In this document: positions 1-64,000 of the stretch, piece by piece
How positions within the stretch are numbered: position 1 is the stretch's first letter
How the letters are laid out: the number at the start of each line of letters is the position of its first letter
Assembly (NCBI GenBank): GCA_028279505.1
Contig: JANQNP010000042.1
Location: 93-64,092 of the forward strand
Source: Dehalococcoidia bacterium
GTDB lineage: Bacteria > Chloroflexota > Dehalococcoidia > UBA2979
Length of the DNA: 64,000 nucleotides
Direction: 5' to 3'
Program-made: the position numbers and the translations under genes
Notes under the pieces: model-generated
Database searches by the model: none
What the model was told of the DNA's origin: nothing
Seen by the model: the letters and a program-made list of their open reading frames with translations, nothing else

Positions 1-7
1 CGAGGAC

Positions 8-661
8 GTGACGCAGCTCATCACCCCGGAGCCCGAGGTCCTCGCCGACGAGCCGCGACCGGCGACTCCCGAACCTGGCGAAGCCGACGCGCCGGCGCCA
101 ACGGCACCCACCTCGACGTCGGGAGCGGCGCCCCCGGCCGGAGCGGTACCTGGAGCGCCGGAGCGCGGGTGGCCGCTCGTGGGACGGCCCTGGTGGATCG
201 GGGGCGGGATCGCGGCGATCGTCATCCTCGTGATCATCGCGGCGCTGGCCAGCGACGGCGACGAAAGCCCCGAAGCGGACGTGAACAGCGGCGACTCGCT
301 GATCATCGCCGGCGAGTGGAGTTACAACTTCATCATCGAATCCAACAGCTGCCCGTTTGGGCCGCTGCCCGGCGGGGTGTTCACGCTGACCTACCGGCTG
401 GTCGACCTCGATGTACAGGACGAGCTCGTGCAGGAAGGCGAGCTGGTGGAGATCACCGAGTGGCCCTCGGGTCAGTTCATCGACCAGCTGGTGTTCACCT
501 ATCCGAACTTCTCGTGGACCTACCCCGCGACGGCACCCGGCGCCAGCGGCTTCGTCACGGTCAACAACACCTATTTCAACCAGTCCACCGGGCGGGCGGA
601 GCTCTTCGAGAGCTACGAGCTCGACTCCGGCGGTACCTGCGCGATCAGTGGCACGGAGTGA
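8..661 (+). CDS. Hypothetical single-pass membrane protein with a Pro/Thr-rich N-terminal tail. The 5' end may lie upstream of the window.
   Basis: Open frame starts at GTG 8 with no upstream stop before the window edge. N-terminal TPEPE/ATPEPG/PTAPTSTSG low-complexity tail, one hydrophobic helix (WWIGGGIAAIVILVIIAALA), then a Cys-containing extracytoplasmic domain. Stop is 8 nt before the next gene's ATG. Confidence 0.4.
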   Translation: MTQLITPEPEVLADEPRPATPEPGEADAPAPTAPTSTSGAAPPAGAVPGAPERGWPLVGRPWWIGGGIAAIVILVIIAALASDGDESPEADVNSGDSLIIAGEWSYNFIIESNSCPFGPLPGGVFTLTYRLVDLDVQDELVQEGELVEITEWPSGQFIDQLVFTYPNFSWTYPATAPGASGFVTVNNTYFNQSTGRAELFESYELDSGGTCAISGTE

Positions 662-668
662 TGCACCG

Positions 669-2657
669 ATGAGCCCTGAACGGTCCGACCACAAGATCGC
701 CTGGGAGGACCCCGAGGCCGGCGACGGCGCGTACACCCTCCCCGAAGGCGACACCGTCGTCGGGCGCGCGGAGGATGCCGACGTGGTGCTGAATAGCCCA
801 CTGGTCTCACGCTCCCACGCACGCTTCGAGCGCGCCGGGCTGCGCTTGACGCTGCACGACCTCGGCAGCAGCAATGGCACGTTCGTCAACGGAGAGCGCA
901 TCACCGAGCACGTGCTCCGACCGGGCGACAACGTCCGAGTCGGCAGCGTCGCGCTGACGGTGACGCACCCGGTCGTCGAGCAGCAAGCGACCGTGCTCGC
1001 GCCGGCCTTCACCGTCGCGGAGGGTGTGCTCACGGACGACGGCGCCGGCGCACCCGCTTCGATGCTGACGGCGGTCCTCCCGTTCGCCGACTCGCCGGTC
1101 GAGGAGGCGATGCCGGAGCGTGGCGTCGTCCCGGACGAGATGCTCCGTGACCCCGTGCTCTCCGAGGAAGCGCTCGCGGCTGCCGGTGTGGAGGTGACCG
1201 AGACCGAGTACATGGCCCTCGGCGGGGGTGTCGGCAGCTTCGTGTTCACCGACCTGCTGCGGACCTCGGGGGTGGCGGCCTCCGACATCACGGTGATCGG
1301 CAACGAGCGCGTGCCCTATGCCCGCTATCAGCGCCTCTGCATCAACTCGCAGATCCCGGCGTCCGAGCGGCTGCGTTCGAACTCGGACTCCTGCCCGGAC
1401 AACGTCTGGGGCTTCCCCGGCTACGCGACGCGCGAGGCGTGGCGTGCGGTCCGTTCGGGCAACCTCGGCGAGGCGGCCAGCTTGCTCTGGTCGATCTTCG
1501 GCGAGCCGGCGGTTGCACAGACGTACACGCCGATATCCGGAGACGTCTTCGACTCGATCGATCGTGAGGCGGAGCGCATCGGCTGGGACGAGATGCTGCG
1601 CGAGGGTCGCATTCGCGCGATCCGCAAGACCGATCGAGGACGGGTTGCGGCCGTCGTCTCGACGAGCACGGGGACCGAGCGGCGGCACTCGGTGGTTGCC
1701 GGACGGTTCGCCCAGTTCGCGCTCGGCTACCCGGCGATCCAGATGCTGCCGGACCTCGCGACGTACCGGGAGCAGACCGGCGATCACTTCCACATCGTCA
1801 ACGCCTACGAGGACCACGACGCCGTCTACGAGCACCTGCGGGAACACGGCGGGACGGTCATGATCCGCGGTCGTGGCATCGTCGCGTCGCGGGTGCTGCA
1901 GAAGCTGTGGGAAGACCGCGCGGTCAATCCGAACATCAACGTGGTCCACCTCCATCGCTCACGCCTCGCGGAAGGACACCAGTACGGCCGCTCCGCGCGG
2001 AAGGTCGAGGAGCAGTTCGAGTTCCAGCCCTTCAACTGGCCGAAGTCCTGCTGGGGCGGCGAGCTGCGCGACCTACTGGAATCCTCGGACGACGCGAAGC
2101 GCGCCGAGTTGCTCGGCGCCTGGGGCGGCACCACGACTGCCTCGCGCGACGATTGGCGCGAGCTCGTCAAACAAGGCGTTCGCGAGGGCTGGTACCGGCC
2201 CGAGTTCGGCTCGGTACGCGAAGTGGTGCCGAGTGACGACGGCCGCGTGACGACGCGGATCGACAGCACCGCAGCCGAAGGCAGCACACTGGAGGTCACA
2301 ACCGACTTCGTGATCGACTGCGTCGGTCTGGAGGCGGGCCCCGAGCGCAGCCCGGTCATCCACGACCTGATGGAGATGTACGATTTGCCGCTCAACCCGC
2401 TCGGCCGGTTGAAGGTGAACGATGACTTCGAACTGCCGGGCCTGAGACACGACTCCGCGCGCGTCTACACAGCCGGGGCGGTCACCCTCGGTGGGCCGTA
2501 CGCCGCCGTCGATAGCTTCCTCGGCCTGCAGTACTCAGCGCTGCGGGCGGTCGAGTCGATCCTCGCGAGCGGGATGCAACCGCGAGGGCTGCGGCCGCTG
2601 CGCGGCCTCTACTCGTTCAAGCAGTGGGTGCGGTGGGCGCAGGGGGTCGCGCCGTGA
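669..2657 (+). CDS. FHA domain-containing FAD/NAD(P)-binding oxidoreductase (two dinucleotide-binding domains)
   Basis: ATG at 669 (MSPERSDHKIAWEDPEAG). Canonical FHA motifs present (GR...SRSHARF...DLGSSNGTFVNGERI). Downstream are GGGVGS and GRGIVAS Rossmann-type glycine motifs. The C-terminus (DFVIDCVGLEA...VYTAGAVTLG) is typical of pyridine-nucleotide/flavin oxidoreductases. The tool ORF from 411 is an out-of-frame upstream extension. Confidence 0.6.
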   Translation: MSPERSDHKIAWEDPEAGDGAYTLPEGDTVVGRAEDADVVLNSPLVSRSHARFERAGLRLTLHDLGSSNGTFVNGERITEHVLRPGDNVRVGSVALTVTHPVVEQQATVLAPAFTVAEGVLTDDGAGAPASMLTAVLPFADSPVEEAMPERGVVPDEMLRDPVLSEEALAAAGVEVTETEYMALGGGVGSFVFTDLLRTSGVAASDITVIGNERVPYARYQRLCINSQIPASERLRSNSDSCPDNVWGFPGYATREAWRAVRSGNLGEAASLLWSIFGEPAVAQTYTPISGDVFDSIDREAERIGWDEMLREGRIRAIRKTDRGRVAAVVSTSTGTERRHSVVAGRFAQFALGYPAIQMLPDLATYREQTGDHFHIVNAYEDHDAVYEHLREHGGTVMIRGRGIVASRVLQKLWEDRAVNPNINVVHLHRSRLAEGHQYGRSARKVEEQFEFQPFNWPKSCWGGELRDLLESSDDAKRAELLGAWGGTTTASRDDWRELVKQGVREGWYRPEFGSVREVVPSDDGRVTTRIDSTAAEGSTLEVTTDFVIDCVGLEAGPERSPVIHDLMEMYDLPLNPLGRLKVNDDFELPGLRHDSARVYTAGAVTLGGPYAAVDSFLGLQYSALRAVESILASGMQPRGLRPLRGLYSFKQWVRWAQGVAP

Positions 2658-3088
2658 CACCCAGCCTCGCTGGTCGGTGGCAGAGCCGCCTGTTCGTCCT
2701 CGGCACGATCGGCGTGATCGTGTCCGCCCTGTTCGCCGTCAGCCTCAGCGATCCCGGGGTTGGCGGGGGCGTGTACTTCGTGATCCTCTTCTACGTCGCG
2801 CTGTTCGGCCTCGCGTGGGACGTCGCGTTCATCGGTGTCCAGCGCCTGCGCTGGGATCGCGACTGGCCGCCGGTCTTCCAGGTTGCCGCCGGCATCGTGG
2901 AGGGACTCGTCCTGTTCCTCCTGATCGACGGTGGCGGTCTGCCGGGAATCCCCGAGCAAGGGGTCCCGTTTGGCAGCCGGTTCCTCCCGCACTACGGGTT
3001 GGTGTGGCTGTTAAGCTTCCTGTGGCTACAGGGGCCGATGCGCGTGCTCTCGACGCGCTGGCGCTTCTTCGGTGGGCGGCTCGTCTAG
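2654..3088 (+). CDS. Small polytopic membrane protein, translationally coupled (GTGA) to the FHA-oxidoreductase
   Basis: GTG at 2654 overlaps the TGA of the upstream gene. About four hydrophobic segments (LFVLGTIGVIVSALFAV, VYFVILFYVALFGLAW, GIVEGLVLFLLI, LVWLLSFLWL). Confidence 0.45.
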   Translation: MTPSLAGRWQSRLFVLGTIGVIVSALFAVSLSDPGVGGGVYFVILFYVALFGLAWDVAFIGVQRLRWDRDWPPVFQVAAGIVEGLVLFLLIDGGGLPGIPEQGVPFGSRFLPHYGLVWLLSFLWLQGPMRVLSTRWRFFGGRLV

Positions 3089-3843
3089 TCCGCCCGGGGG
3101 ATACACAGATACCGCCGCGACCCCACCTCAACGACATCGCTGAACGCGAGCCGACGCTCAGCCGCGAGTGCTTCGCCGTTCGCACGCGCCCCATGGGCGG
3201 GTGTCAGCCACAGCTCACCGTCCCTCAGCTCGATCCGCGGTCCGCCGTTCGAGGCAGCGCTCGCGGCGTCGTCCATCGTCATCGACGCCACGCCCTCGCC
3301 GTCGAACGTGAGCGTGTTGCTGGCCAGCAGATCGAAACGCTCCCCGTCGGCGCTGACCACGCGGCACACGACGGGCTGGCGTCCGACCATCGTCGGCGCG
3401 TTGACCAGCGACGAACCGCAGTACCAGCAGTCGTACTGGCCGACCGGGTTCTCGCGCCCACAGTGGTGGCATGCGACGCCGAGCTCGCGCGCGGCTGCGT
3501 CGAGGTCGTGAAAGGTGATCGCGGCGGGGCCAGCCTCGATCACGTCATGGTCCTCGAGCGGTCGACTGGCCTCCACCGATTCGCCGTTGACGAGCGTCGG
3601 GTTGGTCTGGCTGAGGTGCTCCAGCACGAAGCGTTCATCCGCGCGAACGACGCGCGCGTGCTGGCGCGAGAGCGCCGGCAGTTCGATCGACACGGTCGCG
3701 TCGGTCGCACGACCAATCGAGGCCGGCGCGTCGTCCGGGATGCTCGCGACGCACAACTGCTCGTCGTCGATCCAGGTCAGCGCGGCTCGCGGCATCAGGC
3801 GGTGTTCCTCGCTGCAGCGTGCGGGTGACAGTAGGCGGGTCAT
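3085..3843 (-). CDS. FHA domain protein with a central zinc ribbon and a C-terminal FHA-like domain
   Basis: FHA signature (IGRATDATVSIELPALSRQHARVV...LSQTNPTLVNGESV). CxxC...CxxC ribbon (CHHCGRENPVGQYDCWYCG). C-terminal segment has FHA-like character (RIELRDGELWL...VVEVGSRRY). An alternative ATG lies at 3795. Confidence 0.55.
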   Translation of the reverse strand: MTRLLSPARCSEEHRLMPRAALTWIDDEQLCVASIPDDAPASIGRATDATVSIELPALSRQHARVVRADERFVLEHLSQTNPTLVNGESVEASRPLEDHDVIEAGPAAITFHDLDAAARELGVACHHCGRENPVGQYDCWYCGSSLVNAPTMVGRQPVVCRVVSADGERFDLLASNTLTFDGEGVASMTMDDAASAASNGGPRIELRDGELWLTPAHGARANGEALAAERRLAFSDVVEVGSRRYLCIPRAD

Positions 3844-3867
3844 GATACTGCCGAACTGCTGTCAGCC

Positions 3868-5733
3868 GTGACTGACGGTGTCGACGCCGGGCCCGCCGTG
3901 GGGGGCGCACTGGCAGCGCCGGCGTTGGAGTTGTTCGTCCTGGGCGAGGACGGCAGCCGCGAGCCGATCACCGCCCCGCCGGCCCGGTCGCTCACGATCG
4001 GGCGCGAGGGTTCAGACGTCGAGATCGATGACCCGCTATTGAGCCGCCGTCACGCTCGCCTGACCCGGGACGGCGATGCCCTTGTCGTCGAGGACCTCGC
4101 CAGCGCGAACGGCACCCACCTCGAGCGCGGTCAGGACCTGATCGCGGTCGACGGTCGCGCGGTGCTGCACCCGGGCGACGTACTGCGCGTCGGCGCGCAA
4201 CGACTGGCGGTCGACGTGCCGGCGCGCCGCGACGAGGACCGCCCATGGGAGCAGGCGGTCGAGGCGAAGACCGTGGTCGCCGGTTTCGCCAATTTCTTCG
4301 CGGGCTTCATGGTCTGGGCGTTGGTCCCCGTGTTCGCGAAGAGCATGGCGACCGAGATCGGCGCGGACCCCGCCGGGCTCACCCCACTGCTCCTCGCGGC
4401 GGTCCCCGTCTTCAGCGGCGCGGCGTCCCGCATGGTGTTCGGCGTCTGGACGGACATCCGAGGTCCGTTCCTCCCGGGCACGGTCAGCCTCCTTGTAGCG
4501 GCGGTGCCCTTGCTCGCGCTGTGGCTCGCGGGCGACCGTGCGGCCGTGGTGTGGCCGGCGGTCGCGATCCTCGGCGTGGGGCTGGCGGCGTTGCCGATCT
4601 CGATCCCGATGGGCGCGCAGCGCACGGCGCCGCACCAGCGTGGGTTCGCCCTCGGAGTGATCAGCGCGGGCTCGGTCGGTGTCGGCACCGCGGCGATCGG
4701 CGGCCCGCTGCTGGCCGAGGCGATCGGCTGGCGTGAGACCTGCGCGGTGGCAGTCGTGCCGCTCGCCGTCTCGACCGCTGTGTTCGCCTGGGGCAGCCGC
4801 GGCCACTGGTCGTCGCCAACTGCCAGTGAGCGCGCCCGGCTCGTTGCCGATCCAGGGCTCTGGTACGTCTCGGTGCTCTACGGCATCACCTTCGGCGGCT
4901 TTGCGGCGCTCTACTCGTTCCTGCCTGTCCCGCTGCAGGAGGGGGAGTTTGCCCTCGATCCGCGCGAGGCGGCGCTCGTCGTCGCGATGGGTGCGCTATT
5001 CGGCAGCGCCGTCCGGCCGCTCGGCGGGGTGCTCGCCGACCGCAGCGGGACGATCACGGTCCTGCCCTACATCTACGGGGCGACGACGCTGCTGCTGCTC
5101 GTCGCCGCCAACGCGCCCGTCGCCGGGGGGATCGTGCTGCTCGTCGCGACGATGACGGTGCTCGACCTCGGGACCGGTTCGGTGTTCAAGCTCGCCACGC
5201 AGCGCTTCGGCACAGCACTCGGGACCGGCGCCGGGCTCGTCGGCTCGCTGGGTGGGTTCGCCGGATTCTTGATCTTCCTGCTGATGCTCGTCGTGTATCG
5301 CGCGGCGGGCGAGATCGCGCTGGCGCTGGCCTGCGTCGTGGCGATCACCGCCGCCGCCACGGTGGGCATGGTGATTGCCGCGCGGCTGCGACCGAGCGCG
5401 ATCCGCAGGTACGTGCCACCTCGGGCGCCGCGCCTCGAGCTGCTCGACTCGTACGGACGACCTGCCGAGGGTTGGTCGGTCGGCGAGGAGCTGACGATCG
5501 GCCGGTCGCCCGCGCAGCAGGTCTTTCTGCCGCTCGACGACCTCGTCAGTCGGTCGCACGCTCGGCTCGAGTCGAGCGCCGACGGGATCGTGCTCGAGGA
5601 TCTCGGGAGCACGAACGGGACGCACGTCTGGGCGGACGAGCGGTGGACGCAGGTTGCGCGCCAACGGCTACGCGACGGCGACGTGGTTGTGGTCGGCGCG
5701 ACGGTGTTCCGCTTCAGCGCGAACGGGAGCTGA
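3868..5733 (+). CDS. FHA - MFS transporter - FHA fusion protein
   Basis: N-terminal FHA (TIGREGSDVEIDDPLLSRRHARL...DLASANGTHLERG). About 400 aa polytopic core with MFS-like helices (FANFFAGFMVWALVPVFAKSM...). C-terminal FHA (TIGRSPAQQVFLPLDDLVSRSHARL...DLGSTNGTHVWADE). GTG start sits 24 nt from the divergent gene. Confidence 0.65.
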   Translation: MTDGVDAGPAVGGALAAPALELFVLGEDGSREPITAPPARSLTIGREGSDVEIDDPLLSRRHARLTRDGDALVVEDLASANGTHLERGQDLIAVDGRAVLHPGDVLRVGAQRLAVDVPARRDEDRPWEQAVEAKTVVAGFANFFAGFMVWALVPVFAKSMATEIGADPAGLTPLLLAAVPVFSGAASRMVFGVWTDIRGPFLPGTVSLLVAAVPLLALWLAGDRAAVVWPAVAILGVGLAALPISIPMGAQRTAPHQRGFALGVISAGSVGVGTAAIGGPLLAEAIGWRETCAVAVVPLAVSTAVFAWGSRGHWSSPTASERARLVADPGLWYVSVLYGITFGGFAALYSFLPVPLQEGEFALDPREAALVVAMGALFGSAVRPLGGVLADRSGTITVLPYIYGATTLLLLVAANAPVAGGIVLLVATMTVLDLGTGSVFKLATQRFGTALGTGAGLVGSLGGFAGFLIFLLMLVVYRAAGEIALALACVVAITAAATVGMVIAARLRPSAIRRYVPPRAPRLELLDSYGRPAEGWSVGEELTIGRSPAQQVFLPLDDLVSRSHARLESSADGIVLEDLGSTNGTHVWADERWTQVARQRLRDGDVVVVGATVFRFSANGS

Positions 5734-5736
5734 CGA

Positions 5737-6246
5737 GTGGCGACGCTGTACTACCGGGTTGACGACGTCGAGGTGGATCGCGAACTCGATCGCGATCTAT
5801 CGATCGGCCGCGGGAGCGGGAACGAGCTCGTGATCCGCGGCGTGAGCGGCGTCAGCCGCCGTCACGCCGCGATCCGCCGGGCGGGTTCCGGGTACGTCAT
5901 CGAAGACCTCGGAAGCCGCAACGGCACGCGCATCGAGCGGGCCGGCTCCTCGATCGAGGTCGAGGGTGCGACGTCGCTCGCAGCGGGCGACACGATCGTC
6001 CTCGGTGAGTTGCGCGTCCGCTTCGAGGTGGCCCCGGCGGAGGCCACGGACGCGGCGGTCCGCAGCGCGACGTACGTCCCGGCAGTGACGCGCGTGGACG
6101 CGGGCGGGCCGGGGCCCTCGATGGCGACGCCGCCGGTGCCGACGGCGTCCGAAGGTGGATCGCGCTGGCTGCCGATCGCCGCCGGGGCGATCGCGGCCGG
6201 GGCGGCGGCGGCCACGGTCGTCGTGGTGATCGCGCGGGTGCTCTAG
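5737..6246 (+). CDS. FHA domain protein with a C-terminal transmembrane anchor
   Basis: GTG start is 3 nt after the stop of the FHA-MFS gene. FHA motifs present (SIGRGSGNELVIRGVSGVSRRHAAI...DLGSRNGTRIERAG). C-terminal hydrophobic helix (WLPIAAGAIAAGAAAATVVVVIARVL). Confidence 0.55.
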   Translation: MATLYYRVDDVEVDRELDRDLSIGRGSGNELVIRGVSGVSRRHAAIRRAGSGYVIEDLGSRNGTRIERAGSSIEVEGATSLAAGDTIVLGELRVRFEVAPAEATDAAVRSATYVPAVTRVDAGGPGPSMATPPVPTASEGGSRWLPIAAGAIAAGAAAATVVVVIARVL

Positions 6247-6316
6247 GCCGGACGAGGCCCACCGCCTCCAGTGCGCCGAGCGCACCTCGGGAGGCAGCCG
6301 CCGCGCCCTCACCGCG

Positions 6317-7627
6317 CTAGAAGCGGCCACCCGCGAAGTTGTAGGTGACGTTCTCCACCGTTTGCTCGAAGTAGACGCCCTGGACGGAACCATCAGCCCC
6401 GAGCACGCCCTGGTACACGCCGCGACGGAAGCCGAGGCGCTCCGGCGCGTTGTCGGTGATCTGGAAGGTGCCGTCGGCGCTCACGGCACCGGTGAGCGTG
6501 AACTCGCCGGTCTCCGGCCAGAGGCTGGTGCCGGTGATACCGCCGGCAGCGTCGATCACGAACTGGAATTCGTGCGCTGCCTGCGGATCGTTCACCACGG
6601 CTCCATAGGTCCCGGCGATCGAGGCCTGACCGTCTCCGCCTCCGCCGCCGGAGGGGGCCGCCGCGGCCGGCACGGGCAGCTCGACGCCCTGCAGCGTGTT
6701 CGAGTCGAAGAGCGACAGGAGCGTGTGGATGTGCCGGACGTGCACACCGAAGTTGTTCGCGGCCTGCGCCTGCCGATCGAATTCGAACTCGCCAGGGTTC
6801 GTCGCGCTGGGAACGAGGACGATGCGCACGGTGCCGGCGTTGTTGATCGCCGCCACCAACCCACAGTGCATCATCGACGAGCCGCTGGTGCCCGGCGTGG
6901 TCGGCGCCTGGTGCTGATAGACGTCGAGGTTGCTTGCCGTCACCGCTTCCGTGTTGTTGTGCGAGCGCCTCGAGGTGACTGACCCGAGCAGGGACGTCGC
7001 CTGGGGCACGGTCACCCCCGGCTCGGTCGTGATGAACTCATCGACGTCACCCGGGAAGCCGACGATCTGCACGTCGTCGCCGATGCTCAGCACGCTGTTC
7101 GCCGGAGCCAGAGGGAGCGCCGTCGGCATCGCGTCGATTGAGGTGAACAGCGCGACGTCAGGCGAGGTCAGCGGATCGCCGGTGTAGTCCGGATGGACGA
7201 GCGACCGGGCGAGCCGGATCACCTTGCCGGTCCCGGACTGCACGCCCAGCACGTCGGAAAACTGCACACCCTGTGCCGCCGTGTCCTCGAACACGCGGGC
7301 GACGTGGGCGTTCGTCGCCAGTAGCCGGTCGCGCACTGCCCAGGCCGTGCCGATGAAGAGGTGCGCGACCGCCGGGCTACCGTCGGCGGCCTGGAACTGC
7401 GCCTCGCCGAAGATCTGATAGGTGGCGGCGTTCGCGCTATCGAAGGCGTCGCCGGTCGAGGGACAGGTGGCCGGGAAGCCCGCCTTCGCGAGCGGTCCGG
7501 TGGTCGAGCCGGAGTCAGACGGAGCCACCGTTGCGGTCGCGTCGTCTCCGTCGCTTCCACAGGCGGTGAGCAGCAGCGCCAGGGCCACACCCCCGACCAG
7601 CATTGCGCGAGTCCACCAGCGCTGCAT
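6317..7627 (-). CDS. Secreted trypsin-like (S1/chymotrypsin-fold) serine protease, lipoprotein
   Basis: ATG at 7627 is preceded by GAGAGGG. Lipoprotein signal present (MQRWWTRAMLVGGVALALLLTACGSDG). His (TNAHVA), Asp (PDVALF) and Ser (TPGTSGSSMM) triad-like motifs. The longer tool ORF to 7894 has no lipobox context. Confidence 0.6.
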   Translation of the reverse strand: MQRWWTRAMLVGGVALALLLTACGSDGDDATATVAPSDSGSTTGPLAKAGFPATCPSTGDAFDSANAATYQIFGEAQFQAADGSPAVAHLFIGTAWAVRDRLLATNAHVARVFEDTAAQGVQFSDVLGVQSGTGKVIRLARSLVHPDYTGDPLTSPDVALFTSIDAMPTALPLAPANSVLSIGDDVQIVGFPGDVDEFITTEPGVTVPQATSLLGSVTSRRSHNNTEAVTASNLDVYQHQAPTTPGTSGSSMMHCGLVAAINNAGTVRIVLVPSATNPGEFEFDRQAQAANNFGVHVRHIHTLLSLFDSNTLQGVELPVPAAAAPSGGGGGDGQASIAGTYGAVVNDPQAAHEFQFVIDAAGGITGTSLWPETGEFTLTGAVSADGTFQITDNAPERLGFRRGVYQGVLGADGSVQGVYFEQTVENVTYNFAGGRF

Positions 7628-7841
7628 CGTCAGCCCTCTCGACGCGTCATTGATTTCGGGAGCGGAGCCTATCATCGGCCCCTGAGAGGGTCGAGATGAG
7701 ACCGACAGACGCTCTCCCAGCTGGCTCAAGTCTTGCCACGATCGACCTGCCGACGGGCCCGGGACCGGAGCGCCAGGCGCTACTCCAGCCTCTCGTCCCA
7801 GCACACGGGCACCAGTCGCATGAGGGCGACGGGGCGGGACG

Positions 7842-10800
7842 CTAGCTGGCCGTTGGGGCGAGCTGGGTCGCAACGAGGCGTGCATAGAGGCCATCGCGGG
7901 CCAGAAGCTCCTCGTGAGTGCCGGCTTCGACGACGTGGCCGGCGTCGAGTACCACGATCAGGTCGGCGTCGCGAACGGTGGAGAGCCGGTGGGCGATGAC
8001 GACGGTGGTGCGGCCGCTCTCGAGTTCGGAGAGGGCGTTGCGGACAAGGCGCTCGTTGAGCGAGTCGAGGTGTGAGGTGGCTTCGTCGAGCACGAGGACG
8101 GGAGCGTCCTTGAGGATGGCGCGGCCGATGGCGACACGCTGGCGCTGGCCACCGGAGAGCTGGGCACCGCGCTCGCCGACGATGGTGTCGACGCCATCGG
8201 GCAGGGTGGCGACGAAGTCGGCGAGGCCCGCTCGTTGGAGCGCGTCAGAGAGCTCGCGGTCGTTGGCAGTGGGCCGGGCGACGAGCAGGTTGTCCCGGAT
8301 CGACGCGTTGAACAGGTAGGTGTCCTGGGCGACGAGGGCGATGCGGCCGCGGAGTTGATCGAGCTGGAAGTCGCGGGCGTCGTGGTTGTCGAGGGTGACG
8401 GTACCGGCGTCCGGGTCCCAGAAGCGGAGGAGCTGGTGGGCGACGGTGCTCTTGCCGGCACCGGAGGGGCCGACGAGCGCGACGGTGGAGCCGGGACGGA
8501 CATCGAATGAGACGTCCTCGAGCGCGGGACGCGAGGCGCCCTGGTAGGTGAAGACAACGTCGCTGAGCGCGGCGCCGGCGGGCGCGCGGCCATTGCCCTC
8601 GGCCGGGTCGTCGCTCACGCCGGGGCCGTCGAGGACGGGGACGTGCTCGGTGTGGATCGCTGTGATGCGGCGGGTGGCGCCGATGGTGTCACCGAGGCGC
8701 CGGCCAACCTGCGCAAGCTCGCTGATGGGGAGGAAGGCGCCCATGGAGAGGAGGGTGATGAGTGGGAGGGCGCCGGGGTCGAGGTCTCCGTTGGCGGCCA
8801 TGGATGCGCCGACGACGAGGATGGTGAGGCCACCGGTCCCGATGAGCAGTTCGAGCCAGATGCGCTGGATGGTGATCTGGCGGTTGAACGCGAGGCGGAC
8901 GGGGATGTAGCCGGCGGCGAGGCGCGCGAACTCCTGTCGCCGGGCCGGCGCGGCCTGAAAGGCAGCGATCTCGCGGAGTCCCTGGAGGGTGTCGACGACG
9001 TGGGCGTTGAGTTCGCCGAGGTGTCCGCGCGCGACGGTGCCGAGGCGCTCGATGGCGGCGCGGGTGAGCACGGGGCTCCAGGCAGCGAGGACGAGGAACG
9101 GGAGGAGGACGAGGGCGAGCTGCCAGCCGTAGAAGAACAGGGTGATGAGGATGCCGAGCGGGACGACGAGGGCGACGAAGGCGTTGGCGATGGTGTGCGC
9201 GAAGAAGTATTCGATGGTTTCGACGTCCTGGGTCGCCATGGCGACGAGGTCGCCAGTACGGCGGCGTTGGAGGTAGCCGGGCGTCAGCCGATCGAGCTGG
9301 CGATAGAGGGCGATGCGCATCTGGGCGAGGAGGCGGAAGGCGAGGTCATGGGAGAACCAGGATTCGAGCCAGGTGAGGAGCGCGGTGGCGGGAGCGAGGA
9401 TGAGCAGCGCGATCATGAGGCCGTCGAAGGACTCCCCGTCGCGGACGCGGGCGACCATGAGGGCGCCGAGGACGGAGACGCCGATCAGTCCGATGAAGTG
9501 CCCGACGCCGGATACGAAGGAGAGGATGAGCTTGGGCCAGAGCGAGCCGACGACGGCGAGGAGGCGGGTGAAGGTCTCGACCCAGCCCATGGCGTCTGCG
9601 TTGCGCATGGCCTCAGTAGGCGCGGCGTGGAGGTCTTCGCGCGGCTCGGCCGACGGGGTGGCGACGGTGTTCGGGGCCGGGACAGCGGCTGCGGGGCGCT
9701 GGCGGGTTGACGCCGCGGCGTCTTCGAGTTGCTCGGCCATGAGAGCGGCGTAGGGGCCACCGCTCTCCCGAAGCTCGGCGGGCGCGCCGGTCTCGACCAG
9801 TTCGCCGTCGTGGAGCACCAGAACGCGGTCGCATCCGGCGACGCTGGAGAGCCGGTGGGCAACGACGAGGGTGGTGCGGCCCTCCATGAGGCGGTCCAGC
9901 GCCTGCTGGATTATGGCTTCATTCTCGGCGTCGACGCTGGAGAGCGCCTCGTCGAGGACGAGGATGGGAGCGTCGCGGAGGAGGGCGCGGGCGATGGCGA
10001 CGCGCTGGCGCTCGCCACCGGAGAGGCGCAGTCCTCGTTCTCCGATCACGGTGTCGTAGCCACGGGGGAGGCCGGCGATGAAGTCGTGGGCGTTGGCGGC
10101 GCGGGCAGCCACCTCTAGCTCCTCTTGGGAGGCATCGGGCTTTCCGAGCCGGAGGTTGGCGGCGATCGTGCCGTGGAAGAGGTAGGTGTCCTGGAGCACG
10201 ACGGCCATCTGGGCGCGGAGCGAGTCGAACGAGAGTTCGCGGACATCGACGTCGCCCACGAGGACGCGACCGTCCTGGGGGTCGTAGAGGCGCTGGAGTA
10301 GCCAGACGAGGGTGGATTTGCCGGAGCCGCTTCGGCCAACGACGGCGACGCGTTCGCCGGAGGCGACCTGGAAGGAGACGTCGCGGAGGGCGGGGCGGCG
10401 ACCGCCCGGGTAGGAGAAGGTCACGCCCTCGAAGGTGACGCCGGGGCCGGTGGCGGCGGCGGGGAGGGCGCGTGCCTCGGAGGCCTCGGCGACGCGCGGT
10501 TCCGCGGCGAGCAGATCGAAGACGCCGCCGGAGGCGGAGACGCCCAGCAGGCCCTGGTGGAAGAGCTGGCTGAGTTCGCGGAGCGGGCGGAAGACCTCGA
10601 CGCCGAGCATGAGGATGACGAGCAACACCTCGATGCTGAGGTCGCCGCTCTCGACGCGGGAGGCGCCGTAGGCGAGCGCGATGGCGGCGCCCATCGCGAT
10701 GCCGGCGATGGTCATGCCGTGGGTGGCGGCGTTGCTGGCGAGGACGCCCATAGTGGAGCGGAAGACGTCGTCGGCGCGGCGCTCGAGCCGGTCGCCGCGG

Positions 10801-11447
10801 GTGCCGCTCTGGCCGAAGGCCTTGAGCGTCGGCAGTCCCTGGATGGAGTCGAGGAAGTCTGAGGCGAAGGAGCCGTAGGCCTCGCGACGGCGGATGCTGG
10901 CGGAGGCGTTCATGCGGTGGAAGACGGAGGGCGCGGCCAGCGTGACGAGGGCGACGACGAGGTAGATGGCGGCGGTGGGCAGGTCGAGGAAGGCCATGAA
11001 GAGGAAGATGCCGACTGGAGCGAGCGCGGCGGTGAAGAACTGTGGCAAGTACTGGCCGAAGAAGGTCTCGAGCTGCTCGACGCCTTCGACGAGCGAGATG
11101 GTGACTTCGCCGGTGCGGCGGGAGTCGAAGTAGGCGGGGCCGAGGTCGAGCACGCGGTCGTGCAGGCGGGCGCGGAGATGCGATTGGACGCGGGCGGCGG
11201 TGGCGTAGGCGACGCCTTCCTTCAGGTACTGGAGGCCGGCGCGGGTGACGATGGCAGCGAGGACGGCCGCGATCGGGAGGACGAGATCGGAGGGCGCATC
11301 GCCCTCGAAGACACGCGCGAGCAGGAGGCCGAGGAGGGCGAGGCGCGCGATCCCGGCGGCGGCGGTGGCGAGTCCGAGGGCGACGGCGAGTGCGATGCGT
11401 CCTCGGACGCCGGCGGTGAGGCTCCAGAGACGAAGGCTGAAGTACAC
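7842..11447 (-). CDS. Fused ABC exporter (TMD-NBD-TMD-NBD), CydDC-type thiol/cysteine exporter family
   Basis: 1201 aa. Two Walker A motifs (GRSGSGKST, GPSGAGKST). Two ABC signatures ([28 protein letters not shown]). Two six-helix TMD blocks. Confidence 0.8.
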   Translation of the reverse strand: MYFSLRLWSLTAGVRGRIALAVALGLATAAAGIARLALLGLLLARVFEGDAPSDLVLPIAAVLAAIVTRAGLQYLKEGVAYATAARVQSHLRARLHDRVLDLGPAYFDSRRTGEVTISLVEGVEQLETFFGQYLPQFFTAALAPVGIFLFMAFLDLPTAAIYLVVALVTLAAPSVFHRMNASASIRRREAYGSFASDFLDSIQGLPTLKAFGQSGTRGDRLERRADDVFRSTMGVLASNAATHGMTIAGIAMGAAIALAYGASRVESGDLSIEVLLVILMLGVEVFRPLRELSQLFHQGLLGVSASGGVFDLLAAEPRVAEASEARALPAAATGPGVTFEGVTFSYPGGRRPALRDVSFQVASGERVAVVGRSGSGKSTLVWLLQRLYDPQDGRVLVGDVDVRELSFDSLRAQMAVVLQDTYLFHGTIAANLRLGKPDASQEELEVAARAANAHDFIAGLPRGYDTVIGERGLRLSGGERQRVAIARALLRDAPILVLDEALSSVDAENEAIIQQALDRLMEGRTTLVVAHRLSSVAGCDRVLVLHDGELVETGAPAELRESGGPYAALMAEQLEDAAASTRQRPAAAVPAPNTVATPSAEPREDLHAAPTEAMRNADAMGWVETFTRLLAVVGSLWPKLILSFVSGVGHFIGLIGVSVLGALMVARVRDGESFDGLMIALLILAPATALLTWLESWFSHDLAFRLLAQMRIALYRQLDRLTPGYLQRRRTGDLVAMATQDVETIEYFFAHTIANAFVALVVPLGILITLFFYGWQLALVLLPFLVLAAWSPVLTRAAIERLGTVARGHLGELNAHVVDTLQGLREIAAFQAAPARRQEFARLAAGYIPVRLAFNRQITIQRIWLELLIGTGGLTILVVGASMAANGDLDPGALPLITLLSMGAFLPISELAQVGRRLGDTIGATRRITAIHTEHVPVLDGPGVSDDPAEGNGRAPAGAALSDVVFTYQGASRPALEDVSFDVRPGSTVALVGPSGAGKSTVAHQLLRFWDPDAGTVTLDNHDARDFQLDQLRGRIALVAQDTYLFNASIRDNLLVARPTANDRELSDALQRAGLADFVATLPDGVDTIVGERGAQLSGGQRQRVAIGRAILKDAPVLVLDEATSHLDSLNERLVRNALSELESGRTTVVIAHRLSTVRDADLIVVLDAGHVVEAGTHEELLARDGLYARLVATQLAPTAS

Positions 11448-11552
11448 GAGGGGCTCGCTCCGCTAGCGGTATCGAGAGGGCAGGGACGCTACGAGCGCCG
11501 GTGGGCGGGCGGGGCGTCGCCGTGCGGGTCACCGTAGGGACCGCTGACTCTT

Positions 11553-11696
11553 TTTGCAAACATTCGCAACTTGGCGACACGTTGACCGGCTAGCGCGCTG
11601 GAACGGCCGGGATGCCTGCTCGCTCAGGGGGCAGCGGGCTTGCTTAACGCGAAAATTCGCATCAAGATACGATTCGTTTCTGCGAATCTTTGCGAA
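11553..11696. promoter_or_regulatory. AT-rich intergenic region with repeated TTCGCA/TGCGAA hexamers and short palindromes. Candidate operator/promoter for the downstream peptide ABC operon.
   Basis: TTTGCAAA palindrome at 11553-11560. TTCGCA at 11564 and 11656. GCGAAaaTTCGC near-palindrome at 11649-11660. TGCGAA at 11681 and 11691 (10-bp spacing). ATTCGCA/TGCGAAT inverted pair. Local AT content is well above the genome background. Confidence 0.35.
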
Positions 11697-11714
11697 AGTG
11701 ATCGAGGTGCATGG

Positions 11715-13367
11715 ATGCGGATCGGACGTCGGCTGGGGCTGGGACTCCTCGTCCTCTTCGCCGTGGTGGCTCTCGCTGCCTGCGGCGACAGCGAGGATAG
11801 CGATAGCGATTCGTCAGCAACAGCACGGGCCGACAGCGGCGCCAGTTCTCCGACGACGTCTGACGGGAACGACTCTTTCGATCCGAACGCGGAGATCGTC
11901 ATCGCCCTCGGCAATGACACGGCCAACCTCGACGGGGACAACGCAACGGTGGGGATGGGGTCTCCGCCGGCGAACATCTACGACACGCTCGTCTTCATGG
12001 GGAACGACTTCCAGGTCCGTCCTGGGCTGGCGACCGAATGGGAGCTGCTGGAGGACGGTGAGACGTGGCGCTTCCACCTCCGCGAGGGTGTCCTCTTCCA
12101 CGATGGCACCGAGCTGACAGCCGCGGACGTGGTGTGGACGATGGACCGCATCGCTCGCGCCGGGGGACGCGCGATCCGCGCCCAGGAGGGCGGCACGGTC
12201 GCCGTCGATGACTACACCGTCGACTTCACGCCCAGCAGCCCGAACGCGAAGACCCCGCTGCAGATCGTGCACCCGGTCTTTGGGATCATGAAGGCGGACA
12301 GCGACCCCGTCGCGGCTCCCGTCGGCACCGGACCGTTCCGGTTCGTCGAGTACCAGCCAGGTGAGTTCTTCCGGGTCGCGCGCTTCGACGACTACTGGGA
12401 TGAGGAGCAGATTGCCGGCGTCGCCGCGATCGAGTTCAGGTTCATCCCCGACAACAACAGCCGCATCCTCGCCCTCCAGGCCGATGACGTGGACATCGCG
12501 GGGGAGCTCGGTCCCGACGCGATCGACGCCCTGCTGGCCGGGGACGGGCTGACCGTCGAGACCTCGCTGGTCGGGGCCTACCAGGCGATCTCGATGAACA
12601 TCCGCGGCGAGGACGAGTGGGCGCTGACGGCGGACCTCGATCTGCGTCGCGCGATCGCGATGGCGATCGACCGGGAATCGATCGTGGAGGCGGTCTACCA
12701 GGGCTACGCCGACGTTGGTCGAAACCTGATCCCGCCAGCGATCCTGGGAGACGCCTCGGAAGCCGTTGAGGGCGGACCGGCCTACGACCCGGACGGCGCG
12801 CGCGCGATCCTCGATCAGGCCGGCTGGGTTGCCGGGGACGACGGTATCCGCGAGCGTGACGGTCAGCGCCTGACGCTGCGCCTGGTCAACGGCTATCCGG
12901 AGCCCGAGGTGCATCGCCCGATCCCGGAGGTCCTCCAGCTTCAGCTCGCCGAGGTGGGCATTGAGGTGGAGATCTACGAGACCCTCGAGTACGAGACGTT
13001 CCTCACCGACGCACAGGGACACCTCTGGCTGGAGCGCGGGAACCAGAACGACGCGAACGCGGCCTTCCTGCCCGCCTTGCTCTATCGCCTCCCGGAGAAC
13101 GGCGGCTTCGTCGCCGACTATGCGATCCCCTTCGGACCCGGTGGCGAGTACGACGAGTTGCTGAACGAAGCCCTCGAGAGCACCGACGTCGCGGCGACCC
13201 AGGAGCTCACGGCCGAGGCAATGCACATCCAGATCGACGAGGAGGTCATCATCGTTCCGATCGCGGGGCTGGTGAACATCTGGGGAGCGCGAGCAGGCAT
13301 CGAGGGGTTCGACCCGCACTCGGCGCGCGTCCACACTCGCTTCTCCTCGGTGCGCGTCGCGGAGTAG
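11715..13367 (+). CDS. ABC transporter substrate-binding lipoprotein, family 5 (peptide/nickel, DppA/OppA-like)
   Basis: ATG at 11715 is preceded by GAGGTG. Lipoprotein signal present (MRIGRRLGLGLLVLFAVVALAACGDS). Family-5 SBP-length mature domain. Confidence 0.8.
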   Translation: MRIGRRLGLGLLVLFAVVALAACGDSEDSDSDSSATARADSGASSPTTSDGNDSFDPNAEIVIALGNDTANLDGDNATVGMGSPPANIYDTLVFMGNDFQVRPGLATEWELLEDGETWRFHLREGVLFHDGTELTAADVVWTMDRIARAGGRAIRAQEGGTVAVDDYTVDFTPSSPNAKTPLQIVHPVFGIMKADSDPVAAPVGTGPFRFVEYQPGEFFRVARFDDYWDEEQIAGVAAIEFRFIPDNNSRILALQADDVDIAGELGPDAIDALLAGDGLTVETSLVGAYQAISMNIRGEDEWALTADLDLRRAIAMAIDRESIVEAVYQGYADVGRNLIPPAILGDASEAVEGGPAYDPDGARAILDQAGWVAGDDGIRERDGQRLTLRLVNGYPEPEVHRPIPEVLQLQLAEVGIEVEIYETLEYETFLTDAQGHLWLERGNQNDANAAFLPALLYRLPENGGFVADYAIPFGPGGEYDELLNEALESTDVAATQELTAEAMHIQIDEEVIIVPIAGLVNIWGARAGIEGFDPHSARVHTRFSSVRVAE

Positions 13368-13376
13368 CTCCGCGCC

Positions 13377-14390
13377 GTGCGCGAACTCGAGGTCACCTTC
13401 GAGTCCGACATCCGCCTCGGAGGGATGTTGTGTCTCCCCGAGGATGCGGGCGCCGATCGTCCCGCGCCGGCCTTCGTGCTGCTGGGCGGGACGGGCGGCG
13501 ACACGCGCGACGGCGACCTGGCGCCCGAACGGACGCCGGGGACGCACAACCCGCCGCGCCGCGGGCTGCTGCGCCGGATCGCACATCGCCTGGCGGTCGA
13601 TGGCATCGCGACCCTGCGGTTTGACAAGCGCGGTTGTGGCGCGAGCGGCGGCACGGCCGACGAGTCCGACTACGACACCGACCTGCTCGATAATCGCGCC
13701 GCGTTCCGATGGCTGCGCGGGCGGGATGAGATCGACGCCTCGCGGGTCGGGCTGATCGGGCACAGCGCCGGCGCGTTCAATGCCTGCATGGTCTGCCGCG
13801 ACGAACCCGACGTCGCCGCGGCAGGTCTGCTGGGAGCACTCCACGGACCGATCGACGATCTGATCCGCTGGAACTGGGGACGCATCGCCGCGCACTGGGA
13901 GCAGTTCAGCGAGGACCAGCGAGACTGGCTGCTGCGGGAGCGCACGCGCGACGTCCTTGGCAGCTTCGGGATGGAGCGATTCCTCGAAGCGCTGCACGGC
14001 GACGCGCGCACGATCACCCTCGAGGCGCACGGGCGCTCGATGGAGTTCGCGACCGTGCGCGCCCAGCAGGACCTGGAGCGTTCTGTCGCTCCGGCCTTCG
14101 CGTACGTTCGTTGTCCCGCGTTGGTGCTGCACGGCGGCGACGATCTGAACGTCAGGGTCGACGACGCGCTCGACAGCTACCGCGCGCTGCGCGCGGCGGG
14201 CAACGACGCGGTTGACCTCGAGATCTTGCCCGGCCTTGACCACTCCTTCCAGCCTGTCGCCGCCGATCCGGCGCAGCGGATCTGGGACCGCGTGTCGCTC
14301 GCCTCGTTCGGTCGTCCCGTCTCGCCAGCAGCGCTCGACGCCGTCGCGCGCTGGGCGACGCGCACCCTCAGCGGTCGCGGCGCCAGCTAG
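13377..14390 (+). CDS. Alpha/beta-fold hydrolase embedded in the ABC operon
   Basis: GxSxG nucleophile elbow (IGHSAGAF). GTG start is 9 nt after the SBP stop. Its stop overlaps the permease start (TAGTG). Confidence 0.6.
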   Translation: MRELEVTFESDIRLGGMLCLPEDAGADRPAPAFVLLGGTGGDTRDGDLAPERTPGTHNPPRRGLLRRIAHRLAVDGIATLRFDKRGCGASGGTADESDYDTDLLDNRAAFRWLRGRDEIDASRVGLIGHSAGAFNACMVCRDEPDVAAAGLLGALHGPIDDLIRWNWGRIAAHWEQFSEDQRDWLLRERTRDVLGSFGMERFLEALHGDARTITLEAHGRSMEFATVRAQQDLERSVAPAFAYVRCPALVLHGGDDLNVRVDDALDSYRALRAAGNDAVDLEILPGLDHSFQPVAADPAQRIWDRVSLASFGRPVSPAALDAVARWATRTLSGRGAS

Positions 14391-15337
14391 TGCTCGGCTT
14401 TGCGGCGCGCCGCCTGGCGCAGTCCATCCCCGTCCTGGTCGGCATCAGCGTTGTCACCTGGGCGTTGATGGCCGCCTCGCCGGATGACCCGGCGCGGATC
14501 TACGCGAACCAGCAGGCGGTCGGCGGTCGCGCCGAACCGGCGGAGATCGAGCAAGCCCGCGAGTTGCTCGGCCTCACCGGCTCACCCGTCGAACAGTACG
14601 TGCGCTGGGCGAGGCGGGCGCTGAGCGGGGACCTTGGCGAATCGTTCCGCACCGGGCAGCCGGTGACGACCGAGATCGTTGATCGGCTGCCGGCCACCCT
14701 GGAACTGGCCGGTGGGGCCGTGCTGGTCACGCTGCTGCTCGGCCTTCCGCTGGGTGTCATCGCCGCGGTCTGGGCGAATCGCTGGCCGGACCATGTTGCT
14801 CGGCTGGTGGCGCTGATCGGCGGCGCGGTGCCCGCGTTCTGGCTGTCGCTGCTCCTGATCTGGCTCTTCGCGGTGGAGTGGCGCTGGCTGCCCAGCAACG
14901 GCCGGGGTGGGCTCGATCACCTCGTGCTGCCCGCACTCGCGCTGGGGGCCGCCGCCGCGGGGGGCTACGTCCGCCTGCTCCGAGCGTCGCTCCTGGAGAC
15001 GCTCGGCGAGGACTATGTCGTCGCCGCGCGCGCCCGCGGGCTCCGGGGGAGCGCGGTGCTGGTGCGGCATGCGCTGCGCAACGCGCTCATTCCCGTCGTC
15101 TCGCAGCTCGGCGTGACCGTCGGGGTGCTGCTGAGCGGCTCGGTCGTCGTCGAGGTGATCTTTTCCTGGCCCGGCATCGGTCGGTACGCCGTCGACTCGA
15201 TCGCCCGTCGCGACCTGCCCGCGTTGCAGGGGTTCGTCCTGTTCAGCGCGCTCGTGTACCTCGGAGCCAGCCTCGCGGTCGACCTTGCCTACCGCTGGCT
15301 CGACCCGCGCGTGGGACGTCGGGGCGCCGAGCGATGA
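14390..15337 (+). CDS. ABC transporter permease (DppB/OppB-like)
   Basis: Polytopic binding-protein-dependent permease; start overlaps upstream stop. Confidence 0.85.
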   Translation: MLGFAARRLAQSIPVLVGISVVTWALMAASPDDPARIYANQQAVGGRAEPAEIEQARELLGLTGSPVEQYVRWARRALSGDLGESFRTGQPVTTEIVDRLPATLELAGGAVLVTLLLGLPLGVIAAVWANRWPDHVARLVALIGGAVPAFWLSLLLIWLFAVEWRWLPSNGRGGLDHLVLPALALGAAAAGGYVRLLRASLLETLGEDYVVAARARGLRGSAVLVRHALRNALIPVVSQLGVTVGVLLSGSVVVEVIFSWPGIGRYAVDSIARRDLPALQGFVLFSALVYLGASLAVDLAYRWLDPRVGRRGAER

Positions 15338-16212
15338 CGGTGGCCGCGGAGGCGATCTGGCTCGCGCCGGAACCTGGGCTGCGCGCCTCGTGGCGGCGCT
15401 TCCGCCGCAACCATGCCGCGCTCGCCGGCCTCGTGCTGGTCAGCGTGGTGCTCGCCGCCGCGCTGTTCGGGCCATCGGTCGCGCCGAGCGATCCGCTCGC
15501 CGGGTCGCTCGACGCTCGTCACCAGGGGATCAGCGGCGACCACTGGCTCGGGACGGACGCGCTGGGGCGGGATCAGCTCGCGCGCATCCTCCACGGCGCC
15601 CGCGTCTCCGTCCTCACCGCGGTGTTGCTGATGTCGATCATCCTCGTGATCGCGACCGTCGTCGGCGTCGCGGCCGGGTATGCGGGCGGCCTGCTCGACG
15701 CGACGCTGATGCGGGTGGTGGACGTCGTCCTCGCGTTTCCCTCGTTCATCCTCGCCCTCGCGATCACCGGCGTCCTCGGCGTCGGGCTGGACAAGGTGTT
15801 GATCGCGCTCGGTGCGGTCTGGTGGGCTGGCTTCGCGCGTGTGATTCGCGGTCAGGTGGTCGCGGTCCGCGAGCGCGGGTTCATCGATGCGGCAGAGGCG
15901 TCGGGAGGGACGCAGCTCAGCATCGTTCGCCGCCACGTCCTTCCGCACGTGGCCGGCGTCATCCTTGTGCTCGGCACGCTCGATGTCGGCTCGATCATCC
16001 TCGCGCTAGCCGGGCTCTCGTTCCTCGGCTTTGGGCAGCAGCCGCCCGATCCGGAGTGGGGACGGATGCTGTTCGACGCGAAGCCGTACCTCCAGACGCA
16101 GCCGCTCGAGATGATCGTCCCCGGCAGCGCGATCGCGATCACGGTGCTCGGCTTCAACCTCCTGGGGGACGGGTTGCGCGACGCCTTCGATCCCGCCGGG
16201 AGCGCGCGCTGA
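15334..16212 (+). CDS. ABC transporter permease (DppC/OppC-like)
   Basis: ATG 15334 overlaps the upstream TGA (ATGA). N-terminal helix (ALAGLVLVSVVLAAALFGP) and permease core. Confidence 0.85.
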   Translation: MTVAAEAIWLAPEPGLRASWRRFRRNHAALAGLVLVSVVLAAALFGPSVAPSDPLAGSLDARHQGISGDHWLGTDALGRDQLARILHGARVSVLTAVLLMSIILVIATVVGVAAGYAGGLLDATLMRVVDVVLAFPSFILALAITGVLGVGLDKVLIALGAVWWAGFARVIRGQVVAVRERGFIDAAEASGGTQLSIVRRHVLPHVAGVILVLGTLDVGSIILALAGLSFLGFGQQPPDPEWGRMLFDAKPYLQTQPLEMIVPGSAIAITVLGFNLLGDGLRDAFDPAGSAR

Positions 16213-17177
16213 TGGCCCTCCTGGAGGTGAACGACCTCACGACGACCTTCGCCACCGATCGCGGGCCGGTCCGTGCGTGCGACGGCGTCTCATTCGAGGT
16301 CGAGCGAGGCGAGGTGCTCGGCATCGTCGGCGAAAGCGGCAGCGGCAAGACGATCGCCGCCCTCTCCGTGATGGGGCTCGTTCCGCCGCCGGGCGTCATC
16401 GAGCGGGGCTCGATCCGCTTCGATGGCGAGGAGCTGCGCGGGGCGCCGGAGCACCGCTACCGTGACCTGCGCGGGCGCCAGATCGGGATGGTCTTCCAGG
16501 ACGCCGGCCGCGCCCTCGACCCGGTGCATACGGTTCGCTCGCACCTCCGCGAGGCGTCGGGGCGCCAGGACGATCATGGGGCGCTGCTCCAGCGGGTCGG
16601 GCTCGATGCGGATCTCCTCGATCGCTACCCGTACCAGCTCTCCGGTGGACAGCGGCAGCGCGTGATGATCGCAATCGCGATCGCGCGCGACCCGGCCCTC
16701 ATCATTGCCGACGAACCGACCACCGCCGTCGACGCGCTCACGCAGGTCGCCCTGTTGGCCGAGCTGATGCGGCTGCGTCACGAACTCGGGGCGGCGCTGA
16801 TCCTCGTCTCGCACAACCTCGGGCTCATCTCGCGCGTCGCCGATCGGGTCGCGGTGATGTACCTCGGCCAGATCCTCGAGCTGTCGCCCACCGCCGAGCT
16901 CGTTCGCGAGCCGGGCCACCCGTATTCGGCGGCGCTGCTCCGGGCCACGGTTCCCCTCGACGGCGATGGAACGCGCCTCGAGGGTGTCGGCGGCAACCCG
17001 GACAGTCTCCTCGACCCGCCGTCGGGGTGCGTCTTCTCCCGCCGCTGCCCGCACGCCGACGATTCGTGCGCCATGTCGCGCCCGGCGCTGGTGGCGACGG
17101 CGCCCGGCCGGCACTCCGCGTGCCATCACCTCGATCGGTTCGCCGAAGCGACGCGAGGGGTGGGGTATGGGAGCTGA
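16212..17177 (+). CDS. ABC transporter ATP-binding protein (DppD/OppD-like)
   Basis: ATG 16212 overlaps TGA. Walker A (GESGSGKT), signature ([14 protein letters not shown]), C-terminal oligopeptide-type Cys motif ([15 protein letters not shown]). Confidence 0.85.
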
Positions 17178-18150
17178 ACTGCTGCGTCTCACGGCCGCGG
17201 GCCGCGACTTCGCGAGCGGTCTGTTCTGGTCACGACAGCGGACCGTCGCGTTGGAGGCGCTCGACCTCGAACTGCGCCCACGCGAAACGGTCGGGCTCCT
17301 CGGACAGAGCGGCAGCGGCAAGACGACCGCCCTCCGCATCGCCGGGTTCCTGCTGCGTCCGACGCGCGGCGAGGTCTCCGTGGGCGGGCGCGACCCGTGG
17401 CGCGCAGGCGGTCGCGAGCGGCGCCGTCTGCGACGCGACGTGCAGTACGTCTTCCAAGACGGCAGCGACGCGTTCGATCCGCGGCAGGCCGCCGCCGGCA
17501 TCGTCGAGGAACCGCTTCGGAACTTCGGCGTGCCCGCCACCGACCGTCGGGAGCGCGTCGCCGAGGGGTTCGCGGCGGTCGGATTGACGGCGGACCTGCG
17601 CGACCGGCACCCGCACCAGCTCTCCGGCGGGCAACGACAGCGCCTCGGCATTGCGCGCGCCCTCGTGCTGGAGCCCGGCACCTTGCTGCTCGACGAGCCG
17701 GTCAGCGCGCTGGACGTCAGTCTCGCGGCTCAGGTCCTCAATCTGCTTCGCGATCTGCAAGAACAGCGCGGACTCGGGTACCTGCTCGTGAGCCATGAGT
17801 TGCCTGTCGTCCAACACCTGGCGGATCGGGTCCTGGTGCTCTATGCGGGGCTGGTCGTCGAAGAGGGTGGGGCGAAGATCTTGAGCGCGCCGGCCCACCC
17901 CTACACGCAGGCGCTCCGGGCGGCGGCGCTGACGGTGGACCCGGGGGCCGGCCTCCCACCGATCGCGGGCGTGGCTCCGCCCGCTCAGCGAGGCTGCGCC
18001 TTCGCCCCCTCTTGCCCGGCGGTGCACGACCGCTGCCGCGAGGCGCGCCCCGCCCTCGCGAGGCAGCCGGACGGCCGGCGCGTTCGGTGCTTCTTGTTCT
18101 CCGATCAGATCGACAACGACGCAGACAGGCTCAGCGAGGAGCTGCCATGA
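17167..18150 (+). CDS. ABC transporter ATP-binding protein (DppF/OppF-like)
   Basis: ATG 17167 (MGAELLRL). Walker A (GQSGSGKT), signature ([14 protein letters not shown]). Confidence 0.85.
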   Translation: MGAELLRLTAAGRDFASGLFWSRQRTVALEALDLELRPRETVGLLGQSGSGKTTALRIAGFLLRPTRGEVSVGGRDPWRAGGRERRRLRRDVQYVFQDGSDAFDPRQAAAGIVEEPLRNFGVPATDRRERVAEGFAAVGLTADLRDRHPHQLSGGQRQRLGIARALVLEPGTLLLDEPVSALDVSLAAQVLNLLRDLQEQRGLGYLLVSHELPVVQHLADRVLVLYAGLVVEEGGAKILSAPAHPYTQALRAAALTVDPGAGLPPIAGVAPPAQRGCAFAPSCPAVHDRCREARPALARQPDGRRVRCFLFSDQIDNDADRLSEELP

Positions 18151-18641
18151 CTGGGATTGCGGTGCTCGAGGACGTCAACGCGGTTGCGGGGGTCGAGACC
18201 TTGGAGGGCGATATCGGACCGCTGCTCCGAGCGGCACGTGGGGGCGCTCACTTCATCCGCATGCATCCCGGGATGTACCTCGAGGAGCACGCGCACGAGA
18301 CCGAGAGTCTGATCTACACCGTCTCGGGACGCTGGGTGCTCTGCTCCGGTGGCGAGCGCCGGGTGATGCCCGCGGGCAGTCTCTTCTGGTTCGGCGACAA
18401 CGTGCCGACGGGCTACGAGCTGCCCTTCGACGAGGACGCTTACCTGTTGATCTTCAAGCCGGGCGAGCGGCCTAGCGACGACGAGTTCGTCGAGTACCTG
18501 ACCGGCATGGCCGCGGAGCTCGTCGACCAGCAGGCGTCGGGCACGGCGTTCAGCTTCGATGCCCTCCCTGACGACCATCCGGCGCGCGTCTTCGCGCGCA
18601 CCCTCGAGGGCAACAACCTCGGTGAGGATGGCGGCGAGTAG
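18147..18641 (+). CDS. Cupin-domain protein, last gene of the operon
   Basis: ATG 18147 overlaps upstream TGA. His-rich cupin motif region (MHPGMYLEEHAHETESLIY...G). The operon ends at a strong hairpin. Confidence 0.6.
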   Translation: MTGIAVLEDVNAVAGVETLEGDIGPLLRAARGGAHFIRMHPGMYLEEHAHETESLIYTVSGRWVLCSGGERRVMPAGSLFWFGDNVPTGYELPFDEDAYLLIFKPGERPSDDEFVEYLTGMAAELVDQQASGTAFSFDALPDDHPARVFARTLEGNNLGEDGGE

Positions 18642-18781
18642 CCAGCCCCGTATACCGGGAACCGATCGTCATCGTTCACCGCCGGCAGAGGACAGCGCCG
18701 AGCCTGGAGCGAACCCGGCTGGTGGTTGGAGCGGGAAGACCGCCGGCCGATTGGACTCGGTCCGGTCGGCTGGGAGCAAGA

Positions 18782-18812
18782 GGACCCGGCCACCCCTTAG
18801 GTGGCCGGGTCC
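18782..18812. terminator. Perfect 13-bp stem / 5-nt loop hairpin between convergent genes (bidirectional terminator candidate)
   Basis: GGACCCGGCCACC ccta GGTGGCCGGGTCC lies between the cupin gene (+) and the SBP gene (-). Confidence 0.5.
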
Positions 18813-18843
18813 TGACTACTTGCGGCGTGGCTCCGGTGGAGCG

Positions 18844-20523
18844 CTAGTCGTCGATCCAGACCTCGTTCAGGCTGATGAACCAGGACTGGGGCTGGACGAA
18901 GCCCTTCACCTTCGGCGAGAGCGCCCGGAAGTTGAGGTCGTGCACGGTCACGAGGACCGGCGCGTCCTTCATCATCGTGGACTGGAACTCGGCGAGGATG
19001 GAATCCTGCTCCACCTTGTCGAAGCTGGCGGCCGCCGCGTAGTAGAGCGCGTCGACGTCCGGGTTGTCGTAGCCCGGCTGGTTGCAGCAGCCATCCGGCG
19101 GGATGAAGTCGCTGACGTAGAGCCGCCACCCGGTCGGGGCGACCGGCGCGAGTGAGATGTACGACATGTCGTACTGCTCCCAATCGGGGTGCTGGAAGCC
19201 CTGACGCAGCGCGGTGATGATGTTGTTCCACTCGATCGGGATCAGCTCGAGCTCGATCCCGACGGCGTCGAGGTCTTGCTTCAGCTTCTCGTTCATCGGA
19301 CCGGGGAACATGTTCCCGGAGCCGCCGGTCGGGTAGATCAGGCTCAGCTCAACGCCGCCGTCCGGGAATCCGGCCTCGGCGAGGAGGTCCCTCGCCCGCT
19401 GTGGGTCGTAGCTGTAGCCCTCCCAGCTCTCGTCGTACCAGGGGTGGCCCGGGTACATGTACTGAGTCGCGGGGAAGCCGACGTTGTTGATCAGCGTCGA
19501 GGTGCCCTCACGGTCGACGGCGTAGTTCAGCGCCTGGCGGATCAGCGGGTCCTGGAGCGGCCCGTTGTGCAGGTTGAGCTGGTACGTGATGACGTGTGGG
19601 TACTCCTTGAGCAGGACCTGGAAGTCCTGGGCCTCGAGGAGGTCGAGCGCGTCGGGGGGCGGCAGCTCCGCCCAGTCGATGTCGCCGGCCTGCAGCGCCG
19701 CGAGGCGGGTCGCCGGCTCGGGCATCGGGTAGAGCTCGATCCTGTCGAGCTTGGGGCGACCGCCCCAGTAGTCCTCGAAGGCGGTCAGCTCCATGATCTG
19801 GCCGTCGATGTACTCGGTCATCACGAACGGGCCGGTGCCAGTCGCGCTCTTGATGTAGTCGTCATTGCCGGCCTCCATCACCGCTTCCGGGCTGGGGAAG
19901 TAGATGTAAGCGAGGTCGTACGGCAGGAACGAGTAGGGCACGGCCGTGGAGATCTCGATGGTGTAGTCGTCGAGCATCGCGATCTCTTCGATCTGCGCGA
20001 GGCTCGAGGCGTTCGAAGCGGCGAGGCTGCTGTCGTAGTACTCGAAGTCCTCGTCACGGAGCCGGCTGAACTGGAACATGACGTCTTCGGCCTCGAAGGT
20101 CGTGCCGTCGTGGAAGACGACGTCCTCGCGGAGCTTGAACGTCCAGGTGAGCTGGTCCTCGGAGATCTCGTAGGACTCGGCGAGGGCGGGCACCGGCTCG
20201 GGTACCTCGTCGCCCTGCTCGACGGTCCAGCGGAAGAGTCCGTCGTAGATCTGATAGCCGACGAAGCGGCGTCCCTCGAAGCCCTCGTTGGGTGGGGTGT
20301 TCGGGAACGGGATGTTCCCGGCGGTCATCCCGATGCGGAGCACGCCGCCGCTGCCGCTGGTATCGGGGGTGGCGGCGACGGTTGGATCGCCGGTGCCGGT
20401 GTCGGCGGTTGCCGTGATGGTGTCGTCTCCGCCGTCGTCGCTGCCGCCACAGGCGATCAGCAACGCTCCGACCACGAGGGTCGCGAGGAACAGCGGAACC
20501 GCGCGCCACGTCTTGAAGCGCAT
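18844..20523 (-). CDS. ABC transporter substrate-binding lipoprotein, family 5 (peptide/nickel type)
   Basis: ATG at 20523 is preceded by GAGGGA. Lipoprotein signal (MRFKTWRAVPLFLATLVVGALLIACGGSDDGGDD). The tool ORF extends 63 codons further upstream without signal-peptide logic. Confidence 0.8.
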   Translation of the reverse strand: MRFKTWRAVPLFLATLVVGALLIACGGSDDGGDDTITATADTGTGDPTVAATPDTSGSGGVLRIGMTAGNIPFPNTPPNEGFEGRRFVGYQIYDGLFRWTVEQGDEVPEPVPALAESYEISEDQLTWTFKLREDVVFHDGTTFEAEDVMFQFSRLRDEDFEYYDSSLAASNASSLAQIEEIAMLDDYTIEISTAVPYSFLPYDLAYIYFPSPEAVMEAGNDDYIKSATGTGPFVMTEYIDGQIMELTAFEDYWGGRPKLDRIELYPMPEPATRLAALQAGDIDWAELPPPDALDLLEAQDFQVLLKEYPHVITYQLNLHNGPLQDPLIRQALNYAVDREGTSTLINNVGFPATQYMYPGHPWYDESWEGYSYDPQRARDLLAEAGFPDGGVELSLIYPTGGSGNMFPGPMNEKLKQDLDAVGIELELIPIEWNNIITALRQGFQHPDWEQYDMSYISLAPVAPTGWRLYVSDFIPPDGCCNQPGYDNPDVDALYYAAAASFDKVEQDSILAEFQSTMMKDAPVLVTVHDLNFRALSPKVKGFVQPQSWFISLNEVWIDD

Positions 20524-20648
20524 GCCAGTCCCTCTTCTCTTACGCACCCCCGTCCCTGGCGGGAGCCGCGATGCGGGGAACTCTAGGCAGCGCCGTTTGC
20601 CGCCTCGTGACCGCGGAATGAAGTCGCGGTGAATGCGAAGTCTCGGTT

Positions 20649-20725
20649 GCGTTCCCCGACGGTTCCGGGGCGGTTCCTCGGCGGTTCCGGTACTGTTCCT
20701 CGCCAGTTCCATGCGGGTTCAGCGG
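20649..20725. repeat. Array of 6-7 tandem 11-bp direct repeats (consensus cGGTTCCncgg) in a divergent promoter region
   Basis: GTTCC occurs at 20651, 20662, 20673, 20684, 20695 and 20706 with exactly 11-bp spacing. A seventh degenerate unit (GGTTCA) is at 20716. The array lies between the divergent SBP gene (-) and the ABC ATPase gene (+). Confidence 0.5.
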
Positions 20726-20975
20726 CGCTTGCCGCGACCCTTCGCGGACGGGACGTCGCCGCAACGTGGCGCTGACGCGCCGACGACCGAGGCGTGACGA
20801 ACAGGCAAGGGCCGGGCAACGAGCGAGCAATCGCCGGGCAACGGACCGGTCATCTGCTCTTCATCGGGCGGTCACCGCGGCGACACCGCCCGCCTCTAGC
20901 GTCGACTCCACGTCACCGAGAGCACGCGCCGCGGCCACGACCGTCGAGCGCGCGGAGTCAGCCGTGGAGGTCCAG

Positions 20976-22025
20976 ATGGCCGTGACCGCCGTACCCGAGC
21001 GCACCGCCCGTCAGCAGCCGCGACCCTCGGTCGGCTCGGTTGCATCGAGCGCGCCCGCGCCGCTGTTGCAGGTGGAAGGACTGAAGACGCAGTTCCCGAC
21101 GCGCGGCGGGTGGCTGACCGCCGTGAACGAGGTGTCGTTCGAGCTGGCGCCGGGCACGGTGCTCGGGGTCCTCGGCGAGTCGGGCTCGGGGAAGAGCGCG
21201 ATGCTGCGGACGATCCTGGGACTGCAGCCGAAGTCGGCGCGGATCAGCGGGGAGGTGATCCTCGAGGGACGCGACCTGATCGCGATGTCAGCTCGGGAAC
21301 GCGCGGCGATGCGCGGCTCCTCGGTGTCGATGGTGTTCCAGGACCCGATGACCGCGCTCGACCCCGTCTTCTCGGTCGAGCAGCAGCTCGTGGAGACGAT
21401 CCGACGCCACCACCCGATGTCTGGGGAGGAGGCGCGCGGGCGGGCACTCGAGCTGCTGCACCTCGTGCAGATCCCGTCGCCCGAGCGGCGGCTGAAGGCG
21501 TACCCGTACGAGCTCTCGGGCGGGATGCGACAGCGGATCGTGATCGCGATGGCGTTGGTCTCCAACCCGACGCTGCTGCTGGCGGACGAACCGACGACCG
21601 CCCTCGATGTGACGGTGCAGGCACGGGTGCTCGACCTCTTCCATGAGCTCAAGGGGCGCGAGGGGATGAGCATCATCTTCGTCACGCACGACCTGTCGGT
21701 CGCCGCGGAGATCGCGGATGAGATCGCGGTGATGTACGCGGGCCGGATCGTCGAGCAAGGCAGCGTCGAGGAGCTGGTGCGCAGTCCGCAGCACCCGTAC
21801 ACGCGCGGGTTGCTCGAGGCGAACGTGCGCCCCGGTCAGGCCGATCGGCCGGAGGCGATCCGTGGCGCGCCGCCCAACCTCGCGAACCTGCCGCCGGGCT
21901 GCTCGTTCGCGCCGCGCTGCGACCTCGTGGAGGACGCGTGCTGGTCGGCGCTGCCCGAGCCGGTGCACGTGTCGGCAAGCCACTTCGCGCGCTGCCGGCT
22001 CGTCACCGCGAGTGAGTCGAACTGA
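20976..22025 (+). CDS. ABC transporter ATP-binding protein (DppD-like)
   Basis: ATG 20976 (MAVTAVPER...LLQVEGLKTQF). Walker A (GESGSGKS), signature (LSGGMRQRIVIAMA), C-terminal CxxxxC oligopeptide-type tail. Confidence 0.75.
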   Translation: MAVTAVPERTARQQPRPSVGSVASSAPAPLLQVEGLKTQFPTRGGWLTAVNEVSFELAPGTVLGVLGESGSGKSAMLRTILGLQPKSARISGEVILEGRDLIAMSARERAAMRGSSVSMVFQDPMTALDPVFSVEQQLVETIRRHHPMSGEEARGRALELLHLVQIPSPERRLKAYPYELSGGMRQRIVIAMALVSNPTLLLADEPTTALDVTVQARVLDLFHELKGREGMSIIFVTHDLSVAAEIADEIAVMYAGRIVEQGSVEELVRSPQHPYTRGLLEANVRPGQADRPEAIRGAPPNLANLPPGCSFAPRCDLVEDACWSALPEPVHVSASHFARCRLVTASESN

Positions 22026-22969
22026 TGGCGACGATCATTGGGCGCCGCGTCGCGATGGCGATCCCGACGTTGTTCGGGGTGTCGATCCTGATCTGGCTGC
22101 TGCTCTCGATCCTGCCGGGCGATCCGCTGGCGTTCCTGTTGCCGCAGGACGCGACGCCAGCCGACCGCGAACAACTCTCCGCGGACCTCGGTCTCGATCG
22201 GCCGCTGGTCGTCCGCTACGTGAGCTGGGTCGGCGACGTGATGACCGGGGACTTCGGCTACTCGCCGTTCCGTCGCCGCGACGTGTCCGAGCTGATCGCA
22301 ACCGCGTGGACGAACACCGCGATCCTCGCGGGGGTCTCGGCGGTGTTCGGTCTGACGATCGGTGTCGCCGCCGGGACGCTGGCCGGTGTCTACCGAGGCT
22401 CGCTGATCGACCGGGCCGTGACCGGGCTCGCGATCGTGGGCCTGAGCGTGCCGTCGTTCTGGATCGGGATCTTGCTGCTGATCCTGTTCTCGGCGCAGTG
22501 GGGGCTCTTACCCGCCGGCGGCATCGGGTCGCTCGAGGATGGCTATCTCGATTACGCCAAACACTTAGTGATGCCGGTGATCGCCGGCTCGCTGATCACG
22601 ATCGCGATCACGGCGCGGGTGACGCGCGCCAGCATCGTGGAGACCTACCAGCTCGAGTTCGTCGACCTGCTGCGGGCGAAGGGGCTGCGCGAGTACCAGG
22701 TGCTGCTCCACGTCTCGAAGAACGCGATGTCGCCGGTGCTGACCACGGCGGGGCTGCAGATCGGCTACCTCCTCGGCGGGTCGGTGCTGATCGAGACGAT
22801 CTTCTCGTGGCCGGGCCTCGGACAGCTGGTGTTCAACGCGATCAGCGCGCGCGACCTGCTGGTGGTGCAGGCGACGACGCTGGTGATCGCGGTGACGTTC
22901 GTCCTGCTCAACCTCGCGGTCGACATCCTGCAGATCGCGTTCGACCCACGACAGAAGGCGGCCGGGTGA
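22025..22969 (+). CDS. ABC transporter permease (DppB-like)
   Basis: ATG overlaps the upstream TGA. Polytopic permease with EAA-type loop. Confidence 0.85.
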   Translation: MATIIGRRVAMAIPTLFGVSILIWLLLSILPGDPLAFLLPQDATPADREQLSADLGLDRPLVVRYVSWVGDVMTGDFGYSPFRRRDVSELIATAWTNTAILAGVSAVFGLTIGVAAGTLAGVYRGSLIDRAVTGLAIVGLSVPSFWIGILLLILFSAQWGLLPAGGIGSLEDGYLDYAKHLVMPVIAGSLITIAITARVTRASIVETYQLEFVDLLRAKGLREYQVLLHVSKNAMSPVLTTAGLQIGYLLGGSVLIETIFSWPGLGQLVFNAISARDLLVVQATTLVIAVTFVLLNLAVDILQIAFDPRQKAAG

Positions 22970-23008
22970 TGGCAGCCCAAGTAGGGGCCGGCGGGCGGGA
23001 GGCCAGCG

Positions 23009-23923
23009 ATGGCAACTGATGCGATGACGACCGACGCTGCCGCGCTCGCGCGGCAGTGGATGGACGCGGATGCACCGGCGTCGCCGGAGTCGTACCTCCA
23101 GGCCGGCCGGCGGCGGTTCCTGCGGAACCGCGTGGGTCTCGCAGCCCTCGGTGTGCTCGGGTTGCTGGTGGTGACGGCGGTCGCCGCGCCGGTACTGACG
23201 ACGTACGACCCGAACGTGGGTGTGCCCGCAGACCGGCTGCTGCCGATCGGTGCGGACGGCCACCTCGTCGGCACCGACGAGCAGGGCCGGGACATGCTGA
23301 CGCGGCTGTTCTACGGCGGGCGGCTGTCGCTGATCGCGGGCCTGACGCCGGTGCTGATCGCGACGGTGATCGGCACGTTCCTCGGATCAATCGCCGGGTA
23401 CCTCGGCGGGTGGGTCGCGGCGATCGTGATGCGGACGATGGACATGTTCTACGCGTTCCCGGCTGTGCTGCTGGCGATCGCGATCTCGGCGTCACTGGGG
23501 CCGGGCCTCGTCAACGTGATCATCTCGATGACAATCATCTACATCGCGCCGATCGCGCGGGTGGCGGAGGCGGCGACGCGGAAGATCGTGACGGCCGAGT
23601 TCATCGAGGCGGCGCGGCTGACCGGCGCGGGGACGCCGCGGATCATCGCGACGCAGGTGCTGGCGAACATCTTCAGCCCAATCTTCGTCTACGCCTCGGG
23701 GCTGGTCGGGCTGTCGATCGTGATCGCCGCGAGCCTGTCGTTCCTCGGGCTTGGCGTGAAGCCGCCCGACGCGGAGTGGGGCTTCATGCTCAACAGCCTG
23801 CGGGGAACGATCTACGTGAACCCGTGGGTGGCGGCGCTGCCCGGGCTGTTCATCTTCGCCACTTCGATCTCGTTCAACATGCTCGCCGACGCGCTACGTG
23901 ACGCGCTCGACGTGAAGGACTAA
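23009..23923 (+). CDS. ABC transporter permease (DppC-like)
   Basis: ATG 23009; N-terminal helix and permease core. Confidence 0.85.
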   Translation: MATDAMTTDAAALARQWMDADAPASPESYLQAGRRRFLRNRVGLAALGVLGLLVVTAVAAPVLTTYDPNVGVPADRLLPIGADGHLVGTDEQGRDMLTRLFYGGRLSLIAGLTPVLIATVIGTFLGSIAGYLGGWVAAIVMRTMDMFYAFPAVLLAIAISASLGPGLVNVIISMTIIYIAPIARVAEAATRKIVTAEFIEAARLTGAGTPRIIATQVLANIFSPIFVYASGLVGLSIVIAASLSFLGLGVKPPDAEWGFMLNSLRGTIYVNPWVAALPGLFIFATSISFNMLADALRDALDVKD

Positions 23924-23955
23924 CCCCGCCCGAAACCGCGGATCAGGAGCCGACC

Positions 23956-25008
23956 GTGACCACGACCGCCCTCGAACGACACGCCACCGCCGACGAACCT
24001 GGCCGCCCGCCGCTGTTGGAGGTGAAGGGCGTCAGCAAGCGGTTTCCGGTCCGGCTCGGGCTGATGAAGAAGGGGTACGTCTCGGCGGTGGAGGACCTGT
24101 CCTTCACGGTGAAGCCGGGCACCACCTTCGGCATCGTCGGCGAGTCGGGATGCGGCAAGTCGACCGCGGCGCGACTGATCCTCGGGTTGTTCGACGTCGA
24201 CGCGGGCGATGTGCTCTTCGAAGGCCGCAACGTGGTGAGCGCGCGACGGATGCCCAACATCAAGGAGGACAGCCGTGCCCTGCGCAAGCACATGCAGATG
24301 GTCTTCCAGGATCCGCATTCGGCGCTCAACCCGCGTGCCTCGATCGGGGAGATCGTCTCGTTCCCGATGAAGGTGCACGGCTACCCGAAGGACGAGCGCC
24401 GCGAGCGGACGCAATGGCTCCTGGAACAGGTGGGGCTGCACGCGAACCACGCGTCGTACTACCCGCACCAGCTCAGCGGCGGGCAGCGGCAGCGCGTGAA
24501 CATCGCGCGGGCGCTCGCGCTCTCGCCGAAGCTCGTCGTCTGCGACGAGGCGGTGTCCGCCCTCGACAAGTCGGTGCAGGCGCAGGTGCTGAACCTGCTG
24601 CAGGACCTGCAGGCCGAGCTGGGGCTGACGTACCTGTTCATCAGCCACGACCTGAACGTGGTGCAGTACGTGAGCGACGAGGTGCTGGTGATGTACCTCG
24701 GGCAGGCGGTCGAGGTGACCTCGGCGGAGCGGCTGTACGCCGAGCCGTTGCACCCGTACTCGCAGGCGCTGCTCGCCTCGATCCCGAAGATCGGGCTCGA
24801 CGACGAGCCCTCGGTGGAGGCGCCGCGCCTCGAGGGGGAGCTGCCGAGCCCGCTCGATCCGCCCTCGGGCTGTCGCTTCCGGACGCGGTGCCCGGTCGCG
24901 ATGGACGTCTGCGCCGAGGAGCGCCCGCCGATGGTCGAGGCGGCGCCGGAGCACCACGTCGCCTGCCACCTCTATTCCGAGGGCTCGGTGGAACCGCTCG
25001 CGATCTGA
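23956..25008 (+). CDS. ABC transporter ATP-binding protein (DppF-like)
   Basis: GTG 23956 is preceded by GGAG. Walker A (GESGCGKST), signature ([14 protein letters not shown]), C-terminal Cys motif (GCRFRTRCPVAMDVC). Confidence 0.85.
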   Translation: MTTTALERHATADEPGRPPLLEVKGVSKRFPVRLGLMKKGYVSAVEDLSFTVKPGTTFGIVGESGCGKSTAARLILGLFDVDAGDVLFEGRNVVSARRMPNIKEDSRALRKHMQMVFQDPHSALNPRASIGEIVSFPMKVHGYPKDERRERTQWLLEQVGLHANHASYYPHQLSGGQRQRVNIARALALSPKLVVCDEAVSALDKSVQAQVLNLLQDLQAELGLTYLFISHDLNVVQYVSDEVLVMYLGQAVEVTSAERLYAEPLHPYSQALLASIPKIGLDDEPSVEAPRLEGELPSPLDPPSGCRFRTRCPVAMDVCAEERPPMVEAAPEHHVACHLYSEGSVEPLAI

Positions 25009-25070
25009 CCGCGACGCGATCCCGCCCGACCCGCGATTCGATATGCCAGCCGTCCGAGAAGGGAATCCGA

Positions 25071-25283
25071 ATGCCAGTGCCAGAGAACGTCGAAGCCGCC
25101 GTGCGGGGGATGGTCGATGCCGCGGGGTTGCCTGTCAGCGAGGAGGAGTTCGACTCCTTCGTTGCGATGTACCCGACGCTCCGGGAGGCCGCCGATGGCC
25201 TCTATATAGAGGACGTGCGCTACGAGGAGCCGGCGCTCATCTTCACGCCCGTTGCTCCAACGCCGGCCGCGGTCAAGGAGTAA
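25071..25283 (+). CDS. Small (70 aa) GatC-like / AtzG-like protein. Candidate small subunit for the downstream amidases.
   Basis: ATG 25071 is preceded by GAAGGGAA. Acidic helical protein with a GatC-like pattern (L-PVSEEEFDSFVAMYPTLREAADGLYIEDVRYEEPA). Its TAA is 5 nt before the amidase GTG. Confidence 0.45.
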   Translation: MPVPENVEAAVRGMVDAAGLPVSEEEFDSFVAMYPTLREAADGLYIEDVRYEEPALIFTPVAPTPAAVKE

Positions 25284-25287
25284 GGCG

Positions 25288-26700
25288 GTGACACTCCCAG
25301 ACACGATCGAAGCGGCAGCCACCGCGCTGCGCGCGGGCGAGGTCACGAGCGTCGAACTGACCGAGGAGGCGCTCCGGAAGATCGAGGCGATGAACGACGA
25401 CGTCGGCGCGTTCATCGCCGTGAGCGAGAGGGCGATGGAGCAGGCTGCACGCGCCGATGCCGGCCTCGCGGCGGGCGTTGACCGGGGTCCGCTCCAGGGC
25501 ATCCCGTTCGGACTGAAGGACATCCTCGCAACGAAGGACCAGCCGTCGACGGCGAACTCGCTCGTGCTCGACCCGGCGTGGGGTGACGGCTACGACGCCG
25601 TCGTCAGCGAGCGCGTGCGCGCGGCCGGCGCCGTCATCATGGGCAAGCTCGTCCTCTCCGAGTTCGCCCTCGGGCCTCCCGATGAGGAGAAGCCGTTCCC
25701 GATCCCGAGGAACCCGTGGGCGCTCGATCGGACGCCGGGTGGATCGTCCTCGGGGACAGGCATCGCCGTCTCGACTGGGATGGTGCTGGGCGGCCTCGGG
25801 ACGGACACGGGCGGGTCGGTGCGGTTCCCGGCCGCGTACTGCGGGCACACGGGGCTGAAGGTCACCTACGGGCGCGTGCCGAAGTGGGGCTGCGTCCCGC
25901 TGGGCTACTCGCTCGACTCGATCGGGCCGATGGCGCGGTCGGCCTACGACTGCGCCGCGATCCTTGACGTGATCGCGGGGCCCGACGCGCGCGACGTGAC
26001 CGCTTCGACGGCGCCCGGTGAGGACTACCTCGGGGGGATCGACCGCAGCGTCGAGGGGCTGACGATCGGGGTGCCGCGGGCCTACTTCTTCGACCACGAG
26101 CAGCTCGACTCCGAGATGCAGGCGGCGACGGAGGCGGTGATCGCCGCGCTTGCCGACCTCGGCGCGCGGATCGTCGAAATCGAGCTGCCGCACTCCGACC
26201 TGGCGAAGGAGGCGAACACGCTGACGATGGTCAGCGAGGCGTTCGCCTACCACCGCACGGACATGGCGAGCGAGCGGTGGACGGACTATGGCGCGAAGAC
26301 GCGGATGATCATCGCGCGCGGCGCCTTCTACTCGGCGGCCGACTACGTGCAGGCCCAGCGGTTCCGGAGCTGGTACGCGAAGGCGGCCGCCTCGGTGATG
26401 GCGGAGGTCGACGCGTTGATCACGCCGACGATCATCGAGCCGGCCGCGCTCTCCGCCGAGAACGACCTCGCGAAGCGGCTGACGCAGCCGAGCTACACGG
26501 GGCCGTTCAACCTGCTGGGGTACCCGGCGCTGGCGCTGCCCTCGGGCTTCTCGTCTGACCTCGGACTGCCGCTGTCGGCGCAGATCGTCGGCGCGCCGAT
26601 GTCAGAGGCGCTGCTGCTGCGGATCGGACACGCCTACCAGCAGCAGACCGACTGGCACCTGCAGTACCCGACCGGGGTCCTCGAGGGGAGCGTCGCATGA
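25288..26700 (+). CDS. Amidase-signature family enzyme (GatA-like amidase), paralog 1
   Basis: GTG 25288 is preceded by AAGGAG. Amidase-signature Gly/Ser-rich block (PGGSSSGTGIAVSTGMVLGGLGTDTGGSVRFPAAYCG). Confidence 0.8.
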   Translation: MTLPDTIEAAATALRAGEVTSVELTEEALRKIEAMNDDVGAFIAVSERAMEQAARADAGLAAGVDRGPLQGIPFGLKDILATKDQPSTANSLVLDPAWGDGYDAVVSERVRAAGAVIMGKLVLSEFALGPPDEEKPFPIPRNPWALDRTPGGSSSGTGIAVSTGMVLGGLGTDTGGSVRFPAAYCGHTGLKVTYGRVPKWGCVPLGYSLDSIGPMARSAYDCAAILDVIAGPDARDVTASTAPGEDYLGGIDRSVEGLTIGVPRAYFFDHEQLDSEMQAATEAVIAALADLGARIVEIELPHSDLAKEANTLTMVSEAFAYHRTDMASERWTDYGAKTRMIIARGAFYSAADYVQAQRFRSWYAKAAASVMAEVDALITPTIIEPAALSAENDLAKRLTQPSYTGPFNLLGYPALALPSGFSSDLGLPLSAQIVGAPMSEALLLRIGHAYQQQTDWHLQYPTGVLEGSVA

Positions 26701-28109
26701 CGGAGATCCCACTCACGATCACGGATGCGGCGGCGGCGATGCGCGCGGGGACGCTGACGAGCCTCGAGCTGGTCGAAGCCTGCTTCGCGCATGCCGACGC
26801 GCTGGACGGGGAGCTCGGGGTCTATCTCCACCGGCTCGACGACGACGCACGAGCCGCGGCGCGGGCGGCCGACGAGGAGCTGGCCGCCGGGACCGATCGC
26901 GGTCCGCTGCACGGGATCCCGATCGGCATCAAGGACATCATCGCAACCAACGAGGCGCCGACCACCGCGCAGAGCCTCGTGCTCGACCCGGCGTGGGGGG
27001 CTCAGGGCGATGCGCCTGTAGTGGCCCGGCTGCGCGAGGCGGGCGCGATCGTGATGGGTAAGACCTCGACGATGGAGTTCGCGATCGGGATGCCGGACGC
27101 GTCGAAGCCGTTCCCGGTGCCGCGGAATCCGTGGAACACGGACACGTGGCCCGGTGGATCTTCATCCGGTAGCGGCGCCGGCGTGGCGGCCGGATTCTTC
27201 CTCGGGGCGCTGGGGACGGACACCGGTGGCTCGGTGCGGATCCCGGCCGCGTTCTGCGGCATCAGCGGGATGAAGCAGACCTTCGGCCGCGTCCCGAAGT
27301 CCGGCTGCGCGCCGCTCGGCTACTCGCTCGACCACATCGGCCCGCTGACTCGGAGCGCGCGCGACTGCGCGGCGATGCTCGGGGTGATGGCGGGTGCTGA
27401 CGCCTCGGATCCGACGACCGCGGACGTGCCGGTGCCGGACTACCTCGCGGCGCTGACCGGAAGCGTCGAGGGCCTGCGCATCGGCGTAGAGCGGGCGAAC
27501 CACCTCGATGCTCCGGGGGTGCTCCCGGAGGCGGTGGAGGCGTTCGAGGCGGCGGTGAGCTGGTTCGCCGGTGCGGGCGCGATCCTCGATGAGGTGGAGA
27601 TTTCTCGGTACGAGGCGATCCGGAACGTCGGTCTGATCACGATGCGGGGCGAGGCGAACTCGTACCACCAGAGCGACCTGCAGTCACGCTGGAGCGACTA
27701 CGGCATGTACACGAACCGTTTCGTCGCCGGCGGGGCGTTGGTGTCGGCCTCGGACTACGTCCAGGCACAGCGATTCCGCAGCCTGGCGCGCGAGCAGATG
27801 GCGGCGCTGATGAAGCCGTTCGACGTGCTGATCATGCCGACCGCCGGGATGGGGGCGCCACTCGTCGAGGGCCTCGACGACACCTCGTTCATGGGGTGGC
27901 CGGTGTTCACACCGTTCTGGAATCCGCTGGGGCTGCCGGTGCTCTCGGTGCCGATGGGGTTCACGAACGACGGGCTTCCGCTGTCGCTGCAGATCGCCGG
28001 CAAACCGTTCGATGAGGCGACGGTCTTCCGCGTCGCCGATGCGTTCCAGCAGGCGACGGATCACCATCTGCAGGTGCCGTCGCTGGTGTCAGGTGCGGTC
28101 ACCGTCTAA
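26697..28109 (+). CDS. Amidase-signature family enzyme (GatA-like amidase), paralog 2
   Basis: ATGA overlap with paralog 1. Signature block (PGGSSSGSGAGVAAGFFLGALGTDTGGSVRIPAAFCG). Roughly half of residues are identical to paralog 1 by eye. Confidence 0.8.
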   Translation: MTEIPLTITDAAAAMRAGTLTSLELVEACFAHADALDGELGVYLHRLDDDARAAARAADEELAAGTDRGPLHGIPIGIKDIIATNEAPTTAQSLVLDPAWGAQGDAPVVARLREAGAIVMGKTSTMEFAIGMPDASKPFPVPRNPWNTDTWPGGSSSGSGAGVAAGFFLGALGTDTGGSVRIPAAFCGISGMKQTFGRVPKSGCAPLGYSLDHIGPLTRSARDCAAMLGVMAGADASDPTTADVPVPDYLAALTGSVEGLRIGVERANHLDAPGVLPEAVEAFEAAVSWFAGAGAILDEVEISRYEAIRNVGLITMRGEANSYHQSDLQSRWSDYGMYTNRFVAGGALVSASDYVQAQRFRSLAREQMAALMKPFDVLIMPTAGMGAPLVEGLDDTSFMGWPVFTPFWNPLGLPVLSVPMGFTNDGLPLSLQIAGKPFDEATVFRVADAFQQATDHHLQVPSLVSGAVTV

Positions 28110-28136
28110 GCCCTCCTCCCGCGGGGACCGACACCG

Positions 28137-28170
28137 ATGCCAAGAGAAGGGGGCGGCCGATCGGCCGCCC
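28137..28170. terminator. Intrinsic-terminator-like hairpin (12-bp GC stem, GATC loop) followed by a T-rich tract, between convergent genes
   Basis: AAGGGGGCGGCC gatc GGCCGCCCCCTT followed by CTTCTT. It can serve both convergent transcripts. Confidence 0.6.
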
Positions 28171-28209
28171 CCTTCTTCTTGTCCCGAGCGAGCGGCGGGC
28201 GCCGGCGTA

Positions 28210-29895
28210 CTAGTGGGTGTCGAAGATCGCCTGGTACTCGGCGACCTTCGCAGCCGTCGCGGCGACCTCGTCGGGCGTGGGGTTCGCCGGGTCGGCGGCG
28301 GGCGGGAGCGCGCCGAGCTTCAACAGCGCCGCCATCAGCAGGATGCGCGCCTTGGTGGAAGTCAGGTTGCTGCCCGCGATCTTGACCGGGTCGGTCTTGT
28401 AGGCGTTGCCGCCGGTCGCGCCGCGGCCGACGCCGACGACGGGCATCCCGCTGAACACGGCGCGCGTCAGCGCCTGGTCGGTCGCAGTGTTCATGCTGCC
28501 GTACGGCGACGCGCCTTCACCGACGAAGCCAGCGAGTGGCGCCGCCTCGAGGTTGCGAGCGATGCGACCGAGGATCTCGACTTCGCTGTCGGCGTCGACC
28601 TCAGGGCCCGGGGGCAGGTAGCGCGCGTACTTCGCGATGGTGACGCTGGGCATCGCCTCGGGGCGGAGCAGGCCATCCGCCGTCTTCACCGCGATCGGCT
28701 CCGTGTGGATGGCTGTGCCGTCGAGGCAGATGCCCGGAACGACATCCTGTAGCTGCGTGAGGTTCAGCTCGGATGACCAGGTGTGCTTGCGGCTGGGGAC
28801 GTAGGTGAGCTGCGGGGGTGCGTAGCCGTTCATCAGCGCGACGACGCCGCCGTGGCCGCCGGTCGCCTCGTAGTTGCCGGGGCGCGCGTCGGTCTTGGTC
28901 ACCTCGCGAGCGTGAAACACCTGCTCGTCGACGATCATCACGCCGCCGACCGTGTCCCGCTCGCCGCCGTTTCGCCAGACGTTCGAGAGGATGTACTTCA
29001 CCCCATCGACGATGTTGCGGTCGCCGTCGGCGCTCACGGTCTGATGCGGCCGCTGGGAAGAGTGGCCGACGAGCGGGATGGCGGTGTCGATCAGGAGGTT
29101 CAGCCAGTACATCGACTCCTCGGTGGTGGGACTGCCCTCGAGCCACTGGGCGCCGGCGTACTCGCCGCTCGCGAGGGTGGTGGCGACCATGTTGGTCGCC
29201 TTCGCGAGCGCGACGAGGTGTGGCTCCGCCCGCAGGTGGCGCGGGTAGTAGATGAAGAAGTCGTCGCCGAGGCGCTCGGGTGGGATGTCGCCTTCGCCGC
29301 GGTCGGTGCGCTGATCCTCGGGCAGGCCCTGCTTGTAGCCGCCCGACGGCGCCGCCCGGTAGAAGTCGAACGCCGCGACCGAGGACAGCAGGTTGTTGTG
29401 CCCATCGCTATCGACGCCGAAGCGGTCGATCTCCTCGTAGATGCGCGAGGCGTCGGGATAGAAGGTCTGGCGGGCGTGGTCCTCGGGCGCGTTGGGGAAG
29501 GCGCAGGCTTCCTCCCACGGCGAGCCGTCAGCCTGCCGCCCCATATAAGGGAGCAGGTAGAGGCCGTCCGATGGATCGAGGGTGGCGACCTGGACCGGGC
29601 GATCCTCGGCGGTGGTCGGCTCCTCGTGGAACGCGCCGTCCGCGTCGAGGTAGCCGTCGGGCGGGGCGTAGAGCGCGGCCGCGTCGGCCTCGAGGGGGTG
29701 GGCGCTGAGGTAGTCGATGTAGACCGTGACAGGGGCGGCGAGGCGCTGGGCGCGCAGGGCATCGAAGCCCTCGGCGGTGCCGTTCTCGGGCAGGGTGTGG
29801 CGCTGGCGGGCCTGGCGGCTGGTGATCAGCGGCGGGCTGTTCTGGATGGTCGCGGTCGGTCCGGAGAAGACCGCGATCCTCGGAAGGTCGGGCAT
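28210..29895 (-). CDS. Atypical L-asparaginase/glutaminase-superfamily protein with a large insertion and variant catalytic motifs
   Basis: ATG 29895 (MPDLPRIAVFSGPTATIQNS) aligns with the asparaginase N-terminal TGGTIAG region. The segment LEGSPTTEESMYWLNLLIDTAIPLVGHSSQRPHQTVSADGDRNIVDG parallels the asparaginase HGTDTMEETAYFLNL...PVVxVGAMRPSTAISADGPxNL block. The C-terminal GMPVVGVGRGATGGN block also fits. About 250 aa are inserted between the two motif regions. Confidence 0.4.
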   Translation of the reverse strand: MPDLPRIAVFSGPTATIQNSPPLITSRQARQRHTLPENGTAEGFDALRAQRLAAPVTVYIDYLSAHPLEADAAALYAPPDGYLDADGAFHEEPTTAEDRPVQVATLDPSDGLYLLPYMGRQADGSPWEEACAFPNAPEDHARQTFYPDASRIYEEIDRFGVDSDGHNNLLSSVAAFDFYRAAPSGGYKQGLPEDQRTDRGEGDIPPERLGDDFFIYYPRHLRAEPHLVALAKATNMVATTLASGEYAGAQWLEGSPTTEESMYWLNLLIDTAIPLVGHSSQRPHQTVSADGDRNIVDGVKYILSNVWRNGGERDTVGGVMIVDEQVFHAREVTKTDARPGNYEATGGHGGVVALMNGYAPPQLTYVPSRKHTWSSELNLTQLQDVVPGICLDGTAIHTEPIAVKTADGLLRPEAMPSVTIAKYARYLPPGPEVDADSEVEILGRIARNLEAAPLAGFVGEGASPYGSMNTATDQALTRAVFSGMPVVGVGRGATGGNAYKTDPVKIAGSNLTSTKARILLMAALLKLGALPPAADPANPTPDEVAATAAKVAEYQAIFDTH

Positions 29896-30116
29896 CTGTG
29901 GGCTCCGCTTGAGTGGCCTCGGGTGGATGCCTCGGACGCTACCGGTCGGGGATGTCGGGGCCATGACCGGCAGGTCTCGACGAGGTGCCGTGGAGGCAAC
30001 AACCCTCGGCCGCAGCCCTCGTCAACGGAGCACCGAACCGGGAGCTTCTCTTGCTCGTCGGTGTCGGAGACCTGCGAGCAGTGAGTCGATCGGGCTCCCC
30101 GAGGAGGGTTGAACGG

Positions 30117-31202
30117 CTAGGGAGCCGGTCGGGCCTCGGTTGCTGGCGGCGCGTGCGGCGCGTCCGACTCTTGGCCGGAGAGCCATCGGGTGAGATCGGC
30201 TAGCGATGTGAAACGCCGCTCCTCGTTGTTCGTCGTTACCCACCAGCGGTCGACGGGATCTCCAGCCTCGGATGTCACGCCGCAAACGATCGGCTTCCGC
30301 TCGCCGTCGCCGCTCTCATCCTCGGTCACGTCGAACCCCGAACGGAGCAGCGCCTGACGCAGCCAGTGGTGCTCGAGGGAGTCGCCCGTCACTCGGGCTC
30401 GGCGGCCCGGGTGGGGTGTTGGCGTGAAGTGACCCGTGGCGCGGTCGAACGCGACCTCGCTGCTGGAGAACGCGTGCTCCAGCAGGCCGTTGAGGACGAG
30501 ATCCTCGGGGGCGCCGCTCTCGAGCGAGCCGTCCTCGGTGATCAGCCAGAGGACATCGGCGGTACGCAGGGCGAGATCGAGGTCGTGCGTGGTCATCAGG
30601 ATCGCCAGCCCTCGTTCAGCCGCGAGCCGCCGAAGGAGGGCGGTGAGCTCGATCCGAGACGGGAGGTCGAGGAACGCGGTCGGCTCGTCGAGCAGCAGCA
30701 CCTTCGGCTCTTGCGCCAGCGCCCGGGCGATCATGACCCGCTGGCGCTCGCCGTCGGACAGCTCGGTGACGTCGCGATGCGCGAGGTGGCCGGACTGGGT
30801 GGCCTCCATCGCCCATTCGATCGTGGTGTGGTCCTCGGGACCGAGCCGGCCGAAGTATCCGGTGTGGGGGAAGCGGCCGAGTCCGACCAGCTCGTAGGCC
30901 GAGAGGTTCGCGATCTGCACGCGGTCGGTCAGGACCACGGCCAGTCGCCGGGCCAGGTCTTCGCTGGTCAGTCCGTCAAGTTCGTCACCGTCGAGGGACA
31001 CGGTGCCGGCGAAGGAGGGCTGCACGCGCGAGAGCGTTCGGAGCAGCGTCGACTTACCGGCGCCGTTGGGGCCGAGGAGGCACGCGAACTCCCCTCGGTC
31101 GAGGGCGACGCTCACCTCGCTGAGCACCACGCGACGGCGCCGGCGCGCGCGGTAGCCGATCTCCAACGACGACAGGCTGAGTACCGGCTCGGGCGGCGCC
31201 AT
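30117..31202 (-). CDS. ABC transporter ATP-binding protein, FecE/BtuD (iron-chelate/B12) type, with about 100-aa C-terminal extension
   Basis: Walker A (GPNGAGKST), signature (LSDGERQRVMIARA). ATGA overlap with the upstream permease. Confidence 0.8.
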   Translation of the reverse strand: MAPPEPVLSLSSLEIGYRARRRRRVVLSEVSVALDRGEFACLLGPNGAGKSTLLRTLSRVQPSFAGTVSLDGDELDGLTSEDLARRLAVVLTDRVQIANLSAYELVGLGRFPHTGYFGRLGPEDHTTIEWAMEATQSGHLAHRDVTELSDGERQRVMIARALAQEPKVLLLDEPTAFLDLPSRIELTALLRRLAAERGLAILMTTHDLDLALRTADVLWLITEDGSLESGAPEDLVLNGLLEHAFSSSEVAFDRATGHFTPTPHPGRRARVTGDSLEHHWLRQALLRSGFDVTEDESGDGERKPIVCGVTSEAGDPVDRWWVTTNNEERRFTSLADLTRWLSGQESDAPHAPPATEARPAP

Positions 31203-32323
31203 CAGCTACCCCAGCCTCGGCGCATGCGGAGGAGCACCCAGAAGGCGATCGGGCCACCGACGATCGCGGTGGCCGCGTTCACGGGGAGGGTGAGGTTGCT
31301 GTTCGGCATCTCGGCCAGCAGCCCGCAGCCGAGCGCGACCGAGGCGCCGGTGAGGGCGCTCCCCGGCACCAGGATCCGGTGATCGGCGGAACCGAAGATG
31401 CCGCGGGTGATGTGTGGGATCGCGATCCCGAGGAAGGCGATGGGTCCGGCGAAGGCGACGACGGCGCCTGCGAGGATCGAGGCGCTGGTCAGCGTCAGCG
31501 TTCGGGCTCGTCGCACGTTCAAGCCCATGCTCCGCGCGTAGTTCTCGCCCATCAGCAGCGCGTTGAGCTGCTTCATGGAGAGCGTGGCGACCACCGTTCC
31601 CGTGCCAACCGCGGTTGCGAAGAGCGGTACATCGCCCCAGCGGACCCGCTGGAAGCTCCCGAATCCCCACTCGACGAAGACCCGGGTCTGGTTCGGGTCG
31701 GCGAAGAAGACAAGGACGGTGACGAGCGCCCCGATCAGGGCGGAGAGGACGACGCCGAGCAGGAGCACGATCACCATGTCGCGCACGATGCTGGCGACCA
31801 CGAGCATGGCGAGCAGGATGACGCCCGCCCCGAGCGCGGCGCCGAAGACGAGGCCGACGCTGGAGAGGGCCTGTGCGACGCCGCTCGCCGCCGCGCCGTC
31901 ACGGTAGAGGCCGACCGTCAGGCCGGGCAGCACGATGATGACGAGTGCGGCACCGAGGCTGGCGCCCGAGACGACCCCGAGGGTGTACGGACTCGCGAGT
32001 GGGTTTCGGAAGACGGCCTGCATCTGGAGGCCCGCCAGGCCGAGGGCGACGCCAACCAGTGTCGCGGTGATCACTCGAGGAAGCCGGATGTCTAGAACGA
32101 TCGTCGTCCAGGCGTCCCGCTCGGCCGGACGGCCGAGCAGGATGCGCGCCACCTCGTCCCAGGGGACGCGGACGGACGACCAGCTCAGCGACAGGAGCAC
32201 CGCGAGGATGAACACCGCGATGAGGAGTGAGAAGGCCACGAGCGTCCGGGTCCGGCCCCGCGTGCGCGCCGTCTCGATGTTCGGCCGCTGACGGAGCGAG
32301 ACCGCGTCTGTTGACGAGGTCAC
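31202..32323 (-). CDS. FecCD-family ABC permease (iron-chelate/cobalamin type)
   Basis: GTG 32323 overlaps the regulator's TGA (GTGA). FecCD-like helices (LVGVALGLAGLQMQAVFRNPLASPYTLGVVSGASLG). The tool ORF extends 126 codons upstream through an Arg-rich nonsense region. Confidence 0.75.
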   Translation of the reverse strand: MTSSTDAVSLRQRPNIETARTRGRTRTLVAFSLLIAVFILAVLLSLSWSSVRVPWDEVARILLGRPAERDAWTTIVLDIRLPRVITATLVGVALGLAGLQMQAVFRNPLASPYTLGVVSGASLGAALVIIVLPGLTVGLYRDGAAASGVAQALSSVGLVFGAALGAGVILLAMLVVASIVRDMVIVLLLGVVLSALIGALVTVLVFFADPNQTRVFVEWGFGSFQRVRWGDVPLFATAVGTGTVVATLSMKQLNALLMGENYARSMGLNVRRARTLTLTSASILAGAVVAFAGPIAFLGIAIPHITRGIFGSADHRILVPGSALTGASVALGCGLLAEMPNSNLTLPVNAATAIVGGPIAFWVLLRMRRGWGS

Positions 32324-33888
32324 GGCTGCTCCATCCGCACGTGGAACAGCGGCTCGTGCTCCGGAAGTACCTCGGGCGAGATCAGCGCGATCAGGTCTGC
32401 CAGCATCAGGTCGACGCGGACCCCTCCGGTGTGGAGCACGTCGCGACCGCGCCCGAAGCGGTGGAACGCCGCACCTCGCCGAGTGGCCGCGATCTGGCCG
32501 TAGACCTCCGCGGCCGCGGGGGTTGGCGAGGTGGTCTCCCAGATCGAGCTGTACCAGCAGTCGGCGTCCGCCCCGAATGCCAGCGCCTCGTCGAGATCGA
32601 TCTCGCCGAGGGTTCCCGCCTCGTTGAGCCGGGGCGAGACGCCTGCCTCGCTCAGGACGTCCTCGCCGCCGGCGTCGCGCACCAGGCCGGGCAGGAGCCA
32701 ATGCGGCCAGAAGCTGTCCCAGCTGCCGCGGTCGTTCGGGTGGCCGATCAGCACTCGCGGCCGCTGGCGGCCTCGTCGCGCGCGCTGTCTGAGGTCCAGG
32801 TAGCGGGCCTCGATCGCGGCGAACTGGCGGTTCGCCTTGGCCTCGAGATTGAAGAAGAGCGAGGCGAACTTCAGCTGCTCCGCGCAGGCGAGCGGGGGCT
32901 CGACGGCGGGGAGGAAGAAGACGGTGGGGAACCCTCGGTTCCGCCGGTTACGCCGCCATCCATGGTTCAGGCCGTAGAAGTAGACGTCGGGCTCGAGAGC
33001 CCTGATGCGGGCGATCCGCTCGTCCTCGGTTCCCGGCAAGCTCGACTCCGAGACGATCTCGTCGACCCGCGCCGAAAGCGCGCCGAGGTGGTCGATTCCC
33101 GAGGGACGGGTCCGCCATCCGAGGAGGGCGTCGGCGACCTCGAGGAACTCGATCGCGCCGAGGAGGCGGGCCTCGTCGTGCCAGACGCGCCGCACCGGCA
33201 CCTCGATGACCGTGGCGCCGCTGAGCGGCCCGACCAACCGCGGCGGCGGCGTCCCACGTTGTACGAGGACGTAGACGTCCGGGTTCCGCATCCCCGGTCG
33301 CTCGATCTCGCTACTGACGGTGAGCACCTTGTAGCTGCGCTCGTACCGGACTCGCCAGCGCTTCGCGTACCGCGGCGAGACGCGGTCGGGGAAGTAGTCG
33401 ACCGACGGGTCGTAGCGTTCCACCGGCCGGTCCAGATTCTCGGACGGCGGTGCCTGCGGACGGAGCAGTCCGAGCGTGAACTCGAGGATCGCGTCACGCC
33501 CCACGGATTCGTCGAGAAGATTGGTGACCGCCGTCTGGACCGCTCGGACCTCGTGCGGGTCCAACCCGCCGGCGTCGAGTTTCGAGATCTCACGGGCCAG
33601 ACCCCGGCTCACGAGCGGGACGTTTTCCCGACGGACTTCGCCGGGAGACATCAGCTGCTCCATCACCGGGTGTGGCAGCAGCCCGGCGCGCTCGATCAGG
33701 ATCCTCGCATCGACCTCGAGGGCCAGCGCGAGACGACCGAGCATCTCCACGGTCGCCGGCTTCCGTCCGTTCTCGAGTTTGGACAGATGTCCGTCCGAGA
33801 CGCCCGACGCTTCAGCCAACCTGCTCAGGGTGAAGCCGCGCTCCTTTCGCAGGTCGCGCAACATGGCCCCGAGTTCAGAGTGGTTCAA
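32320..33888 (-). CDS. One-component transcriptional regulator: N-terminal XRE-family HTH fused to a class III periplasmic-binding-protein (FecB/BtuF-like) domain
   Basis: HTH present (MLRDLRKERGFTLSRLAEASGVSDGHLSKLENGRKPATVEMLGRLALAL). No signal peptide. The C-terminal about 420 aa are paralogous to the adjacent secreted SBPs (DYFPDRVSPRYAKRWRVRYERSYKVLTVS; ...EVLPEHEPLFHVRMEQP). TTG 33888 has an AAGAGG RBS; an alternative ATG lies at 33864. Confidence 0.65.
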   Translation of the reverse strand: MNHSELGAMLRDLRKERGFTLSRLAEASGVSDGHLSKLENGRKPATVEMLGRLALALEVDARILIERAGLLPHPVMEQLMSPGEVRRENVPLVSRGLAREISKLDAGGLDPHEVRAVQTAVTNLLDESVGRDAILEFTLGLLRPQAPPSENLDRPVERYDPSVDYFPDRVSPRYAKRWRVRYERSYKVLTVSSEIERPGMRNPDVYVLVQRGTPPPRLVGPLSGATVIEVPVRRVWHDEARLLGAIEFLEVADALLGWRTRPSGIDHLGALSARVDEIVSESSLPGTEDERIARIRALEPDVYFYGLNHGWRRNRRNRGFPTVFFLPAVEPPLACAEQLKFASLFFNLEAKANRQFAAIEARYLDLRQRARRGRQRPRVLIGHPNDRGSWDSFWPHWLLPGLVRDAGGEDVLSEAGVSPRLNEAGTLGEIDLDEALAFGADADCWYSSIWETTSPTPAAAEVYGQIAATRRGAAFHRFGRGRDVLHTGGVRVDLMLADLIALISPEVLPEHEPLFHVRMEQP

Positions 33889-33895
33889 CTGAACC
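33882..33895. promoter_or_regulatory. 14-bp palindrome GGTTCAacTGAACC overlapping the regulator start, in a 39-bp divergent intergenic region. Candidate autoregulatory operator.
   Basis: Perfect 6-bp arms with a 2-bp spacer. An AT-rich TATCGATA palindrome follows at about 33917-33924, upstream of the divergent SBP gene. Confidence 0.3.
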
Positions 33896-33927
33896 TCTTT
33901 CTGTCGGTTGGATCGGCTTATCGATAG

Positions 33928-35283
33928 TTGGTATCAGTACAGGCCATCATGCCGCAGGCGCAAGTCGCGCCGAGACGGAAGAAGGTCTTTGTGCGTCCAC
34001 GCCTCCCACTGTTGATCGGCCTCGGCCTGTTGCTTGGCCTGTTGATCGCCTGCAGCGATGACGATTCGCCGGAGGCGACTCCCGAGCCGACGGAGCGCGC
34101 CGAGCCCACGTCGACGGCCGCCGCGGCGACGCCGACCGCCGCGCCGCCAGCGCCGATCACCAGCAACCCCCAGGAGTGTGTGACGGACTTCCAGGACGGG
34201 ACGGACTACTTCCCCGACAAGGTGGAGGCGATCCACGCCGAGGGCTGGAGTGTGCGCTACGAGGGGCACTACAAGGTCTTGACCGTTGAGCCCGTGCCCA
34301 ACGTCCAGAACGCAAGGCAGGACACCTACGTCCTGGCGCAGTGTGGGGCGCCGGCGCCCGACCTCTCCGGCGATCTCGCGGACGCCCACGTGATCCCGAT
34401 CCCGGCGCAGAGCTTCTGGACCGCCTCGGGCAGCGGCTGGTTCGTGGCGCTCGAGACGCTCGGGCTGTCCGACGCCGTCCTGGGTGCGAACGTCCGCGCC
34501 GCCGGGTTGGAGTACCTCCCGAACATCAACCGCCGCTTCGAGGACGGGCTCGCGATCCCGGCGCGTGCCTCGAACAGCTTCGAGCCGATCCTCGAGGCCG
34601 AGCCGGAGCTCTTCCACGTCGCGTTCAGCTATGAGCTGACCGACCAGGCCCGGGACCTGGGCCTGAACGGAGTGACCTACAACTCGTTCTGGGAGCCGCC
34701 GCTCGGGAGCGCCGAGGAGATCAAGTTCGTCTCACTCTTCTTCAACGCCGAGGCGCGCGCGAACGAGGTCCTCGAACCGGTGATCGCGAACTACGAGGCG
34801 CTGCGCCAGCAGGTGGCGGATGCCGAGTCCGAGGATCCGACCGTCCTCTTCGGCTCGATCAACAACTCTGGTCTCTGGGCGACGCAGCCGGCCAACCGGA
34901 TCGACATCCGGTTGATCGAGGACGCGGGCGGAATCCCGATCCTCCAGCGCGAGGTGACTGACGTACCGCTGAACTCGCCGCTGCCGCTCGAGCGCGTCGT
35001 CGACCTCGGCGCGGACGCCGACATCTGGATCGACAACACCTACTTCGCGGACAGCCGGTTGGGCGATACCGTCGCGGGCTCGCTCGCCTACCAGCCGCTG
35101 AACAGCTCATTCGAGGCGCTGGCCGAGGGGCAGGCGATCCACCAGTTCGCGCGCGGGACCGACATCTTCGCGACCGGACAGAGCTTCCGCGTGGACATCC
35201 TGCTGCGCGACCTCGTCAGCGTGTTCCACCCGGAGCTGTTGCCGGAGCATGAGTTCGTCTGGCACACGCGACTCGAGCCGTAA
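33928..35283 (+). CDS. Class III periplasmic-binding lipoprotein (iron-chelate/B12-type SBP) with an N-terminal add-on domain
   Basis: Lipoprotein signal (RPRLPLLIGLGLLLGLLIACSDDDS). PBP core (IPIPAQSFWTASGSGWFVALETLGLSDAVLG). Paralogous to the regulator's C-terminal domain and to the SBP at 48724-50058. An alternative ATG lies at 33949. Confidence 0.7.
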   Translation: MVSVQAIMPQAQVAPRRKKVFVRPRLPLLIGLGLLLGLLIACSDDDSPEATPEPTERAEPTSTAAAATPTAAPPAPITSNPQECVTDFQDGTDYFPDKVEAIHAEGWSVRYEGHYKVLTVEPVPNVQNARQDTYVLAQCGAPAPDLSGDLADAHVIPIPAQSFWTASGSGWFVALETLGLSDAVLGANVRAAGLEYLPNINRRFEDGLAIPARASNSFEPILEAEPELFHVAFSYELTDQARDLGLNGVTYNSFWEPPLGSAEEIKFVSLFFNAEARANEVLEPVIANYEALRQQVADAESEDPTVLFGSINNSGLWATQPANRIDIRLIEDAGGIPILQREVTDVPLNSPLPLERVVDLGADADIWIDNTYFADSRLGDTVAGSLAYQPLNSSFEALAEGQAIHQFARGTDIFATGQSFRVDILLRDLVSVFHPELLPEHEFVWHTRLEP

Positions 35284-36305
35284 TGGAGGTCCGGCCGTAC
35301 GACCCCGCGCACCTCCGCGACGCGGCGGCGTTGCTCGCGCAGGCGCACGAAACTCGACTCGCGGGCCTGCCGGCGTTGCCGGCGGCCTTCCGCGATCCAG
35401 AGGAGGCTCGCCCGGTCCTCGAGGCGTTCGCGGGGCGATCGACGTGCTCCGGGTACAGCGCCTTCCGAGGCGGGCGCCTCGTGGGGTTCTTGCTTGCGAC
35501 CAGGCATCTTCCCGCCCCGTCGCAGCCGTTGAGCGCCTACGTCATGCCGCGCTCGACCTGGACGCCGACGCAAGCGTGGGCGGTCGGCGAGGACACCGAT
35601 CCTCGGACGGTATTCGAGGCGCTTTACGGCGCGGTCGCCGATGACGCGGTAGCGGAGGGTTACCTCAACCAGCAGGTCGAGGTGAACGCGGGCGATCCGG
35701 CGGAGGGGTGGCTCCTCGATCTGGGGTTCACGCGGAGCAGTGTGTACGCGGTGCTCCCGATCGGGGGTGGAGTGACCGGGGAGGATGCCGGCGGCGGTGC
35801 GGAGGCACCGGAGATCCGGTCAGCGCGTACCGGTGACGAAGAGCGCATCGTGGCGGTCGGCGAACTCGAGGCGGGGCACCACCGGACCTCGCCGGTCTTT
35901 CGGCCGGACCTCTCGCGGGACTACCGCGAGGCGTCCCTGGACTCGGCGGCCGATTTGATCGAGGCCGAGGGCCGCATGGCGTTCCTGGCGTTCGTGGACG
36001 GCGACTTCGTTGGTGGGATTCTCGCGAACGCGATGGGGAACGGGCGCCCGTTGCTTCGCCCGGCGAACAGCCTGTACATCGGCAGCACCGCCGTCTCGCC
36101 GGGACACCGTGGACGCGGCGTCGGTCAGGCGCTGCTCCGGGCGCTGCTGGCGGCAGCCCGATCACAGGGCTTCGAGCACGCCGTCCTCAACTACTCGCCC
36201 GCGAACGCGTCCGCACGACGGTTCTGGCACAAGATGGGGTTCCAGCCCCTGATGACGGCCTTCCAGCGGAGAATCGACCCGCGAATCGCATGGGGAGCGA
36301 GCTAG
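35283..36305 (+). CDS. GNAT-family N-acetyltransferase (two GNAT-like halves), translationally coupled to the SBP gene
   Basis: TAATG overlap. GNAT motif A region (VSPGHRGRGVGQALLRALLAAA). Confidence 0.65.
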   Translation: MEVRPYDPAHLRDAAALLAQAHETRLAGLPALPAAFRDPEEARPVLEAFAGRSTCSGYSAFRGGRLVGFLLATRHLPAPSQPLSAYVMPRSTWTPTQAWAVGEDTDPRTVFEALYGAVADDAVAEGYLNQQVEVNAGDPAEGWLLDLGFTRSSVYAVLPIGGGVTGEDAGGGAEAPEIRSARTGDEERIVAVGELEAGHHRTSPVFRPDLSRDYREASLDSAADLIEAEGRMAFLAFVDGDFVGGILANAMGNGRPLLRPANSLYIGSTAVSPGHRGRGVGQALLRALLAAARSQGFEHAVLNYSPANASARRFWHKMGFQPLMTAFQRRIDPRIAWGAS

Positions 36306-36359
36306 CGCCGGGCGCCCTCGGAGGTCCGACCGTCGAGGTCGGCGAGGGCTGCCGCGTCA

Positions 36360-36383
36360 ACCCCATTACACTCCGTGGGGTTG
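36360..36383. terminator. 7-bp stem hairpin between convergent GNAT and His-rich genes (weak terminator candidate)
   Basis: AACCCCA ttacactccg TGGGGTT, followed by GCGCGC palindromes. Confidence 0.3.
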
Positions 36384-36405
36384 GCGCGCTCCTCGCGTCA
36401 GCGCG

Positions 36406-45169: not shown

Positions 45170-46450
45170 TCAGTACAGCGGCAGCAGGTAGGAGGGGGCA
45201 GGCGGGAAGAGTGCATGGAGCACCGGGCGCGCCCTCGCACTGACCCCGATCCGGTAGGGGAACTGTGCCTCCAGCTGAGGCAGACCCGCGCGGCCGAACA
45301 GCAGCTCGAGGAAGGTGGCGTCGGCGAAGCGCGCGTCACCCTCGTGGATGCCGGTCTGGCGCCAGGGTTCCACTGTCACGCGGCCGTGATCGAACTGGAG
45401 CTCGACGCCGGGCTCGCGGTAGCGGCCGATCCGCAGGGCGCCGTGGTAGCCGGCCTCGTTGGATTGCGCGAGGCGCTCCTCCAGCGCGGGCGCGATGTGA
45501 GCCACGAAGGCTGGCACGTCCGGGATGCGCACGTACCAAGCACCGCGACGCAGCGGGGAGCCGAGCGTCTCGAACTGACCGAACAGATGCGGGCACGAGC
45601 TGAACGCCGGGTGATCCTCTCCCAGCCAGCCGAACGACCAGCTCGGGCGTTCGGAGACCTCGAGGCCGAGGGCGCCCTCGGCATGTTCCAACAACCATCG
45701 GGCGAGCGAGCCGGTCGCGAGGGACCAGGGCGTGGCCGGCGCGACCTCGAACGCGTCGATCGCGAGAGTGAGCGGGTGGATGGAGATGAACCCGACGGGG
45801 CGCGTCGGGGAGGTCAGGATGAAGAGCCGACGCGCCCACGCGTTTCGCGGGTCTCGCTTGAGCAGTTCGTACTCCCAGTGATCGCGTGTCCGCAGGTAGC
45901 TCACGCGGAGGCGCGGCGCGCCGGACTGGAAGGTCTGTTCGATGAAGTCGAGGTCGTCCGGCGTGGCCTCCCGCAGGGCGTAGGGCGCCTGCTCCGCCGG
46001 TACGGTCTGGGCGTACTCCCGGAAGAGCCGCCGGCCGTTGTGCTTGTCCAACGGCAGCTCGTACCCAAACTGGGTGTAGTACCAGGGGATGCCGTTGACG
46101 ACGGTCGCCAGCTCGCCGGCGGCGGCGCTCCAGTCGTGCATGACATCCGTCTGGCGACGAATCAGGCCGCGCCGGCGATAGTCGACGCGGGTGGAAACGT
46201 GCTCGATCTCCCCCACGGGAAACTCGACGCCGCCGTACGCCCAGCGGTGATGCGAGAAGTGCTGCGACGACACGATCCGGCCGGTCGCGACCTCCTCCAC
46301 CACGGTCATCTCGGTACCGGAGAACGTCGGGTGTGGCCGCTCGAGCAGATCGCGAAGCTGGTGTTCGTCAGCCGTGGATCGGGCTTCGCCGTGCGTTTCT
46401 CGATGCAGGTCGATGAGCGCCGGAACGTCGTCGGCCGCGGCCCGCCGCAT
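45170..46450 (-). CDS. GNAT-family acetyltransferase with a large C-terminal extension (Eis-like architecture)
   Basis: ATG 46450 (MRRAAADDVPALIDLHRETHGE). GNAT core (VEEVATGRIVSSQHF...VDYRRRGLIRRQ). About 426 aa. Confidence 0.5.
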   Translation of the reverse strand: MRRAAADDVPALIDLHRETHGEARSTADEHQLRDLLERPHPTFSGTEMTVVEEVATGRIVSSQHFSHHRWAYGGVEFPVGEIEHVSTRVDYRRRGLIRRQTDVMHDWSAAAGELATVVNGIPWYYTQFGYELPLDKHNGRRLFREYAQTVPAEQAPYALREATPDDLDFIEQTFQSGAPRLRVSYLRTRDHWEYELLKRDPRNAWARRLFILTSPTRPVGFISIHPLTLAIDAFEVAPATPWSLATGSLARWLLEHAEGALGLEVSERPSWSFGWLGEDHPAFSSCPHLFGQFETLGSPLRRGAWYVRIPDVPAFVAHIAPALEERLAQSNEAGYHGALRIGRYREPGVELQFDHGRVTVEPWRQTGIHEGDARFADATFLELLFGRAGLPQLEAQFPYRIGVSARARPVLHALFPPAPSYLLPLY

Positions 46451-46530
46451 CAGCAGGCCCTCGCCCACGTCACCGAGATCACGGGGTTCCACCTCAGGGC
46501 TCACGACCGACTCTCCCTTCGCGATGACGC

Positions 46531-47544
46531 TCAAGACGCAGCGGGTGCCATTACCCGCGCGATGAGGTCGCTAATCGAAGTCACCGTCTCGTCGGACGGG
46601 AGGCGCCAGCCGTCGCCCTCGACGCAAACGTCGGCGGATTCGCCTCGTGCGGCCGGGCGCACCTCGAACCCCAGGCGCGTCAGCGCCCGCACCGTCCAGA
46701 GGCGCCGAACGCCCTCGTCGCCGCCGACGCGAAGCGTCCCCCTGGTGGCCTCTGGCGAGACGCGGAAGCCGCCCGCCTCGTGTTCGAAGACCAGCCGGTC
46801 GTCGGAGAACTCCTCGGAGAGGACGCCGGTGAGCGCGATGTCCTCGGGCGGTGCGGTGATCAGCTCACCGGACTGACGGATGAGCCAGGCAGTGTCGGCC
46901 GTGCGCAGCGCGAGCTCGAGGTCATGGGTGGACATCAGCACGGCGATGCCCGCGCTGTGCGTGAGGTCGCGGAGCAAGGCCGTCAGGCGCACACGATGCG
47001 CGACGTCGAGGAAGGCGGTGGGTTCGTCGAGGAGCATCACGCGCGGGGACTGCGCCACCGCGCGAGCGATCAGCACCCGCTGTCGTTCGCCGTCGCTCAG
47101 GCTCGTGATCGGACGTTCGACGAGATGCTCGCAGCGGGTGACCGCGATCGACTCCTCGACGATGCGATGGTCCTCGGCGGAGAGCCGGCCGTGCCACCCG
47201 GTGAACGGGTGGCGGCCCAGCCGCACGACGTCGAGGCCGGTCAGGTGGCGCGCGAAGGTGCGCTCGGTCAGGACGAGCGAGATCGTGCGAGCGCGGGCGA
47301 TCCCGGAGAGGCGGGTGACACCGACACCGTCGAGTTCGACGCCGCCGCTGAGCGCCGGCTGGAGCCCAGCGAGCGTGCGCATCAGCGTGGACTTGCCGGC
47401 GCCGTTGATCCCGAGGAGGCAGGCGAACTCCCCAGGCCGCAACGCGGCCGTGGCCTCCCGCACCACCTCGGTGGTCTGTCGCCCGGAGCGGTAGCCGGCG
47501 GTGAGTCGATCGGTGCGGAGCGGTGCGATCTCCTCGGCGGTCAC
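46531..47544 (-). CDS. ABC transporter ATP-binding protein, FecE/BtuD type, with C-terminal extension
   Basis: GTG 47544 overlaps the permease TGA (GTGA). Walker A (GINGAGKST), signature (LSDGERQRVLIARA). Confidence 0.8.
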   Translation of the reverse strand: MTAEEIAPLRTDRLTAGYRSGRQTTEVVREATAALRPGEFACLLGINGAGKSTLMRTLAGLQPALSGGVELDGVGVTRLSGIARARTISLVLTERTFARHLTGLDVVRLGRHPFTGWHGRLSAEDHRIVEESIAVTRCEHLVERPITSLSDGERQRVLIARAVAQSPRVMLLDEPTAFLDVAHRVRLTALLRDLTHSAGIAVLMSTHDLELALRTADTAWLIRQSGELITAPPEDIALTGVLSEEFSDDRLVFEHEAGGFRVSPEATRGTLRVGGDEGVRRLWTVRALTRLGFEVRPAARGESADVCVEGDGWRLPSDETVTSISDLIARVMAPAAS

Positions 47545-48638
47545 AGGTCGGCAGTCCCGCTCTCGCGAGCGGACCTCAGGAGGACCCACACGACGACGGG
47601 CGCACCGAAGAGCGCCGTTGCCGCGTTGATCGGCAGCGTCGCGTTCCGGCCCGGCATCTGCGCCAACGCTCCGCACAGGCAGGCCAGCGCGACGCCGATG
47701 AGGATGCAGGCCGGGAAGAGCAGCCGCTGGTCCGCGGTCCTCAGGACCCCACGGGCCAAGTGGGGTACCGCGAGGCCGATGAAGCCGATGGGGCCGCAGA
47801 ACGACGTCACGACTCCGGCGATCAGCGCGGCGGAGAGCATCGTGACCAGCCGCAGCCGGAAGACCGACACACCGACCGAGGCGGCGTACTGGTCGCCCAA
47901 CAGCATGGCGTTCAGGCCTTTGGTGCCGATCGCACCGGCGCTGACGCCGATCAGCACGATCGCCGCGAACGCCGGCAACTGATCTCGCGTCACGCCCTGG
48001 AACGAGCCAAACGTCCACACGGAGAAGGCCTGCACGGACTCCGGCGTGGAGAAGTAGACCAGGATGCTCACGATGGAGTAGGAGAACGCGCCGACGGCCA
48101 CGCCGACGATCAAGACCGTCGCGACGTTCCGGAACCACGACGCCACGACGAGCATGACGGAGAGGACCGCCATCGCTCCGATACTGGCCGCGAAGACGAT
48201 GATGAGGTTCCGCTCAAGGCCCACGCCCGCGAGCAAGCCACCACTCGCGCTGACGCCGGCCGACAGGATCACGAAGCCAACCCCGAGTGACGCTCCGGAC
48301 GAGACGCCGAGGATGTATGGATCAGCAAGGCCGTTCCGGAACAGCGTCTGCATCTGCAGGCCAGCGACCCCGAGGGACCCACCGACGAGCGCGGCGGTGG
48401 CCGCTCGAGGTACCCGCAACTCGGTGACGATCGGTCCCCAGACCGGGTTCTCTACCGTGCCTCCGGTGAGCACCGTGAAGACTGCCCGGGGCGGGATGAG
48501 CACCGAACCAACAGCGAGGGCGACCACGAGCCCCGCCCCAGCGAGGACCGTGAGGACGATGAAGGTGATCGTCAATCGCAGGGTCGCGCCGCCGCGTACG
48601 CGATCGGGAGCGGTGCGACGTTGGCGTACGAGGTGCAC
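47541..48638 (-). CDS. FecCD-family ABC permease
   Basis: FecCD-like helices (LVGGSLGVAGLQMQTLFRNGLADPYILGVSSGASLG). GTG start at 48638. Confidence 0.8.
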   Translation of the reverse strand: MHLVRQRRTAPDRVRGGATLRLTITFIVLTVLAGAGLVVALAVGSVLIPPRAVFTVLTGGTVENPVWGPIVTELRVPRAATAALVGGSLGVAGLQMQTLFRNGLADPYILGVSSGASLGVGFVILSAGVSASGGLLAGVGLERNLIIVFAASIGAMAVLSVMLVVASWFRNVATVLIVGVAVGAFSYSIVSILVYFSTPESVQAFSVWTFGSFQGVTRDQLPAFAAIVLIGVSAGAIGTKGLNAMLLGDQYAASVGVSVFRLRLVTMLSAALIAGVVTSFCGPIGFIGLAVPHLARGVLRTADQRLLFPACILIGVALACLCGALAQMPGRNATLPINAATALFGAPVVVWVLLRSARESGTADL

Positions 48639-48723
48639 AAGTACCCCTCACGCAAGGCGCCATCGAGAGGAGCGGAGCGGCGGGCGGAGTTCCGCCCGCT
48701 GCTCCGCTAGTACGTGGGGCCTC

Positions 48724-50058
48724 CTACTGACCCGGGAAGGGGCTGATCCCCATGTAGGTGAGCGTGTGATCCGGCACCAGCTCCGGGTACACCTGGGCCA
48801 CGATGTCCTGCAGCAAGACGTCAGGGCGCAGCGCTCCCGAGTAGAAGTACTCGTAGACGCCGTCGCGCACGCTCACGCCTTCGGCGTCGTTGGAGATGAT
48901 CTGGTTCTCCTGGAACGCGCGGAACGAGGGCATCAGCGGTCCGGTGTACTTCTCACCCGGCCAGCTGAACGAGACGAGCCAGTCGGCTTCCGCGCCGGCT
49001 TCGAAGACCTGCTCGATTGACCACCGTTCCAGGCCTAGCGGGGCCGTTGGGTCAGCGATCACGTTGACCAGTCCTGCGTCCTCGAGCATCTCCGCCTGCC
49101 AGCCGTTGCGGGCGACGGTGCACTCGCCGTTCGTCCCACACTGGGCGAAGATCACGGTCGGCTGGTCCGCCTGTGCACTCGCCTGCGCGGCGAGCTCGCG
49201 GTAGTCATCCAGCACGTTGCCGAGCACCTCGTTCGCCCGCACCTCCTGGTTGAAGGGGAGTGCGATCACCTTCGCCCACTCGGCTCTGCCCAGGACGGTG
49301 GTCGCACCGGAGGTGAGTGTCGGGACGGTTGGGATGCCGAGTTCTGCGAGCTGCTCCACGCCAGCCAGCGCCGCCTCGCTGCTGAGGAACAACAACATGA
49401 CGTCGGGATCCTGGGCCGCGACGGCCTCGAAGTCCATGTTCTGGGCGCCGAAGGCGGCGCCGTTCGGGACGATCTCGCCGGCCTCGATGCGAGCATCGAT
49501 GTCTTCCGGGAAGACGCTGGGGAAGCCGTGCGTGACGAGGTTGTCGGTGAGACCGAGCGCGACGGCGGAAGCGAGGTCATCGTTCCGGTTGAGGCCGAAC
49601 GTCGTCGCTGGGACCTCGATCAGCGTCGCGTCCGCGAGGTCGCCCGTCAGCTCAGGCGCCGGCGTCCCGCACTGGACCATGACCACGACCTGGGGCGCCA
49701 TGCCCTCGAATTTAAGGTCGGTGCGGACGGTCAGGACTTTGTAGTTGTTCTCGTACTGGATCTCGAAGTCGGTGGCTTCCTCGACGGTGATCTTGTCGGG
49801 GAAGTAGTCGATCTCGGAGTCGTACGACTCGACGCAGCCCTCGGTGATGTTGGTCGTTGGAGCCTCAGCGGCCGGGGTCGTCGCCGTAGCCTCGGCGGTT
49901 GCCGTTGCGGTGGGTTCGGAGGGAGCGGGAGTGGAGGTCGCCGTCGCCTCATCGTCTGAATCGTCGCCACAGGCGACGAAGGCGATGGCCACGACCACCG
50001 CGGCGATACCTACAGTCCACCGAGCGAGAGCACGGCGATACGAAGGAGTGACAGACAT
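48724..50058 (-). CDS. Class III periplasmic-binding lipoprotein (iron-chelate/B12-type SBP), paralog of 33928-35283
   Basis: ATG 50058 is preceded by GGAAAGG. Lipobox (IAAVVVAIAFVACGDDSDD). Shared motifs DYFPDK...YKVLTV and ELVPDH. Confidence 0.7.
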   Translation of the reverse strand: MSVTPSYRRALARWTVGIAAVVVAIAFVACGDDSDDEATATSTPAPSEPTATATAEATATTPAAEAPTTNITEGCVESYDSEIDYFPDKITVEEATDFEIQYENNYKVLTVRTDLKFEGMAPQVVVMVQCGTPAPELTGDLADATLIEVPATTFGLNRNDDLASAVALGLTDNLVTHGFPSVFPEDIDARIEAGEIVPNGAAFGAQNMDFEAVAAQDPDVMLLFLSSEAALAGVEQLAELGIPTVPTLTSGATTVLGRAEWAKVIALPFNQEVRANEVLGNVLDDYRELAAQASAQADQPTVIFAQCGTNGECTVARNGWQAEMLEDAGLVNVIADPTAPLGLERWSIEQVFEAGAEADWLVSFSWPGEKYTGPLMPSFRAFQENQIISNDAEGVSVRDGVYEYFYSGALRPDVLLQDIVAQVYPELVPDHTLTYMGISPFPGQ

Positions 50059-50094
50059 CTGACGCCTTTCCGGCAGAACAGTTAATTGAGACGG

Positions 50095-50124
50095 AGTATC
50101 ATGCACTAGCAGATACTTAGTATC
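50095..50124. promoter_or_regulatory. Operator-like cluster of GATACT/AGTATC hexamers upstream of the SBP-permease-ATPase operon (Fur-box-like)
   Basis: AGTATC at 50095. 13-bp palindrome GATACTtAGTATC at 50112-50124. AT-rich island 35-70 bp upstream of the SBP start codon. Confidence 0.35.
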
Positions 50125-50384
50125 AATGTGCGCTCTCGCCTTCGACCCCGAGGTCCATCGGATGGCCGGAGCTCGCGCTCACGTAGCCAGGTGCCTCATC
50201 GAGCGGCGGCAGAGCCAATACTGCGGTCCACGAAGGCGGCCTAAGAGTTTCTGAGAGTAGTGGCGGGGGACCTTGGTGCCGGCCGGGCGCAGAGCCCTTG
50301 CGACCACTGCCAACGACGGCTTCCTCCGGACCCAAGAAGAGAACGTCGGCGGACCGGCGGGCGTGGTGCCTGGCGGGACTGGCG

Positions 50385-51186
50385 CTAGTCGCCGGTGAAG
50401 ATCGGTTGGCGCTTCTCGGCTCGGGCCGTGACCGCCTCCTTGAAGTCCTTCCGCCCGTAGACGTAGTCCTGCGAGAAGCTCTCGAAGTGGCGCGCCGTCC
50501 CGAGATCCCCGCTGCTACTCAGGTAGCCGAGCCGCTTGGTGAGCATCAGGGCGGTTGGGGCGTTCTGGGCGATCTCGGCGGCTAGCGCCTTGGCGCGGGG
50601 GAGCAGCTCTTCGTCGGGTACCACCTCGTTGACCATGCCGATTGCCTGCGCCTCGTCGGATTCGACCCAGTGGCTCGTGTACCAGATCTCGAACGCCTTG
50701 CCGGTGCCGATCAGGCGCGGGAGGTAGTAGGTGCTGTAGGCCTCGGGGGTCATGCCGAGCGAGGTGAAGGGCAGCCGGATGCGGGCGCTCTGGGCCGCGA
50801 GCCGGATGTCGCACTGCAGCGTGTAGTTGAAGCCGACGCCGATCGCGTAGCCGTTGATCGCCGCGATCAGGGGCTGCCGGATCGAGGTGAGATCGGTAGC
50901 GCCGTTCGGGTATCGCGGTAGCTTGCGGGTGATGTTCGACGTGCCCGCCTCGTGCGCGTCGACCTCGGCCTCGAAGCGTTGCTGGAAGTCCGCGCCGGCG
51001 GAGAACGCTCTGCCGGCACCGGTGAGGATCACCACGCGAACATCGTCATCGTCGCTCACGGCCTTCGCCGCTGACGCCAGCTCCTCGTACATTCTTGGGA
51101 TTGAAGGCGTTCAACCGCTCGGGGCGGTTGAGCGTGATCGTGGCGACGTGATCCGCCTTCTTCACCAGGATGGTTTCGTAGTCCAT
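50385..51186 (-). pseudogene. Enoyl-CoA hydratase/isomerase (crotonase) gene interrupted by a +1 frameshift
   Basis: Canonical crotonase N-terminus (MDYETILVKKADHVATITLNRPERLNAFNP) runs from ATG 51186 to about 51091. The rest (MYEELASAAKAV...VRVVILTGAGRAFSAGADF...) is in the adjacent frame starting at 51092. The junction sequence cccAAGAATGtac has one extra nucleotide. Confidence 0.5.
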
Positions 51187-51226
51187 GACTCAGCTTTCGT
51201 TGATGGCGACGGCTGGGCGAGAGCGG

Positions 51227-52444
51227 CTAGCCCCGAGGGAGTCCCAGGCCGCGTGTGGCGATGATGTTGCGTTGGATCTCGGACGTGCCGCCGGCGATCG
51301 TCGAGGAGACGCTGCCCACGTAGGCGCGCGCGAAGTTCGCCTTCAGCGGGGCACGCTCGTCGTCCTCATCCCAGAGGTTGCTGTAGAGCCCGAAGGCCTT
51401 CACGCCGGTGTTCGCCAGACGCTGGGCGAGTTCGGAGTTATACAGCTTCGAGGTAGACGCCTCGTAGTTGGGGATGAGCCCCTTGTCCTGCATCGAGATG
51501 ATGCGGAACGAGAAGTTGAACAGGATCTCGGTCTCCACGAAGCGGTCGGCGATCTCGTGGCGGATCGTCGGGAGGTCGGCGAGTCGGGACTTCGAGGCGC
51601 CCTCGCCGGTCGCGTGACTGACCAGCCGATCGATCCGGCGGCGCGCCGTGACCGCGCCGGTGATGTTCGAGCGCTCGTAGTCCAGCAGCGTCATGCCGAC
51701 GTACCAACCGCGGTTCTCTTCGCCGACCCGGTTGCTCACCGGGACACGCACGTCCTCGAAGAAGGTCTCGTTGAAGATGTGGCCCCAGGCCATATTGACC
51801 AGCGGCTGCACCGACAGACCCGGCGTCTGGCCGTCGATCAGCACGAACGAGATGCCGCGGTGCTTCGGCGCCTCCGGGTCGGTGCGCACGAGGACAAAGA
51901 ACCAGTCGGCGTTGTGCGCGCCCGAGGTCCAGATCTTCTGCCCGTTCACGACGTACTCGTCGCCGTCGCGGACCGCGCGCGTCTGTAGGGAGGCGAGATC
52001 CGACCCGGCTGAGGGCTCGGAGTAGCCCTGCGCCCAGTTCACCTCGCCCGACAGGATCTTGGGGATGTGCTGCTGCTTCTGCTCCTCGGAGCCGTGCACC
52101 ATCAGCATCGGCCCGAGCATCGAGACGCCGGGACCTCCGACGTTGGGCGCGTTGGCCTCGGTCATCTCCATCTTGAAGATGAACTGCTCCATCGGAGAGA
52201 GGCCGCCCCCGCCGTACTCAGTCGGCCACTGCGGCGCGACCCACCCCTTCTCGCCGAGCGCCGAGGCCCATTCGTCCGCAGCCTGGCGAGCGTCGCCCGC
52301 CTCCGACTTCCGGTCCTCGGCCCACGCGAACGGCGAGGCGAAGCCGTAGTCGTCTTGCTGGTAGCGCTCCGGAATCTCGGTCGCGAAGAACTCGTGCACC
52401 TCGCGGCGAAAAGCCGCCTGCTCCGCGGAGTCGTTCCAGTCCAT
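51227..52444 (-). CDS. Acyl-CoA dehydrogenase family protein
   Basis: 405 aa with the ACAD layout. Contains WAQGYSEPSAGSDLASLQTRA and the C-terminal GGTSEIQRNIIA block. Confidence 0.8.
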   Translation of the reverse strand: MDWNDSAEQAAFRREVHEFFATEIPERYQQDDYGFASPFAWAEDRKSEAGDARQAADEWASALGEKGWVAPQWPTEYGGGGLSPMEQFIFKMEMTEANAPNVGGPGVSMLGPMLMVHGSEEQKQQHIPKILSGEVNWAQGYSEPSAGSDLASLQTRAVRDGDEYVVNGQKIWTSGAHNADWFFVLVRTDPEAPKHRGISFVLIDGQTPGLSVQPLVNMAWGHIFNETFFEDVRVPVSNRVGEENRGWYVGMTLLDYERSNITGAVTARRRIDRLVSHATGEGASKSRLADLPTIRHEIADRFVETEILFNFSFRIISMQDKGLIPNYEASTSKLYNSELAQRLANTGVKAFGLYSNLWDEDDERAPLKANFARAYVGSVSSTIAGGTSEIQRNIIATRGLGLPRG

Positions 52445-52486
52445 CTTCGTTCTCCAATCACGCCCCGAGGTCGCTCGCGCGGGGTG

Positions 52487-53389
52487 CTAGAACATCGCAA
52501 TCGGGTTGACCGGGCTGCCGGTCCCGCCTTCCACCCGCAACGGGTGCGCCATGAAGAGGAACTCGTACCGCCCCTCCTGCGCGCAGGCCGCGGCGAGCGG
52601 TTCGAGCAACGCGCTATCGAGGAGCGCGACGCCGAACTGGAACAGCACGCCGTGCACCGGCCAGCGCAGGCCCTCGGCGTTCGGACGCGCGTCCATCAGG
52701 TCCCAGCCGAGGAGCGCCACGTCGTGTTCGCGCAGGAACGGCGCGCACGAGGCATGCAGGCCCGGTCGCTCGGACTCGGGCAGCGGGTGATCTGCGGTGT
52801 AGGCGCCCTCGCCGCTGTGCACGAGCACGGCGTCGCCGGGTCGGACCTCGACGCCCTGCGCGGCAGCAATCGCCTCGAGTTCGTCGCCGTGGACCGGACG
52901 GTCGAGCGTCACGTAGGGCTCGCCGCGGTGGCGGACCACATCGAGGAGCACGCCCCGCGTCACGATGCCCTGCCGCCACGCGGCGACATCGCCAAAGCGC
53001 GCCCCATCCTCGCGGAGCGTCTCGCGAGGATCGCGATCGTTCCACAGCCGGCCGCCCTCCCAGACGTGGCAGAGCGCGTCGAGGTGGGTCATCTGCGCGC
53101 TGTGGTAGAGGAACCCGTAGTAGTCGACCACGCCGCCCGCCTGCCGCCCGATCGTGGCGCGCATGAAGTGCTGCGCCGGCGTCGGGTTCCGAGGCCCTGG
53201 CTCCTTCGGGTAGGGTCGGCTGAGCGAGACGGTGCGACCGGTCCGCGCCAGCGCCACCGCCTCGAGCCGCTTCTCCTCCGTCACGAGGTTGAGCGCACCG
53301 ACCTCATCGTCGGCGCCCCAGCGACCCCAGTTGCGGTGCGTCTCGTAGTACTCCTTCAGCGCCGCGCCGTCCCTCGGGTAGTCGGTCAT
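52487..53389 (-). CDS. Cyclase-family protein (kynurenine formamidase-like fold)
   Basis: HxxxxTHxDAxxH motif (YHSAQMTHLDALCHV); 300 aa. Confidence 0.6.
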   Translation of the reverse strand: MTDYPRDGAALKEYYETHRNWGRWGADDEVGALNLVTEEKRLEAVALARTGRTVSLSRPYPKEPGPRNPTPAQHFMRATIGRQAGGVVDYYGFLYHSAQMTHLDALCHVWEGGRLWNDRDPRETLREDGARFGDVAAWRQGIVTRGVLLDVVRHRGEPYVTLDRPVHGDELEAIAAAQGVEVRPGDAVLVHSGEGAYTADHPLPESERPGLHASCAPFLREHDVALLGWDLMDARPNAEGLRWPVHGVLFQFGVALLDSALLEPLAAACAQEGRYEFLFMAHPLRVEGGTGSPVNPIAMF

Positions 53390-53429
53390 CGGTCGCCTCG
53401 ACCAGGTCGCTGTGCGACAGCTATCGCCA

Positions 53430-54278
53430 TCAGTCGGGGCGCTTCCCCATCCAGCGGATCTTCTGGCGCGCGATGGCGACCCGATCGCCGGAGCTGTTGG
53501 TGACCTCGAACTCGTTGGTGCGGTAGGCGGTTCGCGTGGAGAAGCCCTTCTCCACCAGCGTCCCGGAGAGCGTGTACTCGTCCCCGATCATCAGCGGCCC
53601 GGATTGCAGCAGCTGGAACGTGCCGTTCATCCCGGCGCGGAACGGCGGGTTCGGTCGGAAACCGCCGTCGGGGGCGCCGCCGCTGCCGAGGAGCATGTAC
53701 ATGTAGCTCGGCGCGATCGGGCCGCCCCACGGCGAGGCCGTCGTGTACCAGGGGCTGTCGTCCCCAACGACCGCCCGACGCGACTCACTGTCCTCGATGG
53801 CCACGATCCGCGTGTACGGCGCGAAGGCCGTGCCCAGCGGCACGTCCGGCAGCGGGTCACCGTCGCCGGGTGGCGGGGCAGGCTCGCCCGCCCGCTCCCA
53901 CGGCGGCGACGCCGTCGCCGCGTCCGAGGCAAGGCCGGCGTAGCCGACCGTCACCTGGGTCCCGTCGCGCTTCTCGAGGGCGACCGAGACGAGAGCGTCA
54001 TCGCCCTCGTGCGGCTCGAGCGCTTCGAGGACGACCTGGAAGTCGTCGACCTCGTAGAGGGGCGCGATGAATGCTTGCTTCAGGAAGCCACGTTCGTACC
54101 AGTCGGGGCCGAAGCGGTCGACGAGCCGATCAACGGCGAACGCGCAGGTGATCGTGCCGCCAATCAGGGCCGCCTTGAAGCCAAGGTCCTGCGCCTGGTT
54201 CTCGTCGTGGATCGTCCCGACATCGTCAGCCGAGAGGTTGATCGCTCGCCGCCACTGAGGGGCGCTCGCCGAGGTCAT
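53430..54278 (-). CDS. Conserved 282-aa protein, probable MaoC-like (hotdog-fold) hydratase/dehydratase, tandem paralog A
   Basis: ATG 54278 (MTSASAPQWRRAINLSADDVGTIHDENQAQDLGFKAALIGG). MaoC-like D-x-N-x-I-H-x-D-x-x-x-A...G-F motif. Double-hotdog length. Confidence 0.45.
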   Translation of the reverse strand: MTSASAPQWRRAINLSADDVGTIHDENQAQDLGFKAALIGGTITCAFAVDRLVDRFGPDWYERGFLKQAFIAPLYEVDDFQVVLEALEPHEGDDALVSVALEKRDGTQVTVGYAGLASDAATASPPWERAGEPAPPPGDGDPLPDVPLGTAFAPYTRIVAIEDSESRRAVVGDDSPWYTTASPWGGPIAPSYMYMLLGSGGAPDGGFRPNPPFRAGMNGTFQLLQSGPLMIGDEYTLSGTLVEKGFSTRTAYRTNEFEVTNSSGDRVAIARQKIRWMGKRPD

Positions 54279-54321
54279 CTTGGGGTTCCTTTCACTCGAT
54301 GTCGAAGTCAGGACGGTCACG

Positions 54322-55170
54322 TCAGTCCGGTTGCTTTGCCATCCAGCGCATCTGCTGACGCGCAACGGCCACTCGATCGCCTGCGGCGTTCGTGACCTCG
54401 AACTCGTTGGTGTAGTGCGCCGATCGCGCGGAGAACCCGTTCGCCACAAGCGTCCCCGTGATCGTGTGCTCCTCGCCGGCCATCAGCGGCGCGAACTGCT
54501 GTAGCTGGAACGTCCCCTTCATCGGGGCAACGATCTCTGGCCGCGCTCGGTAGCCGCCTTCCGGCTCGCCGCCACCGCCGAGCAGCATGCACATGAAGCT
54601 GGGCGCGATCGGACCGCCCCACGGCGAGGCCGCCGTGTACCAGGGGCTCCCGTCGCCGACCATCGCGCGGCGCGACTCGCTGTCCTCGATCGTGACCGTC
54701 CGCCTGTACGCCGGATACGACGTGCCGATGGGTACCTCGGGGAGCGGGTCGCCAGCGTCCGAGGTGGGGCGCCGCTCGCCCTCGCGCTGCCACGGCCGCA
54801 GTGCGGTCGCGGGGTCGGTGGCGAGGCCGGCGTAGCCGGCCGTGACCTGTGTCCCGTCGCGCTTCTCGAGGGCGACGTTGACGAGGGCTTCGTCGCCCTC
54901 GTGCGACTCGAGTGGCTCGAGGAGCACCTGGAACTCGTCGACCTCGTACAGCGGCGCGATCGCCGCCTGCTTGAAGAAGCCGCGCTCGTACCAATCGCGG
55001 CCGAACCGGTCGACGAGCCGCTCGAACGCGAAGGCACTCGCGTTGGTGGCACTCACGAGCGCGGCCTTGAAGCCGAGTTCCTTCGCCTGATCCGCATCGT
55101 GGATCGAACCGACGTCATCCGCGTGGAGATTGATCGCCCTCCGCCATTGCGCGGCACTTGCCGAGGTCAT
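54322..55170 (-). CDS. Conserved 282-aa protein, probable MaoC-like (hotdog-fold) hydratase/dehydratase, tandem paralog B
   Basis: MTSASAAQWRRAINLHADDVGSIHDADQAKELGFKAALVSA. Colinear with paralog A over its full length. Confidence 0.45.
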   Translation of the reverse strand: MTSASAAQWRRAINLHADDVGSIHDADQAKELGFKAALVSATNASAFAFERLVDRFGRDWYERGFFKQAAIAPLYEVDEFQVLLEPLESHEGDEALVNVALEKRDGTQVTAGYAGLATDPATALRPWQREGERRPTSDAGDPLPEVPIGTSYPAYRRTVTIEDSESRRAMVGDGSPWYTAASPWGGPIAPSFMCMLLGGGGEPEGGYRARPEIVAPMKGTFQLQQFAPLMAGEEHTITGTLVANGFSARSAHYTNEFEVTNAAGDRVAVARQQMRWMAKQPD

Positions 55171-55231
55171 CGATCGCTCCCTTCCCCCGACCTACGGTCG
55201 GGACGCTCGACCGTGCATCGCTCCAGCGTCG

Positions 55232-56056
55232 TCACGGTCGACTCGCCAATCCTCGAGTCAGATCGAAGTTGCGCCGCGCTCGATCGATCGGGGCAATGCG
55301 TCGCTGCCCCGAGGAGAGCTGCGCACCCTGTGACCCGGCGCCGTCCGAGGGCTGCAGGCTGTGCGCAGCGATCACGTGGTTCGTGTAGCCCTGCTCGTCC
55401 TGGGCCTGGTTGATCGCGAGCTTCGTGAAGCGGAGCGAGAACGGATCGCTCTCCGCGACTCGCGCCGCGTACTCCATCGTCGCGTCGTCGAGCTCGTCCC
55501 GGTCAAAGACGCGGCTCACGAACCCGGCCTGCTGGGCCTCGCGCGCCTCGATGAACCGAGGCTCGAACAGGATCTCCTTCGCCTTGCGGATGCCGACGTC
55601 CCAGGGCACCGAGAAGTACTGGAACTTCGAGCCGAGGAAGCGCGCATCGCTGGAGGCGAAGATGAGGTCCATGGTGGTGGCCACCATCCAGCCACCGAAG
55701 ATGCAGTACCCCTGCACCGCCGCGATGGTTGGCATCGGCAGGTTCCGCCAGCGCAACCCCGGCTCGATGTACAGCTCCCAGCTGCGGTGGAAGCGGCCCC
55801 GCGCGCCGGGCGGGTACGGACGCGCCTCGTCGTCCTGCAGCTTCTCGGGTGTGCCGAGGTCGTGACCGGCAGAGAAGTGGTCGCCCTCGGCTCTCAGCAC
55901 GATCACTCGCAGTTCCGGATCGTCCACCGCCCGCGAGAAGGCGTGGTCGAGCTCTTCGATGCAGATCCGGCCGATCGGGTTGCGGTAACGCGGTCGGTTC
56001 AGGCTGATCCGAGCGACGGCGCCGACCGGCTCGTAGGTGATCTGGGTGTAGTCCAT
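55232..56056 (-). CDS. Enoyl-CoA hydratase/isomerase (crotonase) family protein
   Basis: N-terminal VARISLNRP, oxyanion region (LRAEGDHFSAGHDL), 274 aa. Confidence 0.75.
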   Translation of the reverse strand: MDYTQITYEPVGAVARISLNRPRYRNPIGRICIEELDHAFSRAVDDPELRVIVLRAEGDHFSAGHDLGTPEKLQDDEARPYPPGARGRFHRSWELYIEPGLRWRNLPMPTIAAVQGYCIFGGWMVATTMDLIFASSDARFLGSKFQYFSVPWDVGIRKAKEILFEPRFIEAREAQQAGFVSRVFDRDELDDATMEYAARVAESDPFSLRFTKLAINQAQDEQGYTNHVIAAHSLQPSDGAGSQGAQLSSGQRRIAPIDRARRNFDLTRGLASRP

Positions 56057-56080
56057 ACGTCTCTCCGCGGGGCAGTCGCC

Positions 56081-57328
56081 CTAGTCGGGCGGCCCCATCC
56101 CGGTGATCGCCCGCGCCTCGAGGTCCGCGTACTGCGCGTCGTCCACGCCGAGGAACTCCCGTAGGACTTCGCGCGAGTGTTCGCCGTGCAGCGGGGATGG
56201 TCCGGTCACCTCCATCGGGGTCTGCGAGAAGCGGTACGGCACCGCGGCCTGGCGCCACGGGCCGGCCTCGGAGTGGGCGACTTCCTGGATCACGCCGCGC
56301 TCGGCGAAGACCAGATCATGTGCGACGCCGATCGCATCGAGGACGGGCGCGGCGATCACACCCGCGCCGCCCAGCCACTCCGCGAGGGCGTCGCGATCGT
56401 GCTGGGCGGTCCACTCGGCGATCGCCTCGTCGAGCGCTACCTCGTTGGCGCGACGCGCCTCGTTCGAGGTGAAGCGACCGTCGTCCTCCCAGCCGCGCCC
56501 GGCGATCGCGCACAGCGCCGACCACTGGCTCTCGTCCTCGGTGGCGATCGCGATCCAACGTTCTTCGCCTCGCGCCGGGTAGATGCCGTGCGGGGCGAAG
56601 CTGAGGCTGCGGTTGCCAAGTCGTGGCCGGAGCGCCCCCGTCAGCGCGTACTGCAACGTGGCGTCGCCGACCAACGTGTGGTTCGACTCCATCATCGAGA
56701 CGTCGACGAACTGCCCCTCGCCGGTGCGGAGCCGGTGGAACAGCGCCGTCACGATCGCTGCGAAGCCGTAGTAGCCAGAGACTGGGTCGGGGTACATCGC
56801 CCCCGAGTTCAGCGGCTGCCCATCCTCGTAGCCGAGCAGCGCAGACATGCCGGCCGCCGGCTCGACTGTGCCGCCGATCCCGATGAACCGCTCGTACGGA
56901 CCGCTGGCACCGAAGGCCGAGATGCTGCAAGCGATCACGTCGGGCCGGATTTCGCGGAGCGCCTCGTATCCGAGGCCGAGGCGGTCCATCACGCCGGGCG
57001 CGAAGTTGTCGACCACGATGTCGGCGGATGGGACGAGGCCGCGGAACAGTTCGACGCCCTCGTCTGCCTTGAGATCGAGCGTGATCGCTCGCTTGTTCAG
57101 ATTGACCGAGTTGTAGAAGCCGCTGCAGTTCCAGGCGTTCCGTGCGCTCGTCACGGACTGCAACGCATCCGGAACGGGGCTATCGAAGCCCATGCGCCAG
57201 ACGTCGGGTCGCTGGCGAGCCTCGACCTGGATCACCTCGGCGCCGGATAGCGCGAGCAACTCGGTCGCGAAGGTGCCGGACCAGGCCTGCGTGGCCGCAA
57301 GCACGCGAACGCCGTCGAGCGCGGTCAT
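56081..57328 (-). CDS. Family III CoA-transferase (CaiB/BaiF-like)
   Basis: N-terminal LDGVRVLAATQAWSGTFATELLALSGAEVIQVE and central SAFGASGPY-type region. ATGA overlap with the upstream gene. Confidence 0.8.
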   Translation of the reverse strand: MTALDGVRVLAATQAWSGTFATELLALSGAEVIQVEARQRPDVWRMGFDSPVPDALQSVTSARNAWNCSGFYNSVNLNKRAITLDLKADEGVELFRGLVPSADIVVDNFAPGVMDRLGLGYEALREIRPDVIACSISAFGASGPYERFIGIGGTVEPAAGMSALLGYEDGQPLNSGAMYPDPVSGYYGFAAIVTALFHRLRTGEGQFVDVSMMESNHTLVGDATLQYALTGALRPRLGNRSLSFAPHGIYPARGEERWIAIATEDESQWSALCAIAGRGWEDDGRFTSNEARRANEVALDEAIAEWTAQHDRDALAEWLGGAGVIAAPVLDAIGVAHDLVFAERGVIQEVAHSEAGPWRQAAVPYRFSQTPMEVTGPSPLHGEHSREVLREFLGVDDAQYADLEARAITGMGPPD

Positions 57329-58497
57329 GCGGTCTCCCCGCTCGCAACACCCCGCTGGAGCAGCTGGCGGTCGCGACCCAGCAGTCGCGTCAGCGCCTCG
57401 TCGCTGTGCTCGCCGATCTCCGGTGCGGTGGTGCGCAGCTCCGCGGGCGTCGCGCTGAGGCTGAACGGCGAACCCGGGAACGCGACATCGCCGCCCTCGG
57501 CTGGCGGCCGGAACCAGTCGCGCGCCTGCATCTGCTGGTTCTCCATCAGCGCGGCGGCGTCCAGCACCGGCCCCACCGTGATGTGCAGCGGAGAGAGCAG
57601 GTCGAAGACCTCCTCGGGATCGAGTTCGGCCAGGCGCTCATTGAGCGCTCGCATCACTTCCGGATCTGCCGAGGCACGCGCGGGCGCGTCAGCGGAAATG
57701 CTCGAGGCGAGATCGTCGAGTCCGACGGCTCGCAGCGCGCCCGCCAGCCGCGCGCCACGGTTCAGACCAGCGGTGACATAGCCGTCCCGCACCCGGCCGG
57801 GGTACGTGGAAGACATCTGGGACTCGCTGTTGCGCCGAGGGAGCTCACCCTCGTACTGGGCGCGCAGCATGCTGCGGCTGAAGATCGTGGCCATCGAATC
57901 GGCCTCGGCGATGTCGATGTGCTGACCGCGGCCCGTCAGCTCTCGGTGGCAGAGCGCGGTGATCACCGCCCCGTAGGCAGACGTCCCCGCGGTGAACGAC
58001 GCCGTGTAACCGCTGCCCTTGAGCGGCTCGCGGTCGGCGCGCCCGTTCACCGACGCCCAGCCGGACCACGCGTACGCAGTGAGGTCATTGCCCGGCAGGT
58101 CCGACCTCGGACCGGTCTCCCCGTTCGCCGTCACGCTGATCGAGACGAGCTCCGGCCTCGAGGCGTGCACCCGATCAAGGTCCAGACCGCGCTCGGCGAA
58201 CGCCGACCAGCCGGAGTGCACGACCACGTCGACCGCCTCGAGGAGTTCGCCGATCACCCGCGCGGACTCCGGTTCGTCGAGGTCCAGCGCGATCGACTGC
58301 TTGTTCGCGAGCACATAGGTCGCGGCGATCGAGCGCTCGCGCTCATCGAAGGGCGCGAACTGTCGAATCCTTAGACCCTCGAGCGGCTCTACCAGCACGA
58401 TGTCCGCGCCGTTGTCGGCCAGCAGCCGCGTGCACCACGCGGCCGCCATCGAATCGGACAGATCGAGGACCGACACGCCGTCGAGCGCGCGCGTCAC
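57325..58497 (-). CDS. Family III CoA-transferase (CaiB/BaiF-like)
   Basis: GTG 58497 overlaps the upstream TGA (GTGA). Sequence LDGVSVLDLSDSMAAAWCTRLLADNGADIVLVE. Confidence 0.75.
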   Translation of the reverse strand: MTRALDGVSVLDLSDSMAAAWCTRLLADNGADIVLVEPLEGLRIRQFAPFDERERSIAATYVLANKQSIALDLDEPESARVIGELLEAVDVVVHSGWSAFAERGLDLDRVHASRPELVSISVTANGETGPRSDLPGNDLTAYAWSGWASVNGRADREPLKGSGYTASFTAGTSAYGAVITALCHRELTGRGQHIDIAEADSMATIFSRSMLRAQYEGELPRRNSESQMSSTYPGRVRDGYVTAGLNRGARLAGALRAVGLDDLASSISADAPARASADPEVMRALNERLAELDPEEVFDLLSPLHITVGPVLDAAALMENQQMQARDWFRPPAEGGDVAFPGSPFSLSATPAELRTTAPEIGEHSDEALTRLLGRDRQLLQRGVASGETA

Positions 58498-59654
58498 GAT
58501 CGGTCCGCTTCGGGGTGCCCAGATCCGCGCTGCGCGGTCGTGGCCGCATCCTCGTCGTCGCCCGCCTCCCTCGAGGGCTGATCCCACTCCTCGCGTCGAC
58601 CCGCGAACGTGAACGGAAGGCCGGGACAGGGCACGGTGCGACCGTCCTCCAGCCGCATCCGGCCGAAGAAGTCGCGGCTGCGCAGCTGGGGGCTCTCGAG
58701 CACGCTCAGCGCGTCATCAATCGGCGCGAAGGTGTAGCCGCGTTCGGCGGCGTCCGCGAACCACTCGTAGCGCCCACGTTGCTGTACCGCCGCCTCGAAG
58801 TGCGGGCGGATCTCCTCCCAGTGCTCGACCCGGTACTCCACGTCGCTCCAATCGCCGCCGACGAAGTCCAGCAGTCCAAGGAAGATCGCGAGCGACTCCC
58901 AGTCCGCACCGATTGCCAGCAAGAAGAGCCATCCGTCCGCCGACGGGACGGTGTGGGGGAAGCCCTGGAGGCCAAGCCGGCCGCTGGCGCGCGGCGTTTC
59001 CTGGCCCGTGTACGCGTAGCGGCCGACTTCGCGCGTCCAGTGAGACGCGACCACCTCCTGGATCGAGATATCGAGGTGGACGGCACCGCTGGCGTTCGCG
59101 TGCACGCCTCGGACGGCGGCAAGCGTCTGCATAGCGGCGGCGACACCGGCAACGTGCGACGCCTGACTACCCGCCAGCCGCGTCGGCGGGCCGTCGCTGC
59201 GGCCGCTGGCGGCAACGAGCCCACCCATCGCCTGCACCACCAGCTCGCTCGACTTCCAGCCGGCACGCGGGCCGCTGCTCCCGAAAGGCGAGACGGAGGT
59301 GATCACGAGCCGTGGGTTGGCCGCGCGCAGCCCCGCGAGGTCGAGCCCCAAGGCACTCAGCCCATCGCCGCCGACGCCTTCGACGACGGCATCGGCATCG
59401 CGAACGACCTCGAGCAGCCGGGCACGACCGCGGTCTTGTCCGAGGTCGATGTGTTCGATCCGCTTCCCGCGATGGAGGTACTCGAACTGCGCGTCGTCGA
59501 GGGTGGCCGCCCGCGCACGGAGTGCGGACCCACTGGGCGGCTCGACCACCGTCACGGTCGCGCTCATCAGCTGCAGGAACTGGGTCGCGAACGCGGCCGC
59601 CACCTCGCCGCCGCTCGCCTCCGCGCTCTGGAGCTCGACGACGCGGAGCATCAC
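58494..59654 (-). CDS. Family III CoA-transferase-like protein
   Basis: Start overlaps the upstream stop. CaiB/BaiF-like core (ITSVSPFGSSGPRAGW). Confidence 0.7.
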   Translation of the reverse strand: MMLRVVELQSAEASGGEVAAAFATQFLQLMSATVTVVEPPSGSALRARAATLDDAQFEYLHRGKRIEHIDLGQDRGRARLLEVVRDADAVVEGVGGDGLSALGLDLAGLRAANPRLVITSVSPFGSSGPRAGWKSSELVVQAMGGLVAASGRSDGPPTRLAGSQASHVAGVAAAMQTLAAVRGVHANASGAVHLDISIQEVVASHWTREVGRYAYTGQETPRASGRLGLQGFPHTVPSADGWLFLLAIGADWESLAIFLGLLDFVGGDWSDVEYRVEHWEEIRPHFEAAVQQRGRYEWFADAAERGYTFAPIDDALSVLESPQLRSRDFFGRMRLEDGRTVPCPGLPFTFAGRREEWDQPSREAGDDEDAATTAQRGSGHPEADRS

Positions 59655-60958
59655 TCGGCCGCCCGTTCACCGAGCCCGAGCCGCCGCGCGAACTCCGGCT
59701 CGCGCGCCGCGTCGCGCCCCCCAAACCACGAGGGCTTGGGCGCATCCGCGGCGAGGACCGGCACCAGCTCGCCCACCGCACCCTCGGCACGCAACGCCTC
59801 GATCTGCTGGTGGCTGAGCCCCAGCCACCGCTCGAGCACCTGCTCCGCTGGAGACCCGTCCGGGTTGTGGTCGGACAGCGCCGCGCGGTCGAAGCCCTCG
59901 GCCCGCCCGGGGACCGTCATGTGCGGGTGGCGCCCGTACCCCTCGAGCGGCTGCGCGTGATCGACGTACTGGAAGAAGCCGCGTGCGCGATGGTGCTCGT
60001 CGCTGGCGACCTCGGACGACTTGAGGACGGGGCCGGCCGCGATGCCGCGCGCTTGCAGCGCCTCGGCGGCCTCGTGCTTCGACCGGCTCGAGGTCCACTC
60101 GGTGATCTCGCCGTCGATCAGCTCGTGGTCCCGACGGCGCACCTCGACGTCTCGGTACGACTCGTCAGCCAGGCTCGGCGCGGCGATCAAGTCGACGAGC
60201 GCGGCCCACTCCGAGGTCGTTGCGACGGTGATCGCGACCCACTCGTCGTCACCGAGACAGGGGTAGATGCCCTGCGGGGCGAGGAGCTCGTCGCGGCTAC
60301 CGAGGCGCGCGGGCGCCTCCCCGTCGCGAGCCGCCCTGAGTACGGCGTCCCCAACCCCGGAGACGATCGTCTCGTACATCGAGAGGTCGATGTACTGGCC
60401 CTCGCCGGTGGCGTCTCGCTGGACCAGCGCGCCGCAGATCGCGAGCGCGGCGTAGCGGCCACCGAGGGTGTCCGCGAACACGCTGCCCCCGACCCGCAAC
60501 GGCGGCTCGTTCGCCGTCCCCATCTTGGCGTTCATCCCGCCGGCGGCCTCGACACTCGGACCGTACGCCGGGAAATCCTGCCAGGGCCCCGGCGTCCCAT
60601 AGCCAGACAGCTGGAGCACGATCAGGTCCGACTTCAGCGCCCGCAGCGTCTCGTAGTCCAGCCCCAAACGAGGCATCACGCTCGGCCGGAAGTTGCTGCA
60701 GACGACGTCCGCCACCGAGGCCAGCTGCTTCGCCAGATCCAGCGACCGCGGCTCCTTCAGGTCGAGGCGGATCGACTGCTTGTTGATCAACGTGCTGTCG
60801 AACAGTCGCAAGTGCTGGTTGTAGGTCCCCGGCCGCTCGGCGACGCGGACGACGTCCGCCCCCAGGTCGGCCAGCGCGCGCGTCGCCGCCGGCAGCGACG
60901 CCGCCGCTTCGAAGGAGAGGATCCGCACGCCCTCGAGCGGTCGGAACTGCGGCATCAT
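59651..60958 (-). CDS. Family III CoA-transferase (CaiB/BaiF-like)
   Basis: ATG 60958 (MMPQFRPLEGVRILSFEAAASLPAATRALADLGADVVRVE). An alternative GTG lies at 60985. Confidence 0.7.
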   Translation of the reverse strand: MMPQFRPLEGVRILSFEAAASLPAATRALADLGADVVRVAERPGTYNQHLRLFDSTLINKQSIRLDLKEPRSLDLAKQLASVADVVCSNFRPSVMPRLGLDYETLRALKSDLIVLQLSGYGTPGPWQDFPAYGPSVEAAGGMNAKMGTANEPPLRVGGSVFADTLGGRYAALAICGALVQRDATGEGQYIDLSMYETIVSGVGDAVLRAARDGEAPARLGSRDELLAPQGIYPCLGDDEWVAITVATTSEWAALVDLIAAPSLADESYRDVEVRRRDHELIDGEITEWTSSRSKHEAAEALQARGIAAGPVLKSSEVASDEHHRARGFFQYVDHAQPLEGYGRHPHMTVPGRAEGFDRAALSDHNPDGSPAEQVLERWLGLSHQQIEALRAEGAVGELVPVLAADAPKPSWFGGRDAAREPEFARRLGLGERAAE

Positions 60959-60989
60959 CGGCCGCCCGACCTGAGTACTAGGCACGCCG

Positions 60990-61883
60990 TCATCGCCGCA
61001 CCACCCCTCGGAGGCGGGGATCGGTCAGGTCGCGGATGCGGTCGCCGAGGAGGTTCACCGACATCACGAACAGCACGAGCGGGATGCCCGGAATCAACGC
61101 GCCCCACGGGCTCTGACGGATCACCTGGAACCCATCCGCGATGATGATTCCCCATGTCGCCGTCGGTGGCTGCACACCGATCCCGAGGAAGCTGAGCCCC
61201 GCTTCCGACAGGACCGCGACGCCGGTGAAGAGCGAGGCCTGAACGAGCACCGGTTGGTACCCGTTGGGCAGGATGTGCCGCAGCATAATCCGACCCGGCG
61301 ACGCGCCGAGAGCTCGCGCCGCCGTGACGTAGTCCTCCTCTTTCAGTGACAGGGTCTGGCCGCGGATCAGGCGGGCGTACAGAGGGAATGCGCCCAGCCC
61401 GATCGCGACCATGATGTTGAAGACCCCACCACCGATGATGGTGATGATTGCGAGGATCAAGATGAGGTTCGGGAACGCGATCCACGCGTCGACGAACCTC
61501 ATGATCGCGTCGTCGACGATGCCGCCCGCGTAGCCCGCCAGGATGCCGAGCGGAACACCAAACAGCACCGCGAGCCCGGCTGCGGTCACGCCGATCAGCA
61601 CCGAGGTACGCGCGCCGTACACCACCCGACTGAAGATGTCGCGCCCGAGGCGATCGGTACCAAACGGGTGCGAGAACGACGGATCTTGCAGCGACTCCGT
61701 CGGGTTGAGCTCGTTCTCGCCGTACGGCGCGATCAGCGGACCGAACACCGCGAACACGAGAATCACCGCGAGGACCGCGCCCCCGAGCAGCGCCTTCGGG
61801 TCCGCGAGGAATACTCGCGCGGCGTCCAACCGCCGCCGGGTCGGGGCCGCACTCTCGAACCTGACTGCCGCGACGTCGGCCAT
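60990..61883 (-). CDS. ABC transporter permease (DppC/OppC-like)
   Basis: ATG 61883 is 2 nt after the upstream TAG. Permease core with N-terminal helix (LGGAVLAVILVFAVFGPLIAPYG). Confidence 0.8.
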   Translation of the reverse strand: MADVAAVRFESAAPTRRRLDAARVFLADPKALLGGAVLAVILVFAVFGPLIAPYGENELNPTESLQDPSFSHPFGTDRLGRDIFSRVVYGARTSVLIGVTAAGLAVLFGVPLGILAGYAGGIVDDAIMRFVDAWIAFPNLILILAIITIIGGGVFNIMVAIGLGAFPLYARLIRGQTLSLKEEDYVTAARALGASPGRIMLRHILPNGYQPVLVQASLFTGVAVLSEAGLSFLGIGVQPPTATWGIIIADGFQVIRQSPWGALIPGIPLVLFVMSVNLLGDRIRDLTDPRLRGVVRR

Positions 61884-61885
61884 GG

Positions 61886-62848
61886 CTACGAGTACCGGAT
61901 ACGCGGGTCGAGCCACGCGTAGAGCATGTCTGCTATGAGGTTGGCAACGACGATCGCGAGCGCCGACATCATCACGACGGCCTGGACGACCTGGAAGTCG
62001 CGATTCTGTGTCGCATCGAGGGCCATCCGCCCAATCCCAGGAAGGCCGAAGATGCGCTCGATGAGCACACTCCCGCTGAGCAGCGCGGCGATCTGGAACC
62101 CGAGCAAGGTCATCACCGGCAACAGGGCGACCTTCAACATGTGGCGCCGGATGATGACCGACTCGCGCAGGCCCTTCGAGCGGGCAGTGGTCACGTAGTC
62201 CTGTCGCAGCACCTCGATCAGTCCCGACCGGGTCTGTCTCAGGATCGACGCCGACCCAAACACGCCGAGGGCGAAGACCGGCAGGATCAGATGTTTGATG
62301 CCGTTTCCGAAGTCATCGAGGGGATCCACCCAGCCCGATGACGGGAGCCAGCCGAGCCATAACGTGAACACGATGATCGAGAGGATTCCGACCCAGAAGC
62401 CGGGCGTCGCGACGCCGATCACCGCGACTAACGTCGCTATCAGGTCGATCTTGGTCCCGTGGTAGAGGCCGGCGATCACTCCTAGCCCGACACCGAGGGC
62501 GACGTTCGTCACGAAGGTGATGCTGTTGAGCCACAGGGTGACCGGGAGCCGGTCCTTGAACATCTCCGTCACCGGCTGACGGGTGATCCGCGAGCGGCCG
62601 AGGTCGCCCTGCGCGAGTCTGCCGAGGTAGCGGACGTAGCGCTCGGTGATCGGACCATCCAAGCCGGCCTGCTTGAGCAGGGCTTCGTACTGCTCGTCGG
62701 TCAGTTGTCCGACCTCGGCTCCGGGCCCAAGCACCAGTTCGATCGGGTCGTCAACCGGTACGAGCTCGAGGCCGAAAAACGACAGCGCAGACACGAAGAA
62801 CAGCACGGGGATCAGTGAGAGAACGCGCCGTATCAGGAATCGGTGCAT
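61886..62848 (-). CDS. ABC transporter permease (DppB/OppB-like)
   Basis: MHRFLIRRVLSLIPVLFFVSALSFFGLELVP plus permease core. Confidence 0.8.
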   Translation of the reverse strand: MHRFLIRRVLSLIPVLFFVSALSFFGLELVPVDDPIELVLGPGAEVGQLTDEQYEALLKQAGLDGPITERYVRYLGRLAQGDLGRSRITRQPVTEMFKDRLPVTLWLNSITFVTNVALGVGLGVIAGLYHGTKIDLIATLVAVIGVATPGFWVGILSIIVFTLWLGWLPSSGWVDPLDDFGNGIKHLILPVFALGVFGSASILRQTRSGLIEVLRQDYVTTARSKGLRESVIIRRHMLKVALLPVMTLLGFQIAALLSGSVLIERIFGLPGIGRMALDATQNRDFQVVQAVVMMSALAIVVANLIADMLYAWLDPRIRYS

Positions 62849-63019
62849 GTCACTCCAACTGACTCACTTCGTGTTCTCGAACTGCTCGACGGACGGTTCA
62901 CGGAACTGCGTCCCTAAGGCGACAACGTCGCTCACCGAGGGCGGTGGCTGCTGGTCCGAGTAGCGGGCGATGCCCACGTGGCGATCTGCGCGCCCGCTAT
63001 CTCGGATCGGTCGCCGCGA

Positions 63020-64000: not shown

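What the first reader, a model, noticed from the sequence alone, without database searches (positions are those of the whole stretch)
669..3088. FHA-flavoprotein oxidoreductase translationally coupled (GTGA) to a small four-helix membrane protein
A roughly 660-aa protein combines an FHA domain with a two-dinucleotide-binding-domain flavoprotein. Its stop overlaps the start of a 144-aa polytopic membrane protein. This looks like a membrane-tethered redox enzyme whose activity or localisation may be gated by phosphothreonine recognition. The enzyme class (N-hydroxylase, disulfide reductase, etc.) cannot be fixed from sequence alone.
Basis: partly seen in the sequence, partly recalled or inferred. 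Interest (0 to 1): 0.5.

Follow-up and report, generated by a model that had tools for sequence, protein, structure and literature searches.

The report
Kinase-wired flavoenzyme with membrane partner
Two overlapping genes encode a flavin enzyme carrying a phosphothreonine-reading domain and a small four-helix membrane protein. Together they are the conserved core of an uncharacterised module, wired to Ser/Thr kinases, found in Chloroflexota, filamentous cyanobacteria and Actinomycetota.

Summary
Gene A (669-2657, 662 aa) has an intact FHA domain, a disordered linker and a ~510-aa C-terminal domain. Gene B (2654-3088, 144 aa) starts in a GTGA overlap and models as four long helices.

The A-B pair is ancient. 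B follows A in 75 of 88 loci, usually with the same 4-nt overlap, including FHA-less A relatives in Actinomycetota. An FHA plus zinc-ribbon protein (3085-3843, minus strand) accompanies it in 67 of 88 loci.

Window 2-661 is the 3' end of a transmembrane Hanks-type kinase gene that ends 7 nt before A. Kinases, PP2C phosphatases and transporters recur nearby.

Best reading: a membrane-docked, NADPH/FAD monooxygenase-like enzyme switched by phosphothreonine signalling. Its substrate is unknown. It is a new, undescribed family within known folds.

The parts
2..661 (+). 3' end of a transmembrane Hanks-type Ser/Thr kinase gene, cut by the window edge. It covers the last 219 aa: Pro/Ala-rich linker, one TM helix and the extracytoplasmic domain.
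   Evidence: 93% identical over 219 aa to residues 366-584 of a 584-aa protein in contig L088 whose residues 18-259 are Pfam Pkinase (E 2e-44). Hydrophobic segment at aa ~66-78. The stop at 659-661 lies 7 nt before A's ATG.
669..2657 (+). Gene A: 662-aa protein made of an FHA domain, a disordered linker and a class-B-flavin-monooxygenase-like domain.
753..944 (+). FHA domain (aa 29-92 by Pfam; beta-sandwich aa 9-99 in the model).
975..1106 (+). Disordered linker (aa 103-146).
   Evidence: pLDDT below 50 for aa 103-146. Length and sequence vary among homologues.
987..1004 (+). Linker threonine motif A107-T108-V-L-A-P112, a candidate phospho-acceptor and FHA ligand.
   Evidence: The motif [ASG]-T-x0-1-[VILM]-[LVIMF]-x0-3-P occurs in 53 of 91 homologue linkers against 4.3 expected from shuffles. 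The regex was chosen after seeing the data.
1116..2654 (+). Catalytic domain (aa 150-662): FAD domain, inserted NAD(P)H domain and a small third domain.
1221..1238 (+). First dinucleotide-binding motif, G185-G-G187-V-G189-S190 (FAD).
   Evidence: G185 and G187 are 36/36, S190 34/36 in alignment A2, which includes FHA-less relatives. The motif follows beta-strand 175-185 in the model.
1797..1829 (+). Degenerate class-B 'FMO motif' V-N-A-Y380-E-D-H383-D-A-V-Y387. H383 lies 18 residues before G401; the motif ends 14 residues before it.
   Evidence: Y380 36/36, H383 34/36, Y387 34/36. Motif definition and position taken from PMC7570161.
1869..1886 (+). Second dinucleotide-binding motif, G401-R-G403-I-V-A406 (NAD(P)H). 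R430 (nt 1956-1958) ends the next beta-strand.
   Evidence: G401 and G403 are 36/36, A406 32/36, R430 33/36. Strands 395-400 and 423-429.
2304..2330 (+). 'ATG-type' linker motif D546-F-V-I-D550-C-V-G553-L.
   Evidence: D550 34/36, G553 36/36, position 552 is T in 33/36. The profile aligns this stretch to the KtzI and MbtG 'CATGY/YATGY' region.
2604..2654 (+). Conserved C-terminal amphipathic helix and tail (...YSFKQWVRWAQGVAP), a candidate docking element.
   Evidence: S649, W653 and P662 are invariant in the 36 FHA-bearing homologues of A1. S649 and W653 stay invariant and P662 is >=90% conserved once FHA-less relatives are added. Helix 646-657. Hydrophobic moment 0.58-0.73.
2654..2657 (+). 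GTGA: the start codon of B overlaps the stop codon of A.
   Evidence: The same (A/G)TGA junction was found in 26 of 87 loci by script, plus L002 and L008 by eye, with an SD-like purine run 7-12 nt upstream. Granulicoccus L092 also has it.
2654..3088 (+). Gene B: 144-aa four-helix membrane protein of an unannotated family.
   Evidence: AF2 pLDDT 91.8 with four helices. No Pfam, NCBIfam or PADLOC hit. No solved structural relative: best Foldseek E = 5. 121 homologue clusters, all named 'hypothetical' apart from one JGI 'L-asparagine transporter-like permease' label.
2849..2869 (+). Invariant R66-W-D-R-D-W71 plus P72 (>=90% conserved), in the loop between helices 2 and 3 of B. Predicted cytoplasmic.
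   Evidence: Alignment A3 invariants. The topology is inferred from the positive-inside rule: the inner loops carry 3-4 Arg each, the outer loops none (sequence).
3085..3843 (-). Gene C: FHA plus CxxC...CxxC zinc-ribbon protein. 252 aa from the first ATG, or 236 aa from M17 as called in sister contigs. Its 3' end overlaps B's 3' end by 4 nt. The zinc ribbon is aa 125-142 (nt 3418-3471).
   Evidence: FHA E 4.4e-13; weak zinc-ribbon hits. A homologous FHA plus zinc-ribbon gene lies next to A in 67 of 88 loci.
3868..5733 (+). Gene D: FHA, MFS (NarK-like) transporter, FHA; 621 aa. An accessory gene of the cassette, not part of the universal core.
   Evidence: Two FHA stretches (E 3.7e-28), MFS_1 E 1e-17, NarK TIGR00886 E 6.7e-33 but below its cutoff. 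Found only in close relatives and L014.
5737..6246 (+). Gene E: FHA protein with a C-terminal TM anchor, 169 aa. An accessory gene of the cassette.
   Evidence: FHA E 3.5e-13. Hydrophobic segment at aa 153-160. Homologues in 6 loci.

Best explanation
Genes A and B are the two core subunits of a widespread, undescribed module.

A is a cytoplasmic flavoenzyme with the architecture of class-B flavin monooxygenases: a FAD domain, an inserted NADPH domain and a small third domain. Its nearest structural relatives are the amine N-hydroxylases. B is a four-helix membrane protein. All of its invariant Arg/Trp/Asp motifs face the cytoplasm, and it most likely docks A at the inner face of the membrane. 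The two are made in fixed proportion by translational coupling.

The module is an output of Ser/Thr phospho-signalling. A transmembrane Hanks kinase encoded 7 nt upstream creates phosphothreonines. Candidate sites are the kinase itself, the FHA/zinc-ribbon adaptor (gene C), or the conserved Thr108 motif in A's own linker. A's FHA domain reads these marks, which switches the enzyme's activity or its engagement with B and with neighbouring transporters.

The most likely chemistry is NADPH- and O2-dependent oxygenation of a nucleophilic heteroatom (N-hydroxylation-like) on an unknown polar or membrane-associated substrate.

Shown: the ORFs, the overlap, the FHA domain, the fold, the cofactor-motif conservation, the synteny and the phyletic spread. 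Inferred: FAD/NADPH binding, the A-B complex, the phospho-switch, oxygenase chemistry and the substrate.

For: Motifs conserved through 36 sequences down to 30% identity:
- G185xG187xxS190
- Y380..H383...Y387, at the class-B FMO-motif position
- G401xG403xxA406
- R430
- D550-[CA]-T-G553
- D615

Pairing of A with B. B follows A in 75 of 88 loci. The 4-nt overlap occurs in 26 loci by script plus two by eye, with an SD-like run upstream. FHA-less relatives of A (32-39% identity) in metagenomes, Nocardia and Granulicoccus are also followed by a B homologue.

Phospho-signalling link.
- FHA phosphothreonine-binding residues are invariant.
- The kinase gene ends 7 nt upstream, with a PP2C phosphatase gene divergent from it in the sister contig.
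- A kinase lies within 6 kb in 19 of 90 loci and a PP2C in 6.
- An FHA plus zinc-ribbon partner is present in 67 of 88 loci.
- In Granulicoccus the operon reads kinase, A, B, TauE, kinase, FHA. In Nocardia it reads A, B, FHA.
- The linker Thr motif occurs in 53 of 91 linkers against 4.3 expected.

Membrane face of B. The N-terminal GRWQxR, the RWDRDWP loop and the C-terminal WRFxGGR are invariant or nearly so, and lie on the Arg-rich side.
Against: There is no biochemical evidence of any kind.

The catalytic domain fails every sequence family threshold. Pfam Lys_Orn_oxgnase reaches only E 0.054, in 3 of 36 members. The profile against PDB sequences gives KtzI E 0.026.

No A-B complex was modelled. 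Thirteen of 88 loci, mostly cyanobacteria such as Calothrix and Planktothrix, have no B within ~6 kb. Cyanobacterial loci mostly lack a nearby kinase.

The linker Thr motif was defined after looking at the data, and it lies in a low-confidence region of the model.

The neighbouring transporters differ between loci (CPA, MFS, TauE), so no single substrate is implied.
Confidence: 0.55

Rival explanations
1. A is an NAD(P)H:acceptor (quinone-type) oxidoreductase or an NADPH/redox-state sensor. It sits on B and modulates neighbouring transporters. This would resemble NDH-2, or KefF acting on the KefC antiporter, rather than oxygenating a metabolite.
Confidence: 0.2
2. A is catalytically inert: a flavoenzyme-derived scaffold that only bridges phospho-proteins to the membrane protein B.
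For: No known family membership. Very high conservation of surface-like motifs and of the extreme C-terminus. Embedded among several FHA adaptor proteins.
Against: The glycines of both dinucleotide-binding motifs, R430, D615 and the His/Tyr motif are retained in 33-36 of 36 sequences, across Chloroflexota and cyanobacterial genomes plus unassigned FHA-less metagenomic relatives down to 30% identity. This is not expected once cofactor binding is lost.
Confidence: 0.08
3. A is a thiol-disulfide reductase of the Bdr/YpdA or thioredoxin-reductase type.
Against: There is no CxxC or CxxxxC. None of the four Cys is conserved: C224, C242, C461 and C551 are each replaced in many homologues. The FAD motif is GGGVGS, with no Cys.
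Confidence: 0.04
4. A is an ordinary siderophore-pathway ornithine/lysine/diamine N-hydroxylase that happens to carry an FHA domain.
For: The best structural matches are SidA, PvdA, DfoA/DesB and KtzI.
Against: Only ~13% identity, and below the Pfam PF13434 threshold. The recurrent-neighbour analysis of 88 loci shows no acyltransferase, NRPS or NIS-synthetase as a conserved partner. One locus, L001, does carry NRPS genes ~3 kb downstream. The conserved partners are a membrane protein, FHA proteins and kinases.
Confidence: 0.03
5. A and B are merely neighbours, with no physical or functional partnership.
For: No interaction was tested. Thirteen of 88 loci lack B nearby.
Against: Adjacency is kept between Chloroflexota, Cyanobacteria and Actinomycetota at 30-60% identity, mostly with a 4-nt overlap. 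Some B proteins carry a fused zinc ribbon in loci that lack the separate FHA/zinc-ribbon gene.
Confidence: 0.05

Closest known systems
N-hydroxylating class-B flavin monooxygenases (SidA, PvdA, DesB/DfoA, KtzI, IucD/MbtG type)
   Different: Only ~13% identity, and below the Pfam and NCBIfam thresholds. The FAD motif ends in Ser, not Asn. There are large, family-specific invariant inserts (NSQIPxxERLRSxSxSxPDNxWGFPGY; EFQPFNWPK; WGGTTTA). It has an N-terminal FHA domain or an operon-encoded FHA partner, an obligate 4-TM partner, and no recurrent siderophore-biosynthesis context.
Bacillithiol disulfide reductase Bdr/YpdA and short bacterial FMOs (SMFMO 4a9w, 3d1c)
   Different: Those are ~330-aa two-domain enzymes. 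Bdr depends on a conserved Cys in its FAD motif. Here there is no conserved Cys, and the protein has ~170 extra residues forming a third domain and inserts.
GarA/OdhI FHA phospho-switch (Mycobacterium, Corynebacterium)
   Same: Close FHA sequence relatives (E 5e-11). An FHA domain plus a conserved Thr motif (T-x-hydrophobic-hydrophobic) in a flexible segment of the same chain. A Hanks kinase is encoded nearby. My own knowledge: in GarA and OdhI the phosphorylated N-terminal ETTS threonine binds the protein's own FHA domain and switches off target binding.
   Different: GarA and OdhI are small regulators of other enzymes. Here the FHA domain is fused to the enzyme itself, the Thr motif lies C-terminal to the FHA, and phosphorylation is untested.
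Rv1747 (ABC transporter with two FHA domains, regulated by PknF) and FHA-GGDEF DgcB
   Same: Precedents for FHA domains fused to a membrane transporter or an enzyme so that Ser/Thr kinase signals gate activity. Both appear among the FHA hits. The neighbouring gene D (FHA-MFS-FHA) mirrors Rv1747's design.
   Different: Different effector domains. No flavoenzyme fusion was found described in the searched literature.
KefF/KefG-KefC/KefB (flavoprotein ancillary subunit of a CPA2 K+/H+ antiporter)
   Same: A cytoplasmic NAD(P)H flavoprotein functionally attached to a membrane cation/proton antiporter. CPA-family antiporters are the commonest transporter neighbour of A in Chloroflexota loci.
   Different: KefF is a small FMN flavodoxin-like quinone reductase, unrelated in fold. 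The universal partner here is B, not the antiporter.
Type II NADH dehydrogenase (NDH-2) and sulfide:quinone oxidoreductase
   Same: Peripheral-membrane flavoenzymes of the same superfamily, with C-terminal amphipathic helices.

Membership tests
FHA domain (PF00498) | Profile match above the curated threshold | tested here: met
   72.6 bits against a cutoff of 20.7, aa 29-92.
FHA domain (PF00498) | Phosphothreonine-pocket residues: Gly-Arg, Ser-x-x-His, Asn-Gly | tested here: met
   G32, R33, S47, H50 and G70 invariant; R48 and N69 conserved in at least 90% of 36 homologues.
FHA domain (PF00498) | Beta-sandwich fold | tested here: met
FHA domain (PF00498) | Binds phosphothreonine peptides | not testable with these tools
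   Needs ITC or peptide arrays with the recombinant domain.
Class-B flavoprotein monooxygenases | Two dinucleotide-binding domains, with the NADPH domain inserted into the FAD domain | tested here: met
Class-B flavoprotein monooxygenases | Two GxGxxG/A motifs, N-terminal (FAD) and central (NADPH) | tested here: met
   GGGVGS at 185-190 (third position Ser) and GRGIVA at 401-406. The glycines are 36/36. Motif definition from PMC7570161.
Class-B flavoprotein monooxygenases | FMO motif FxGxxxHxxx(F/Y/W) just before the NADPH motif (only the His in N-hydroxylases) | tested here: inconclusive
   The strict motif is absent. A degenerate V-N-A-Y-E-x-H383-x-x-V-Y387 lies at the right spacing, with H and Y each conserved in 34/36.
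Class-B flavoprotein monooxygenases | Membership of a curated sequence family (PF00743 FMO-like, PF13738, PF13434, NCBIfam) | tested here: not met
   No hit at E <= 0.01 for the protein. Best across 36 members is PF13434 at E 0.054, in 3 members.
Class-B flavoprotein monooxygenases | Binds FAD and NADPH and forms a C4a-(hydro)peroxyflavin | not testable with these tools
   Needs purified protein, spectroscopy and stopped-flow kinetics.
N-hydroxylating monooxygenases (SidA/PvdA/IucD) | Closest three-dimensional similarity, including the small substrate domain | tested here: met
N-hydroxylating monooxygenases (SidA/PvdA/IucD) | FAD motif GxGxxN and PF13434 membership | tested here: not met
   Position 190 is Ser in 34/36. 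PF13434 is below threshold. The profile against PDB sequences gives only KtzI E 0.026 and MbtG E 0.084.
N-hydroxylating monooxygenases (SidA/PvdA/IucD) | Genomic association with hydroxamate or siderophore biosynthesis | tested here: not met
   No such gene is among the recurrent neighbours in 88 loci. One locus, L001, has NRPS genes ~3 kb downstream.
N-hydroxylating monooxygenases (SidA/PvdA/IucD) | Amine-substrate-binding residues | not tested
Pyridine-nucleotide disulfide oxidoreductases (GR/TrxR/Bdr) | Redox-active Cys pair, or the catalytic Cys of Bdr | tested here: not met
   No CxxC or CxxxxC. All four Cys are variable.
NDH-2 type peripheral quinone reductases | Best fold match and a quinone site | tested here: inconclusive
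GarA/OdhI-like intramolecular FHA switch | Conserved phospho-acceptor Thr motif in a flexible region of the same polypeptide | tested here: inconclusive
   Motif in 53 of 91 linkers against 4.3 expected, but the pattern was defined post hoc. Phosphorylation is untested.
Gene B: any known membrane-protein family | Sequence or structural match to a described family | tested here: not met
   No Pfam, NCBIfam or PADLOC hit. Best Foldseek PDB hit has E = 5. Homologues are all 'hypothetical' apart from one JGI transporter-like label.

The most novel reading that the evidence does not exclude
A-B would be a new type of membrane-bound flavin monooxygenase complex. A dedicated 4-TM subunit of a novel fold would present a membrane-embedded or transported substrate to a class-B-like oxygenase. 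The whole enzyme would be switched on and off by Hanks-kinase/FHA signalling. That would make it a direct, hard-wired link between Ser/Thr phosphorylation and oxidative small-molecule or lipid chemistry, conserved across three bacterial phyla.
Probability: 0.25. Interest if true: 0.75.

Novelty: new variant of a known kind. Interest (0 to 1): 0.55.

Why it matters
Bacterial Hanks-type kinases and FHA proteins are abundant in Actinomycetota, Chloroflexota and cyanobacteria, but few of their enzymatic outputs are known.

This module would give a defined one. It consists of a flavoenzyme family (at least ~580 matching stretches in a one-genome-per-species collection, and no Pfam or NCBIfam model), its invariant membrane partner and an FHA/zinc-ribbon adaptor. 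The FHA domain is either fused to the enzyme or encoded beside it.

The module occurs in cultured organisms (Microcoleus, Calothrix, Nocardia, Granulicoccus), so it is directly testable. Working it out would:
- assign function to two 'hypothetical' families;
- possibly reveal a new substrate class for class-B monooxygenases;
- provide a clean system for studying how phosphothreonine reading controls a redox enzyme at the membrane.

Tried and rejected
- Sequence-family assignment of the C-terminal domain failed. Pfam, NCBIfam and PADLOC gave nothing. phmmer against PDB sequences gave only NDH-2 at E 0.23. A 36-sequence profile gave only borderline N-hydroxylase hits.
- An exhaustive phmmer search of 1.84 billion cluster representatives found 436 hits. 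The 150 best listed all look like family members or fragments; the rest were not inspected, and that library carries no annotation. No bridge to a named family emerged.
- Disulfide-reductase reading: rejected, no conserved Cys.
- Classical siderophore N-hydroxylase: rejected on context.
- Anti-phage defence system: no PADLOC hit.
- A Hanks kinase inside the window: a strict HRDxKPxN scan found none. The kinase turned out to be the gene truncated at the window's left edge.
- Fold search for gene B gave nothing significant.
- Four literature searches for an FHA-flavoenzyme description found nothing relevant. Two papers that co-mention FHA and zinc ribbons were read and are unrelated.
- Rfam scan of the window: no hits.
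- No A-B complex prediction was run.
- One MAFFT run on 113 full-length homologues timed out and was replaced by anchor-based linker extraction.
Full report
**1. The observation**

The window is ~69-70% G+C. Gene A runs from ATG 669 to TGA 2655-2657 and encodes 662 aa. A GGAG lies about 10 nt upstream of the ATG, and the upstream gene's stop codon lies between them. The last codons read gcg ccG TGA cac, so the GTG at 2654 opens a 144-aa ORF ending at 3088. This is a 4-nt GTGA overlap.

Both frames have the codon-position G+C signature of real genes: 0.70/0.48/0.89 for A and 0.69/0.46/0.88 for B. Public gene calls on near-identical contigs give exactly 662 and 144 aa.

Pfam finds an FHA domain at aa 29-92 (E 3.6e-20). 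It finds nothing for the remaining ~510 aa or for the 144-aa protein, and NCBIfam agrees. The physical observation is therefore confirmed. The flavoprotein claim needed structural testing.

**2. Gene A, N-terminal part**

Residues 103-146 are disordered (pLDDT below 50) and vary in length. They nevertheless carry a recurrent motif, [ASG]-T-x0-1-[VILM]-[LVIMF]-x0-3-P, which here reads A107-T108-V-L-A-P. It occurs in 53 of 91 linkers against 4.3 expected from composition-preserving shuffles. I chose the pattern after seeing the sequences, so the statistic is descriptive only.

A Thr followed by hydrophobic residues in a flexible arm next to an FHA domain resembles the GarA/OdhI self-inhibitory switch (my own knowledge). 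GarA and OdhI are also among the closest FHA sequence relatives.

**3. Gene A, C-terminal domain**

The model (mean pLDDT 84.6, pTM 0.74) was searched against solved structures.

| Search | Hits |
|---|---|
| Foldseek | Top 33 hits are all N-hydroxylating class-B flavin monooxygenases (SidA, PvdA, DfoA, KtzI): E 2.5e-17 to 2e-15, target TM 0.67-0.74, 12-15% identity |

At motif level I used a 36-sequence alignment that includes FHA-less relatives down to 30% identity. The following are conserved:
- G185-x-G187-x-x-S190, with G185 and G187 at 36/36.
- G401-x-G403-x-x-A406, with G401 and G403 at 36/36.
- R430 at the end of the next strand (33/36), the position of the 2'-phosphate-binding Arg in NADPH enzymes. 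That role is my own knowledge and an inference here.
- D550-[C/A]-T-G553-L.
- D615 (35/36).
- A degenerate FMO motif, V-N-A-Y380-E-x-H383-x-x-V-Y387, with H383 lying 18 residues before G401.

PMC7570161 defines class-B enzymes by two GxGxxG/A motifs and an FxGxxxHxxx(F/Y/W) motif in this position. N-hydroxylases keep only the His and usually have GxGxxN and GxGxxA.

The family fails curated sequence membership. Pfam Lys_Orn_oxgnase reaches only E 0.054, in 3 of 36 members. A family profile against PDB sequences gives KtzI E 0.026 and MbtG E 0.084, aligned on the ATG-motif region.

There is no CxxC or CxxxxC, and none of the four Cys is conserved. This argues against Bdr-, TrxR- or GR-type disulfide chemistry.

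Large family-specific invariant stretches presumably build a distinct substrate pocket: NSQIPxxERLRSxSxSxPDNxWGFPGY, EFQPFNWPK and WGGTTTA. I therefore file A as class-B-monooxygenase-like and nearest to the N-hydroxylases in structure, but not as a member of that family.

**4. Gene B**

AlphaFold2 (38-sequence alignment; pLDDT 91.8, pTM 0.85) gives four long helices: 5-30, 40-64, 73-94 and 106-126. Simple hydropathy passes its threshold for the first three; the fourth is weaker. Invariant residues are M-T-P-x-L-x-G-R-W at the N-terminus, R66-W-D-R-D-W71 between helices 2 and 3 (with P72 at >=90%), E83, Y114, R130 and W-R-x-x-G near the C-terminus.

By the positive-inside rule the N-terminus, the 2-3 loop and the C-terminus are cytoplasmic, since each carries 2-4 Arg while the other loops carry none. 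All the invariant charged and aromatic motifs therefore form one cytoplasmic face. This topology is an inference.

B has no Pfam, NCBIfam or PADLOC hit and no solved structural relative: the best Foldseek E is 5. Its 121 homologue clusters carry no informative name; all that are named are 'hypothetical protein' apart from one JGI 'L-asparagine transporter-like permease' label.

**5. Conservation of the pair**

A's catalytic domain has more than 1,600 homologue clusters at 90% identity. An exhaustive search found 436 clusters at 50% identity. At least 584 confirmed stretches occur in a one-genome-per-species collection. Those listed are mostly Chloroflexota and filamentous cyanobacteria: Microcoleus, Calothrix, Planktothrix, Leptolyngbya and Acaryochloris.

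In 88 loci, a B homologue lies next to A in 75. The (A/G)TGA overlap is present in 26 of 87 loci by script, and by eye also in L002 and L008. An SD-like purine run embedded in A's R-G-V codons lies 7-12 nt upstream. In cyanobacteria the gap is 25-1,300 nt.

FHA-less relatives of A (~500-530 aa, 30-39% identity) form a second large group. The named hits are mostly Actinomycetota: Acidimicrobiales, Thermoleophilaceae, Egibacteraceae, Nocardia tengchongensis and Granulicoccus sp.. They are also followed by B homologues, mostly with the same overlap. A-B is therefore the ancient core, and the FHA fusion is one clade's solution.

A's extreme C-terminus (S649, W653, W656, P662) is conserved even where there is no overlap. 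It forms an amphipathic aromatic helix and is a plausible docking element.

**6. The signalling context**

The ORF at 2-661, which looked like a 217-aa anchored protein, is the last 219 aa of a 584-aa protein. It is 93% identical to the full gene on sister contig L088, whose residues 18-259 are a Hanks kinase domain. That gene ends 7 nt before A, and a PP2C phosphatase gene lies divergently upstream of it.

Downstream of B, convergent and overlapping by 4 nt, is gene C, which carries an FHA domain and a CxxC...CxxC zinc ribbon. A homologous FHA plus zinc-ribbon gene is adjacent to A in 67 of 88 loci. It lies upstream and co-directional in cyanobacteria and Ardenticatenaceae, and convergent after B in Dehalococcoidia-type loci.

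Next come D (FHA, NarK-like MFS, FHA) and E (FHA with a TM anchor). This makes five FHA domains in four proteins within 6 kb.

Across loci, a Hanks kinase lies within 6 kb in 19 of 90 and a PP2C in 6. CPA-type cation/proton antiporters, some fused to FHA or USP domains, occur in at least 13 loci.

In Granulicoccus the operon reads kinase, A, B, TauE, kinase, FHA protein. In Nocardia it reads A, B, FHA protein with 4-nt overlaps. Both separate FHA proteins carry a C-x3-H...C-x2-C knuckle before the FHA domain.

Some B homologues carry a C-terminal zinc ribbon. In one such locus (L090: CPA, A, B-zinc ribbon) there is no separate gene C. This is a fusion-type hint that the zinc-ribbon element works at B.

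**7. Mechanism**

Best-supported model (confidence ~0.55):
- A is a FAD/NADPH class-B-monooxygenase-like enzyme. It is co-translated with B and docked on B's conserved cytoplasmic face.
- The upstream transmembrane kinase, opposed by PP2C, writes phosphothreonines that A's FHA domain reads. Candidate sites are the kinase itself, the adaptor C, or A's own Thr108 motif. This toggles activity or assembly.

The chemistry (heteroatom oxygenation, N-hydroxylation-like) is inferred from the closest structures and motifs. The substrate is unknown.

Main rival (~0.2): A is an NAD(P)H:acceptor reductase or redox sensor that modulates neighbouring transporters, by analogy with KefF-KefC (PMC2920069, PMC11150392). 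This fits the recurrent antiporter neighbours. It fits less well the markedly better structural match to monooxygenases and the lack of transporter synteny in cyanobacteria.

The pseudoenzyme, disulfide-reductase, siderophore-hydroxylase and 'mere neighbours' readings are each disfavoured by specific tests.

**8. Novelty**

The folds and the logic of FHA fusions are known: Rv1747, DgcB and GarA all appear among the FHA hits. Neither the catalytic-domain family nor B has a curated model or a solved relative. Four full-text searches found no description of an FHA-linked flavin monooxygenase or of this module.

I rate it a new variant of a known kind, with interest 0.55. It is not startling in concept, but it is a broadly conserved, well-delimited and experimentally accessible unknown that links Ser/Thr signalling to a redox enzyme at the membrane.

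**9. Limits**

- All functional statements rest on predicted structures, motif conservation and synteny.
- No A-B complex was modelled.
- No residue-level superposition on N-hydroxylases was possible.
- The organism of the window was not identified.
- Locus counts over-represent closely related Microcoleus genomes.

Noticed in passing
window 2-661 (+): What looks like a separate 217-aa anchored protein is the 3' end of a 584-aa transmembrane Hanks-type Ser/Thr kinase gene cut by the window edge. Its extracytoplasmic domain (aa ~99-217 of the fragment) is also found at the C-terminus of kinases next to A in loci L002 and L006.
   Followed up: yes
window 3868-5733 (+): A NarK-like MFS transporter flanked by an FHA domain at each end (621 aa), reminiscent of the two-FHA ABC transporter Rv1747. 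In other Chloroflexota loci the equivalent neighbour is a CPA Na+/H+-type antiporter, sometimes fused to FHA and USP domains (for example L005:9109-10899 and L011:5312-8065).
   Followed up: partly
window 5737-6246 (+): A small FHA protein with a C-terminal transmembrane anchor (169 aa). Homologues occur in only 6 related loci.
   Followed up: partly
window 3085-3088: Genes B (+) and C (-) converge, and their stop codons overlap by 4 nt. The same arrangement is seen in the sister contigs L083 and L088. Gene C's start is ambiguous: ATG 3843 gives 252 aa, while M17 at 3795 gives 236 aa, as called in public contigs.
   Followed up: partly
window 3406-3417 (-), gene C aa 143-146; L002 10397-11089: Directly after gene C's zinc ribbon, the sequence ...CG(S/T)SLVNAxT... 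is shared by the window and L002, the only two sequences compared. It places another Thr in a flexible segment, a possible second phospho-site. I did not quantify this.
   Followed up: no
window 6317-7894 (-) and 7842-11447 (-): A secreted trypsin-like (Trypsin_2) protease with a long C-terminal extension, followed by a 1,201-aa ABC transporter. The transporter is a fusion of CydD-like and CydC-like halves (TIGR02857 at 691 bits, TIGR02868 at 618 bits).
   Followed up: no
P0362, P0374, P0388; locus L090 6001-6753: Some B homologues are 208-250 aa, with a Pro/Gln-rich tail. In P0362 and P0374 the tail ends in a C-terminal CxC...CPxCG zinc ribbon; P0388 has the tail but no ribbon. In L090 the order is CPA antiporter, A, B-zinc ribbon, with no separate FHA/zinc-ribbon gene nearby.
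   Followed up: partly
locus L091 (Nocardia tengchongensis) 1-7189 and 8001-11112: The FHA-less A-B-FHA operon lies divergently next to the nuoA-G (complex I) operon. This could be coincidence or a hint of a respiratory or quinone connection.
   Followed up: no
loci L024, L030, L036, L068, L073-L077, L082: About a dozen cyanobacterial loci (Calothrix, Planktothrix, Lyngbya and others) have A and usually the FHA/zinc-ribbon gene, but no B homologue within ~6 kb. Whether B is elsewhere in these genomes is unknown.
   Followed up: no
window 11640-26697: Two Opp/Dpp-type peptide ABC transporter gene sets (SBP_bac_5 binding proteins, permeases, ATPases), an alpha/beta-hydrolase or S9/S15 peptidase, and an amidase. 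There is no evident link to the module.
   Followed up: partly
window 56393-56482 (+): ARAGORN calls a 90-nt tRNA-Ala(CGC) inside a region covered by long high-GC3 ORFs on the minus strand. Rfam finds no tRNA or other RNA family anywhere in the window, so this is probably a false positive.
   Followed up: partly

What the first reader, a model, noticed from the sequence alone, without database searches (positions are those of the whole stretch)
20649..20725. Six to seven tandem 11-bp direct repeats (cGGTTCCncgg) with exact helical periodicity in a divergent promoter region
GTTCC recurs six times at exactly 11-bp spacing, plus a degenerate seventh unit. The array sits between a divergently transcribed family-5 SBP gene and an ABC ATPase gene. 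Its 11-nt unit length and GTTC core resemble the direct-repeat-unit architecture of actinobacterial PhoP-type operators (PHO box core GTTCACC). It could equally be a site for another winged-helix response regulator. An array this long and regular implies cooperative binding of several regulator dimers and strong conditional control of both the peptide ABC importer and the downstream amidase genes.
Basis: partly seen in the sequence, partly recalled or inferred. Interest (0 to 1): 0.6.

Follow-up and report, generated by a model that had tools for sequence, protein, structure and literature searches.

The report
Phased operator array between divergent promoters
The 11-bp GTTCC repeat is real and is the outer part of a long row of evenly spaced binding sites for a response-regulator-type activator that probably switches on a peptide/amide uptake and breakdown gene cluster; it is an unusually long example of a familiar kind of bacterial gene switch.

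Summary
GTTCC occurs six times at exactly 11-bp spacing (20651-20710), followed by GTTCA at 20717.

The array is not a stand-alone element. Read on the minus strand (GGAAC), it continues a head-to-tail series of 13 units in one register. That series ends 10 bp upstream of a -10-like TAGAGT for the SBP gene. A mirror-image 13-unit series on the plus strand ends 10 bp upstream of TAGCGT for the ABC-amidase operon.

The promoter-proximal units ([G/T]TCA[C/T], GCAAA/GACAC), the 10-nt gap and the -10 are conserved in orthologous loci down to 61% protein identity. The GGAAC run itself is specific to this lineage. Against a 99%-identical relative, the array cores carry 0/35 changes and the spacers 9/42.

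The same operator precedes an asparaginase-like gene in three lineages and an amidase-urease operon in a relative.

This architecture is that of OmpR/PhoB-family activators (PhoB/PhoP Pho boxes, actinobacterial GlnR boxes). The proximal units look like a Pho box, but every regulated gene concerns nitrogen, and the host looks like a Chloroflexota, not an actinobacterium.

The best reading is a distal extension of a cooperative activator operator, most likely responsive to nitrogen limitation. The regulator itself was not identified. Verdict: new member of a known kind, moderate interest.

The parts
20651..20721 (-). The flagged array. On the minus strand it reads TGAAC followed by six GGAAC (units k=11 to k=5 of the lattice), 11-bp period, with variable 6-nt spacers.
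   Evidence: Cores 0/35 versus spacers 9/42 substitutions against L120 (Fisher p=0.003).
20596..20644 (-). Five promoter-proximal units of the SBP operator, in the same register: GAGAC (20640-44), TTCAC (20629-33), TTCAT (20618-22), GTCAC (20607-11), GCAAA (20596-600).
   Evidence: Register table across orthologs L120, L125, L121, L126, L123, L124. No substitution against L120 in 20524-20637, where third codon positions differ by 8.9%.
20728..20732 (-). Possible 13th, outermost unit (GCAAG) of the SBP-side array.
   Evidence: In register, with A at position 4. This is weak evidence.
20580..20585 (-). -10-like hexamer TAGAGT of the SBP promoter, 10 nt downstream of the GCAAA unit. The ATG lies 56 nt further on.
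   Evidence: TAGNGT at the same 10-nt distance in every ortholog. The transcription start was not mapped.
18844..20523 (-). Family-5 solute-binding lipoprotein gene (559 aa), with a signal peptide and lipobox (LIACGG).
   Evidence: Pfam SBP_bac_5, 2e-84. Homologs. The ortholog gene call has the same length.
20750..20886 (+). Mirror-image array for the ABC-amidase operon. It reads GGGAC, GCAAC, CTGAC, ACGAC, GTGAC, GCAAG, GCAAC, GCAAT, GCAAC, GTCAT, TTCAT, GTCAC, GACAC (k=14-26). The last four units are the conserved proximal operator. The TRF repeat GCCGGGCAAC (20811-20843) is its distal part.
   Evidence: The proximal four units are conserved in L120, L121, L126 and L123.
20897..20902 (+). 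-10-like hexamer TAGCGT of the ABC-amidase operon, 10 nt downstream of the GACAC unit.
   Evidence: Orthologs have the same spacing.
20976..28109 (+). Operon: ABC ATPase (20976-22025), permeases (22025-22969, 23009-23923), ATPase (23956-25008), small conserved ORF (25071-25283), and two amidase-signature genes (about 25252-26700 and about 26700-28109).
   Evidence: Pfam, NCBIfam, small ORF. L253 and L252 have the same gene order.
29936..29989 (-). Third operator in the window: GGCAC-n6-GAGAC-n6-GTCAT-n6-GACAT-n10-TAGCGT, 40 nt upstream of the ATG (29895) of the asparaginase-like gene.
   Evidence: PWM score 21.3, against a shuffle maximum of 9.2. It is one of only 3 matches to the relaxed 4-unit pattern in 64 kb, with 0.0 expected. 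Equivalent sites precede the same gene in L131 and L252.
28210..29895 (-). Asparaginase-like gene (561 aa), a third transcription unit of the inferred regulon.
   Evidence: Weak Pfam hits to Asparaginase and Asparaginase_C. The start was fixed by alignment with the L131 ortholog.

Best explanation
The GTTCC array is the promoter-distal part of a long operator for a winged-helix activator of the OmpR/PhoB response-regulator family.

Layout. Read on the minus strand, 13 five-base cores (consensus G-n-n-A-C, or [G/T]TCA[C/T] near the promoter) sit exactly 11 bp apart, head to tail. The last core lies 10 bp upstream of the -10 hexamer of the SBP gene, where a -35 box would normally be. A second 13-unit array, in the opposite orientation, does the same for the ABC-transporter/amidase operon. 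Together the two arrays tile the whole 312-bp inter-promoter region.

Inferred mechanism. Activated regulator dimers (one dimer per 22 bp) nucleate on the conserved proximal units and contact RNA polymerase. Further dimers then polymerise cooperatively along the weaker distal GGAAC and GCAAC units. This raises occupancy and sharpens the response. The distal units arose in this lineage by duplication of 11- or 22-bp blocks, and selection has since held their cores.

The regulator is encoded elsewhere. All four operator-bearing transcription units found (SBP; ABC plus amidases; asparaginase-like; and amidase plus urease in a relative) release or import organic nitrogen. The signal is therefore most likely nitrogen limitation, making this a functional analogue of actinobacterial GlnR in a probable Chloroflexota host.

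Shown: the phasing, the conservation pattern, the positions relative to -10-like hexamers, and the gene associations. Inferred: protein binding, the family of the binder, activation, cooperativity and the signal.

The confidence given (0.65) is for the operator reading as a whole. I put the OmpR/PhoB-type operator at about 0.8 and the nitrogen signal at about 0.5.
For: Phasing and extent. Six exact GTTCC at 11 bp. The lattice 20596+11k has A at core position 4 in 13/13 minus-strand units and 13/13 plus-strand units. There is a run of 11 phased A[C/T], against at most 6 in 2000 shuffles.

Conservation in orthologs. The proximal units, the n10 gap and TAGNGT are conserved at both divergent promoters in orthologs at 99, 82, 70, 69, 64 and 61% SBP identity. 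Distal units stay in register as GTAAC, GAGAC, GTCAC, GAAAC or GGAAT.

Selection on the cores. Window against L120: array cores 0/35 changed and spacers 9/42 (p=0.003). The stretch 20524-20637 has 0/114 changed, while third codon positions differ by 8.9%.

Specificity. The relaxed 4-unit + n10 + TAnnnT pattern matches exactly three places in 64 kb (0.0 expected), all promoters in this gene cluster. The PWM finds the asparaginase-like promoter in the window and in L131, and a 3-unit site in L252. A further site precedes the small ORF-amidase-ureAB-ureC operon in L131.

Known architecture. The same pattern retrieved more than 120 metagenome sites. Of 20 downstream genes checked, 19 were Pho-regulon types (PstS-like, PhoX, PhoD, PhoU, phospholipase C and others). 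This shows that the unit-n6-unit...n10-(-10) layout is the activation geometry of a PhoB-type regulator. The literature reports 11-nt direct-repeat units, cooperative extension from core units and up to 6-8 units for PhoP (PMC2275107). It also reports head-to-tail tetramers and hexamers of PhoP and GlnR on RNA polymerase (PMC11825685; PMC10235972). The GlnR motif is Gn2AC-n6-GnAAC, with a critical AC-n9-AC, and its regulon includes peptide and urea uptake (PMC3662644).

Duplication. The 22-bp super-period fits dimer-sized duplication. The inter-promoter distance is 312 bp here against 187-199 bp in more distant orthologs, and the excess roughly equals the GGAAC plus GCAAC units.

Alternatives to a DNA operator. 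No RNA structure and no Rfam hit.
Against: - No binding protein, transcription start or expression data exist. The -10 hexamers are inferred only from conservation and position.
- No response-regulator gene lies in the 64-kb window or in any of the orthologous loci.
- The proximal units cannot be told apart from a Pho box at the pattern level, which favours a phosphate regulator over a nitrogen one on motif grounds.
- All operator sites seen lie in or next to one gene cluster, so a pathway-specific rather than global regulator is not excluded.
- The distal GGAAC units are lineage-specific, and their function rests on a single pairwise comparison.
- GlnR itself is known only from Actinobacteria, whereas the best named homologs of the window's proteins are Dehalococcoidia/Chloroflexota.
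Confidence: 0.65

Rival explanations
1. The binder is the organism's true phosphate regulator (the PhoB/PhoP orthologue), and this nitrogen-scavenging cluster belongs to its Pho regulon.
For: The proximal units [G/T]TCA[C/T] at 11 bp, with the last one 10 nt from the -10, match the pattern that retrieves Pho-regulon promoters from metagenomes (19 of 20 checked). They also match the core of the Streptomyces PHO direct-repeat unit GG/TTCAY. The best outside PWM match (L205, 51.7 bits) precedes an OlsB-like acyltransferase next to PhoX.
Against: - None of the four operator-linked transcription units has any phosphate-related function: SBP_bac_5, oligopeptide-type ABC, amidases, asparaginase-like and urease.
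- The units here are more degenerate (GACAC, GAGAC, GGAAC, GCAAC, GCAAA) than the nearly uniform GTCAY of the Pho hits.
- GGAAC and GCAAC mismatch the most conserved PHO positions.
- OmpR-family paralogues with Pho-like motifs are known; GlnR and PhoP share and compete for sites.
Confidence: 0.18
2. Two regulators share the region. One activator uses the conserved Pho-box-like proximal units. The GnAAC-type distal arrays (GGAAC, GCAAC) are sites for a second OmpR-family protein that modulates or competes with it, as PhoP does with GlnR at the Streptomyces amtB promoter.
For: Proximal and distal units differ in sequence class ([G/T]TCAY against GnAAC). There is a precedent for competitive PhoP/GlnR occupancy of adjacent boxes (PMC11825685).
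Against: - The distal units are in the exact register and orientation of the proximal ones, with no extra spacer.
- In orthologs the distal positions hold mixed GTCAC, GTAAC, GAGAC and GAAAC units, so there is no clean class boundary.
- In the asparaginase-like promoters GAGAC/GACAC units sit in proximal positions.
Confidence: 0.1
3. Only the conserved proximal units are functional. The GTTCC run is a recent slippage or duplication product of 11- or 22-bp blocks with no role of its own.
For: The run is absent from orthologs of 82% identity or less. The 22-bp period and the 113-125 bp expansion of the intergenic region show recent amplification. Perfect 11-mer tandem repeats containing GTTCC are common in many genomes.
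Against: - Only the 5-nt cores are identical within the array, and the spacers differ.
- Against L120 the cores have 0/35 changes and the spacers 9/42 (p=0.003). The neutral yardstick is 8.9%, which gives about a 4% chance of 0/35 on its own.
- The more distant orthologs also carry 8-10 phased units, so long arrays are ancestral even though the sequence is not.
Confidence: 0.12
4. The array binds another kind of tandem-repeat DNA-binding protein: a SARP, a ribbon-helix-helix ParR/omega-like protein, a MraZ-like protein or a nucleoid protein. Alternatively it acts through intrinsic DNA curvature.
For: SARPs use repeats of 11-bp period next to the -10 (papers listed). ParR centromeres consist of 11-bp iterons (my own knowledge, not tested). 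The phased AA steps could add some curvature.
Against: - There are no par, rep or biosynthetic-cluster genes nearby.
- The spacing to the -10 is 10 nt, as in Pho promoters. SARP sites lie about 8 bp from the -10 (my own knowledge, not checked in the papers I read).
- The core motif matches OmpR/PhoB-type sites.
Confidence: 0.07
5. The array is a transcribed RNA element (leader or small RNA), or a coding or assembly artefact.
For: A mechanical ORF (18844-20712) overlaps the array.
Against: - Fold z-scores are +1.0 and +0.4, and there is no Rfam match.
- An 11-bp period is not a multiple of three.
- The array lies upstream of both inferred -10 boxes.
- The true SBP start at 20523 is supported by orthologs and by the signal peptide.
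- An independent assembly (L120) carries the same array.
Confidence: 0.01

Closest known systems
Actinobacterial GlnR boxes (for example the amtB promoters of Streptomyces coelicolor and Mycobacterium; a-site gTnAc/Gn2AC, b-site GaAAC/GnAAC, 6-nt spacers)
   Same: 5-nt cores at an 11-bp period, bound head to tail. AC-n9-AC phasing. GGAAC and GCAAC fit GnAAC; GTCAC, GAGAC and GACAC fit Gn2AC. The sites surround or replace the -35. Multiple boxes occur (up to 6 sites). The regulon consists of nitrogen-scavenging genes, including peptide and urea uptake.
   Different: Here up to 13 units per promoter form homotypic runs instead of alternating a and b sites. The proximal units TTCAC, TTCAT and GCAAA are not GlnR-like. 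The host appears to be Chloroflexota, where GlnR is not known. No glnR-like gene was seen.
PhoB/PhoP Pho boxes (E. coli CTGTCAT repeats 10 bp upstream of the -10; Streptomyces PHO direct-repeat units GG/TTCAYYYRG/CG; class III operators with core and extension units)
   Same: 11-nt units. A [G/T]TCA[C/T] core in the proximal units. A 10-nt distance to the -10. Cooperative extension from conserved core units to poorly conserved ones. Up to 6-8 units reported. Cryo-EM shows 2, 4 or 6 PhoP protomers in tandem on RNA polymerase. The pattern derived here retrieves Pho promoters.
   Different: The regulated genes are nitrogen-related, not phosphate-related. The flagged GTTCC/GGAAC units do not match the PHO core. 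The array is about twice as long as the longest described.
OmpR sites at ompF/ompC (F1-F4, C1-C3)
   Same: Rows of tandem low- and high-affinity sites are filled hierarchically by one response regulator (my own knowledge, not tested here).
   Different: Those sites are 20-bp units of different sequence, include a distant repressing site, and do not form two opposed arrays tiling a divergent region.
ParR/parC type II plasmid centromeres (ten 11-bp iterons flanking a promoter)
   Same: Long runs of 11-bp direct repeats are bound cooperatively to form a helical nucleoprotein array (my own knowledge).
   Different: There is no parM/parR or plasmid context. The units here abut -10 boxes of metabolic operons and match response-regulator motifs.

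Membership tests
OmpR/PhoB-family response-regulator operator (generic) | Two or more direct repeats of a short core at a 10-11 bp period, contiguous and head to tail | tested here: met
   13 + 13 units at exactly 11 bp.
OmpR/PhoB-family response-regulator operator (generic) | For activated promoters: the proximal unit replaces the -35, about 10 bp upstream of the -10 | tested here: met
   An n10 gap to TAGNGT/TAnnnT at 3 promoters in the window and at all orthologous promoters. Pho-regulon promoters from metagenomes have the same geometry. The -10 is inferred; the transcription start was not mapped.
OmpR/PhoB-family response-regulator operator (generic) | Bound by a winged-helix response regulator | not testable with these tools
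   No regulator gene in the window or in related loci. EMSA, footprinting or DAP-seq is needed.
Streptomyces-type PhoP PHO box | Direct-repeat unit core GG/TTCAY in the units concerned | tested here: not met
   The flagged units are GTTCC (+) or nGGAAC (-). A5 is missing on the + strand, and positions 3-4 mismatch on the - strand. The neighbouring proximal units (aTTCAC, cTTCAT, gGTCAC) do meet the core but lack the G1 preference.
Streptomyces-type PhoP PHO box | Association with phosphate-scavenging genes | tested here: not met
   All operator-linked genes are SBP_bac_5, oligopeptide-type ABC, amidase, asparaginase-like or urease.
Proteobacterial PhoB Pho box | Tandem (C)TGTCAY repeats at 11 bp, 10 bp upstream of the -10 | tested here: inconclusive
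   The proximal operators satisfy the degenerate pattern that retrieves Pho promoters. However, only 6 of about 20 proximal units are GTCAY, and the gene association is wrong.
Actinobacterial GlnR box | AC-n9-AC phasing with Gn2AC / GnAAC cores | tested here: met
   Of the 13 minus-strand cores, 9 are G..AC, 1 is TGAAC, and the others are TTCAC, TTCAT, GCAAA and GCAAG variants. All have A at position 4 (motif).
Actinobacterial GlnR box | Alternating a-site / b-site pairs forming 22-bp boxes | tested here: not met
   Homotypic runs (six GGAAC; GCAAG/GCAAC/GCAAT/GCAAC). Only the spacers show a 22-bp alternation.
Actinobacterial GlnR box | Nitrogen-assimilation or nitrogen-scavenging target genes | tested here: met
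Actinobacterial GlnR box | Host is an actinobacterium encoding GlnR | tested here: not met
   The best named homologs of the window's acyl-CoA dehydrogenase (66-75% identity) are all Dehalococcoidia/Chloroflexota. Named SBP hits at 52-54% are mostly Dehalococcoidia/Chloroflexota, with one Actinomarinicola. The taxon is inferred from best hits only. No glnR gene could be looked for.
SARP-binding heptamer repeats | Repeats of 11-bp period about 8 bp from the -10 of antibiotic-cluster promoters in actinomycetes | tested here: not met
   The period fits, but the distance is 10 nt, there is no biosynthetic cluster and the host is not an actinomycete.
Plasmid iterons / ParR centromere | Repeat array next to rep or par genes on a mobile replicon | tested here: not met
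   No rep or par genes in 64 kb. The array is conserved in a chromosomal metabolic cluster.
Neutral tandem repeat (slippage product) | Whole unit repeated, with substitutions spread evenly over the unit | tested here: not met
   Only the 5-nt cores are identical. Cores 0/35 against spacers 9/42 changes versus L120.

The most novel reading that the evidence does not exclude
An uncultured Dehalococcoidia-like Chloroflexota lineage controls organic-nitrogen scavenging (peptide/amide import, amidases, an asparaginase-like enzyme, urease) through an OmpR/PhoB-family activator. That activator keeps a Pho-box-like recognition core and would be an independent, non-actinobacterial counterpart of GlnR. 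In this lineage its operator has expanded, by 22-bp block duplication, into two opposed 13-site lattices. These fill the whole divergent control region in one 11-bp register and would form a filament of about 26 protomers bridging two promoters.
Probability: 0.3. Interest if true: 0.6.

Novelty: new member of a known kind. Interest (0 to 1): 0.42.

Why it matters
If the reading is right, the locus gives a sequence-defined operator (unit consensus, spacing and distance to the -10). With it, the regulon of a still unidentified response regulator can be mapped in genomes of an uncultured, environmentally abundant Chloroflexota group. I know of no nitrogen or phosphate regulatory network described for that group (my own knowledge).

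It also offers a natural series for asking what extra low-affinity sites add to cooperative activation by OmpR/PhoB proteins: about 4 to 13 phased sites at one promoter across relatives. Current cryo-EM work has only reached six protomers.

The mismatch between a Pho-box-like core and purely nitrogen-related target genes makes one question directly testable: how do paralogous regulators with near-identical motifs partition their targets?

Tried and rejected
- Known RNA families and RNA structure over the array: one sub-threshold miRNA hit elsewhere, and fold z-scores of +1.0 and +0.4. Rejected.
- Sigma-70 consensus promoter and terminator scan of 20400-21100: nothing found. This is uninformative for a 69% GC genome and for activator-dependent promoters.
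- Search for a linked regulator. Pfam over essentially all credible ORFs of the window found only an XRE-HTH/Peripla_BP_2 fusion, a Fur and an XRE-cupin, none adjacent. There was no response regulator, and none in the orthologous loci.
- Exact look-up of the window's SBP to find the source contig: not on record. Cluster names gave no organism.
- Scan of 185,579 species genomes for four or more GTTCC at 11 bp: more than 119 loci (truncated) in many phyla. Most are perfect 11-mer tandem repeats. The core-only arrays I inspected lack the proximal-unit/-10 context seen here, so they are not evidence for the same system. Without a control pentamer the scan says nothing about enrichment.
- Idea that the two arrays must share one helical register. 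This holds here and in L120 (286 = 26 x 11) but not in L121, L126 or L123 (remainders 7, 8, 8). It is not a conserved constraint.
- Some metagenome pattern hits are chance matches or simple tandem repeats, for example L237 inside a LytS-type kinase gene and the GACATAGAGTG repeats.
- L205, the best outside match, looks proteobacterial from its gene content (PhoX, LpxH-like, RelA/SpoT-like). It does not reveal the Pho box of Chloroflexota.
- NCBIfam naming of the SBP, amidases and aminotransferase: no model reached its cut-off, so the substrate stays unknown.
- Not used: the third homolog search and the last contig look-up. I had no pstS, amtB or regulator sequence from this lineage to use as a query.
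Full report
**1. The observation**

GTTCC starts at 20651, 20662, 20673, 20684, 20695 and 20706 on the plus strand, exactly 11 bp apart. GTTCA follows at 20717. The window holds 77 GTTCC in 64 kb and no other run longer than two on either strand, so chance is excluded. Tandem Repeats Finder reports periods of 11 and, scoring higher, 22. Only the five-base core is invariant; the six-base spacers differ.

A family-5 solute-binding lipoprotein gene lies on the minus strand (18844-20523). A divergent operon starts at ATG 20976 and encodes an ABC ATPase, two permeases, a second ATPase, a small ORF and two amidases.

**2. The array is part of something larger**

Orthologous loci were fetched through homologs of the SBP. 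With their upstream regions anchored and printed in 11-nt register, a conserved series appears on the strand of the SBP gene. In the window it reads:

TGAAC, GGAAC x6, GAGAC, TTCAC, TTCAT, GTCAC, GCAAA, then 10 nt, then TAGAGT (20585-20580), then 56 nt to the ATG.

- Orthologs at 82, 70, 69, 64 and 61% SBP identity keep the last four or five units, the 10-nt gap and a TAGNGT hexamer.
- Further upstream they keep the register but carry other cores: GTAAC, GAGAC, GTCAC, GAAAC, GGAAT.
- The flagged repeat is therefore the distal, lineage-specific part of a conserved head-to-tail operator. Its functional reading is most probably GGAAC on the minus strand.

The plus strand carries a mirror image for the ABC operon: GTCAT, TTCAT, GTCAC, GACAC, 10 nt, TAGCGT (20897-20902). 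These units are preceded in register by GCAAC, GCAAT, GCAAC, GCAAG and more degenerate units back to about 20750. The second tandem repeat that TRF found at 20811-20843 (GCCGGGCAAC) is the distal part of this second array.

All 27 lattice positions 20596+11k share one register. Units 0-12 have A at core position 4 on the minus strand, and units 14-26 have it on the plus strand. A run of 11 phased A[C/T] compares with at most 6 in 2000 shuffles. The shared register of the two arrays is not conserved in other lineages.

**3. Evidence that the cores are under selection**

A relative with 99% identical SBP (L120, an independent assembly) has the same seven cores. It differs at 9 of 42 spacer positions and 0 of 35 core positions (Fisher p=0.003).

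- Third codon positions of the two flanking genes differ by 8.9%.
- The whole intergenic region differs by 8.2%.
- The 114 bp from the SBP start through the proximal units has no change at all.

The inter-promoter distance is 312 bp here and 187-199 bp in the more distant orthologs. The excess is about the length of the GGAAC and GCAAC runs. Together with the 22-bp super-period, this points to amplification of dimer-sized blocks.

**4. The regulon**

A strict pattern for the three proximal units plus n10 plus TAnnnT hits only the two divergent promoters in the window and in each ortholog. It also hits a third site in L124/L131. With longer flanks, that site lies upstream of a small ORF-amidase-ureAB-ureC operon.

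A PWM built from 11 sites found two further sites far above the shuffle maximum (21-22 bits against 9.2). Both lie directly upstream of the asparaginase-like gene, one in the window (29989-29936, 40 nt before the corrected ATG at 29895) and one in L131. A three-unit site precedes the same gene in L252.

A relaxed four-unit pattern matches exactly three places in the 64-kb window (0.0 expected in 100 shuffles), and all three are these promoters. Every operator-linked transcription unit imports organic nitrogen compounds or removes amide or amino groups from them. None has a phosphate-related function. No regulator gene lies in the window or in any related locus.

**5. What kind of protein binds**

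The following combination is the signature of OmpR/PhoB-family winged-helix activators:

- direct repeats of a 5-nt core at 11 bp;
- head-to-tail orientation;
- the last unit 10 nt from the -10, in place of a -35.

The published record agrees.

- PhoP of Streptomyces binds 11-nt units (GG/TTCAYYYRG/CG). It needs at least two units, loses binding at 10 nt, and extends cooperatively from conserved core units to poorly conserved ones, with up to 6-8 units (PMC2275107).
- Cryo-EM shows 2, 4 and 6 PhoP protomers and 4 GlnR protomers in tandem contacting RNA polymerase (PMC11825685, PMC10235972).
- GlnR recognises gTnAc/Gn2AC and GaAAC/GnAAC cores six bases apart, with an essential AC-n9-AC. It activates peptide and urea uptake among more than 100 genes (PMC3662644).

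As an empirical test, I scanned metagenome contigs with a degenerate four-unit + n10 + TAGNGT pattern derived from the sites here. It returned more than 120 loci. Their units were overwhelmingly GTCAY. Of 20 downstream genes checked, 19 were Pho-regulon types: PstS-like, PhoX, PhoD, PhoU, phospholipase C, phosphonate-binding, metallophosphoesterase and OlsB-like. So the layout is the activation geometry of a PhoB-type regulator, and the proximal units here look like a Pho box.

**6. Nitrogen or phosphate?**

The motif favours Pho and the gene content favours nitrogen. I give more weight to gene content, for four reasons.

- Four transcription units in several lineages have no phosphate gene among them.
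- The units here are more degenerate than Pho sites and include GnAAC and Gn2AC cores.
- The distal arrays (GGAAC, GCAAC) mismatch the most conserved PHO positions.
- A precedent exists in GlnR for a PhoB-family paralogue with a Pho-like motif that governs nitrogen scavenging.

Membership in the GlnR family itself is doubtful. Named homologs of the window's acyl-CoA dehydrogenase (66-75% identity) are all Dehalococcoidia/Chloroflexota, and the named SBP homologs are mostly the same. The a/b alternation of GlnR boxes is also absent.

My estimates:

- OmpR/PhoB-type operator: about 0.8.
- Within that, nitrogen-responsive about 0.5-0.55, true Pho regulator about 0.2, other or pathway-specific signal for the rest.

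**7. Mechanism proposed**

Activated dimers nucleate on the conserved proximal units and recruit RNA polymerase. Further dimers then fill the distal units cooperatively. The long distal runs raise local occupancy and sharpen the response at both divergent promoters.

- Shown: phasing, conservation, positions and gene associations.
- Inferred: binding, activation, cooperativity and the signal.

Rivals are a true Pho regulator, a second competing regulator on the distal units, a non-functional recent amplification, another family of repeat binders, and an RNA element. The last is rejected.

**8. Novelty and verdict**

This is a real, selected cis-regulatory array. It is a new and unusually long member of a well-known class of operators, in a phylum where such regulation has not been described to my knowledge. 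Its interpretation is right on architecture, and wrong or unproven on strand, on PHO identity and on the host.

Limits of the evidence:

- there are no expression or binding data;
- the -10 boxes are inferred;
- the taxon rests on best hits only;
- selection on the distal cores rests on a single pairwise comparison.

Noticed in passing
window 25071-25283 (+); L253 3192-3395; L252 5302-5508; L131 5951-6133: A small conserved ORF (70 aa here, MPVPENVEAAVRGMVDAAGLPVSEEEF...) sits directly before the amidase genes in every lineage. A 60-aa ORF precedes the amidase of the urease operon in L131. The amidases score best, though below cut-off, against AtzE, allophanate-hydrolase and GatA models. The small protein may therefore be an AtzG/GatC-like partner subunit (resemblance from my own knowledge).
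   Followed up: partly
window 29936-29989 (-): A third copy of the operator (GGCAC, GAGAC, GTCAT, GACAT, n10, TAGCGT) lies upstream of the asparaginase-like gene. The mechanical ORF list starts that gene too far upstream; its true ATG is at 29895.
   Followed up: yes
window 20811-20843 (+): The tandem repeat GCCGGGCAAC (period 11) turned out to be the distal part of the ABC-side operator array.
   Followed up: yes
window 390-6243: Four neighbouring ORFs carry FHA domains, among them a fusion of a major-facilitator transporter with two FHA domains (3835-5730).
   Followed up: no
window 32323-33933 (-): An ORF fuses an XRE-type helix-turn-helix with a periplasmic-binding-protein (Peripla_BP_2) domain. 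It lies near a FecCD/Peripla_BP_2 transporter further along the window (47544-50178).
   Followed up: no
window 11586-18150 (+): A second oligopeptide-type ABC cluster (SBP_bac_5, alpha/beta hydrolase, permease, ATPases) lies 700 bp from the SBP gene but carries no copy of the operator.
   Followed up: partly
L001 7623-7690, L046 2808-2880, L065 4006-4050 (one Pyrinomonadaceae MAG); L009, L012, L072, L080, L082 and others (Paludibacteraceae): 11-bp GTTCC arrays occur in many phyla. One Pyrinomonadaceae genome has three core-only arrays, each followed by a conserved GACGGGAACGTGCAAG-like flank. Paludibacteraceae genomes have GTTCCAATSAG runs followed by 11-mers ending in GGGGCA. Neither has the context seen here, and both remain unexplained.
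   Followed up: partly
L132-L251 (metagenome contigs): The pattern GNCAY-n6-KWSAY-n6-GWCAY-n6-GNMAH-n10-TAGNGT works as a harvester of Pho-regulon promoters (PstS, PhoX, PhoD, PhoU, phospholipase C, OlsB-like) over a GC range of 0.40-0.72.
   Followed up: partly
L128-L130 (SBP 67% identical): In this lineage the SBP gene sits next to a GntR/UTRA regulator gene and an amidase gene, and lacks the phased operator. This suggests a different, local mode of control of a related gene set.
   Followed up: no

What the first reader, a model, noticed from the sequence alone, without database searches (positions are those of the whole stretch)
20976..29895. GatC/AtzG-like small protein plus tandem amidase-signature paralogs, downstream of an ABC importer and convergent with an atypical asparaginase-like protein
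A 70-aa acidic protein with a GatC-like pattern lies 5 nt upstream of two tandem 470-aa amidase-signature enzymes joined by an ATGA overlap. The layout of a small GatC-like partner with GatA-like amidases recalls the AtzG-AtzE 1-carboxybiuret hydrolase pair, and the GatC subunit of tRNA amidotransferase. No GatB is present. Convergently encoded is a 561-aa asparaginase-superfamily protein in which the Thr-containing motifs are replaced (SGPTATI for TGGTIAG; EGSPTTEE for HGTDTMEE) and a roughly 250-aa insertion is present. Together with the upstream ABC importer this looks like an uptake-plus-deamidation module for an unidentified amide, possibly ureide or triazine-like, built as a non-tRNA GatC/GatA-type heterocomplex.
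Basis: partly seen in the sequence, partly recalled or inferred. Interest (0 to 1): 0.65.

Follow-up and report, generated by a model that had tools for sequence, protein, structure and literature searches.

The report
GatC-like subunit with tandem amidases
A tiny, unannotated protein descended from the GatC subunit of the tRNA amidotransferase sits in front of two GatA/AtzE-like amidases, behind a peptide-type ABC importer. It is a further lineage of the known "small subunit plus amidase" design, most likely used to strip ammonia from imported small amides.

Summary
The sequence features are real. A conserved, acidic 70-aa gene (25071-25283) lies 4 nt upstream of two 470-aa amidase-signature genes. 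These are joined by an ATGA overlap, follow a Dpp/Opp-type ABC importer, and converge on a 561-aa asparaginase-fold gene.

The small protein matches no Pfam, NCBIfam or PDB sequence model. Four results still mark it as a truncated GatC/AtzG-type subunit:
- Its AlphaFold model (pLDDT 90) is a helical hairpin with an extended tail.
- The nine best Foldseek hits in the whole PDB are all GatC or AtzG chains.
- A profile comparison with GatC scores 27.3, against a maximum of 17.6 in 200 column shuffles.
- In all 29 related loci that extend beyond it, the gene abuts one to six tandem amidases of this clade.

Both amidases keep the Lys/cis-Ser/Ser motifs and are closest to GatA and AtzE. They fall below every curated cut-off and lack GatA's glutamine-binding residues.

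The binding protein is DppA/HbpA/GsiB-like, and no AtzD, AtzF or AtzH is present. A peptide-like amide is therefore more plausible than a ureide or triazine.

Verdict: a new variant of a known kind, of moderate interest. The complex and the substrate are inferred, not shown.

The parts
18844..20523 (-). Family-5 (DppA/HbpA/GsiB-like) substrate-binding lipoprotein, divergent from the operon
   Evidence: Pfam SBP_bac_5, E 2e-84. Best PDB relatives are the glutathione/heme-binding HbpA and the dipeptide-binding DppA. An LIACGG lipobox is visible in the translation. The same divergent position is kept in L018 and L020-L024.
20976..22025 (+). OppD/DppD-like ABC ATPase
   Evidence: Pfam ABC_tran plus oligo_HPY. 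Best NCBIfam match is OppD, 322 bits, below its cut-off.
22025..22969 (+). DppB/NikB-like permease
   Evidence: Pfam BPD_transp_1 plus BPD_transp_1_N.
23009..23923 (+). DppC/GsiD-like permease
   Evidence: Pfam BPD_transp_1 plus OppC_N.
23956..25008 (+). DppF/OppF-like ABC ATPase
   Evidence: Pfam ABC_tran plus oligo_HPY. NCBIfam dipeptide ATPase, 374 bits against a cut-off of 408.
25071..25283 (+). 70-aa acidic GatC/AtzG-like small protein, proposed to be a non-catalytic amidase subunit
   Evidence: No Pfam, NCBIfam or PDB sequence hit. The family has 331 representatives. AF2 model has pLDDT 90 with helices 7-18 and 24-43 and an extended tail. The Foldseek top 9 are all GatC or AtzG. hhalign against GatC: P 2.2e-4, 0 of 200 shuffles reach the score. 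hhalign against AtzG: P 4.3e-4 over 66 columns, 1 of 200 shuffles. It abuts an amidase-signature gene in all 29 related loci that extend beyond it.
25288..26700 (+). Amidase-signature enzyme 1 (470 aa, GTG start, AAGGAG Shine-Dalgarno inside the end of the small gene)
   Evidence: Pfam Amidase, E 1e-101. Triad motifs GLKDI, GGSSSG and GTDTGGSVR are intact. Best PDB hits are GatA at 275 bits and AtzE at 182 bits. It is below all NCBIfam cut-offs. Orthologues at 72-79% identity follow the small gene in Chloroflexota loci.
26697..28109 (+). Amidase-signature enzyme 2 (470 aa, ATGA overlap with enzyme 1), a paralogue about 50% identical to enzyme 1
   Evidence: Pfam Amidase, E 2e-100. The triad is intact. 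It is 50% identical to enzyme 1 and 31-32% identical to AtzE. Orthologous second genes at 67-73% identity occur in L018, L022, L023 and L024. Members of this clade are the ones that abut the small gene in Actinomycetota.
28145..28176 (.). Perfect GC-rich inverted repeat between the convergent genes, probably a bidirectional terminator
   Evidence: Read directly from the sequence: AGAAGGGGGCGGCCG-AT-CGGCCGCCCCCTTCT, followed by TCTT. The consensus scan did not list it.
28210..29895 (-). 561-aa protein with a type II asparaginase fold and large insertions; a probable Thr-nucleophile amidohydrolase
   Evidence: Pfam Asparaginase N-terminal domain, 31.9 bits against a cut-off of 22.5. AF2 model has pLDDT 88 and pTM 0.89. 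Foldseek against E. coli AnsB: E 5e-15, TM 0.70-0.76 normalised to the target. T14, T16, S255, P256 and K334 are invariant in 53 family members. More than 4,300 homologues were found. It is convergent with the amidases in L018, L020, L021, L023 and L024 as well.

Best explanation
This is a catabolic uptake-and-deamidation operon.

Proposed mechanism:
1. A DppA/GsiB-like binding protein and a Dpp/Opp-type ABC importer bring in a small, probably di- or tripeptide-sized, amide-bearing compound.
2. In the cytoplasm, two paralogous Ser-cisSer-Lys amidases hydrolyse amide bonds and release ammonia.
3. The 70-aa protein is a truncated descendant of GatC. It keeps the N-terminal helical hairpin and the extended 'EP' segment. 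It lacks the C-terminal half, which in GatCAB contacts GatB (that contact is my own knowledge of the published structures).
4. By analogy with AtzG-AtzE, the small protein binds the amidase as a non-catalytic, stabilising subunit.
5. Each genome locus has one small gene but one to six amidase genes, and the small gene abuts either amidase clade in different phyla. The same small subunit therefore probably serves both paralogues.
6. The convergent asparaginase-fold enzyme, which keeps its Thr nucleophile, probably removes a further amide group from the same class of substrate.

Shown here: the gene content, the conservation, the fold, the remote homology and the synteny.
Inferred: the physical complex, its stoichiometry, the direction of transport and the substrate.
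For: - The small gene is real and conserved.
- Its fold matches GatC and AtzG. The AF2 model has pLDDT 90, and the nine best Foldseek hits among 350,542 PDB chains are eight GatC chains plus AtzG 6c62_C.
- Profile comparison with GatC covers residues 7-54 against S. aureus GatC residues 5-52. The score is 27.3; 200 column shuffles give mean 9.8, SD 2.1 and maximum 17.6.
- Profile comparison with the AtzG family is colinear over 66 columns, score 24.6, reached by 1 of 200 shuffles.
- Each of the 31 related loci has exactly one small gene. In all 29 that extend beyond it, the gene directly abuts an amidase of this clade. The order is small then amidase in Chloroflexota and amidase then small in Actinomycetota.
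- The genes look translationally coupled: a 4-nt gap with AAGGAG, then an ATGA overlap.
- The amidases are nearest to GatA and AtzE, the two solved amidase-signature enzymes known to use such a subunit (NCBIfam scores).
- All paralogues keep the catalytic motifs.
- The ABC importer is linked to the small gene and amidases in L016, L018, L020-L026, L028, L030 and L032.
- The binding protein is closest to HbpA, DppA and GsiB.
- AtzG is documented as an obligate, non-catalytic partner without which AtzE is insoluble, and as derived from GatC (PMC6219798, read).
Against: - No sequence model (Pfam GatC, Pfam AtzG-like, NCBIfam, PDB phmmer or hmmsearch) detects the small protein.
- hhalign probabilities are only 34-45%.
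Binding is therefore an analogy.
- One small gene for several amidases does not fit a simple 1:1 obligate pairing.
- In L004 and many Dehalococcoidia genomes the small gene and amidase 1 occur without any adjacent matching ABC transporter or asparaginase-like gene. The operon-level function may not be general.
- Nothing identifies the substrate.
Confidence: 0.6

Rival explanations
1. The small protein and amidase 1 are the organism's genuine but divergent GatC-GatA of the tRNA-dependent amidotransferase, with GatB encoded elsewhere. Amidase 2 would be a spare paralogue.
For: The best PDB hits of both amidases are GatA. The small protein aligns with the N-terminal half of GatC. In L004-L006 the orthologous pair sits among translation genes: prfA, prmC, hisS, metG and relA.
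Against: - TIGR00132 GatA scores are 281 and 263 bits against a cut-off of 481.
- The small protein ends where GatC's C-terminal half begins. It is 66-70 aa against the 92-104-aa stand-alone GatC chains, and the alignment stops at residue 54.
- The positions aligned to S. aureus GatA Arg358 and Asp425 are Ile and Pro in amidase 1 (alignment). That these two residues bind glutamine is from my own memory of the GatCAB structure paper.
- One Dehalococcoidia chromosome carries two copies of the pair, L013 and L017.
- Arrays of up to six paralogues and linkage to an ABC importer do not fit a housekeeping enzyme.
Confidence: 0.05
2. It is an AtzEG/HpxXY-type ureide-branch enzyme (1-carboxybiuret, oxalurate or a similar substrate).
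For: The architecture is the same: a small gene directly upstream of a GatA-like amidase. AtzE-family models are the second-best NCBIfam hits. hhalign against the AtzG family is colinear end to end. atzG-atzE clusters are often found next to ABC transporters and other amidases (PMC6219798).
Against: - AtzE models score 285-290 bits against a cut-off of 461, and 267-272 against 426.
- Identity to AtzE is only 31-33%.
- Pfam AtzG-like (PF13318) detects AtzG itself but none of 150 members of this family.
- No AtzH/HpxZ, AtzD, AtzF or allophanate hydrolase was found among the scanned ORFs of the window.
- The transporter is peptide-type, whereas a BMP-family binding protein and its ABC transporter lie near the atz genes on pADP-1.
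Confidence: 0.08
3. The small protein is not a stoichiometric subunit. It would be a transient assembly factor or chaperone, or a regulator, for a family of amidases that function alone as homodimers.
For: There is one small gene per locus but up to six amidase genes. The small-protein family diverges very fast compared with the amidases: 36-50% against 55-60% identity in the same loci.
Against: The only characterised precedents, GatC and AtzG, are stable subunits (PMC6219798). The tight translational coupling to the first amidase suggests co-production. A possible natural fusion to an amidase exists in Blastococcus (L036), though the match is weak.
Confidence: 0.17
4. The adjacency means nothing functionally. 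The small ORF would be a conserved leader or upstream ORF, or an annotation artefact, and the amidases would be generic stand-alone enzymes.
For: No curated model recognises the small ORF. In high-GC DNA long spurious ORFs are common; one search lists 120 ORFs in 22 kb.
Against: The family has 331 representatives with conserved residues. GC3 and substitution pattern are coding-like. The AF2 model is confident. The gene keeps its adjacency even where gene order is inverted.
Confidence: 0.03

Closest known systems
AtzG-AtzE, the 1-carboxybiuret hydrolase of Pseudomonas sp. ADP (PDB 6C62)
   Same: - A roughly 68-70-aa non-enzymatic protein is encoded directly upstream of a GatA-like amidase-signature enzyme.
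- The small protein is a helical hairpin with an extended tail ending in a Pro-rich motif.
- It lacks the GatB-contacting half of GatC, and there is no GatB.
- The setting is nitrogen catabolism, near ABC transporters.
   Different: - Pfam AtzG-like does not detect the small protein.
- The amidases are only 31-33% identical to AtzE and score far below the AtzE cut-offs.
- There are no AtzD, AtzH or AtzF neighbours.
- There are two to six tandem amidase paralogues per small gene.
- The hosts are Chloroflexota and Actinomycetota, not Proteobacteria.
- The importer is peptide-type and an asparaginase-fold enzyme is attached.
GatC-GatA of the bacterial GatCAB tRNA-dependent amidotransferase (e.g. 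PDB 2DF4, 4WJ3)
   Same: - The small protein aligns with GatC residues 5-52, a better profile score than AtzG itself gives against GatC.
- GatA is the best-scoring solved relative of both amidases.
- The gene order is small, then amidase.
   Different: - The C-terminal 40 or so residues of GatC are absent.
- No GatB was found in the window.
- The GatA equivalog cut-off is not reached.
- The positions aligned to the GatA glutamine-binding residues differ.
- The genes are duplicated and linked to a transporter.
Stand-alone amidase-signature hydrolases, such as peptide amidase Pam (1M21) and 6-aminohexanoate cyclic-dimer hydrolase NylA (3A2P)
   Same: They share the Ser-cisSer-Lys fold and catalytic motifs. 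A peptide-amide substrate would fit the Dpp-type importer.
   Different: They score clearly lower (about 145-160 bits, against 200-275 for GatA). To my knowledge they need no small subunit.
Type II L-asparaginase / glutaminase-asparaginase (E. coli AnsB, PDB 3ECA), for the convergent 561-aa gene
   Same: Both domains of the fold are present (Foldseek E 5e-15, TM 0.70-0.76 normalised to the target). Equivalents of Thr12 and Lys162 are invariant, and Thr89 is conservatively Ser.
   Different: Asp90 is an invariant Pro. About 230 extra residues are present, mainly one insertion between the first strand and the second motif. The protein scores 68 bits against the 314-bit cut-off of TIGR00520. It belongs to a large separate family of about 560-575 aa spread over several phyla.

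Membership tests
GatCAB amidotransferase | The small subunit matches the GatC sequence family (Pfam or PDB GatC sequences) | tested here: not met
   No Pfam hit even at E<=10. No PDB hit with the single sequence or with profiles of 20 or 150 members.
GatCAB amidotransferase | GatC-like fold and remote homology in the N-terminal helical hairpin | tested here: met
   Eight of the Foldseek top 9 are GatC chains. hhalign score is 27.3, P 2.2e-4, against a shuffle maximum of 17.6 in 200 trials.
GatCAB amidotransferase | The C-terminal half of GatC (residues about 55-95), which in GatCAB reaches GatB | tested here: not met
   The protein is 70 aa (family members 60-80 aa). The alignment to GatC ends at residue 54, matching GatC residue 52.
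GatCAB amidotransferase | The amidase reaches the GatA equivalog cut-off (TIGR00132, 481 bits) | tested here: not met
   281 and 263 bits.
GatCAB amidotransferase | A GatB partner | tested here: not met
   No GatB-type domain among the ORFs I scanned in the 64-kb window. The rest of the genome could not be searched.
GatCAB amidotransferase | Glutamine-binding Arg358 and Asp425 of S. aureus GatA (residue roles from my own knowledge) | tested here: not met
   The aligned positions in amidase 1 are Ile and Pro (alignment to 2df4_A).
AtzEG 1-carboxybiuret hydrolase | The small subunit matches Pfam AtzG-like (PF13318) | tested here: not met
   AtzG itself scores 36 bits. None of 150 members of this family matches at E<=1.
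AtzEG 1-carboxybiuret hydrolase | Remote profile or fold similarity of the small subunit to AtzG | tested here: inconclusive
   hhalign is colinear over 66 columns, P 4.3e-4, probability 34%. One of 200 shuffles reaches the score and none reaches 60 columns. Foldseek places 6c62_C at rank 5 with TM 0.59 normalised to the target and E 0.77.
AtzEG 1-carboxybiuret hydrolase | The amidase reaches the AtzE-family cut-offs (NF006631, 461 bits; TIGR02715, 426 bits) | tested here: not met
   285-290 bits and 267-272 bits. Identity to AtzE is 31-33%.
AtzEG 1-carboxybiuret hydrolase | AtzH/HpxZ, AtzD or AtzF in the cluster | tested here: not met
   None in the window or in the related loci, which were compared with the window proteins and AtzE.
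AtzEG 1-carboxybiuret hydrolase | Obligate heteromer: the amidase is insoluble without the small subunit | not testable with these tools
   This needs co-expression.
Amidase signature (AS) superfamily | Pfam PF01425 over the full length, with the Lys / cis-Ser / Ser triad motifs | tested here: met
   E 1e-101 and 2e-100. The K of G[LI]KDI, GGSSSG and GTDTGGSVR are present in both genes and in all 25 related paralogues examined.
Dpp/Opp-type ABC importer | A family-5 binding protein, two permeases, and two ATPases with the oligo_HPY C-terminal domain | tested here: met
   All five components were found. None reaches an NCBIfam equivalog cut-off, so the substrate class is not assigned.
Type II L-asparaginase | Fold, plus the catalytic residues Thr12, Thr89, Asp90 and Lys162 | tested here: inconclusive
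   The fold is met. Thr12 is T14 and Lys162 is K334, both invariant. Thr89 is S255 and Asp90 is P256. The Pfam N-terminal domain is above its cut-off, the C-terminal domain is below, and the NCBIfam models are far below.

The most novel reading that the evidence does not exclude
GatC-derived mini-subunits may be a widespread, fast-evolving and almost entirely unannotated accessory of a large clade of non-tRNA amidase-signature enzymes across Chloroflexota, Actinomycetota and Proteobacteria. In loci such as this one, a single mini-subunit may be shared by several paralogous amidases (one for up to six). Many database 'amidases' would then be incomplete enzymes that misfold or stay inactive when expressed alone.
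Probability: 0.35. Interest if true: 0.55.

Novelty: new variant of a known kind. Interest (0 to 1): 0.4.

Why it matters
Amidase-signature enzymes are much used as biocatalysts, for amides, nylon oligomers, urethanes and herbicides. Many fail on heterologous expression.

The AtzG-AtzE case showed that a hidden 68-aa gene can be the missing piece. Here a third, sequence-distinct lineage of such GatC relics appears. It has 331 cluster representatives, carries no Pfam or NCBIfam model, and was called 'hypothetical protein' where I saw an annotation.

That has three practical uses:
- It gives annotators a concrete family to model.
- It tells experimenters to co-express the small gene.
- It provides a natural system, one small subunit with several paralogous amidases, for asking how GatCA-derived complexes diversified after losing GatB.

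It does not reveal a new kind of mechanism.

Tried and rejected
Sequence-level detection of the small protein all failed:
- Pfam and NCBIfam scans, including Pfam at E<=10.
- phmmer against the PDB, and profile searches with 20 and with 150 members.
- Scans of every family member against Pfam.
- A pairwise Smith-Waterman alignment to AtzG was no better than shuffles, with 326 of 500 reaching the score.
- tblastn of the small protein against plasmids found nothing.

Searches that needed changing or told me nothing:
- Literature searches found no description of this family.

Readings considered and rejected: genuine GatCA, an AtzEG orthologue, and a spurious ORF. The reasons are given under the rival explanations.

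Not done: a proper maximum-likelihood phylogeny including GatA, AtzF and biuret or allophanate hydrolases. Full reference sequences were not retrievable. Only an NJ tree of the locus paralogues rooted on AtzE was made.

Full report
**1. What is there**

The window is about 70% G+C, so most listed ORFs are spurious. Codon-position GC and domain searches pick out one co-directional gene set.

| Coordinates | Strand | Gene |
|---|---|---|
| 20976-22025 | + | OppD/DppD-like ATPase |
| 22025-22969 | + | permease |
| 23009-23923 | + | permease |
| 23956-25008 | + | DppF-like ATPase |
| 25071-25283 | + | 70-aa ORF |
| 25288-26700 | + | amidase-signature gene 1 |
| 26697-28109 | + | amidase-signature gene 2 |

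- The matching family-5 substrate-binding lipoprotein is divergent, at 18844-20523 on the minus strand.
- The 70-aa ORF ends in TAA. Four bases later the first amidase starts at GTG, with AAGGAG inside the end of the small gene.
- The two amidase genes overlap in ATGA.
- A perfect GC-rich hairpin at 28145-28176 separates them from a convergent 561-aa asparaginase-like gene at 28210-29895.

**2. The small ORF is a real gene**

- It is acidic: pI 4.05, with 14 D+E against 4 K+R.
- It has coding-type GC by codon position, 0.73/0.43/0.83.
- Against five orthologues it has 17-26 synonymous and 15-17 non-synonymous codon differences out of 63 codons.
- A word-indexed search found 23 homologues at 66-90% identity, all 62-86 aa.
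- An exhaustive profile search found 331 cluster representatives at E<=1e-3, nearly all 56-100 aa.
- Conserved positions include V11, E26, Y34, P35, R38, D42 and the block R-Y-E-E-P-A-L-x-F.

**3. What the small protein is**

No curated model sees it. Pfam and NCBIfam give nothing, Pfam even at E<=10. phmmer and profile searches of all PDB sequences give only noise. None of 150 family members matches Pfam GatC or AtzG-like, although AtzG itself matches PF13318.

Structure and profile-profile comparison tell a different story.

- AlphaFold2 with the family alignment gives pLDDT 90. The model has helix 7-18, a turn, helix 24-43, then an extended tail.
- Foldseek against 350,542 PDB chains returns GatC of five organisms as eight of the top nine hits, with AtzG (6c62_C) at rank 5. 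Everything below that is unrelated.
- Each Foldseek E-value alone is weak (0.24-1.9). The exclusive composition of the top of the list is the evidence.
- I took five GatC sequences from PDB alignments. hhalign aligns family residues 7-54 with S. aureus GatC residues 5-52 at score 27.3 and P 2.2e-4.
- Two hundred column-shuffled GatC alignments give mean 9.8, SD 2.1 and maximum 17.6.
- Against an AtzG-family alignment the match is colinear over 66 columns with score 24.6 and P 4.3e-4.
- One of 200 shuffles reaches that score, and none aligns more than 34 columns.
- AtzG against GatC gives only P 0.16 in the same test. This family therefore lies, in sequence, between the two accepted relatives.
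- The protein stops where the C-terminal half of GatC begins, as AtzG does.

**4. Genomic association**

A scan of one genome per species returned 28 loci in Chloroflexota (mostly Dehalococcoidia), Acidimicrobiia, Gemmatimonadota and Actinomycetota. I added three more: L004, L039 and the window itself.

- Every one of the 31 loci contains exactly one small gene.
- In all 29 that extend beyond it, the small gene directly abuts an amidase of this clade. L025 ends at the contig edge, and in L027 the adjacent amidase is split into three fragments, by frameshifts or assembly errors.
- The number of tandem amidases per locus ranges from one to six (L028).
- In Chloroflexota the order is small gene then amidase. 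In Amycolatopsis, Nocardia and Nonomuraea it is amidase then small gene.
- The Dpp-type importer accompanies the genes in L016, L018, L020-L026, L028, L030 and L032.
- In L004 and many Dehalococcoidia, the small gene and the amidase 1 orthologue (79% identical) have no adjacent matching importer. In L004 they sit among housekeeping genes.

**5. The amidases**

- Both match Pfam Amidase over the full length, at E about 1e-100.
- Both keep the Lys, cis-Ser and Ser motifs, as do all 25 related paralogues inspected.
- They are 50% identical to each other and 31-33% identical to AtzE.
- Among solved structures the best hits are GatA (275 and 237 bits), then AtzE (182 and 195). Peptide amidase, FAAH, NylA, allophanate hydrolase and malonamidase score lower.
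- Among NCBIfam models the best are a generic 'amidase' (PRK06169), the AtzE family and GatA, all far below their cut-offs.
- The positions aligned with S. aureus GatA Arg358 and Asp425 are Ile and Pro in amidase 1. From memory, these two residues hold the glutamine substrate in GatA.
- An NJ tree rooted on AtzE splits the locus paralogues into an amidase 1 clade and an amidase 2 clade.
- Orthologues of both amidases are retained in L018, L022, L023 and L024, so the duplication is old.
- The small gene abuts amidase 1-type genes in Chloroflexota. It abuts amidase 2-type genes in Actinomycetota, where no amidase 1-type gene is present. This is the basis for proposing that both paralogues use the small subunit.

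**6. Wider distribution**

Plasmid-borne proteobacterial homologues of amidase 1 (39-43% identity) in Aminobacter and Thioclava also have a 66-aa or 81-aa 'hypothetical protein' gene abutting their start. Those proteins barely match the present family's profile. The small partner therefore seems general in this part of the amidase tree, and it evolves quickly.

The published work on atzG-atzE-atzH clusters covers Proteobacteria only (PMC6219798). I found no paper describing the present family.

**7. The asparaginase-like protein**

- It belongs to a large family of proteins of about 560-575 aa that is well conserved (58-75% identity) across Actinomycetota, Acidimicrobiia, Beta- and Deltaproteobacteria. 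The search returned 4,367 hits.
- The AF2 model (pLDDT 88, pTM 0.89) matches E. coli asparaginase II across both domains, at E 5e-15 and TM 0.70-0.76 normalised to the target.
- In the alignment to solved asparaginases, EGSPT corresponds to HGTDT and VTKTD contains the Lys162 equivalent.
- By position, S11-G12-P13-T14 corresponds to T9-G10-G11-T12.
- In 53 family members T14, T16, E253-G254-S255-P256 and K334 are invariant.
- The nucleophilic Thr and the Lys are therefore kept, Thr89 is Ser, and only Asp90 is replaced, by Pro. The protein looks like an active amidohydrolase with altered specificity, not a dead one.
- It is convergent with the amidases in five related loci as well.
- In Blastococcus it lies between a family-5 binding protein and an amidase, next to a Dpp-type importer.
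- Elsewhere it sits beside a TctC-type binding protein or a nitrile hydratase. Each of those settings points to imported or newly made amides.

**8. Likely function**

The binding protein's nearest solved relatives are the glutathione/heme-binding HbpA, the dipeptide-binding DppA and GsiB/YliB. No AtzD, AtzF or AtzH homologue and no urea- or BMP-type transporter was found among the scanned ORFs of the window.

I therefore favour uptake of a small peptide-like amide. The GatC-like/amidase complexes and the asparaginase-fold enzyme would then hydrolyse it for nitrogen. The substrate is a guess, the complex is an inference from homology and synteny, and neither has been tested.

**9. Verdict**

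- The ureide or triazine suggestion is not supported.
- The claim that the catalytic Thr has been lost is not supported.
- The locus is a third lineage of a known architecture, after GatCA and AtzEG. Its new features are a small-subunit family with no curated model, and one small gene serving arrays of amidase paralogues.
- Interest is moderate.

Noticed in passing
L028:7998-16177 and L029:4079-10026: A Tepidiformaceae locus has one small GatC-like gene followed by six tandem amidase-signature paralogues. A Dehalococcoidia locus has one small gene followed by four. All inspected copies keep the catalytic motifs.
   Followed up: partly
L036:16981-17710 (Blastococcus sp., contig JBJHAO010000006.1): A 551-aa amidase, cut off by the locus end, has an N-terminal extension of about 90 aa. 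The extension weakly matches the small-protein profile (13.6 bits, residues 3-37). This may be a natural fusion of mini-subunit and amidase, and it lies in a locus that also holds the asparaginase-like gene and a Dpp-type importer.
   Followed up: partly
L040:3801-5428 (Aminobacter plasmid pMDW2) and L041:3720-5371 (Thioclava plasmid p2): Proteobacterial homologues of amidase 1 (39-43% identity) each have a 66-aa or 81-aa 'hypothetical protein' gene abutting their start. The sequences are almost unrecognisable to the present family's profile or to the AtzG profile.
   Followed up: partly
L038:1618-4849: In a deltaproteobacterial MAG, the 569-aa member of the asparaginase-like family lies directly upstream of the nitrile hydratase alpha and beta subunit genes. 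This suggests it can act as the amidase step of a nitrile pathway.
   Followed up: no
window 28145-28176: A perfect 15-bp GC-rich inverted repeat (AGAAGGGGGCGGCCG / CGGCCGCCCCCTTCT) lies between the convergent amidase 2 and asparaginase-like genes. It is probably a bidirectional terminator. The consensus terminator scan did not list it.
   Followed up: partly
window 11586-17177: A second Dpp/Opp-type system lies just upstream. It has a family-5 binding protein (11586-13367), an alpha/beta-hydrolase or S33/S15/S9-type peptidase (13368-14390), a permease (14390-15337) and a 630-aa ORF carrying an ABC ATPase with an oligo_HPY domain.
   Followed up: no
window 32320-33888 (-) and 33928-35283 (+): Two divergently transcribed ORFs end in similar C-terminal sequences (LPEHEPLFHVRMEQP and LLPEHEFVWHTRLEP). 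The first has an N-terminal HTH_31/HTH_3 domain and the second has no Pfam match. They may be diverged paralogues.
   Followed up: no
window 390-2657 and 3835-5733: Two FHA-domain proteins. The second combines an MFS transporter domain with C-terminal FHA domains, which is an unusual combination.
   Followed up: no
window 7842-11462 (-) and 41577-45335 (-): Two very long ORFs (about 1,200 aa) each hold two ABC_membrane and two ABC_tran domains, so they are fused full-length ABC exporters. The first coincides with a strong local GC skew of 0.19-0.25.
   Followed up: no
L013 and L017 (both on OZ219871.1): One Dehalococcoidia chromosome carries two separate copies of the pair of small gene and amidase 1-type gene.
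   Followed up: no

What the first reader, a model, noticed from the sequence alone, without database searches (positions are those of the whole stretch)
30117..50058. Three paralogous 'DYFPDK...YKVLTV' binding proteins and two FecCD/FecE importers, each followed by a GNAT acyltransferase
The locus holds two complete FecCD-type permease/ATPase pairs and three paralogous class III binding domains. Two are lipoproteins and one is fused to the HTH regulator. All share an N-terminal add-on domain (DYFPDK...W.V.YE..YKVLTV) and the C-terminal E(L/V)(L/V)P(E/D)H motif. Each system ends with a GNAT-family acetyltransferase: 35283-36305 is coupled to the SBP by TAATG, and 45170-46450 follows the ATPase. 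Both ATPases carry a roughly 100-aa C-terminal extension. The recurring transporter-acyltransferase pairing suggests the imported chelate, or its released metal-free ligand, is N-acylated after uptake.
Basis: partly seen in the sequence, partly recalled or inferred. Interest (0 to 1): 0.5.

Follow-up and report, generated by a model that had tools for sequence, protein, structure and literature searches.

The report
Metal-starvation chelate importers with built-in acetyltransferases
Two duplicated chelate-uptake pumps, from a transporter family that elsewhere sits behind vitamin-B12 riboswitches, are here controlled by a Fur-type (probably zinc-starvation) operator, and each carries its own acetyltransferase gene, with one binding protein converted into a transcription factor.

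Summary
The window has two FecCD/ATPase pairs, three paralogous class III binding domains (two lipoproteins, one XRE-HTH fusion), a GNAT after each system, and extended ATPases. The iron-siderophore reading is not supported.

The binding-protein N-extension and the ATPase C-extension are traits of a whole family (392 genome hits). In about 45 of 79 related loci the family is preceded by a cobalamin riboswitch. The window's clades lack the riboswitch. They carry a 7-1-7 Fur-type box instead (TGA[G/T]ACT-N-AGT[A/C]TCA; 3 sites at ≤1 mismatch, 0 expected). In relatives the same box precedes COG0523 and ribosomal-paralog genes, which is a Zur-regulon signature.

GNAT2 homologs at 34-41% identity are not transporter-linked. 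GNAT1 synteny is seen only in two close relatives.

Best reading: metal-starvation chelate importers (zinc or cobalt chelate) with post-uptake N-acylation. The substrate and the acyl acceptor are unproven. The XRE-HTH–binding-protein fusion is rare (three clusters among 1.84 billion representatives) and is probably a cytoplasmic ligand sensor.

The parts
30117..31202 (-). ABC ATPase A (361 aa) with a ~90-aa C-terminal extension
   Evidence: PF00005, E 8e-31. The start overlaps the permease stop as TGATG. The C-extension is conserved in 61 related loci and has no Pfam match.
31202..32323 (-). FecCD-type permease A (373 aa)
   Evidence: PF01032, E 4e-72. The GTG start overlaps the HTH-SBP stop as GTGA.
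32320..33888 (-). XRE-HTH fused to a class III binding-protein domain (522 aa); predicted cytoplasmic ligand sensor and regulator
   Evidence: HTH_31/HTH_3 at residues 5-62 and a weak Peripla_BP_2 match at 294-453. It is 34% identical to SBP1 (E 3e-60). It has no signal peptide and has lost both Cys of the pair kept by about 75% of secreted family members. Only three 50%-identity clusters among 1.84 billion representatives share the architecture.
33922..33936 (.). Fur-type 7-1-7 box (weak copy) in the ~60-nt divergent intergenic region
   Evidence: CGATAGTTGGTATCA, 3 mismatches. The orthologous intergenic regions have TGATACTACGTATCA (L081) and TGATACCAACTATCA (L169) at the same place.
33949..35283 (+). 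Lipoprotein binding protein SBP1 (444 aa from ATG 33949; the ORF opens at TTG 33928)
   Evidence: Lipobox LLIAC. Paralog of SBP3 (E 3e-43). No Pfam hit at E 0.01, but it falls in the family tree with the L081 ortholog.
35283..36305 (+). GNAT1 (340 aa); GNAT core only at residues 212-320
   Evidence: PF00583, E 4e-20. TAATG overlap with the SBP1 stop. Motif A is HRGRGVG. Orthologs sit in the same position in L081 and L169. The N-terminal 200 aa have no Pfam match.
36699..37049 (-). ArsR/SmtB-family regulator
   Evidence: PF01022, E 3e-13. A homolog is also present in L082.
37148..37828 (-). SAM-dependent methyltransferase
   Evidence: Methyltransf_11/25. Homologs flank the GNAT2-transporter operons in L083/L084 (E 2e-19) and L082.
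37909..37923 (.). Fur-type 7-1-7 box between the methyltransferase gene and the glyoxalase-like/Fur operon
   Evidence: TGAGACTTTGTATCA, 1 mismatch. Zero such sites are expected by chance in the window.
38015..38713 (+). Glyoxalase_3-like protein
   Evidence: PF13468, E 2e-19. ATG read at 38015.
38775..39206 (+). Fur-family metalloregulator (candidate binder of the box)
   Evidence: PF01475, E 2e-23. The Fur/Zur/PerR/Nur subtype is not resolvable. It is only 28-36% identical to the Fur-family genes next to relatives' transporters.
39279..40916 (-). Thioredoxin-reductase-like flavoprotein fused to a methyltransferase
   Evidence: Pyr_redox_2 plus Methyltransf_25. The flavoprotein half matches ~305-aa proteins next to COG0523 and the tandem SBPs in L006, L025 and L042 (E 1e-45 to 1e-48).
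40949..41560 (+). XRE-HTH/cupin regulator
   Evidence: HTH_3 plus Cupin_2.
41577..45152 (-). Fused CydD/CydC-like ABC exporter (1191 aa), 17 nt downstream of GNAT2
   Evidence: Two ABC_membrane plus two ABC_tran domains. The N-half matches CydD and the C-half matches CydC. GAGGAG Shine-Dalgarno sequence and ATG follow the GNAT2 stop.
45170..46504 (-). GNAT2, Eis-fold three-domain acetyltransferase (444 aa)
   Evidence: PF13527. AF2 pLDDT 90. Foldseek gives full-length matches to Eis, Eis2, 4my3 and 2hv2 (E 1e-18, ~450 columns). RRRGL motif is present. It is in the transporter operon in 7 lineages.
46531..47544 (-). ABC ATPase B (337 aa) with C-terminal extension
   Evidence: PF00005, E 1e-24. 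GTGA overlap with the permease B stop.
47541..48638 (-). FecCD-type permease B (365 aa)
   Evidence: PF01032, E 4e-67.
48724..50058 (-). Lipoprotein binding protein SBP3 (444 aa)
   Evidence: PF01497, E 2e-12. Identical to P0001, 444 aa. Lipobox FVAC. The AF2 model is a class III SBP.
50087..50125 (.). Two tandem Fur-type 7-1-7 boxes, 29-67 nt upstream of the SBP3 start
   Evidence: TGAGACGGAGTATCA and AGATACTTAGTATCA, 1 mismatch each. Homologous boxes lie upstream of the SBP in L003, L004, L083, L082, L081 and the Dehalococcoidia loci.

Best explanation
The locus is a metal-starvation island with two paralogous type II (BtuCD/FecCD-type) ABC importers. They belong to a distinctive subfamily: the binding protein has an N-terminal hairpin extension, usually disulfide-stapled, and the ATPase has an ~85-aa C-terminal domain.

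The main sister clade of this subfamily lies behind cobalamin riboswitches, so it probably imports corrinoids. In the window's clades the riboswitch is replaced by a Fur-family 7-1-7 operator. In relatives the same operator also precedes COG0523 and ribosomal-protein paralog genes. The systems are therefore most likely derepressed under zinc starvation (a Zur-type regulon). They probably import a chelated metal: either a zincophore complex or a cobalt chelate that spares zinc.

Each operon carries an acyl-CoA N-acyltransferase. The Eis-fold GNAT2 is a conserved operon member. It most plausibly N-acylates the imported amine-bearing chelator, or the freed ligand, in the cytoplasm. This would release the metal or prevent re-chelation. 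The CydDC-like exporter immediately downstream is a candidate route for disposal or recycling.

The XRE-HTH–binding-domain fusion is the first gene of the permease operon. It is inferred to sense the imported ligand in the cytoplasm and add ligand-specific control on top of the metal regulator.

Shown: gene identities, paralogy, folds, operon coupling, conserved synteny, the riboswitch/box dichotomy. Inferred: zinc as the signal, the nature of the cargo, the acyl acceptor, the sensor role.
For: - Components and operon coupling.
- Family breadth: 392 genome hits, with the SBP-permease-ATPase cassette conserved.
- Riboswitch: Rfam finds a cobalamin riboswitch directly upstream of the SBP in 10 of 10 Chloroflexota/Actinomycetota loci in one batch. 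A core covariance model hits about 45 of 79 loci, always on the SBP strand. There is none in the window or in the box-bearing relatives.
- Box: 3 sites at ≤1 mismatch against 0 expected. It is conserved upstream of orthologous SBPs. In L082 it lies upstream of cobW/COG0523, an L32 paralog, the SBP-GNAT2 operon and a second FecCD system. In L083 it sits in the divergent region between the SBP operon and a Fur-family gene whose cluster also holds COG0523 (CobW) and a ribosomal S18 paralog.
- The tree separates riboswitch and box clades. Residues invariant in the riboswitch clade (T175, W329, R391, E422) are replaced in the box clades.
- COG0523 and a TrxR-like flavoprotein also neighbour the Bacteroidota members.
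- GNAT2: Eis fold and in-operon synteny in 7 lineages with two gene orders.
- Precedents: a Zur-regulated siderophore/B12-like ABC importer brings in pyochelin-cobalt under zinc starvation (PMC11481552). FiuC acetylates ferrichrome for metal release (PMC7699141). COG0523 and paralogs mark Zur regulons (PMC2770081).
Against: - No ligand is identified, and the fold search does not discriminate siderophore, haem or B12 binders.
- The box resembles a generic Fur box. The window's Fur-family protein is only 28-36% identical to those beside relatives' transporters and cannot be typed.
- The canonical actinobacterial Zur box is absent.
- The L82 L32 paralog keeps several cysteines, and gene calls around the L083 S14-like ORF are unreliable.
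- GNAT2 homologs at 34-41% identity are never transporter-linked, so the family's ancestral substrate is something else.
- GNAT1 synteny rests on two close (82-83%) relatives.
- The exporter is not consistently adjacent in relatives.
- No chelator-biosynthesis genes were recognised in the window.
Confidence: 0.45

Rival explanations
1. The two systems are still corrinoid (B12/cobamide) importers like their riboswitch-controlled relatives. Only the regulation has changed, from an RNA sensor to protein sensors (the Fur-type box plus the HTH-binding-domain fusion acting as a protein B12 sensor). The GNATs and methyltransferases act on something else or on corrinoid side chains.
For: The nearest large clade is riboswitch-controlled. 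The best NCBIfam hits are the corrinoid ABC ATPase and BtuF. The SBP N-extension and ATPase C-extension are shared with the riboswitch clade. COG0523/CobW-type genes and a flavoprotein reductase are recurrent neighbours.
Against: Residues invariant in the riboswitch clade are not kept in the window's clades. The clades are only about 30-35% identical to riboswitch members. No B12-dependent enzyme or cob gene is in the window. The box also precedes ribosomal paralogs, which points to zinc. No known role exists for N-acylation of corrinoids (own knowledge).
Confidence: 0.2
2. They are ferric-siderophore importers under an iron-sensing Fur. The GNATs act like FiuC and acetylate the desferri-siderophore, which is essentially the first reader's model.
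For: The box is one position away from the classical Fur 7-1-7 half-site (the B. subtilis consensus is from own knowledge). FecCD/Peripla_BP_2 is the typical siderophore machinery, and the structural neighbours are mostly siderophore binders. A TrxR-like flavoprotein could be a ferric-chelate reductase. L082 has a two-permease siderophore-type system behind the same box. FiuC is a precedent.
Against: The same box precedes COG0523 and ribosomal-protein paralogs, which are hallmarks of zinc rather than iron regulons. No siderophore biosynthesis, SIP/FhuF or bacterioferritin genes are nearby. The family's other members are B12-riboswitch controlled.
Confidence: 0.15
3. The GNATs are co-transcribed passengers or have a protein or other small-molecule target, for example acetylation of a transporter component, a ribosomal or regulatory protein, or a toxic co-imported amine. 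They do not act on the imported chelate.
For: The GNAT2 family is large (more than 260 homologs) and mostly stand-alone in Chloroflexota. Eis-type enzymes acetylate many amines and also protein lysines (PDB titles). GNAT1 and GNAT2 are unrelated subfamilies. GNAT genes are very common in high-GC genomes (own knowledge).
Against: GNAT2 is retained in the operon across 49-76% identity. It even sits between the SBP and permease genes in L082 and L167, with overlapping codons. Two different GNATs ending two paralogous systems is unlikely by chance (inference).
Confidence: 0.2

Closest known systems
BtuFCD-type cobalamin importers under cobalamin riboswitch control (e.g. Anabaena alr4031-4033, PMC10878165)
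   Same: Type II ABC importer with a class III binding protein, a FecCD-fold permease and an ATPase. The sister clade of the same SBP family is preceded by cobalamin riboswitches in about 45 loci.
   Different: The window has no riboswitch. The SBP has an N-terminal hairpin extension and the ATPase a C-terminal domain that are not covered by solved BtuF/BtuD structures. Riboswitch-clade signature residues are not conserved. Whether the Anabaena BtuF belongs to this SBP family was not checked.
Pseudomonas aeruginosa PA2911-PA2914 (Zur-regulated siderophore/B12-like ABC importer for pyochelin-cobalt) with the PA4063-4066 exporter (PMC11481552)
   Same: A chelate-type ABC importer behind a Zur-type operator, paired with an exporter and used under zinc starvation.
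   Different: This is a Gram-positive-type lipoprotein system without a TonB receptor. It has an Eis-like GNAT in the operon, a different exporter type (CydDC-like rather than MacB), and no demonstrated cargo.
FiuC-dependent ferrichrome pathway of P. aeruginosa
   Same: A GNAT encoded with the uptake genes acetylates the imported chelator in the cytoplasm as part of metal release (PMC7699141).
   Different: FiuC homology was not tested here. The transporter there is a proton-motive-force-dependent permease (FiuB), not an ABC importer, and the metal is iron.
Eis / Eis2 (mycobacterial enhanced intracellular survival acetyltransferases) and Eis-like proteins 4my3, 2hv2, 3n7z
   Same: GNAT2 shares the full three-domain fold (GNAT, GNAT-like, SCP2-like), the Acetyltransf_9 domain and the RRRGL acetyl-CoA motif.
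   Different: Identity is only 13-17%. GNAT2 is about 40 aa longer and sits in a transporter operon. Its substrate is unknown.
Btr (Bacillus subtilis bacillibactin sensor)
   Same: A DNA-binding domain is fused N-terminally to a domain homologous to the cognate class III siderophore-binding protein, and the protein regulates the matching ABC importer (PMC3333878).
   Different: The DNA-binding domain here is XRE-type, not AraC-type. The gene is the first cistron of the permease operon. The ligand is unknown and the architecture is rare.

Membership tests
Type II ABC importer (FecCD/BtuCD type, class III / cluster A-II binding protein) | FecCD-family permease | tested here: met
   PF01032, E 4e-72 and 4e-67, full-length.
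Type II ABC importer (FecCD/BtuCD type, class III / cluster A-II binding protein) | Class III binding-protein fold (two Rossmann-like lobes joined by a long helix) | tested here: met
   The AF2 model of SBP3 (pLDDT 88) matches YiuA, CeuE, FhuD and haem binders (Foldseek E 1e-12, TM 0.6-0.76 normalised to the target). Pfam Peripla_BP_2 is above cut-off for SBP3 only.
Type II ABC importer (FecCD/BtuCD type, class III / cluster A-II binding protein) | Cognate ABC ATPase in the operon | tested here: met
   PF00005 in both ATPases. Stop and start codons overlap with the permease genes.
Cobalamin (BtuFCD) importer | Cobalamin riboswitch upstream | tested here: not met
   No Rfam hit in the window at gathering score and no hit with the core model. 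Also absent in the closest relatives. Present in about 45 more distant family loci.
Cobalamin (BtuFCD) importer | Conservation of the residues invariant in the riboswitch-controlled clade | tested here: not met
   T175, W329, R391 and E422 (100% in 39 riboswitch-clade sequences) are N/G, C/F, L and Y/S in the window's clades. Their location in the binding cleft was not verified.
Cobalamin (BtuFCD) importer | Binding or transport of cobalamin | not testable with these tools
   Needs biochemistry.
Zur (zinc-starvation) regulon | Fur-family palindromic operator overlapping the promoter | tested here: met
   7-1-7 boxes at 50087-50125, 37909-37923 and (weak) 33922-33936. There are 3 sites at ≤1 mismatch against 0 expected. 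They are conserved in orthologous positions.
Zur (zinc-starvation) regulon | Same operator upstream of hallmark zinc-regulon genes (COG0523, ribosomal paralogs) | tested here: inconclusive
   Met in relatives: L082 (cobW, L32) and L083 (divergent from a Fur-family gene in a cluster that also holds CobW/COG0523 and an S18 paralog). No such genes lie in the window itself. The C-minus status of the paralogs is unclear.
Zur (zinc-starvation) regulon | Regulator identifiable as Zur; zinc-responsive expression | tested here: inconclusive
   The Fur-family protein scores similarly against Fur, PerR, Nur and Zur. It is 28-36% identical to relatives' neighbours. Expression is not testable here.
Eis-type GNAT | Three-domain Eis fold with N-terminal Acetyltransf_9 domain | tested here: met
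   PF13527. The profile hits Eis 3sxn at E 1.5e-5. Foldseek aligns ~450 columns to Eis, Eis2, 4my3 and 2hv2.
Eis-type GNAT | Multi-site acetylation of aminoglycosides or lysines | not testable with these tools
   Needs enzymology.
FiuC-like post-uptake chelator acetylation | GNAT encoded within the uptake operon | tested here: met
   GNAT1 overlaps SBP1 as TAATG. GNAT2 lies 27 nt after ATPase B. GNAT2 synteny holds in 7 lineages.
FiuC-like post-uptake chelator acetylation | Sequence relationship to FiuC; acetylated ligand as product | not tested
Btr-like binding-protein-domain transcription factors | DNA-binding domain fused to a class III SBP-like ligand domain, cytoplasmic | tested here: met
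   HTH at residues 5-62 and the SBP paralog at residues 150-522. There is no signal peptide and the Cys pair is lost in all four fusions.
Btr-like binding-protein-domain transcription factors | AraC-type DNA-binding domain | tested here: not met
   The domain is XRE/Cro-C1 type (PF13560, PF01381).

The most novel reading that the evidence does not exclude
The riboswitch-less clades of this importer family are a previously unrecognised zinc-starvation uptake route for a chelated metal, either a zincophore or a cobalt chelate/corrinoid-like compound that substitutes for zinc. In this route an Eis-fold acetyltransferase is an obligatory cytoplasmic step. The XRE-HTH–class III binding-domain fusion is a new kind of one-component sensor, a protein counterpart of the riboswitch that controls the sister clade.
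Probability: 0.2. Interest if true: 0.75.

Novelty: new variant of a known kind. Interest (0 to 1): 0.55.

Why it matters
- It defines a large, uncharacterised subfamily of type II ABC importers (hundreds of genomes across Chloroflexota, Actinomycetota, Acidobacteriota and Bacteroidota). The subfamily has its own structural hallmarks.
- Within one family, control has switched between an RNA sensor (the cobalamin riboswitch) and a Fur-type metal operator. This gives a natural experiment on how cargo and regulation co-evolve.
- Zur-controlled chelate importers with unknown cargo are an open question in metal homeostasis. An in-operon Eis-like acetyltransferase gives a concrete biochemical handle: find what it acetylates.
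- The HTH–binding-domain fusion offers a ready-made ligand trap.
- If the acylation step is real, post-uptake chelator modification would no longer be a Pseudomonas ferrichrome curiosity but a broader strategy.

Tried and rejected
- The canonical actinobacterial Zur box TGAAAATNATTTTCA gave only one 3-mismatch hit inside a gene, so it was rejected.
- An exact look-up of the window's SBP3 contig found nothing. The closest relatives are MAGs labelled Acidimicrobiales, Dehalococcoidia and Spirochaetales.
It was replaced by a 54-nt core model.
- Pfam at E ≤ 1 on the ATPase C-extensions and the GNAT1 N-half returned nothing.
- The Fur-family subtype could not be assigned from NCBIfam or PDB hits.
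- I tested whether GNAT1 is the partner of the ~340-aa GNAT that often sits upstream of distant GNAT2 homologs. Only a weak match to the generic GNAT core was found (E 2e-9), so this was rejected as evidence of a conserved GNAT1-GNAT2 pair.
- The fold search of the SBP did not discriminate ligand class.
- No GNAT was found next to riboswitch-clade or Bacteroidota transporters.
- The exporter is not consistently syntenic with GNAT2, so the 'acetylate then export' step stays speculative.

Full report
**Anatomy**

The window is about 70% G+C, so genes were called by third-position GC bias. The finding resolves into two operon sets and a block of genes between them.

System A:
- On the minus strand lie an XRE-HTH–binding-domain fusion (33888-32320), a FecCD permease (32323-31202) and an ABC ATPase (31202-30117). 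They are joined by GTGA and TGATG overlaps.
- Divergently, on the plus strand, lie lipoprotein SBP1 (33949-35283) and GNAT1 (35283-36305), joined by TAATG.

System B is on the minus strand:
- Lipoprotein SBP3 (50058-48724), permease (48638-47541) and ATPase (47544-46531).
- GNAT2 follows (most likely 46504-45170).
- Seventeen nucleotides later comes a fused CydD/CydC-like ABC exporter (45152-41577).

Between the two systems lie an ArsR-family regulator, a SAM methyltransferase, a glyoxalase-like gene followed by a Fur-family regulator, a thioredoxin-reductase-like/methyltransferase fusion, and an XRE-cupin regulator.

**Check of the observation**

- The three binding domains are true paralogs (E 3e-43 and 3e-60).
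- Both lipoproteins have lipoboxes.
- The shared N-terminal and C-terminal motifs are real.
- Both ATPases carry an ~85-100-aa extension.

An AlphaFold2 model of SBP3 (pLDDT 88) refines the picture of the 'add-on'. It is an extended segment plus a beta-hairpin (residues ~90-127) placed on a canonical class III binding protein. The nearest solved structures are siderophore and haem binders at about 15% identity.

Two cysteines are present in about 75% of family members. One is in the extension and one is in the QCGTP strand loop. Both are lost in all four HTH fusions examined, which fits a disulfide staple in secreted forms and a cytoplasmic location for the fusion.

GNAT1 and GNAT2 are unrelated GNAT subfamilies.

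**The family and its regulation**

A genome-collection scan found 392 relatives of the binding protein, and 79 loci were retrieved. In almost all of them the SBP-permease-ATPase cassette is intact. The ATPase C-terminal extension is present in 61 loci.

Rfam found a cobalamin riboswitch immediately upstream of the binding-protein gene in all ten Chloroflexota/Actinomycetota loci of one batch. A 54-nt core covariance model built from these hits extended this to about 45 of 79 loci. Every hit was on the binding-protein strand.

No riboswitch was found in:
- the window and its closest relatives;
- the Dehalococcoidia double-domain forms;
- the Bacteroidota tandem-SBP loci.

**A Fur-type operator replaces the riboswitch**

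Upstream of SBP3 are two tandem copies of a 7-1-7 palindrome, TGA[G/T]ACT-N-AGT[A/C]TCA. A third copy lies between the methyltransferase gene and the glyoxalase/Fur operon. A weak copy lies in the tiny HTH-SBP/SBP1 intergenic region. At ≤1 mismatch there are 3 sites against 0 expected.

The box is conserved at the orthologous positions in L003, L004, L081, L083, L169 and the Dehalococcoidia loci.

It resembles the classical Fur-family 7-1-7 element (own knowledge). Its regulon context points to zinc:
- In L082 it precedes a COG0523 (CobW-like) gene, a ribosomal L32 paralog, the SBP-GNAT2 operon, a luciferase-like/methyltransferase pair, and a second FecCD system.
- In L083 a single box sits between the SBP operon and a Fur-family gene, in a cluster that also holds COG0523 (CobW) and a ribosomal S18 paralog.
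- COG0523 genes and paralogs of zinc proteins are the recognised signature of Zur regulons (PMC2770081).

A neighbour-joining tree of 107 binding domains places riboswitch-controlled members in one clade and box-controlled members in two others. The HTH fusion groups with the SBP1 clade. Residues invariant in the riboswitch clade are replaced in the box clades. This suggests a different cargo, though their position in the cleft was not verified.

COG0523 genes also flank Bacteroidota members of the family. So does a ~305-aa flavoprotein homologous to the N-half of the window's 39279-40916 gene.

Caveats on the zinc assignment:
- The window's Fur-family protein cannot be typed.
- It is only 28-36% identical to the regulators beside relatives' transporters.
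- The canonical actinobacterial Zur box is absent.

**The acetyltransferases**

GNAT2 has the complete three-domain Eis fold (AF2 pLDDT 90; Foldseek E 1e-18 over ~450 columns to Eis, Eis2, 4my3 and 2hv2). It also has the RRRGL acetyl-CoA motif.

Homologs of 49-76% identity are in the transporter operon in seven lineages, in two arrangements:
- SBP-permease-ATPase-GNAT2 in the window, L001/L002, L003, L004+L165 and L083/L084.
- SBP-GNAT2-permease-ATPase in L082 and L167/L168.

Codons overlap at the junctions.

The link is lineage-specific. None of 80 metagenome loci with 34-41%-identical homologs has a transporter nearby. No riboswitch-clade locus has an adjacent GNAT.

GNAT1 has a competent motif A and an uncharacterised N-half. 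It follows the SBP1 ortholog in L081 and L169, but both are close relatives.

**The regulator fusion**

A search of 1.84 billion cluster representatives found only three clusters with the full HTH-plus-binding-domain architecture. The closest analogue is Btr of Bacillus subtilis, where an AraC-type domain is fused to a FeuA-like domain that senses bacillibactin (PMC3333878). Here the DNA-binding domain is XRE-type, and the gene is translationally coupled to the permease.

**Mechanism proposed**

- Under metal starvation, most likely zinc, the Fur-type repressor releases both systems.
- The lipoproteins capture a chelated metal and the importers deliver it.
- The GNATs N-acylate the amine-bearing ligand, to free the metal or block re-chelation.
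- The CydDC-like exporter may remove the product.
- The HTH fusion senses the ligand.

Two precedents support the logic:
- The Zur-regulated PA2911-2914 importer brings in pyochelin-cobalt to offset zinc deficiency, and it is paired with an exporter (PMC11481552).
- FiuC acetylates ferrichrome (PMC7699141).

The cargo, the signal metal and the acyl acceptor are inferred, not shown.

Rivals:
- Retained corrinoid transport with protein-based control.
- An iron-siderophore system under Fur.
- GNATs with an unrelated target.

**Verdict**

This is a new variant of known chelate importers. It has several uncommon features and offers clear experiments.

Noticed in passing
L036, L037, L057, L058, L063, L065, L069, L071, L072, L079 (e.g. 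L036:9536-12286); proteins P0066, P0017: Dehalococcoidia relatives encode 730-910-aa proteins with two Peripla_BP_2 stretches, i.e. two binding domains fused in one polypeptide. They are preceded by the same Fur-type box rather than a riboswitch.
   Followed up: partly
L005-L013, L025, L039, L042, L051, L054 (e.g. L039:5034-11179): Bacteroidota, Rhodothermales and Gemmatimonadota loci carry two to five tandem paralogous binding-protein genes upstream of a single permease/ATPase pair. Several also have an adjacent COG0523 gene and a TrxR-like flavoprotein.
   Followed up: partly
L167:150-200: The binding-protein gene has an in-frame TGA exactly at the conserved Trp of the '...W.V.YE' motif (AQD*QVRYEKNYKV). 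This may be a sequencing error, a pseudogene or recoding. The gene caller starts the protein after it.
   Followed up: no
window 33882-33895: A perfect 6-2-6 palindrome GGTTCAACTGAACC spans the TTG start of the HTH-SBP gene and is conserved in L081 and L169. It could be an autoregulatory operator, or it may simply reflect conserved coding sequence.
   Followed up: partly
L023:810-960, 7485-7635, 9336-9486: One Chloroflexaceae locus has three near-identical cobalamin riboswitch copies within 9 kb, each on the strand of the transporter genes.
   Followed up: no
window 7842-11447: A second fused ABC exporter (1201 aa) lies in a stretch with unusually strong GC skew (0.19-0.25 against about 0.05 elsewhere). 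Next to it is an SBP_bac_5/Opp-type importer and an alpha/beta hydrolase.
   Followed up: no
window 18844-29964: Upstream of the finding is an Opp/Nik-type ABC system (SBP_bac_5, oligo_HPY ATPase), followed by two amidases and an asparaginase-like protein. No Fur-type box was found there at ≤1 mismatch.
   Followed up: no
L085-L164 (e.g. L089:1188-2177, L161:6651-7661): In 18 of 80 loci, distant GNAT2 homologs are immediately preceded on the same strand by one to three ~340-aa two-domain GNAT genes. This is a conserved GNAT-GNAT neighbourhood in Chloroflexota-like contigs that is unrelated to transporters.
   Followed up: partly
L083:3927-4340: The reading frame between the Fur-family gene and the small ORFs looks like a RimJ/RimL-type GNAT (MPDPLRFPVPTSFETPRLLLRPF...). 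Automatic gene calls in this part of the zinc-type cluster appear unreliable.
   Followed up: no
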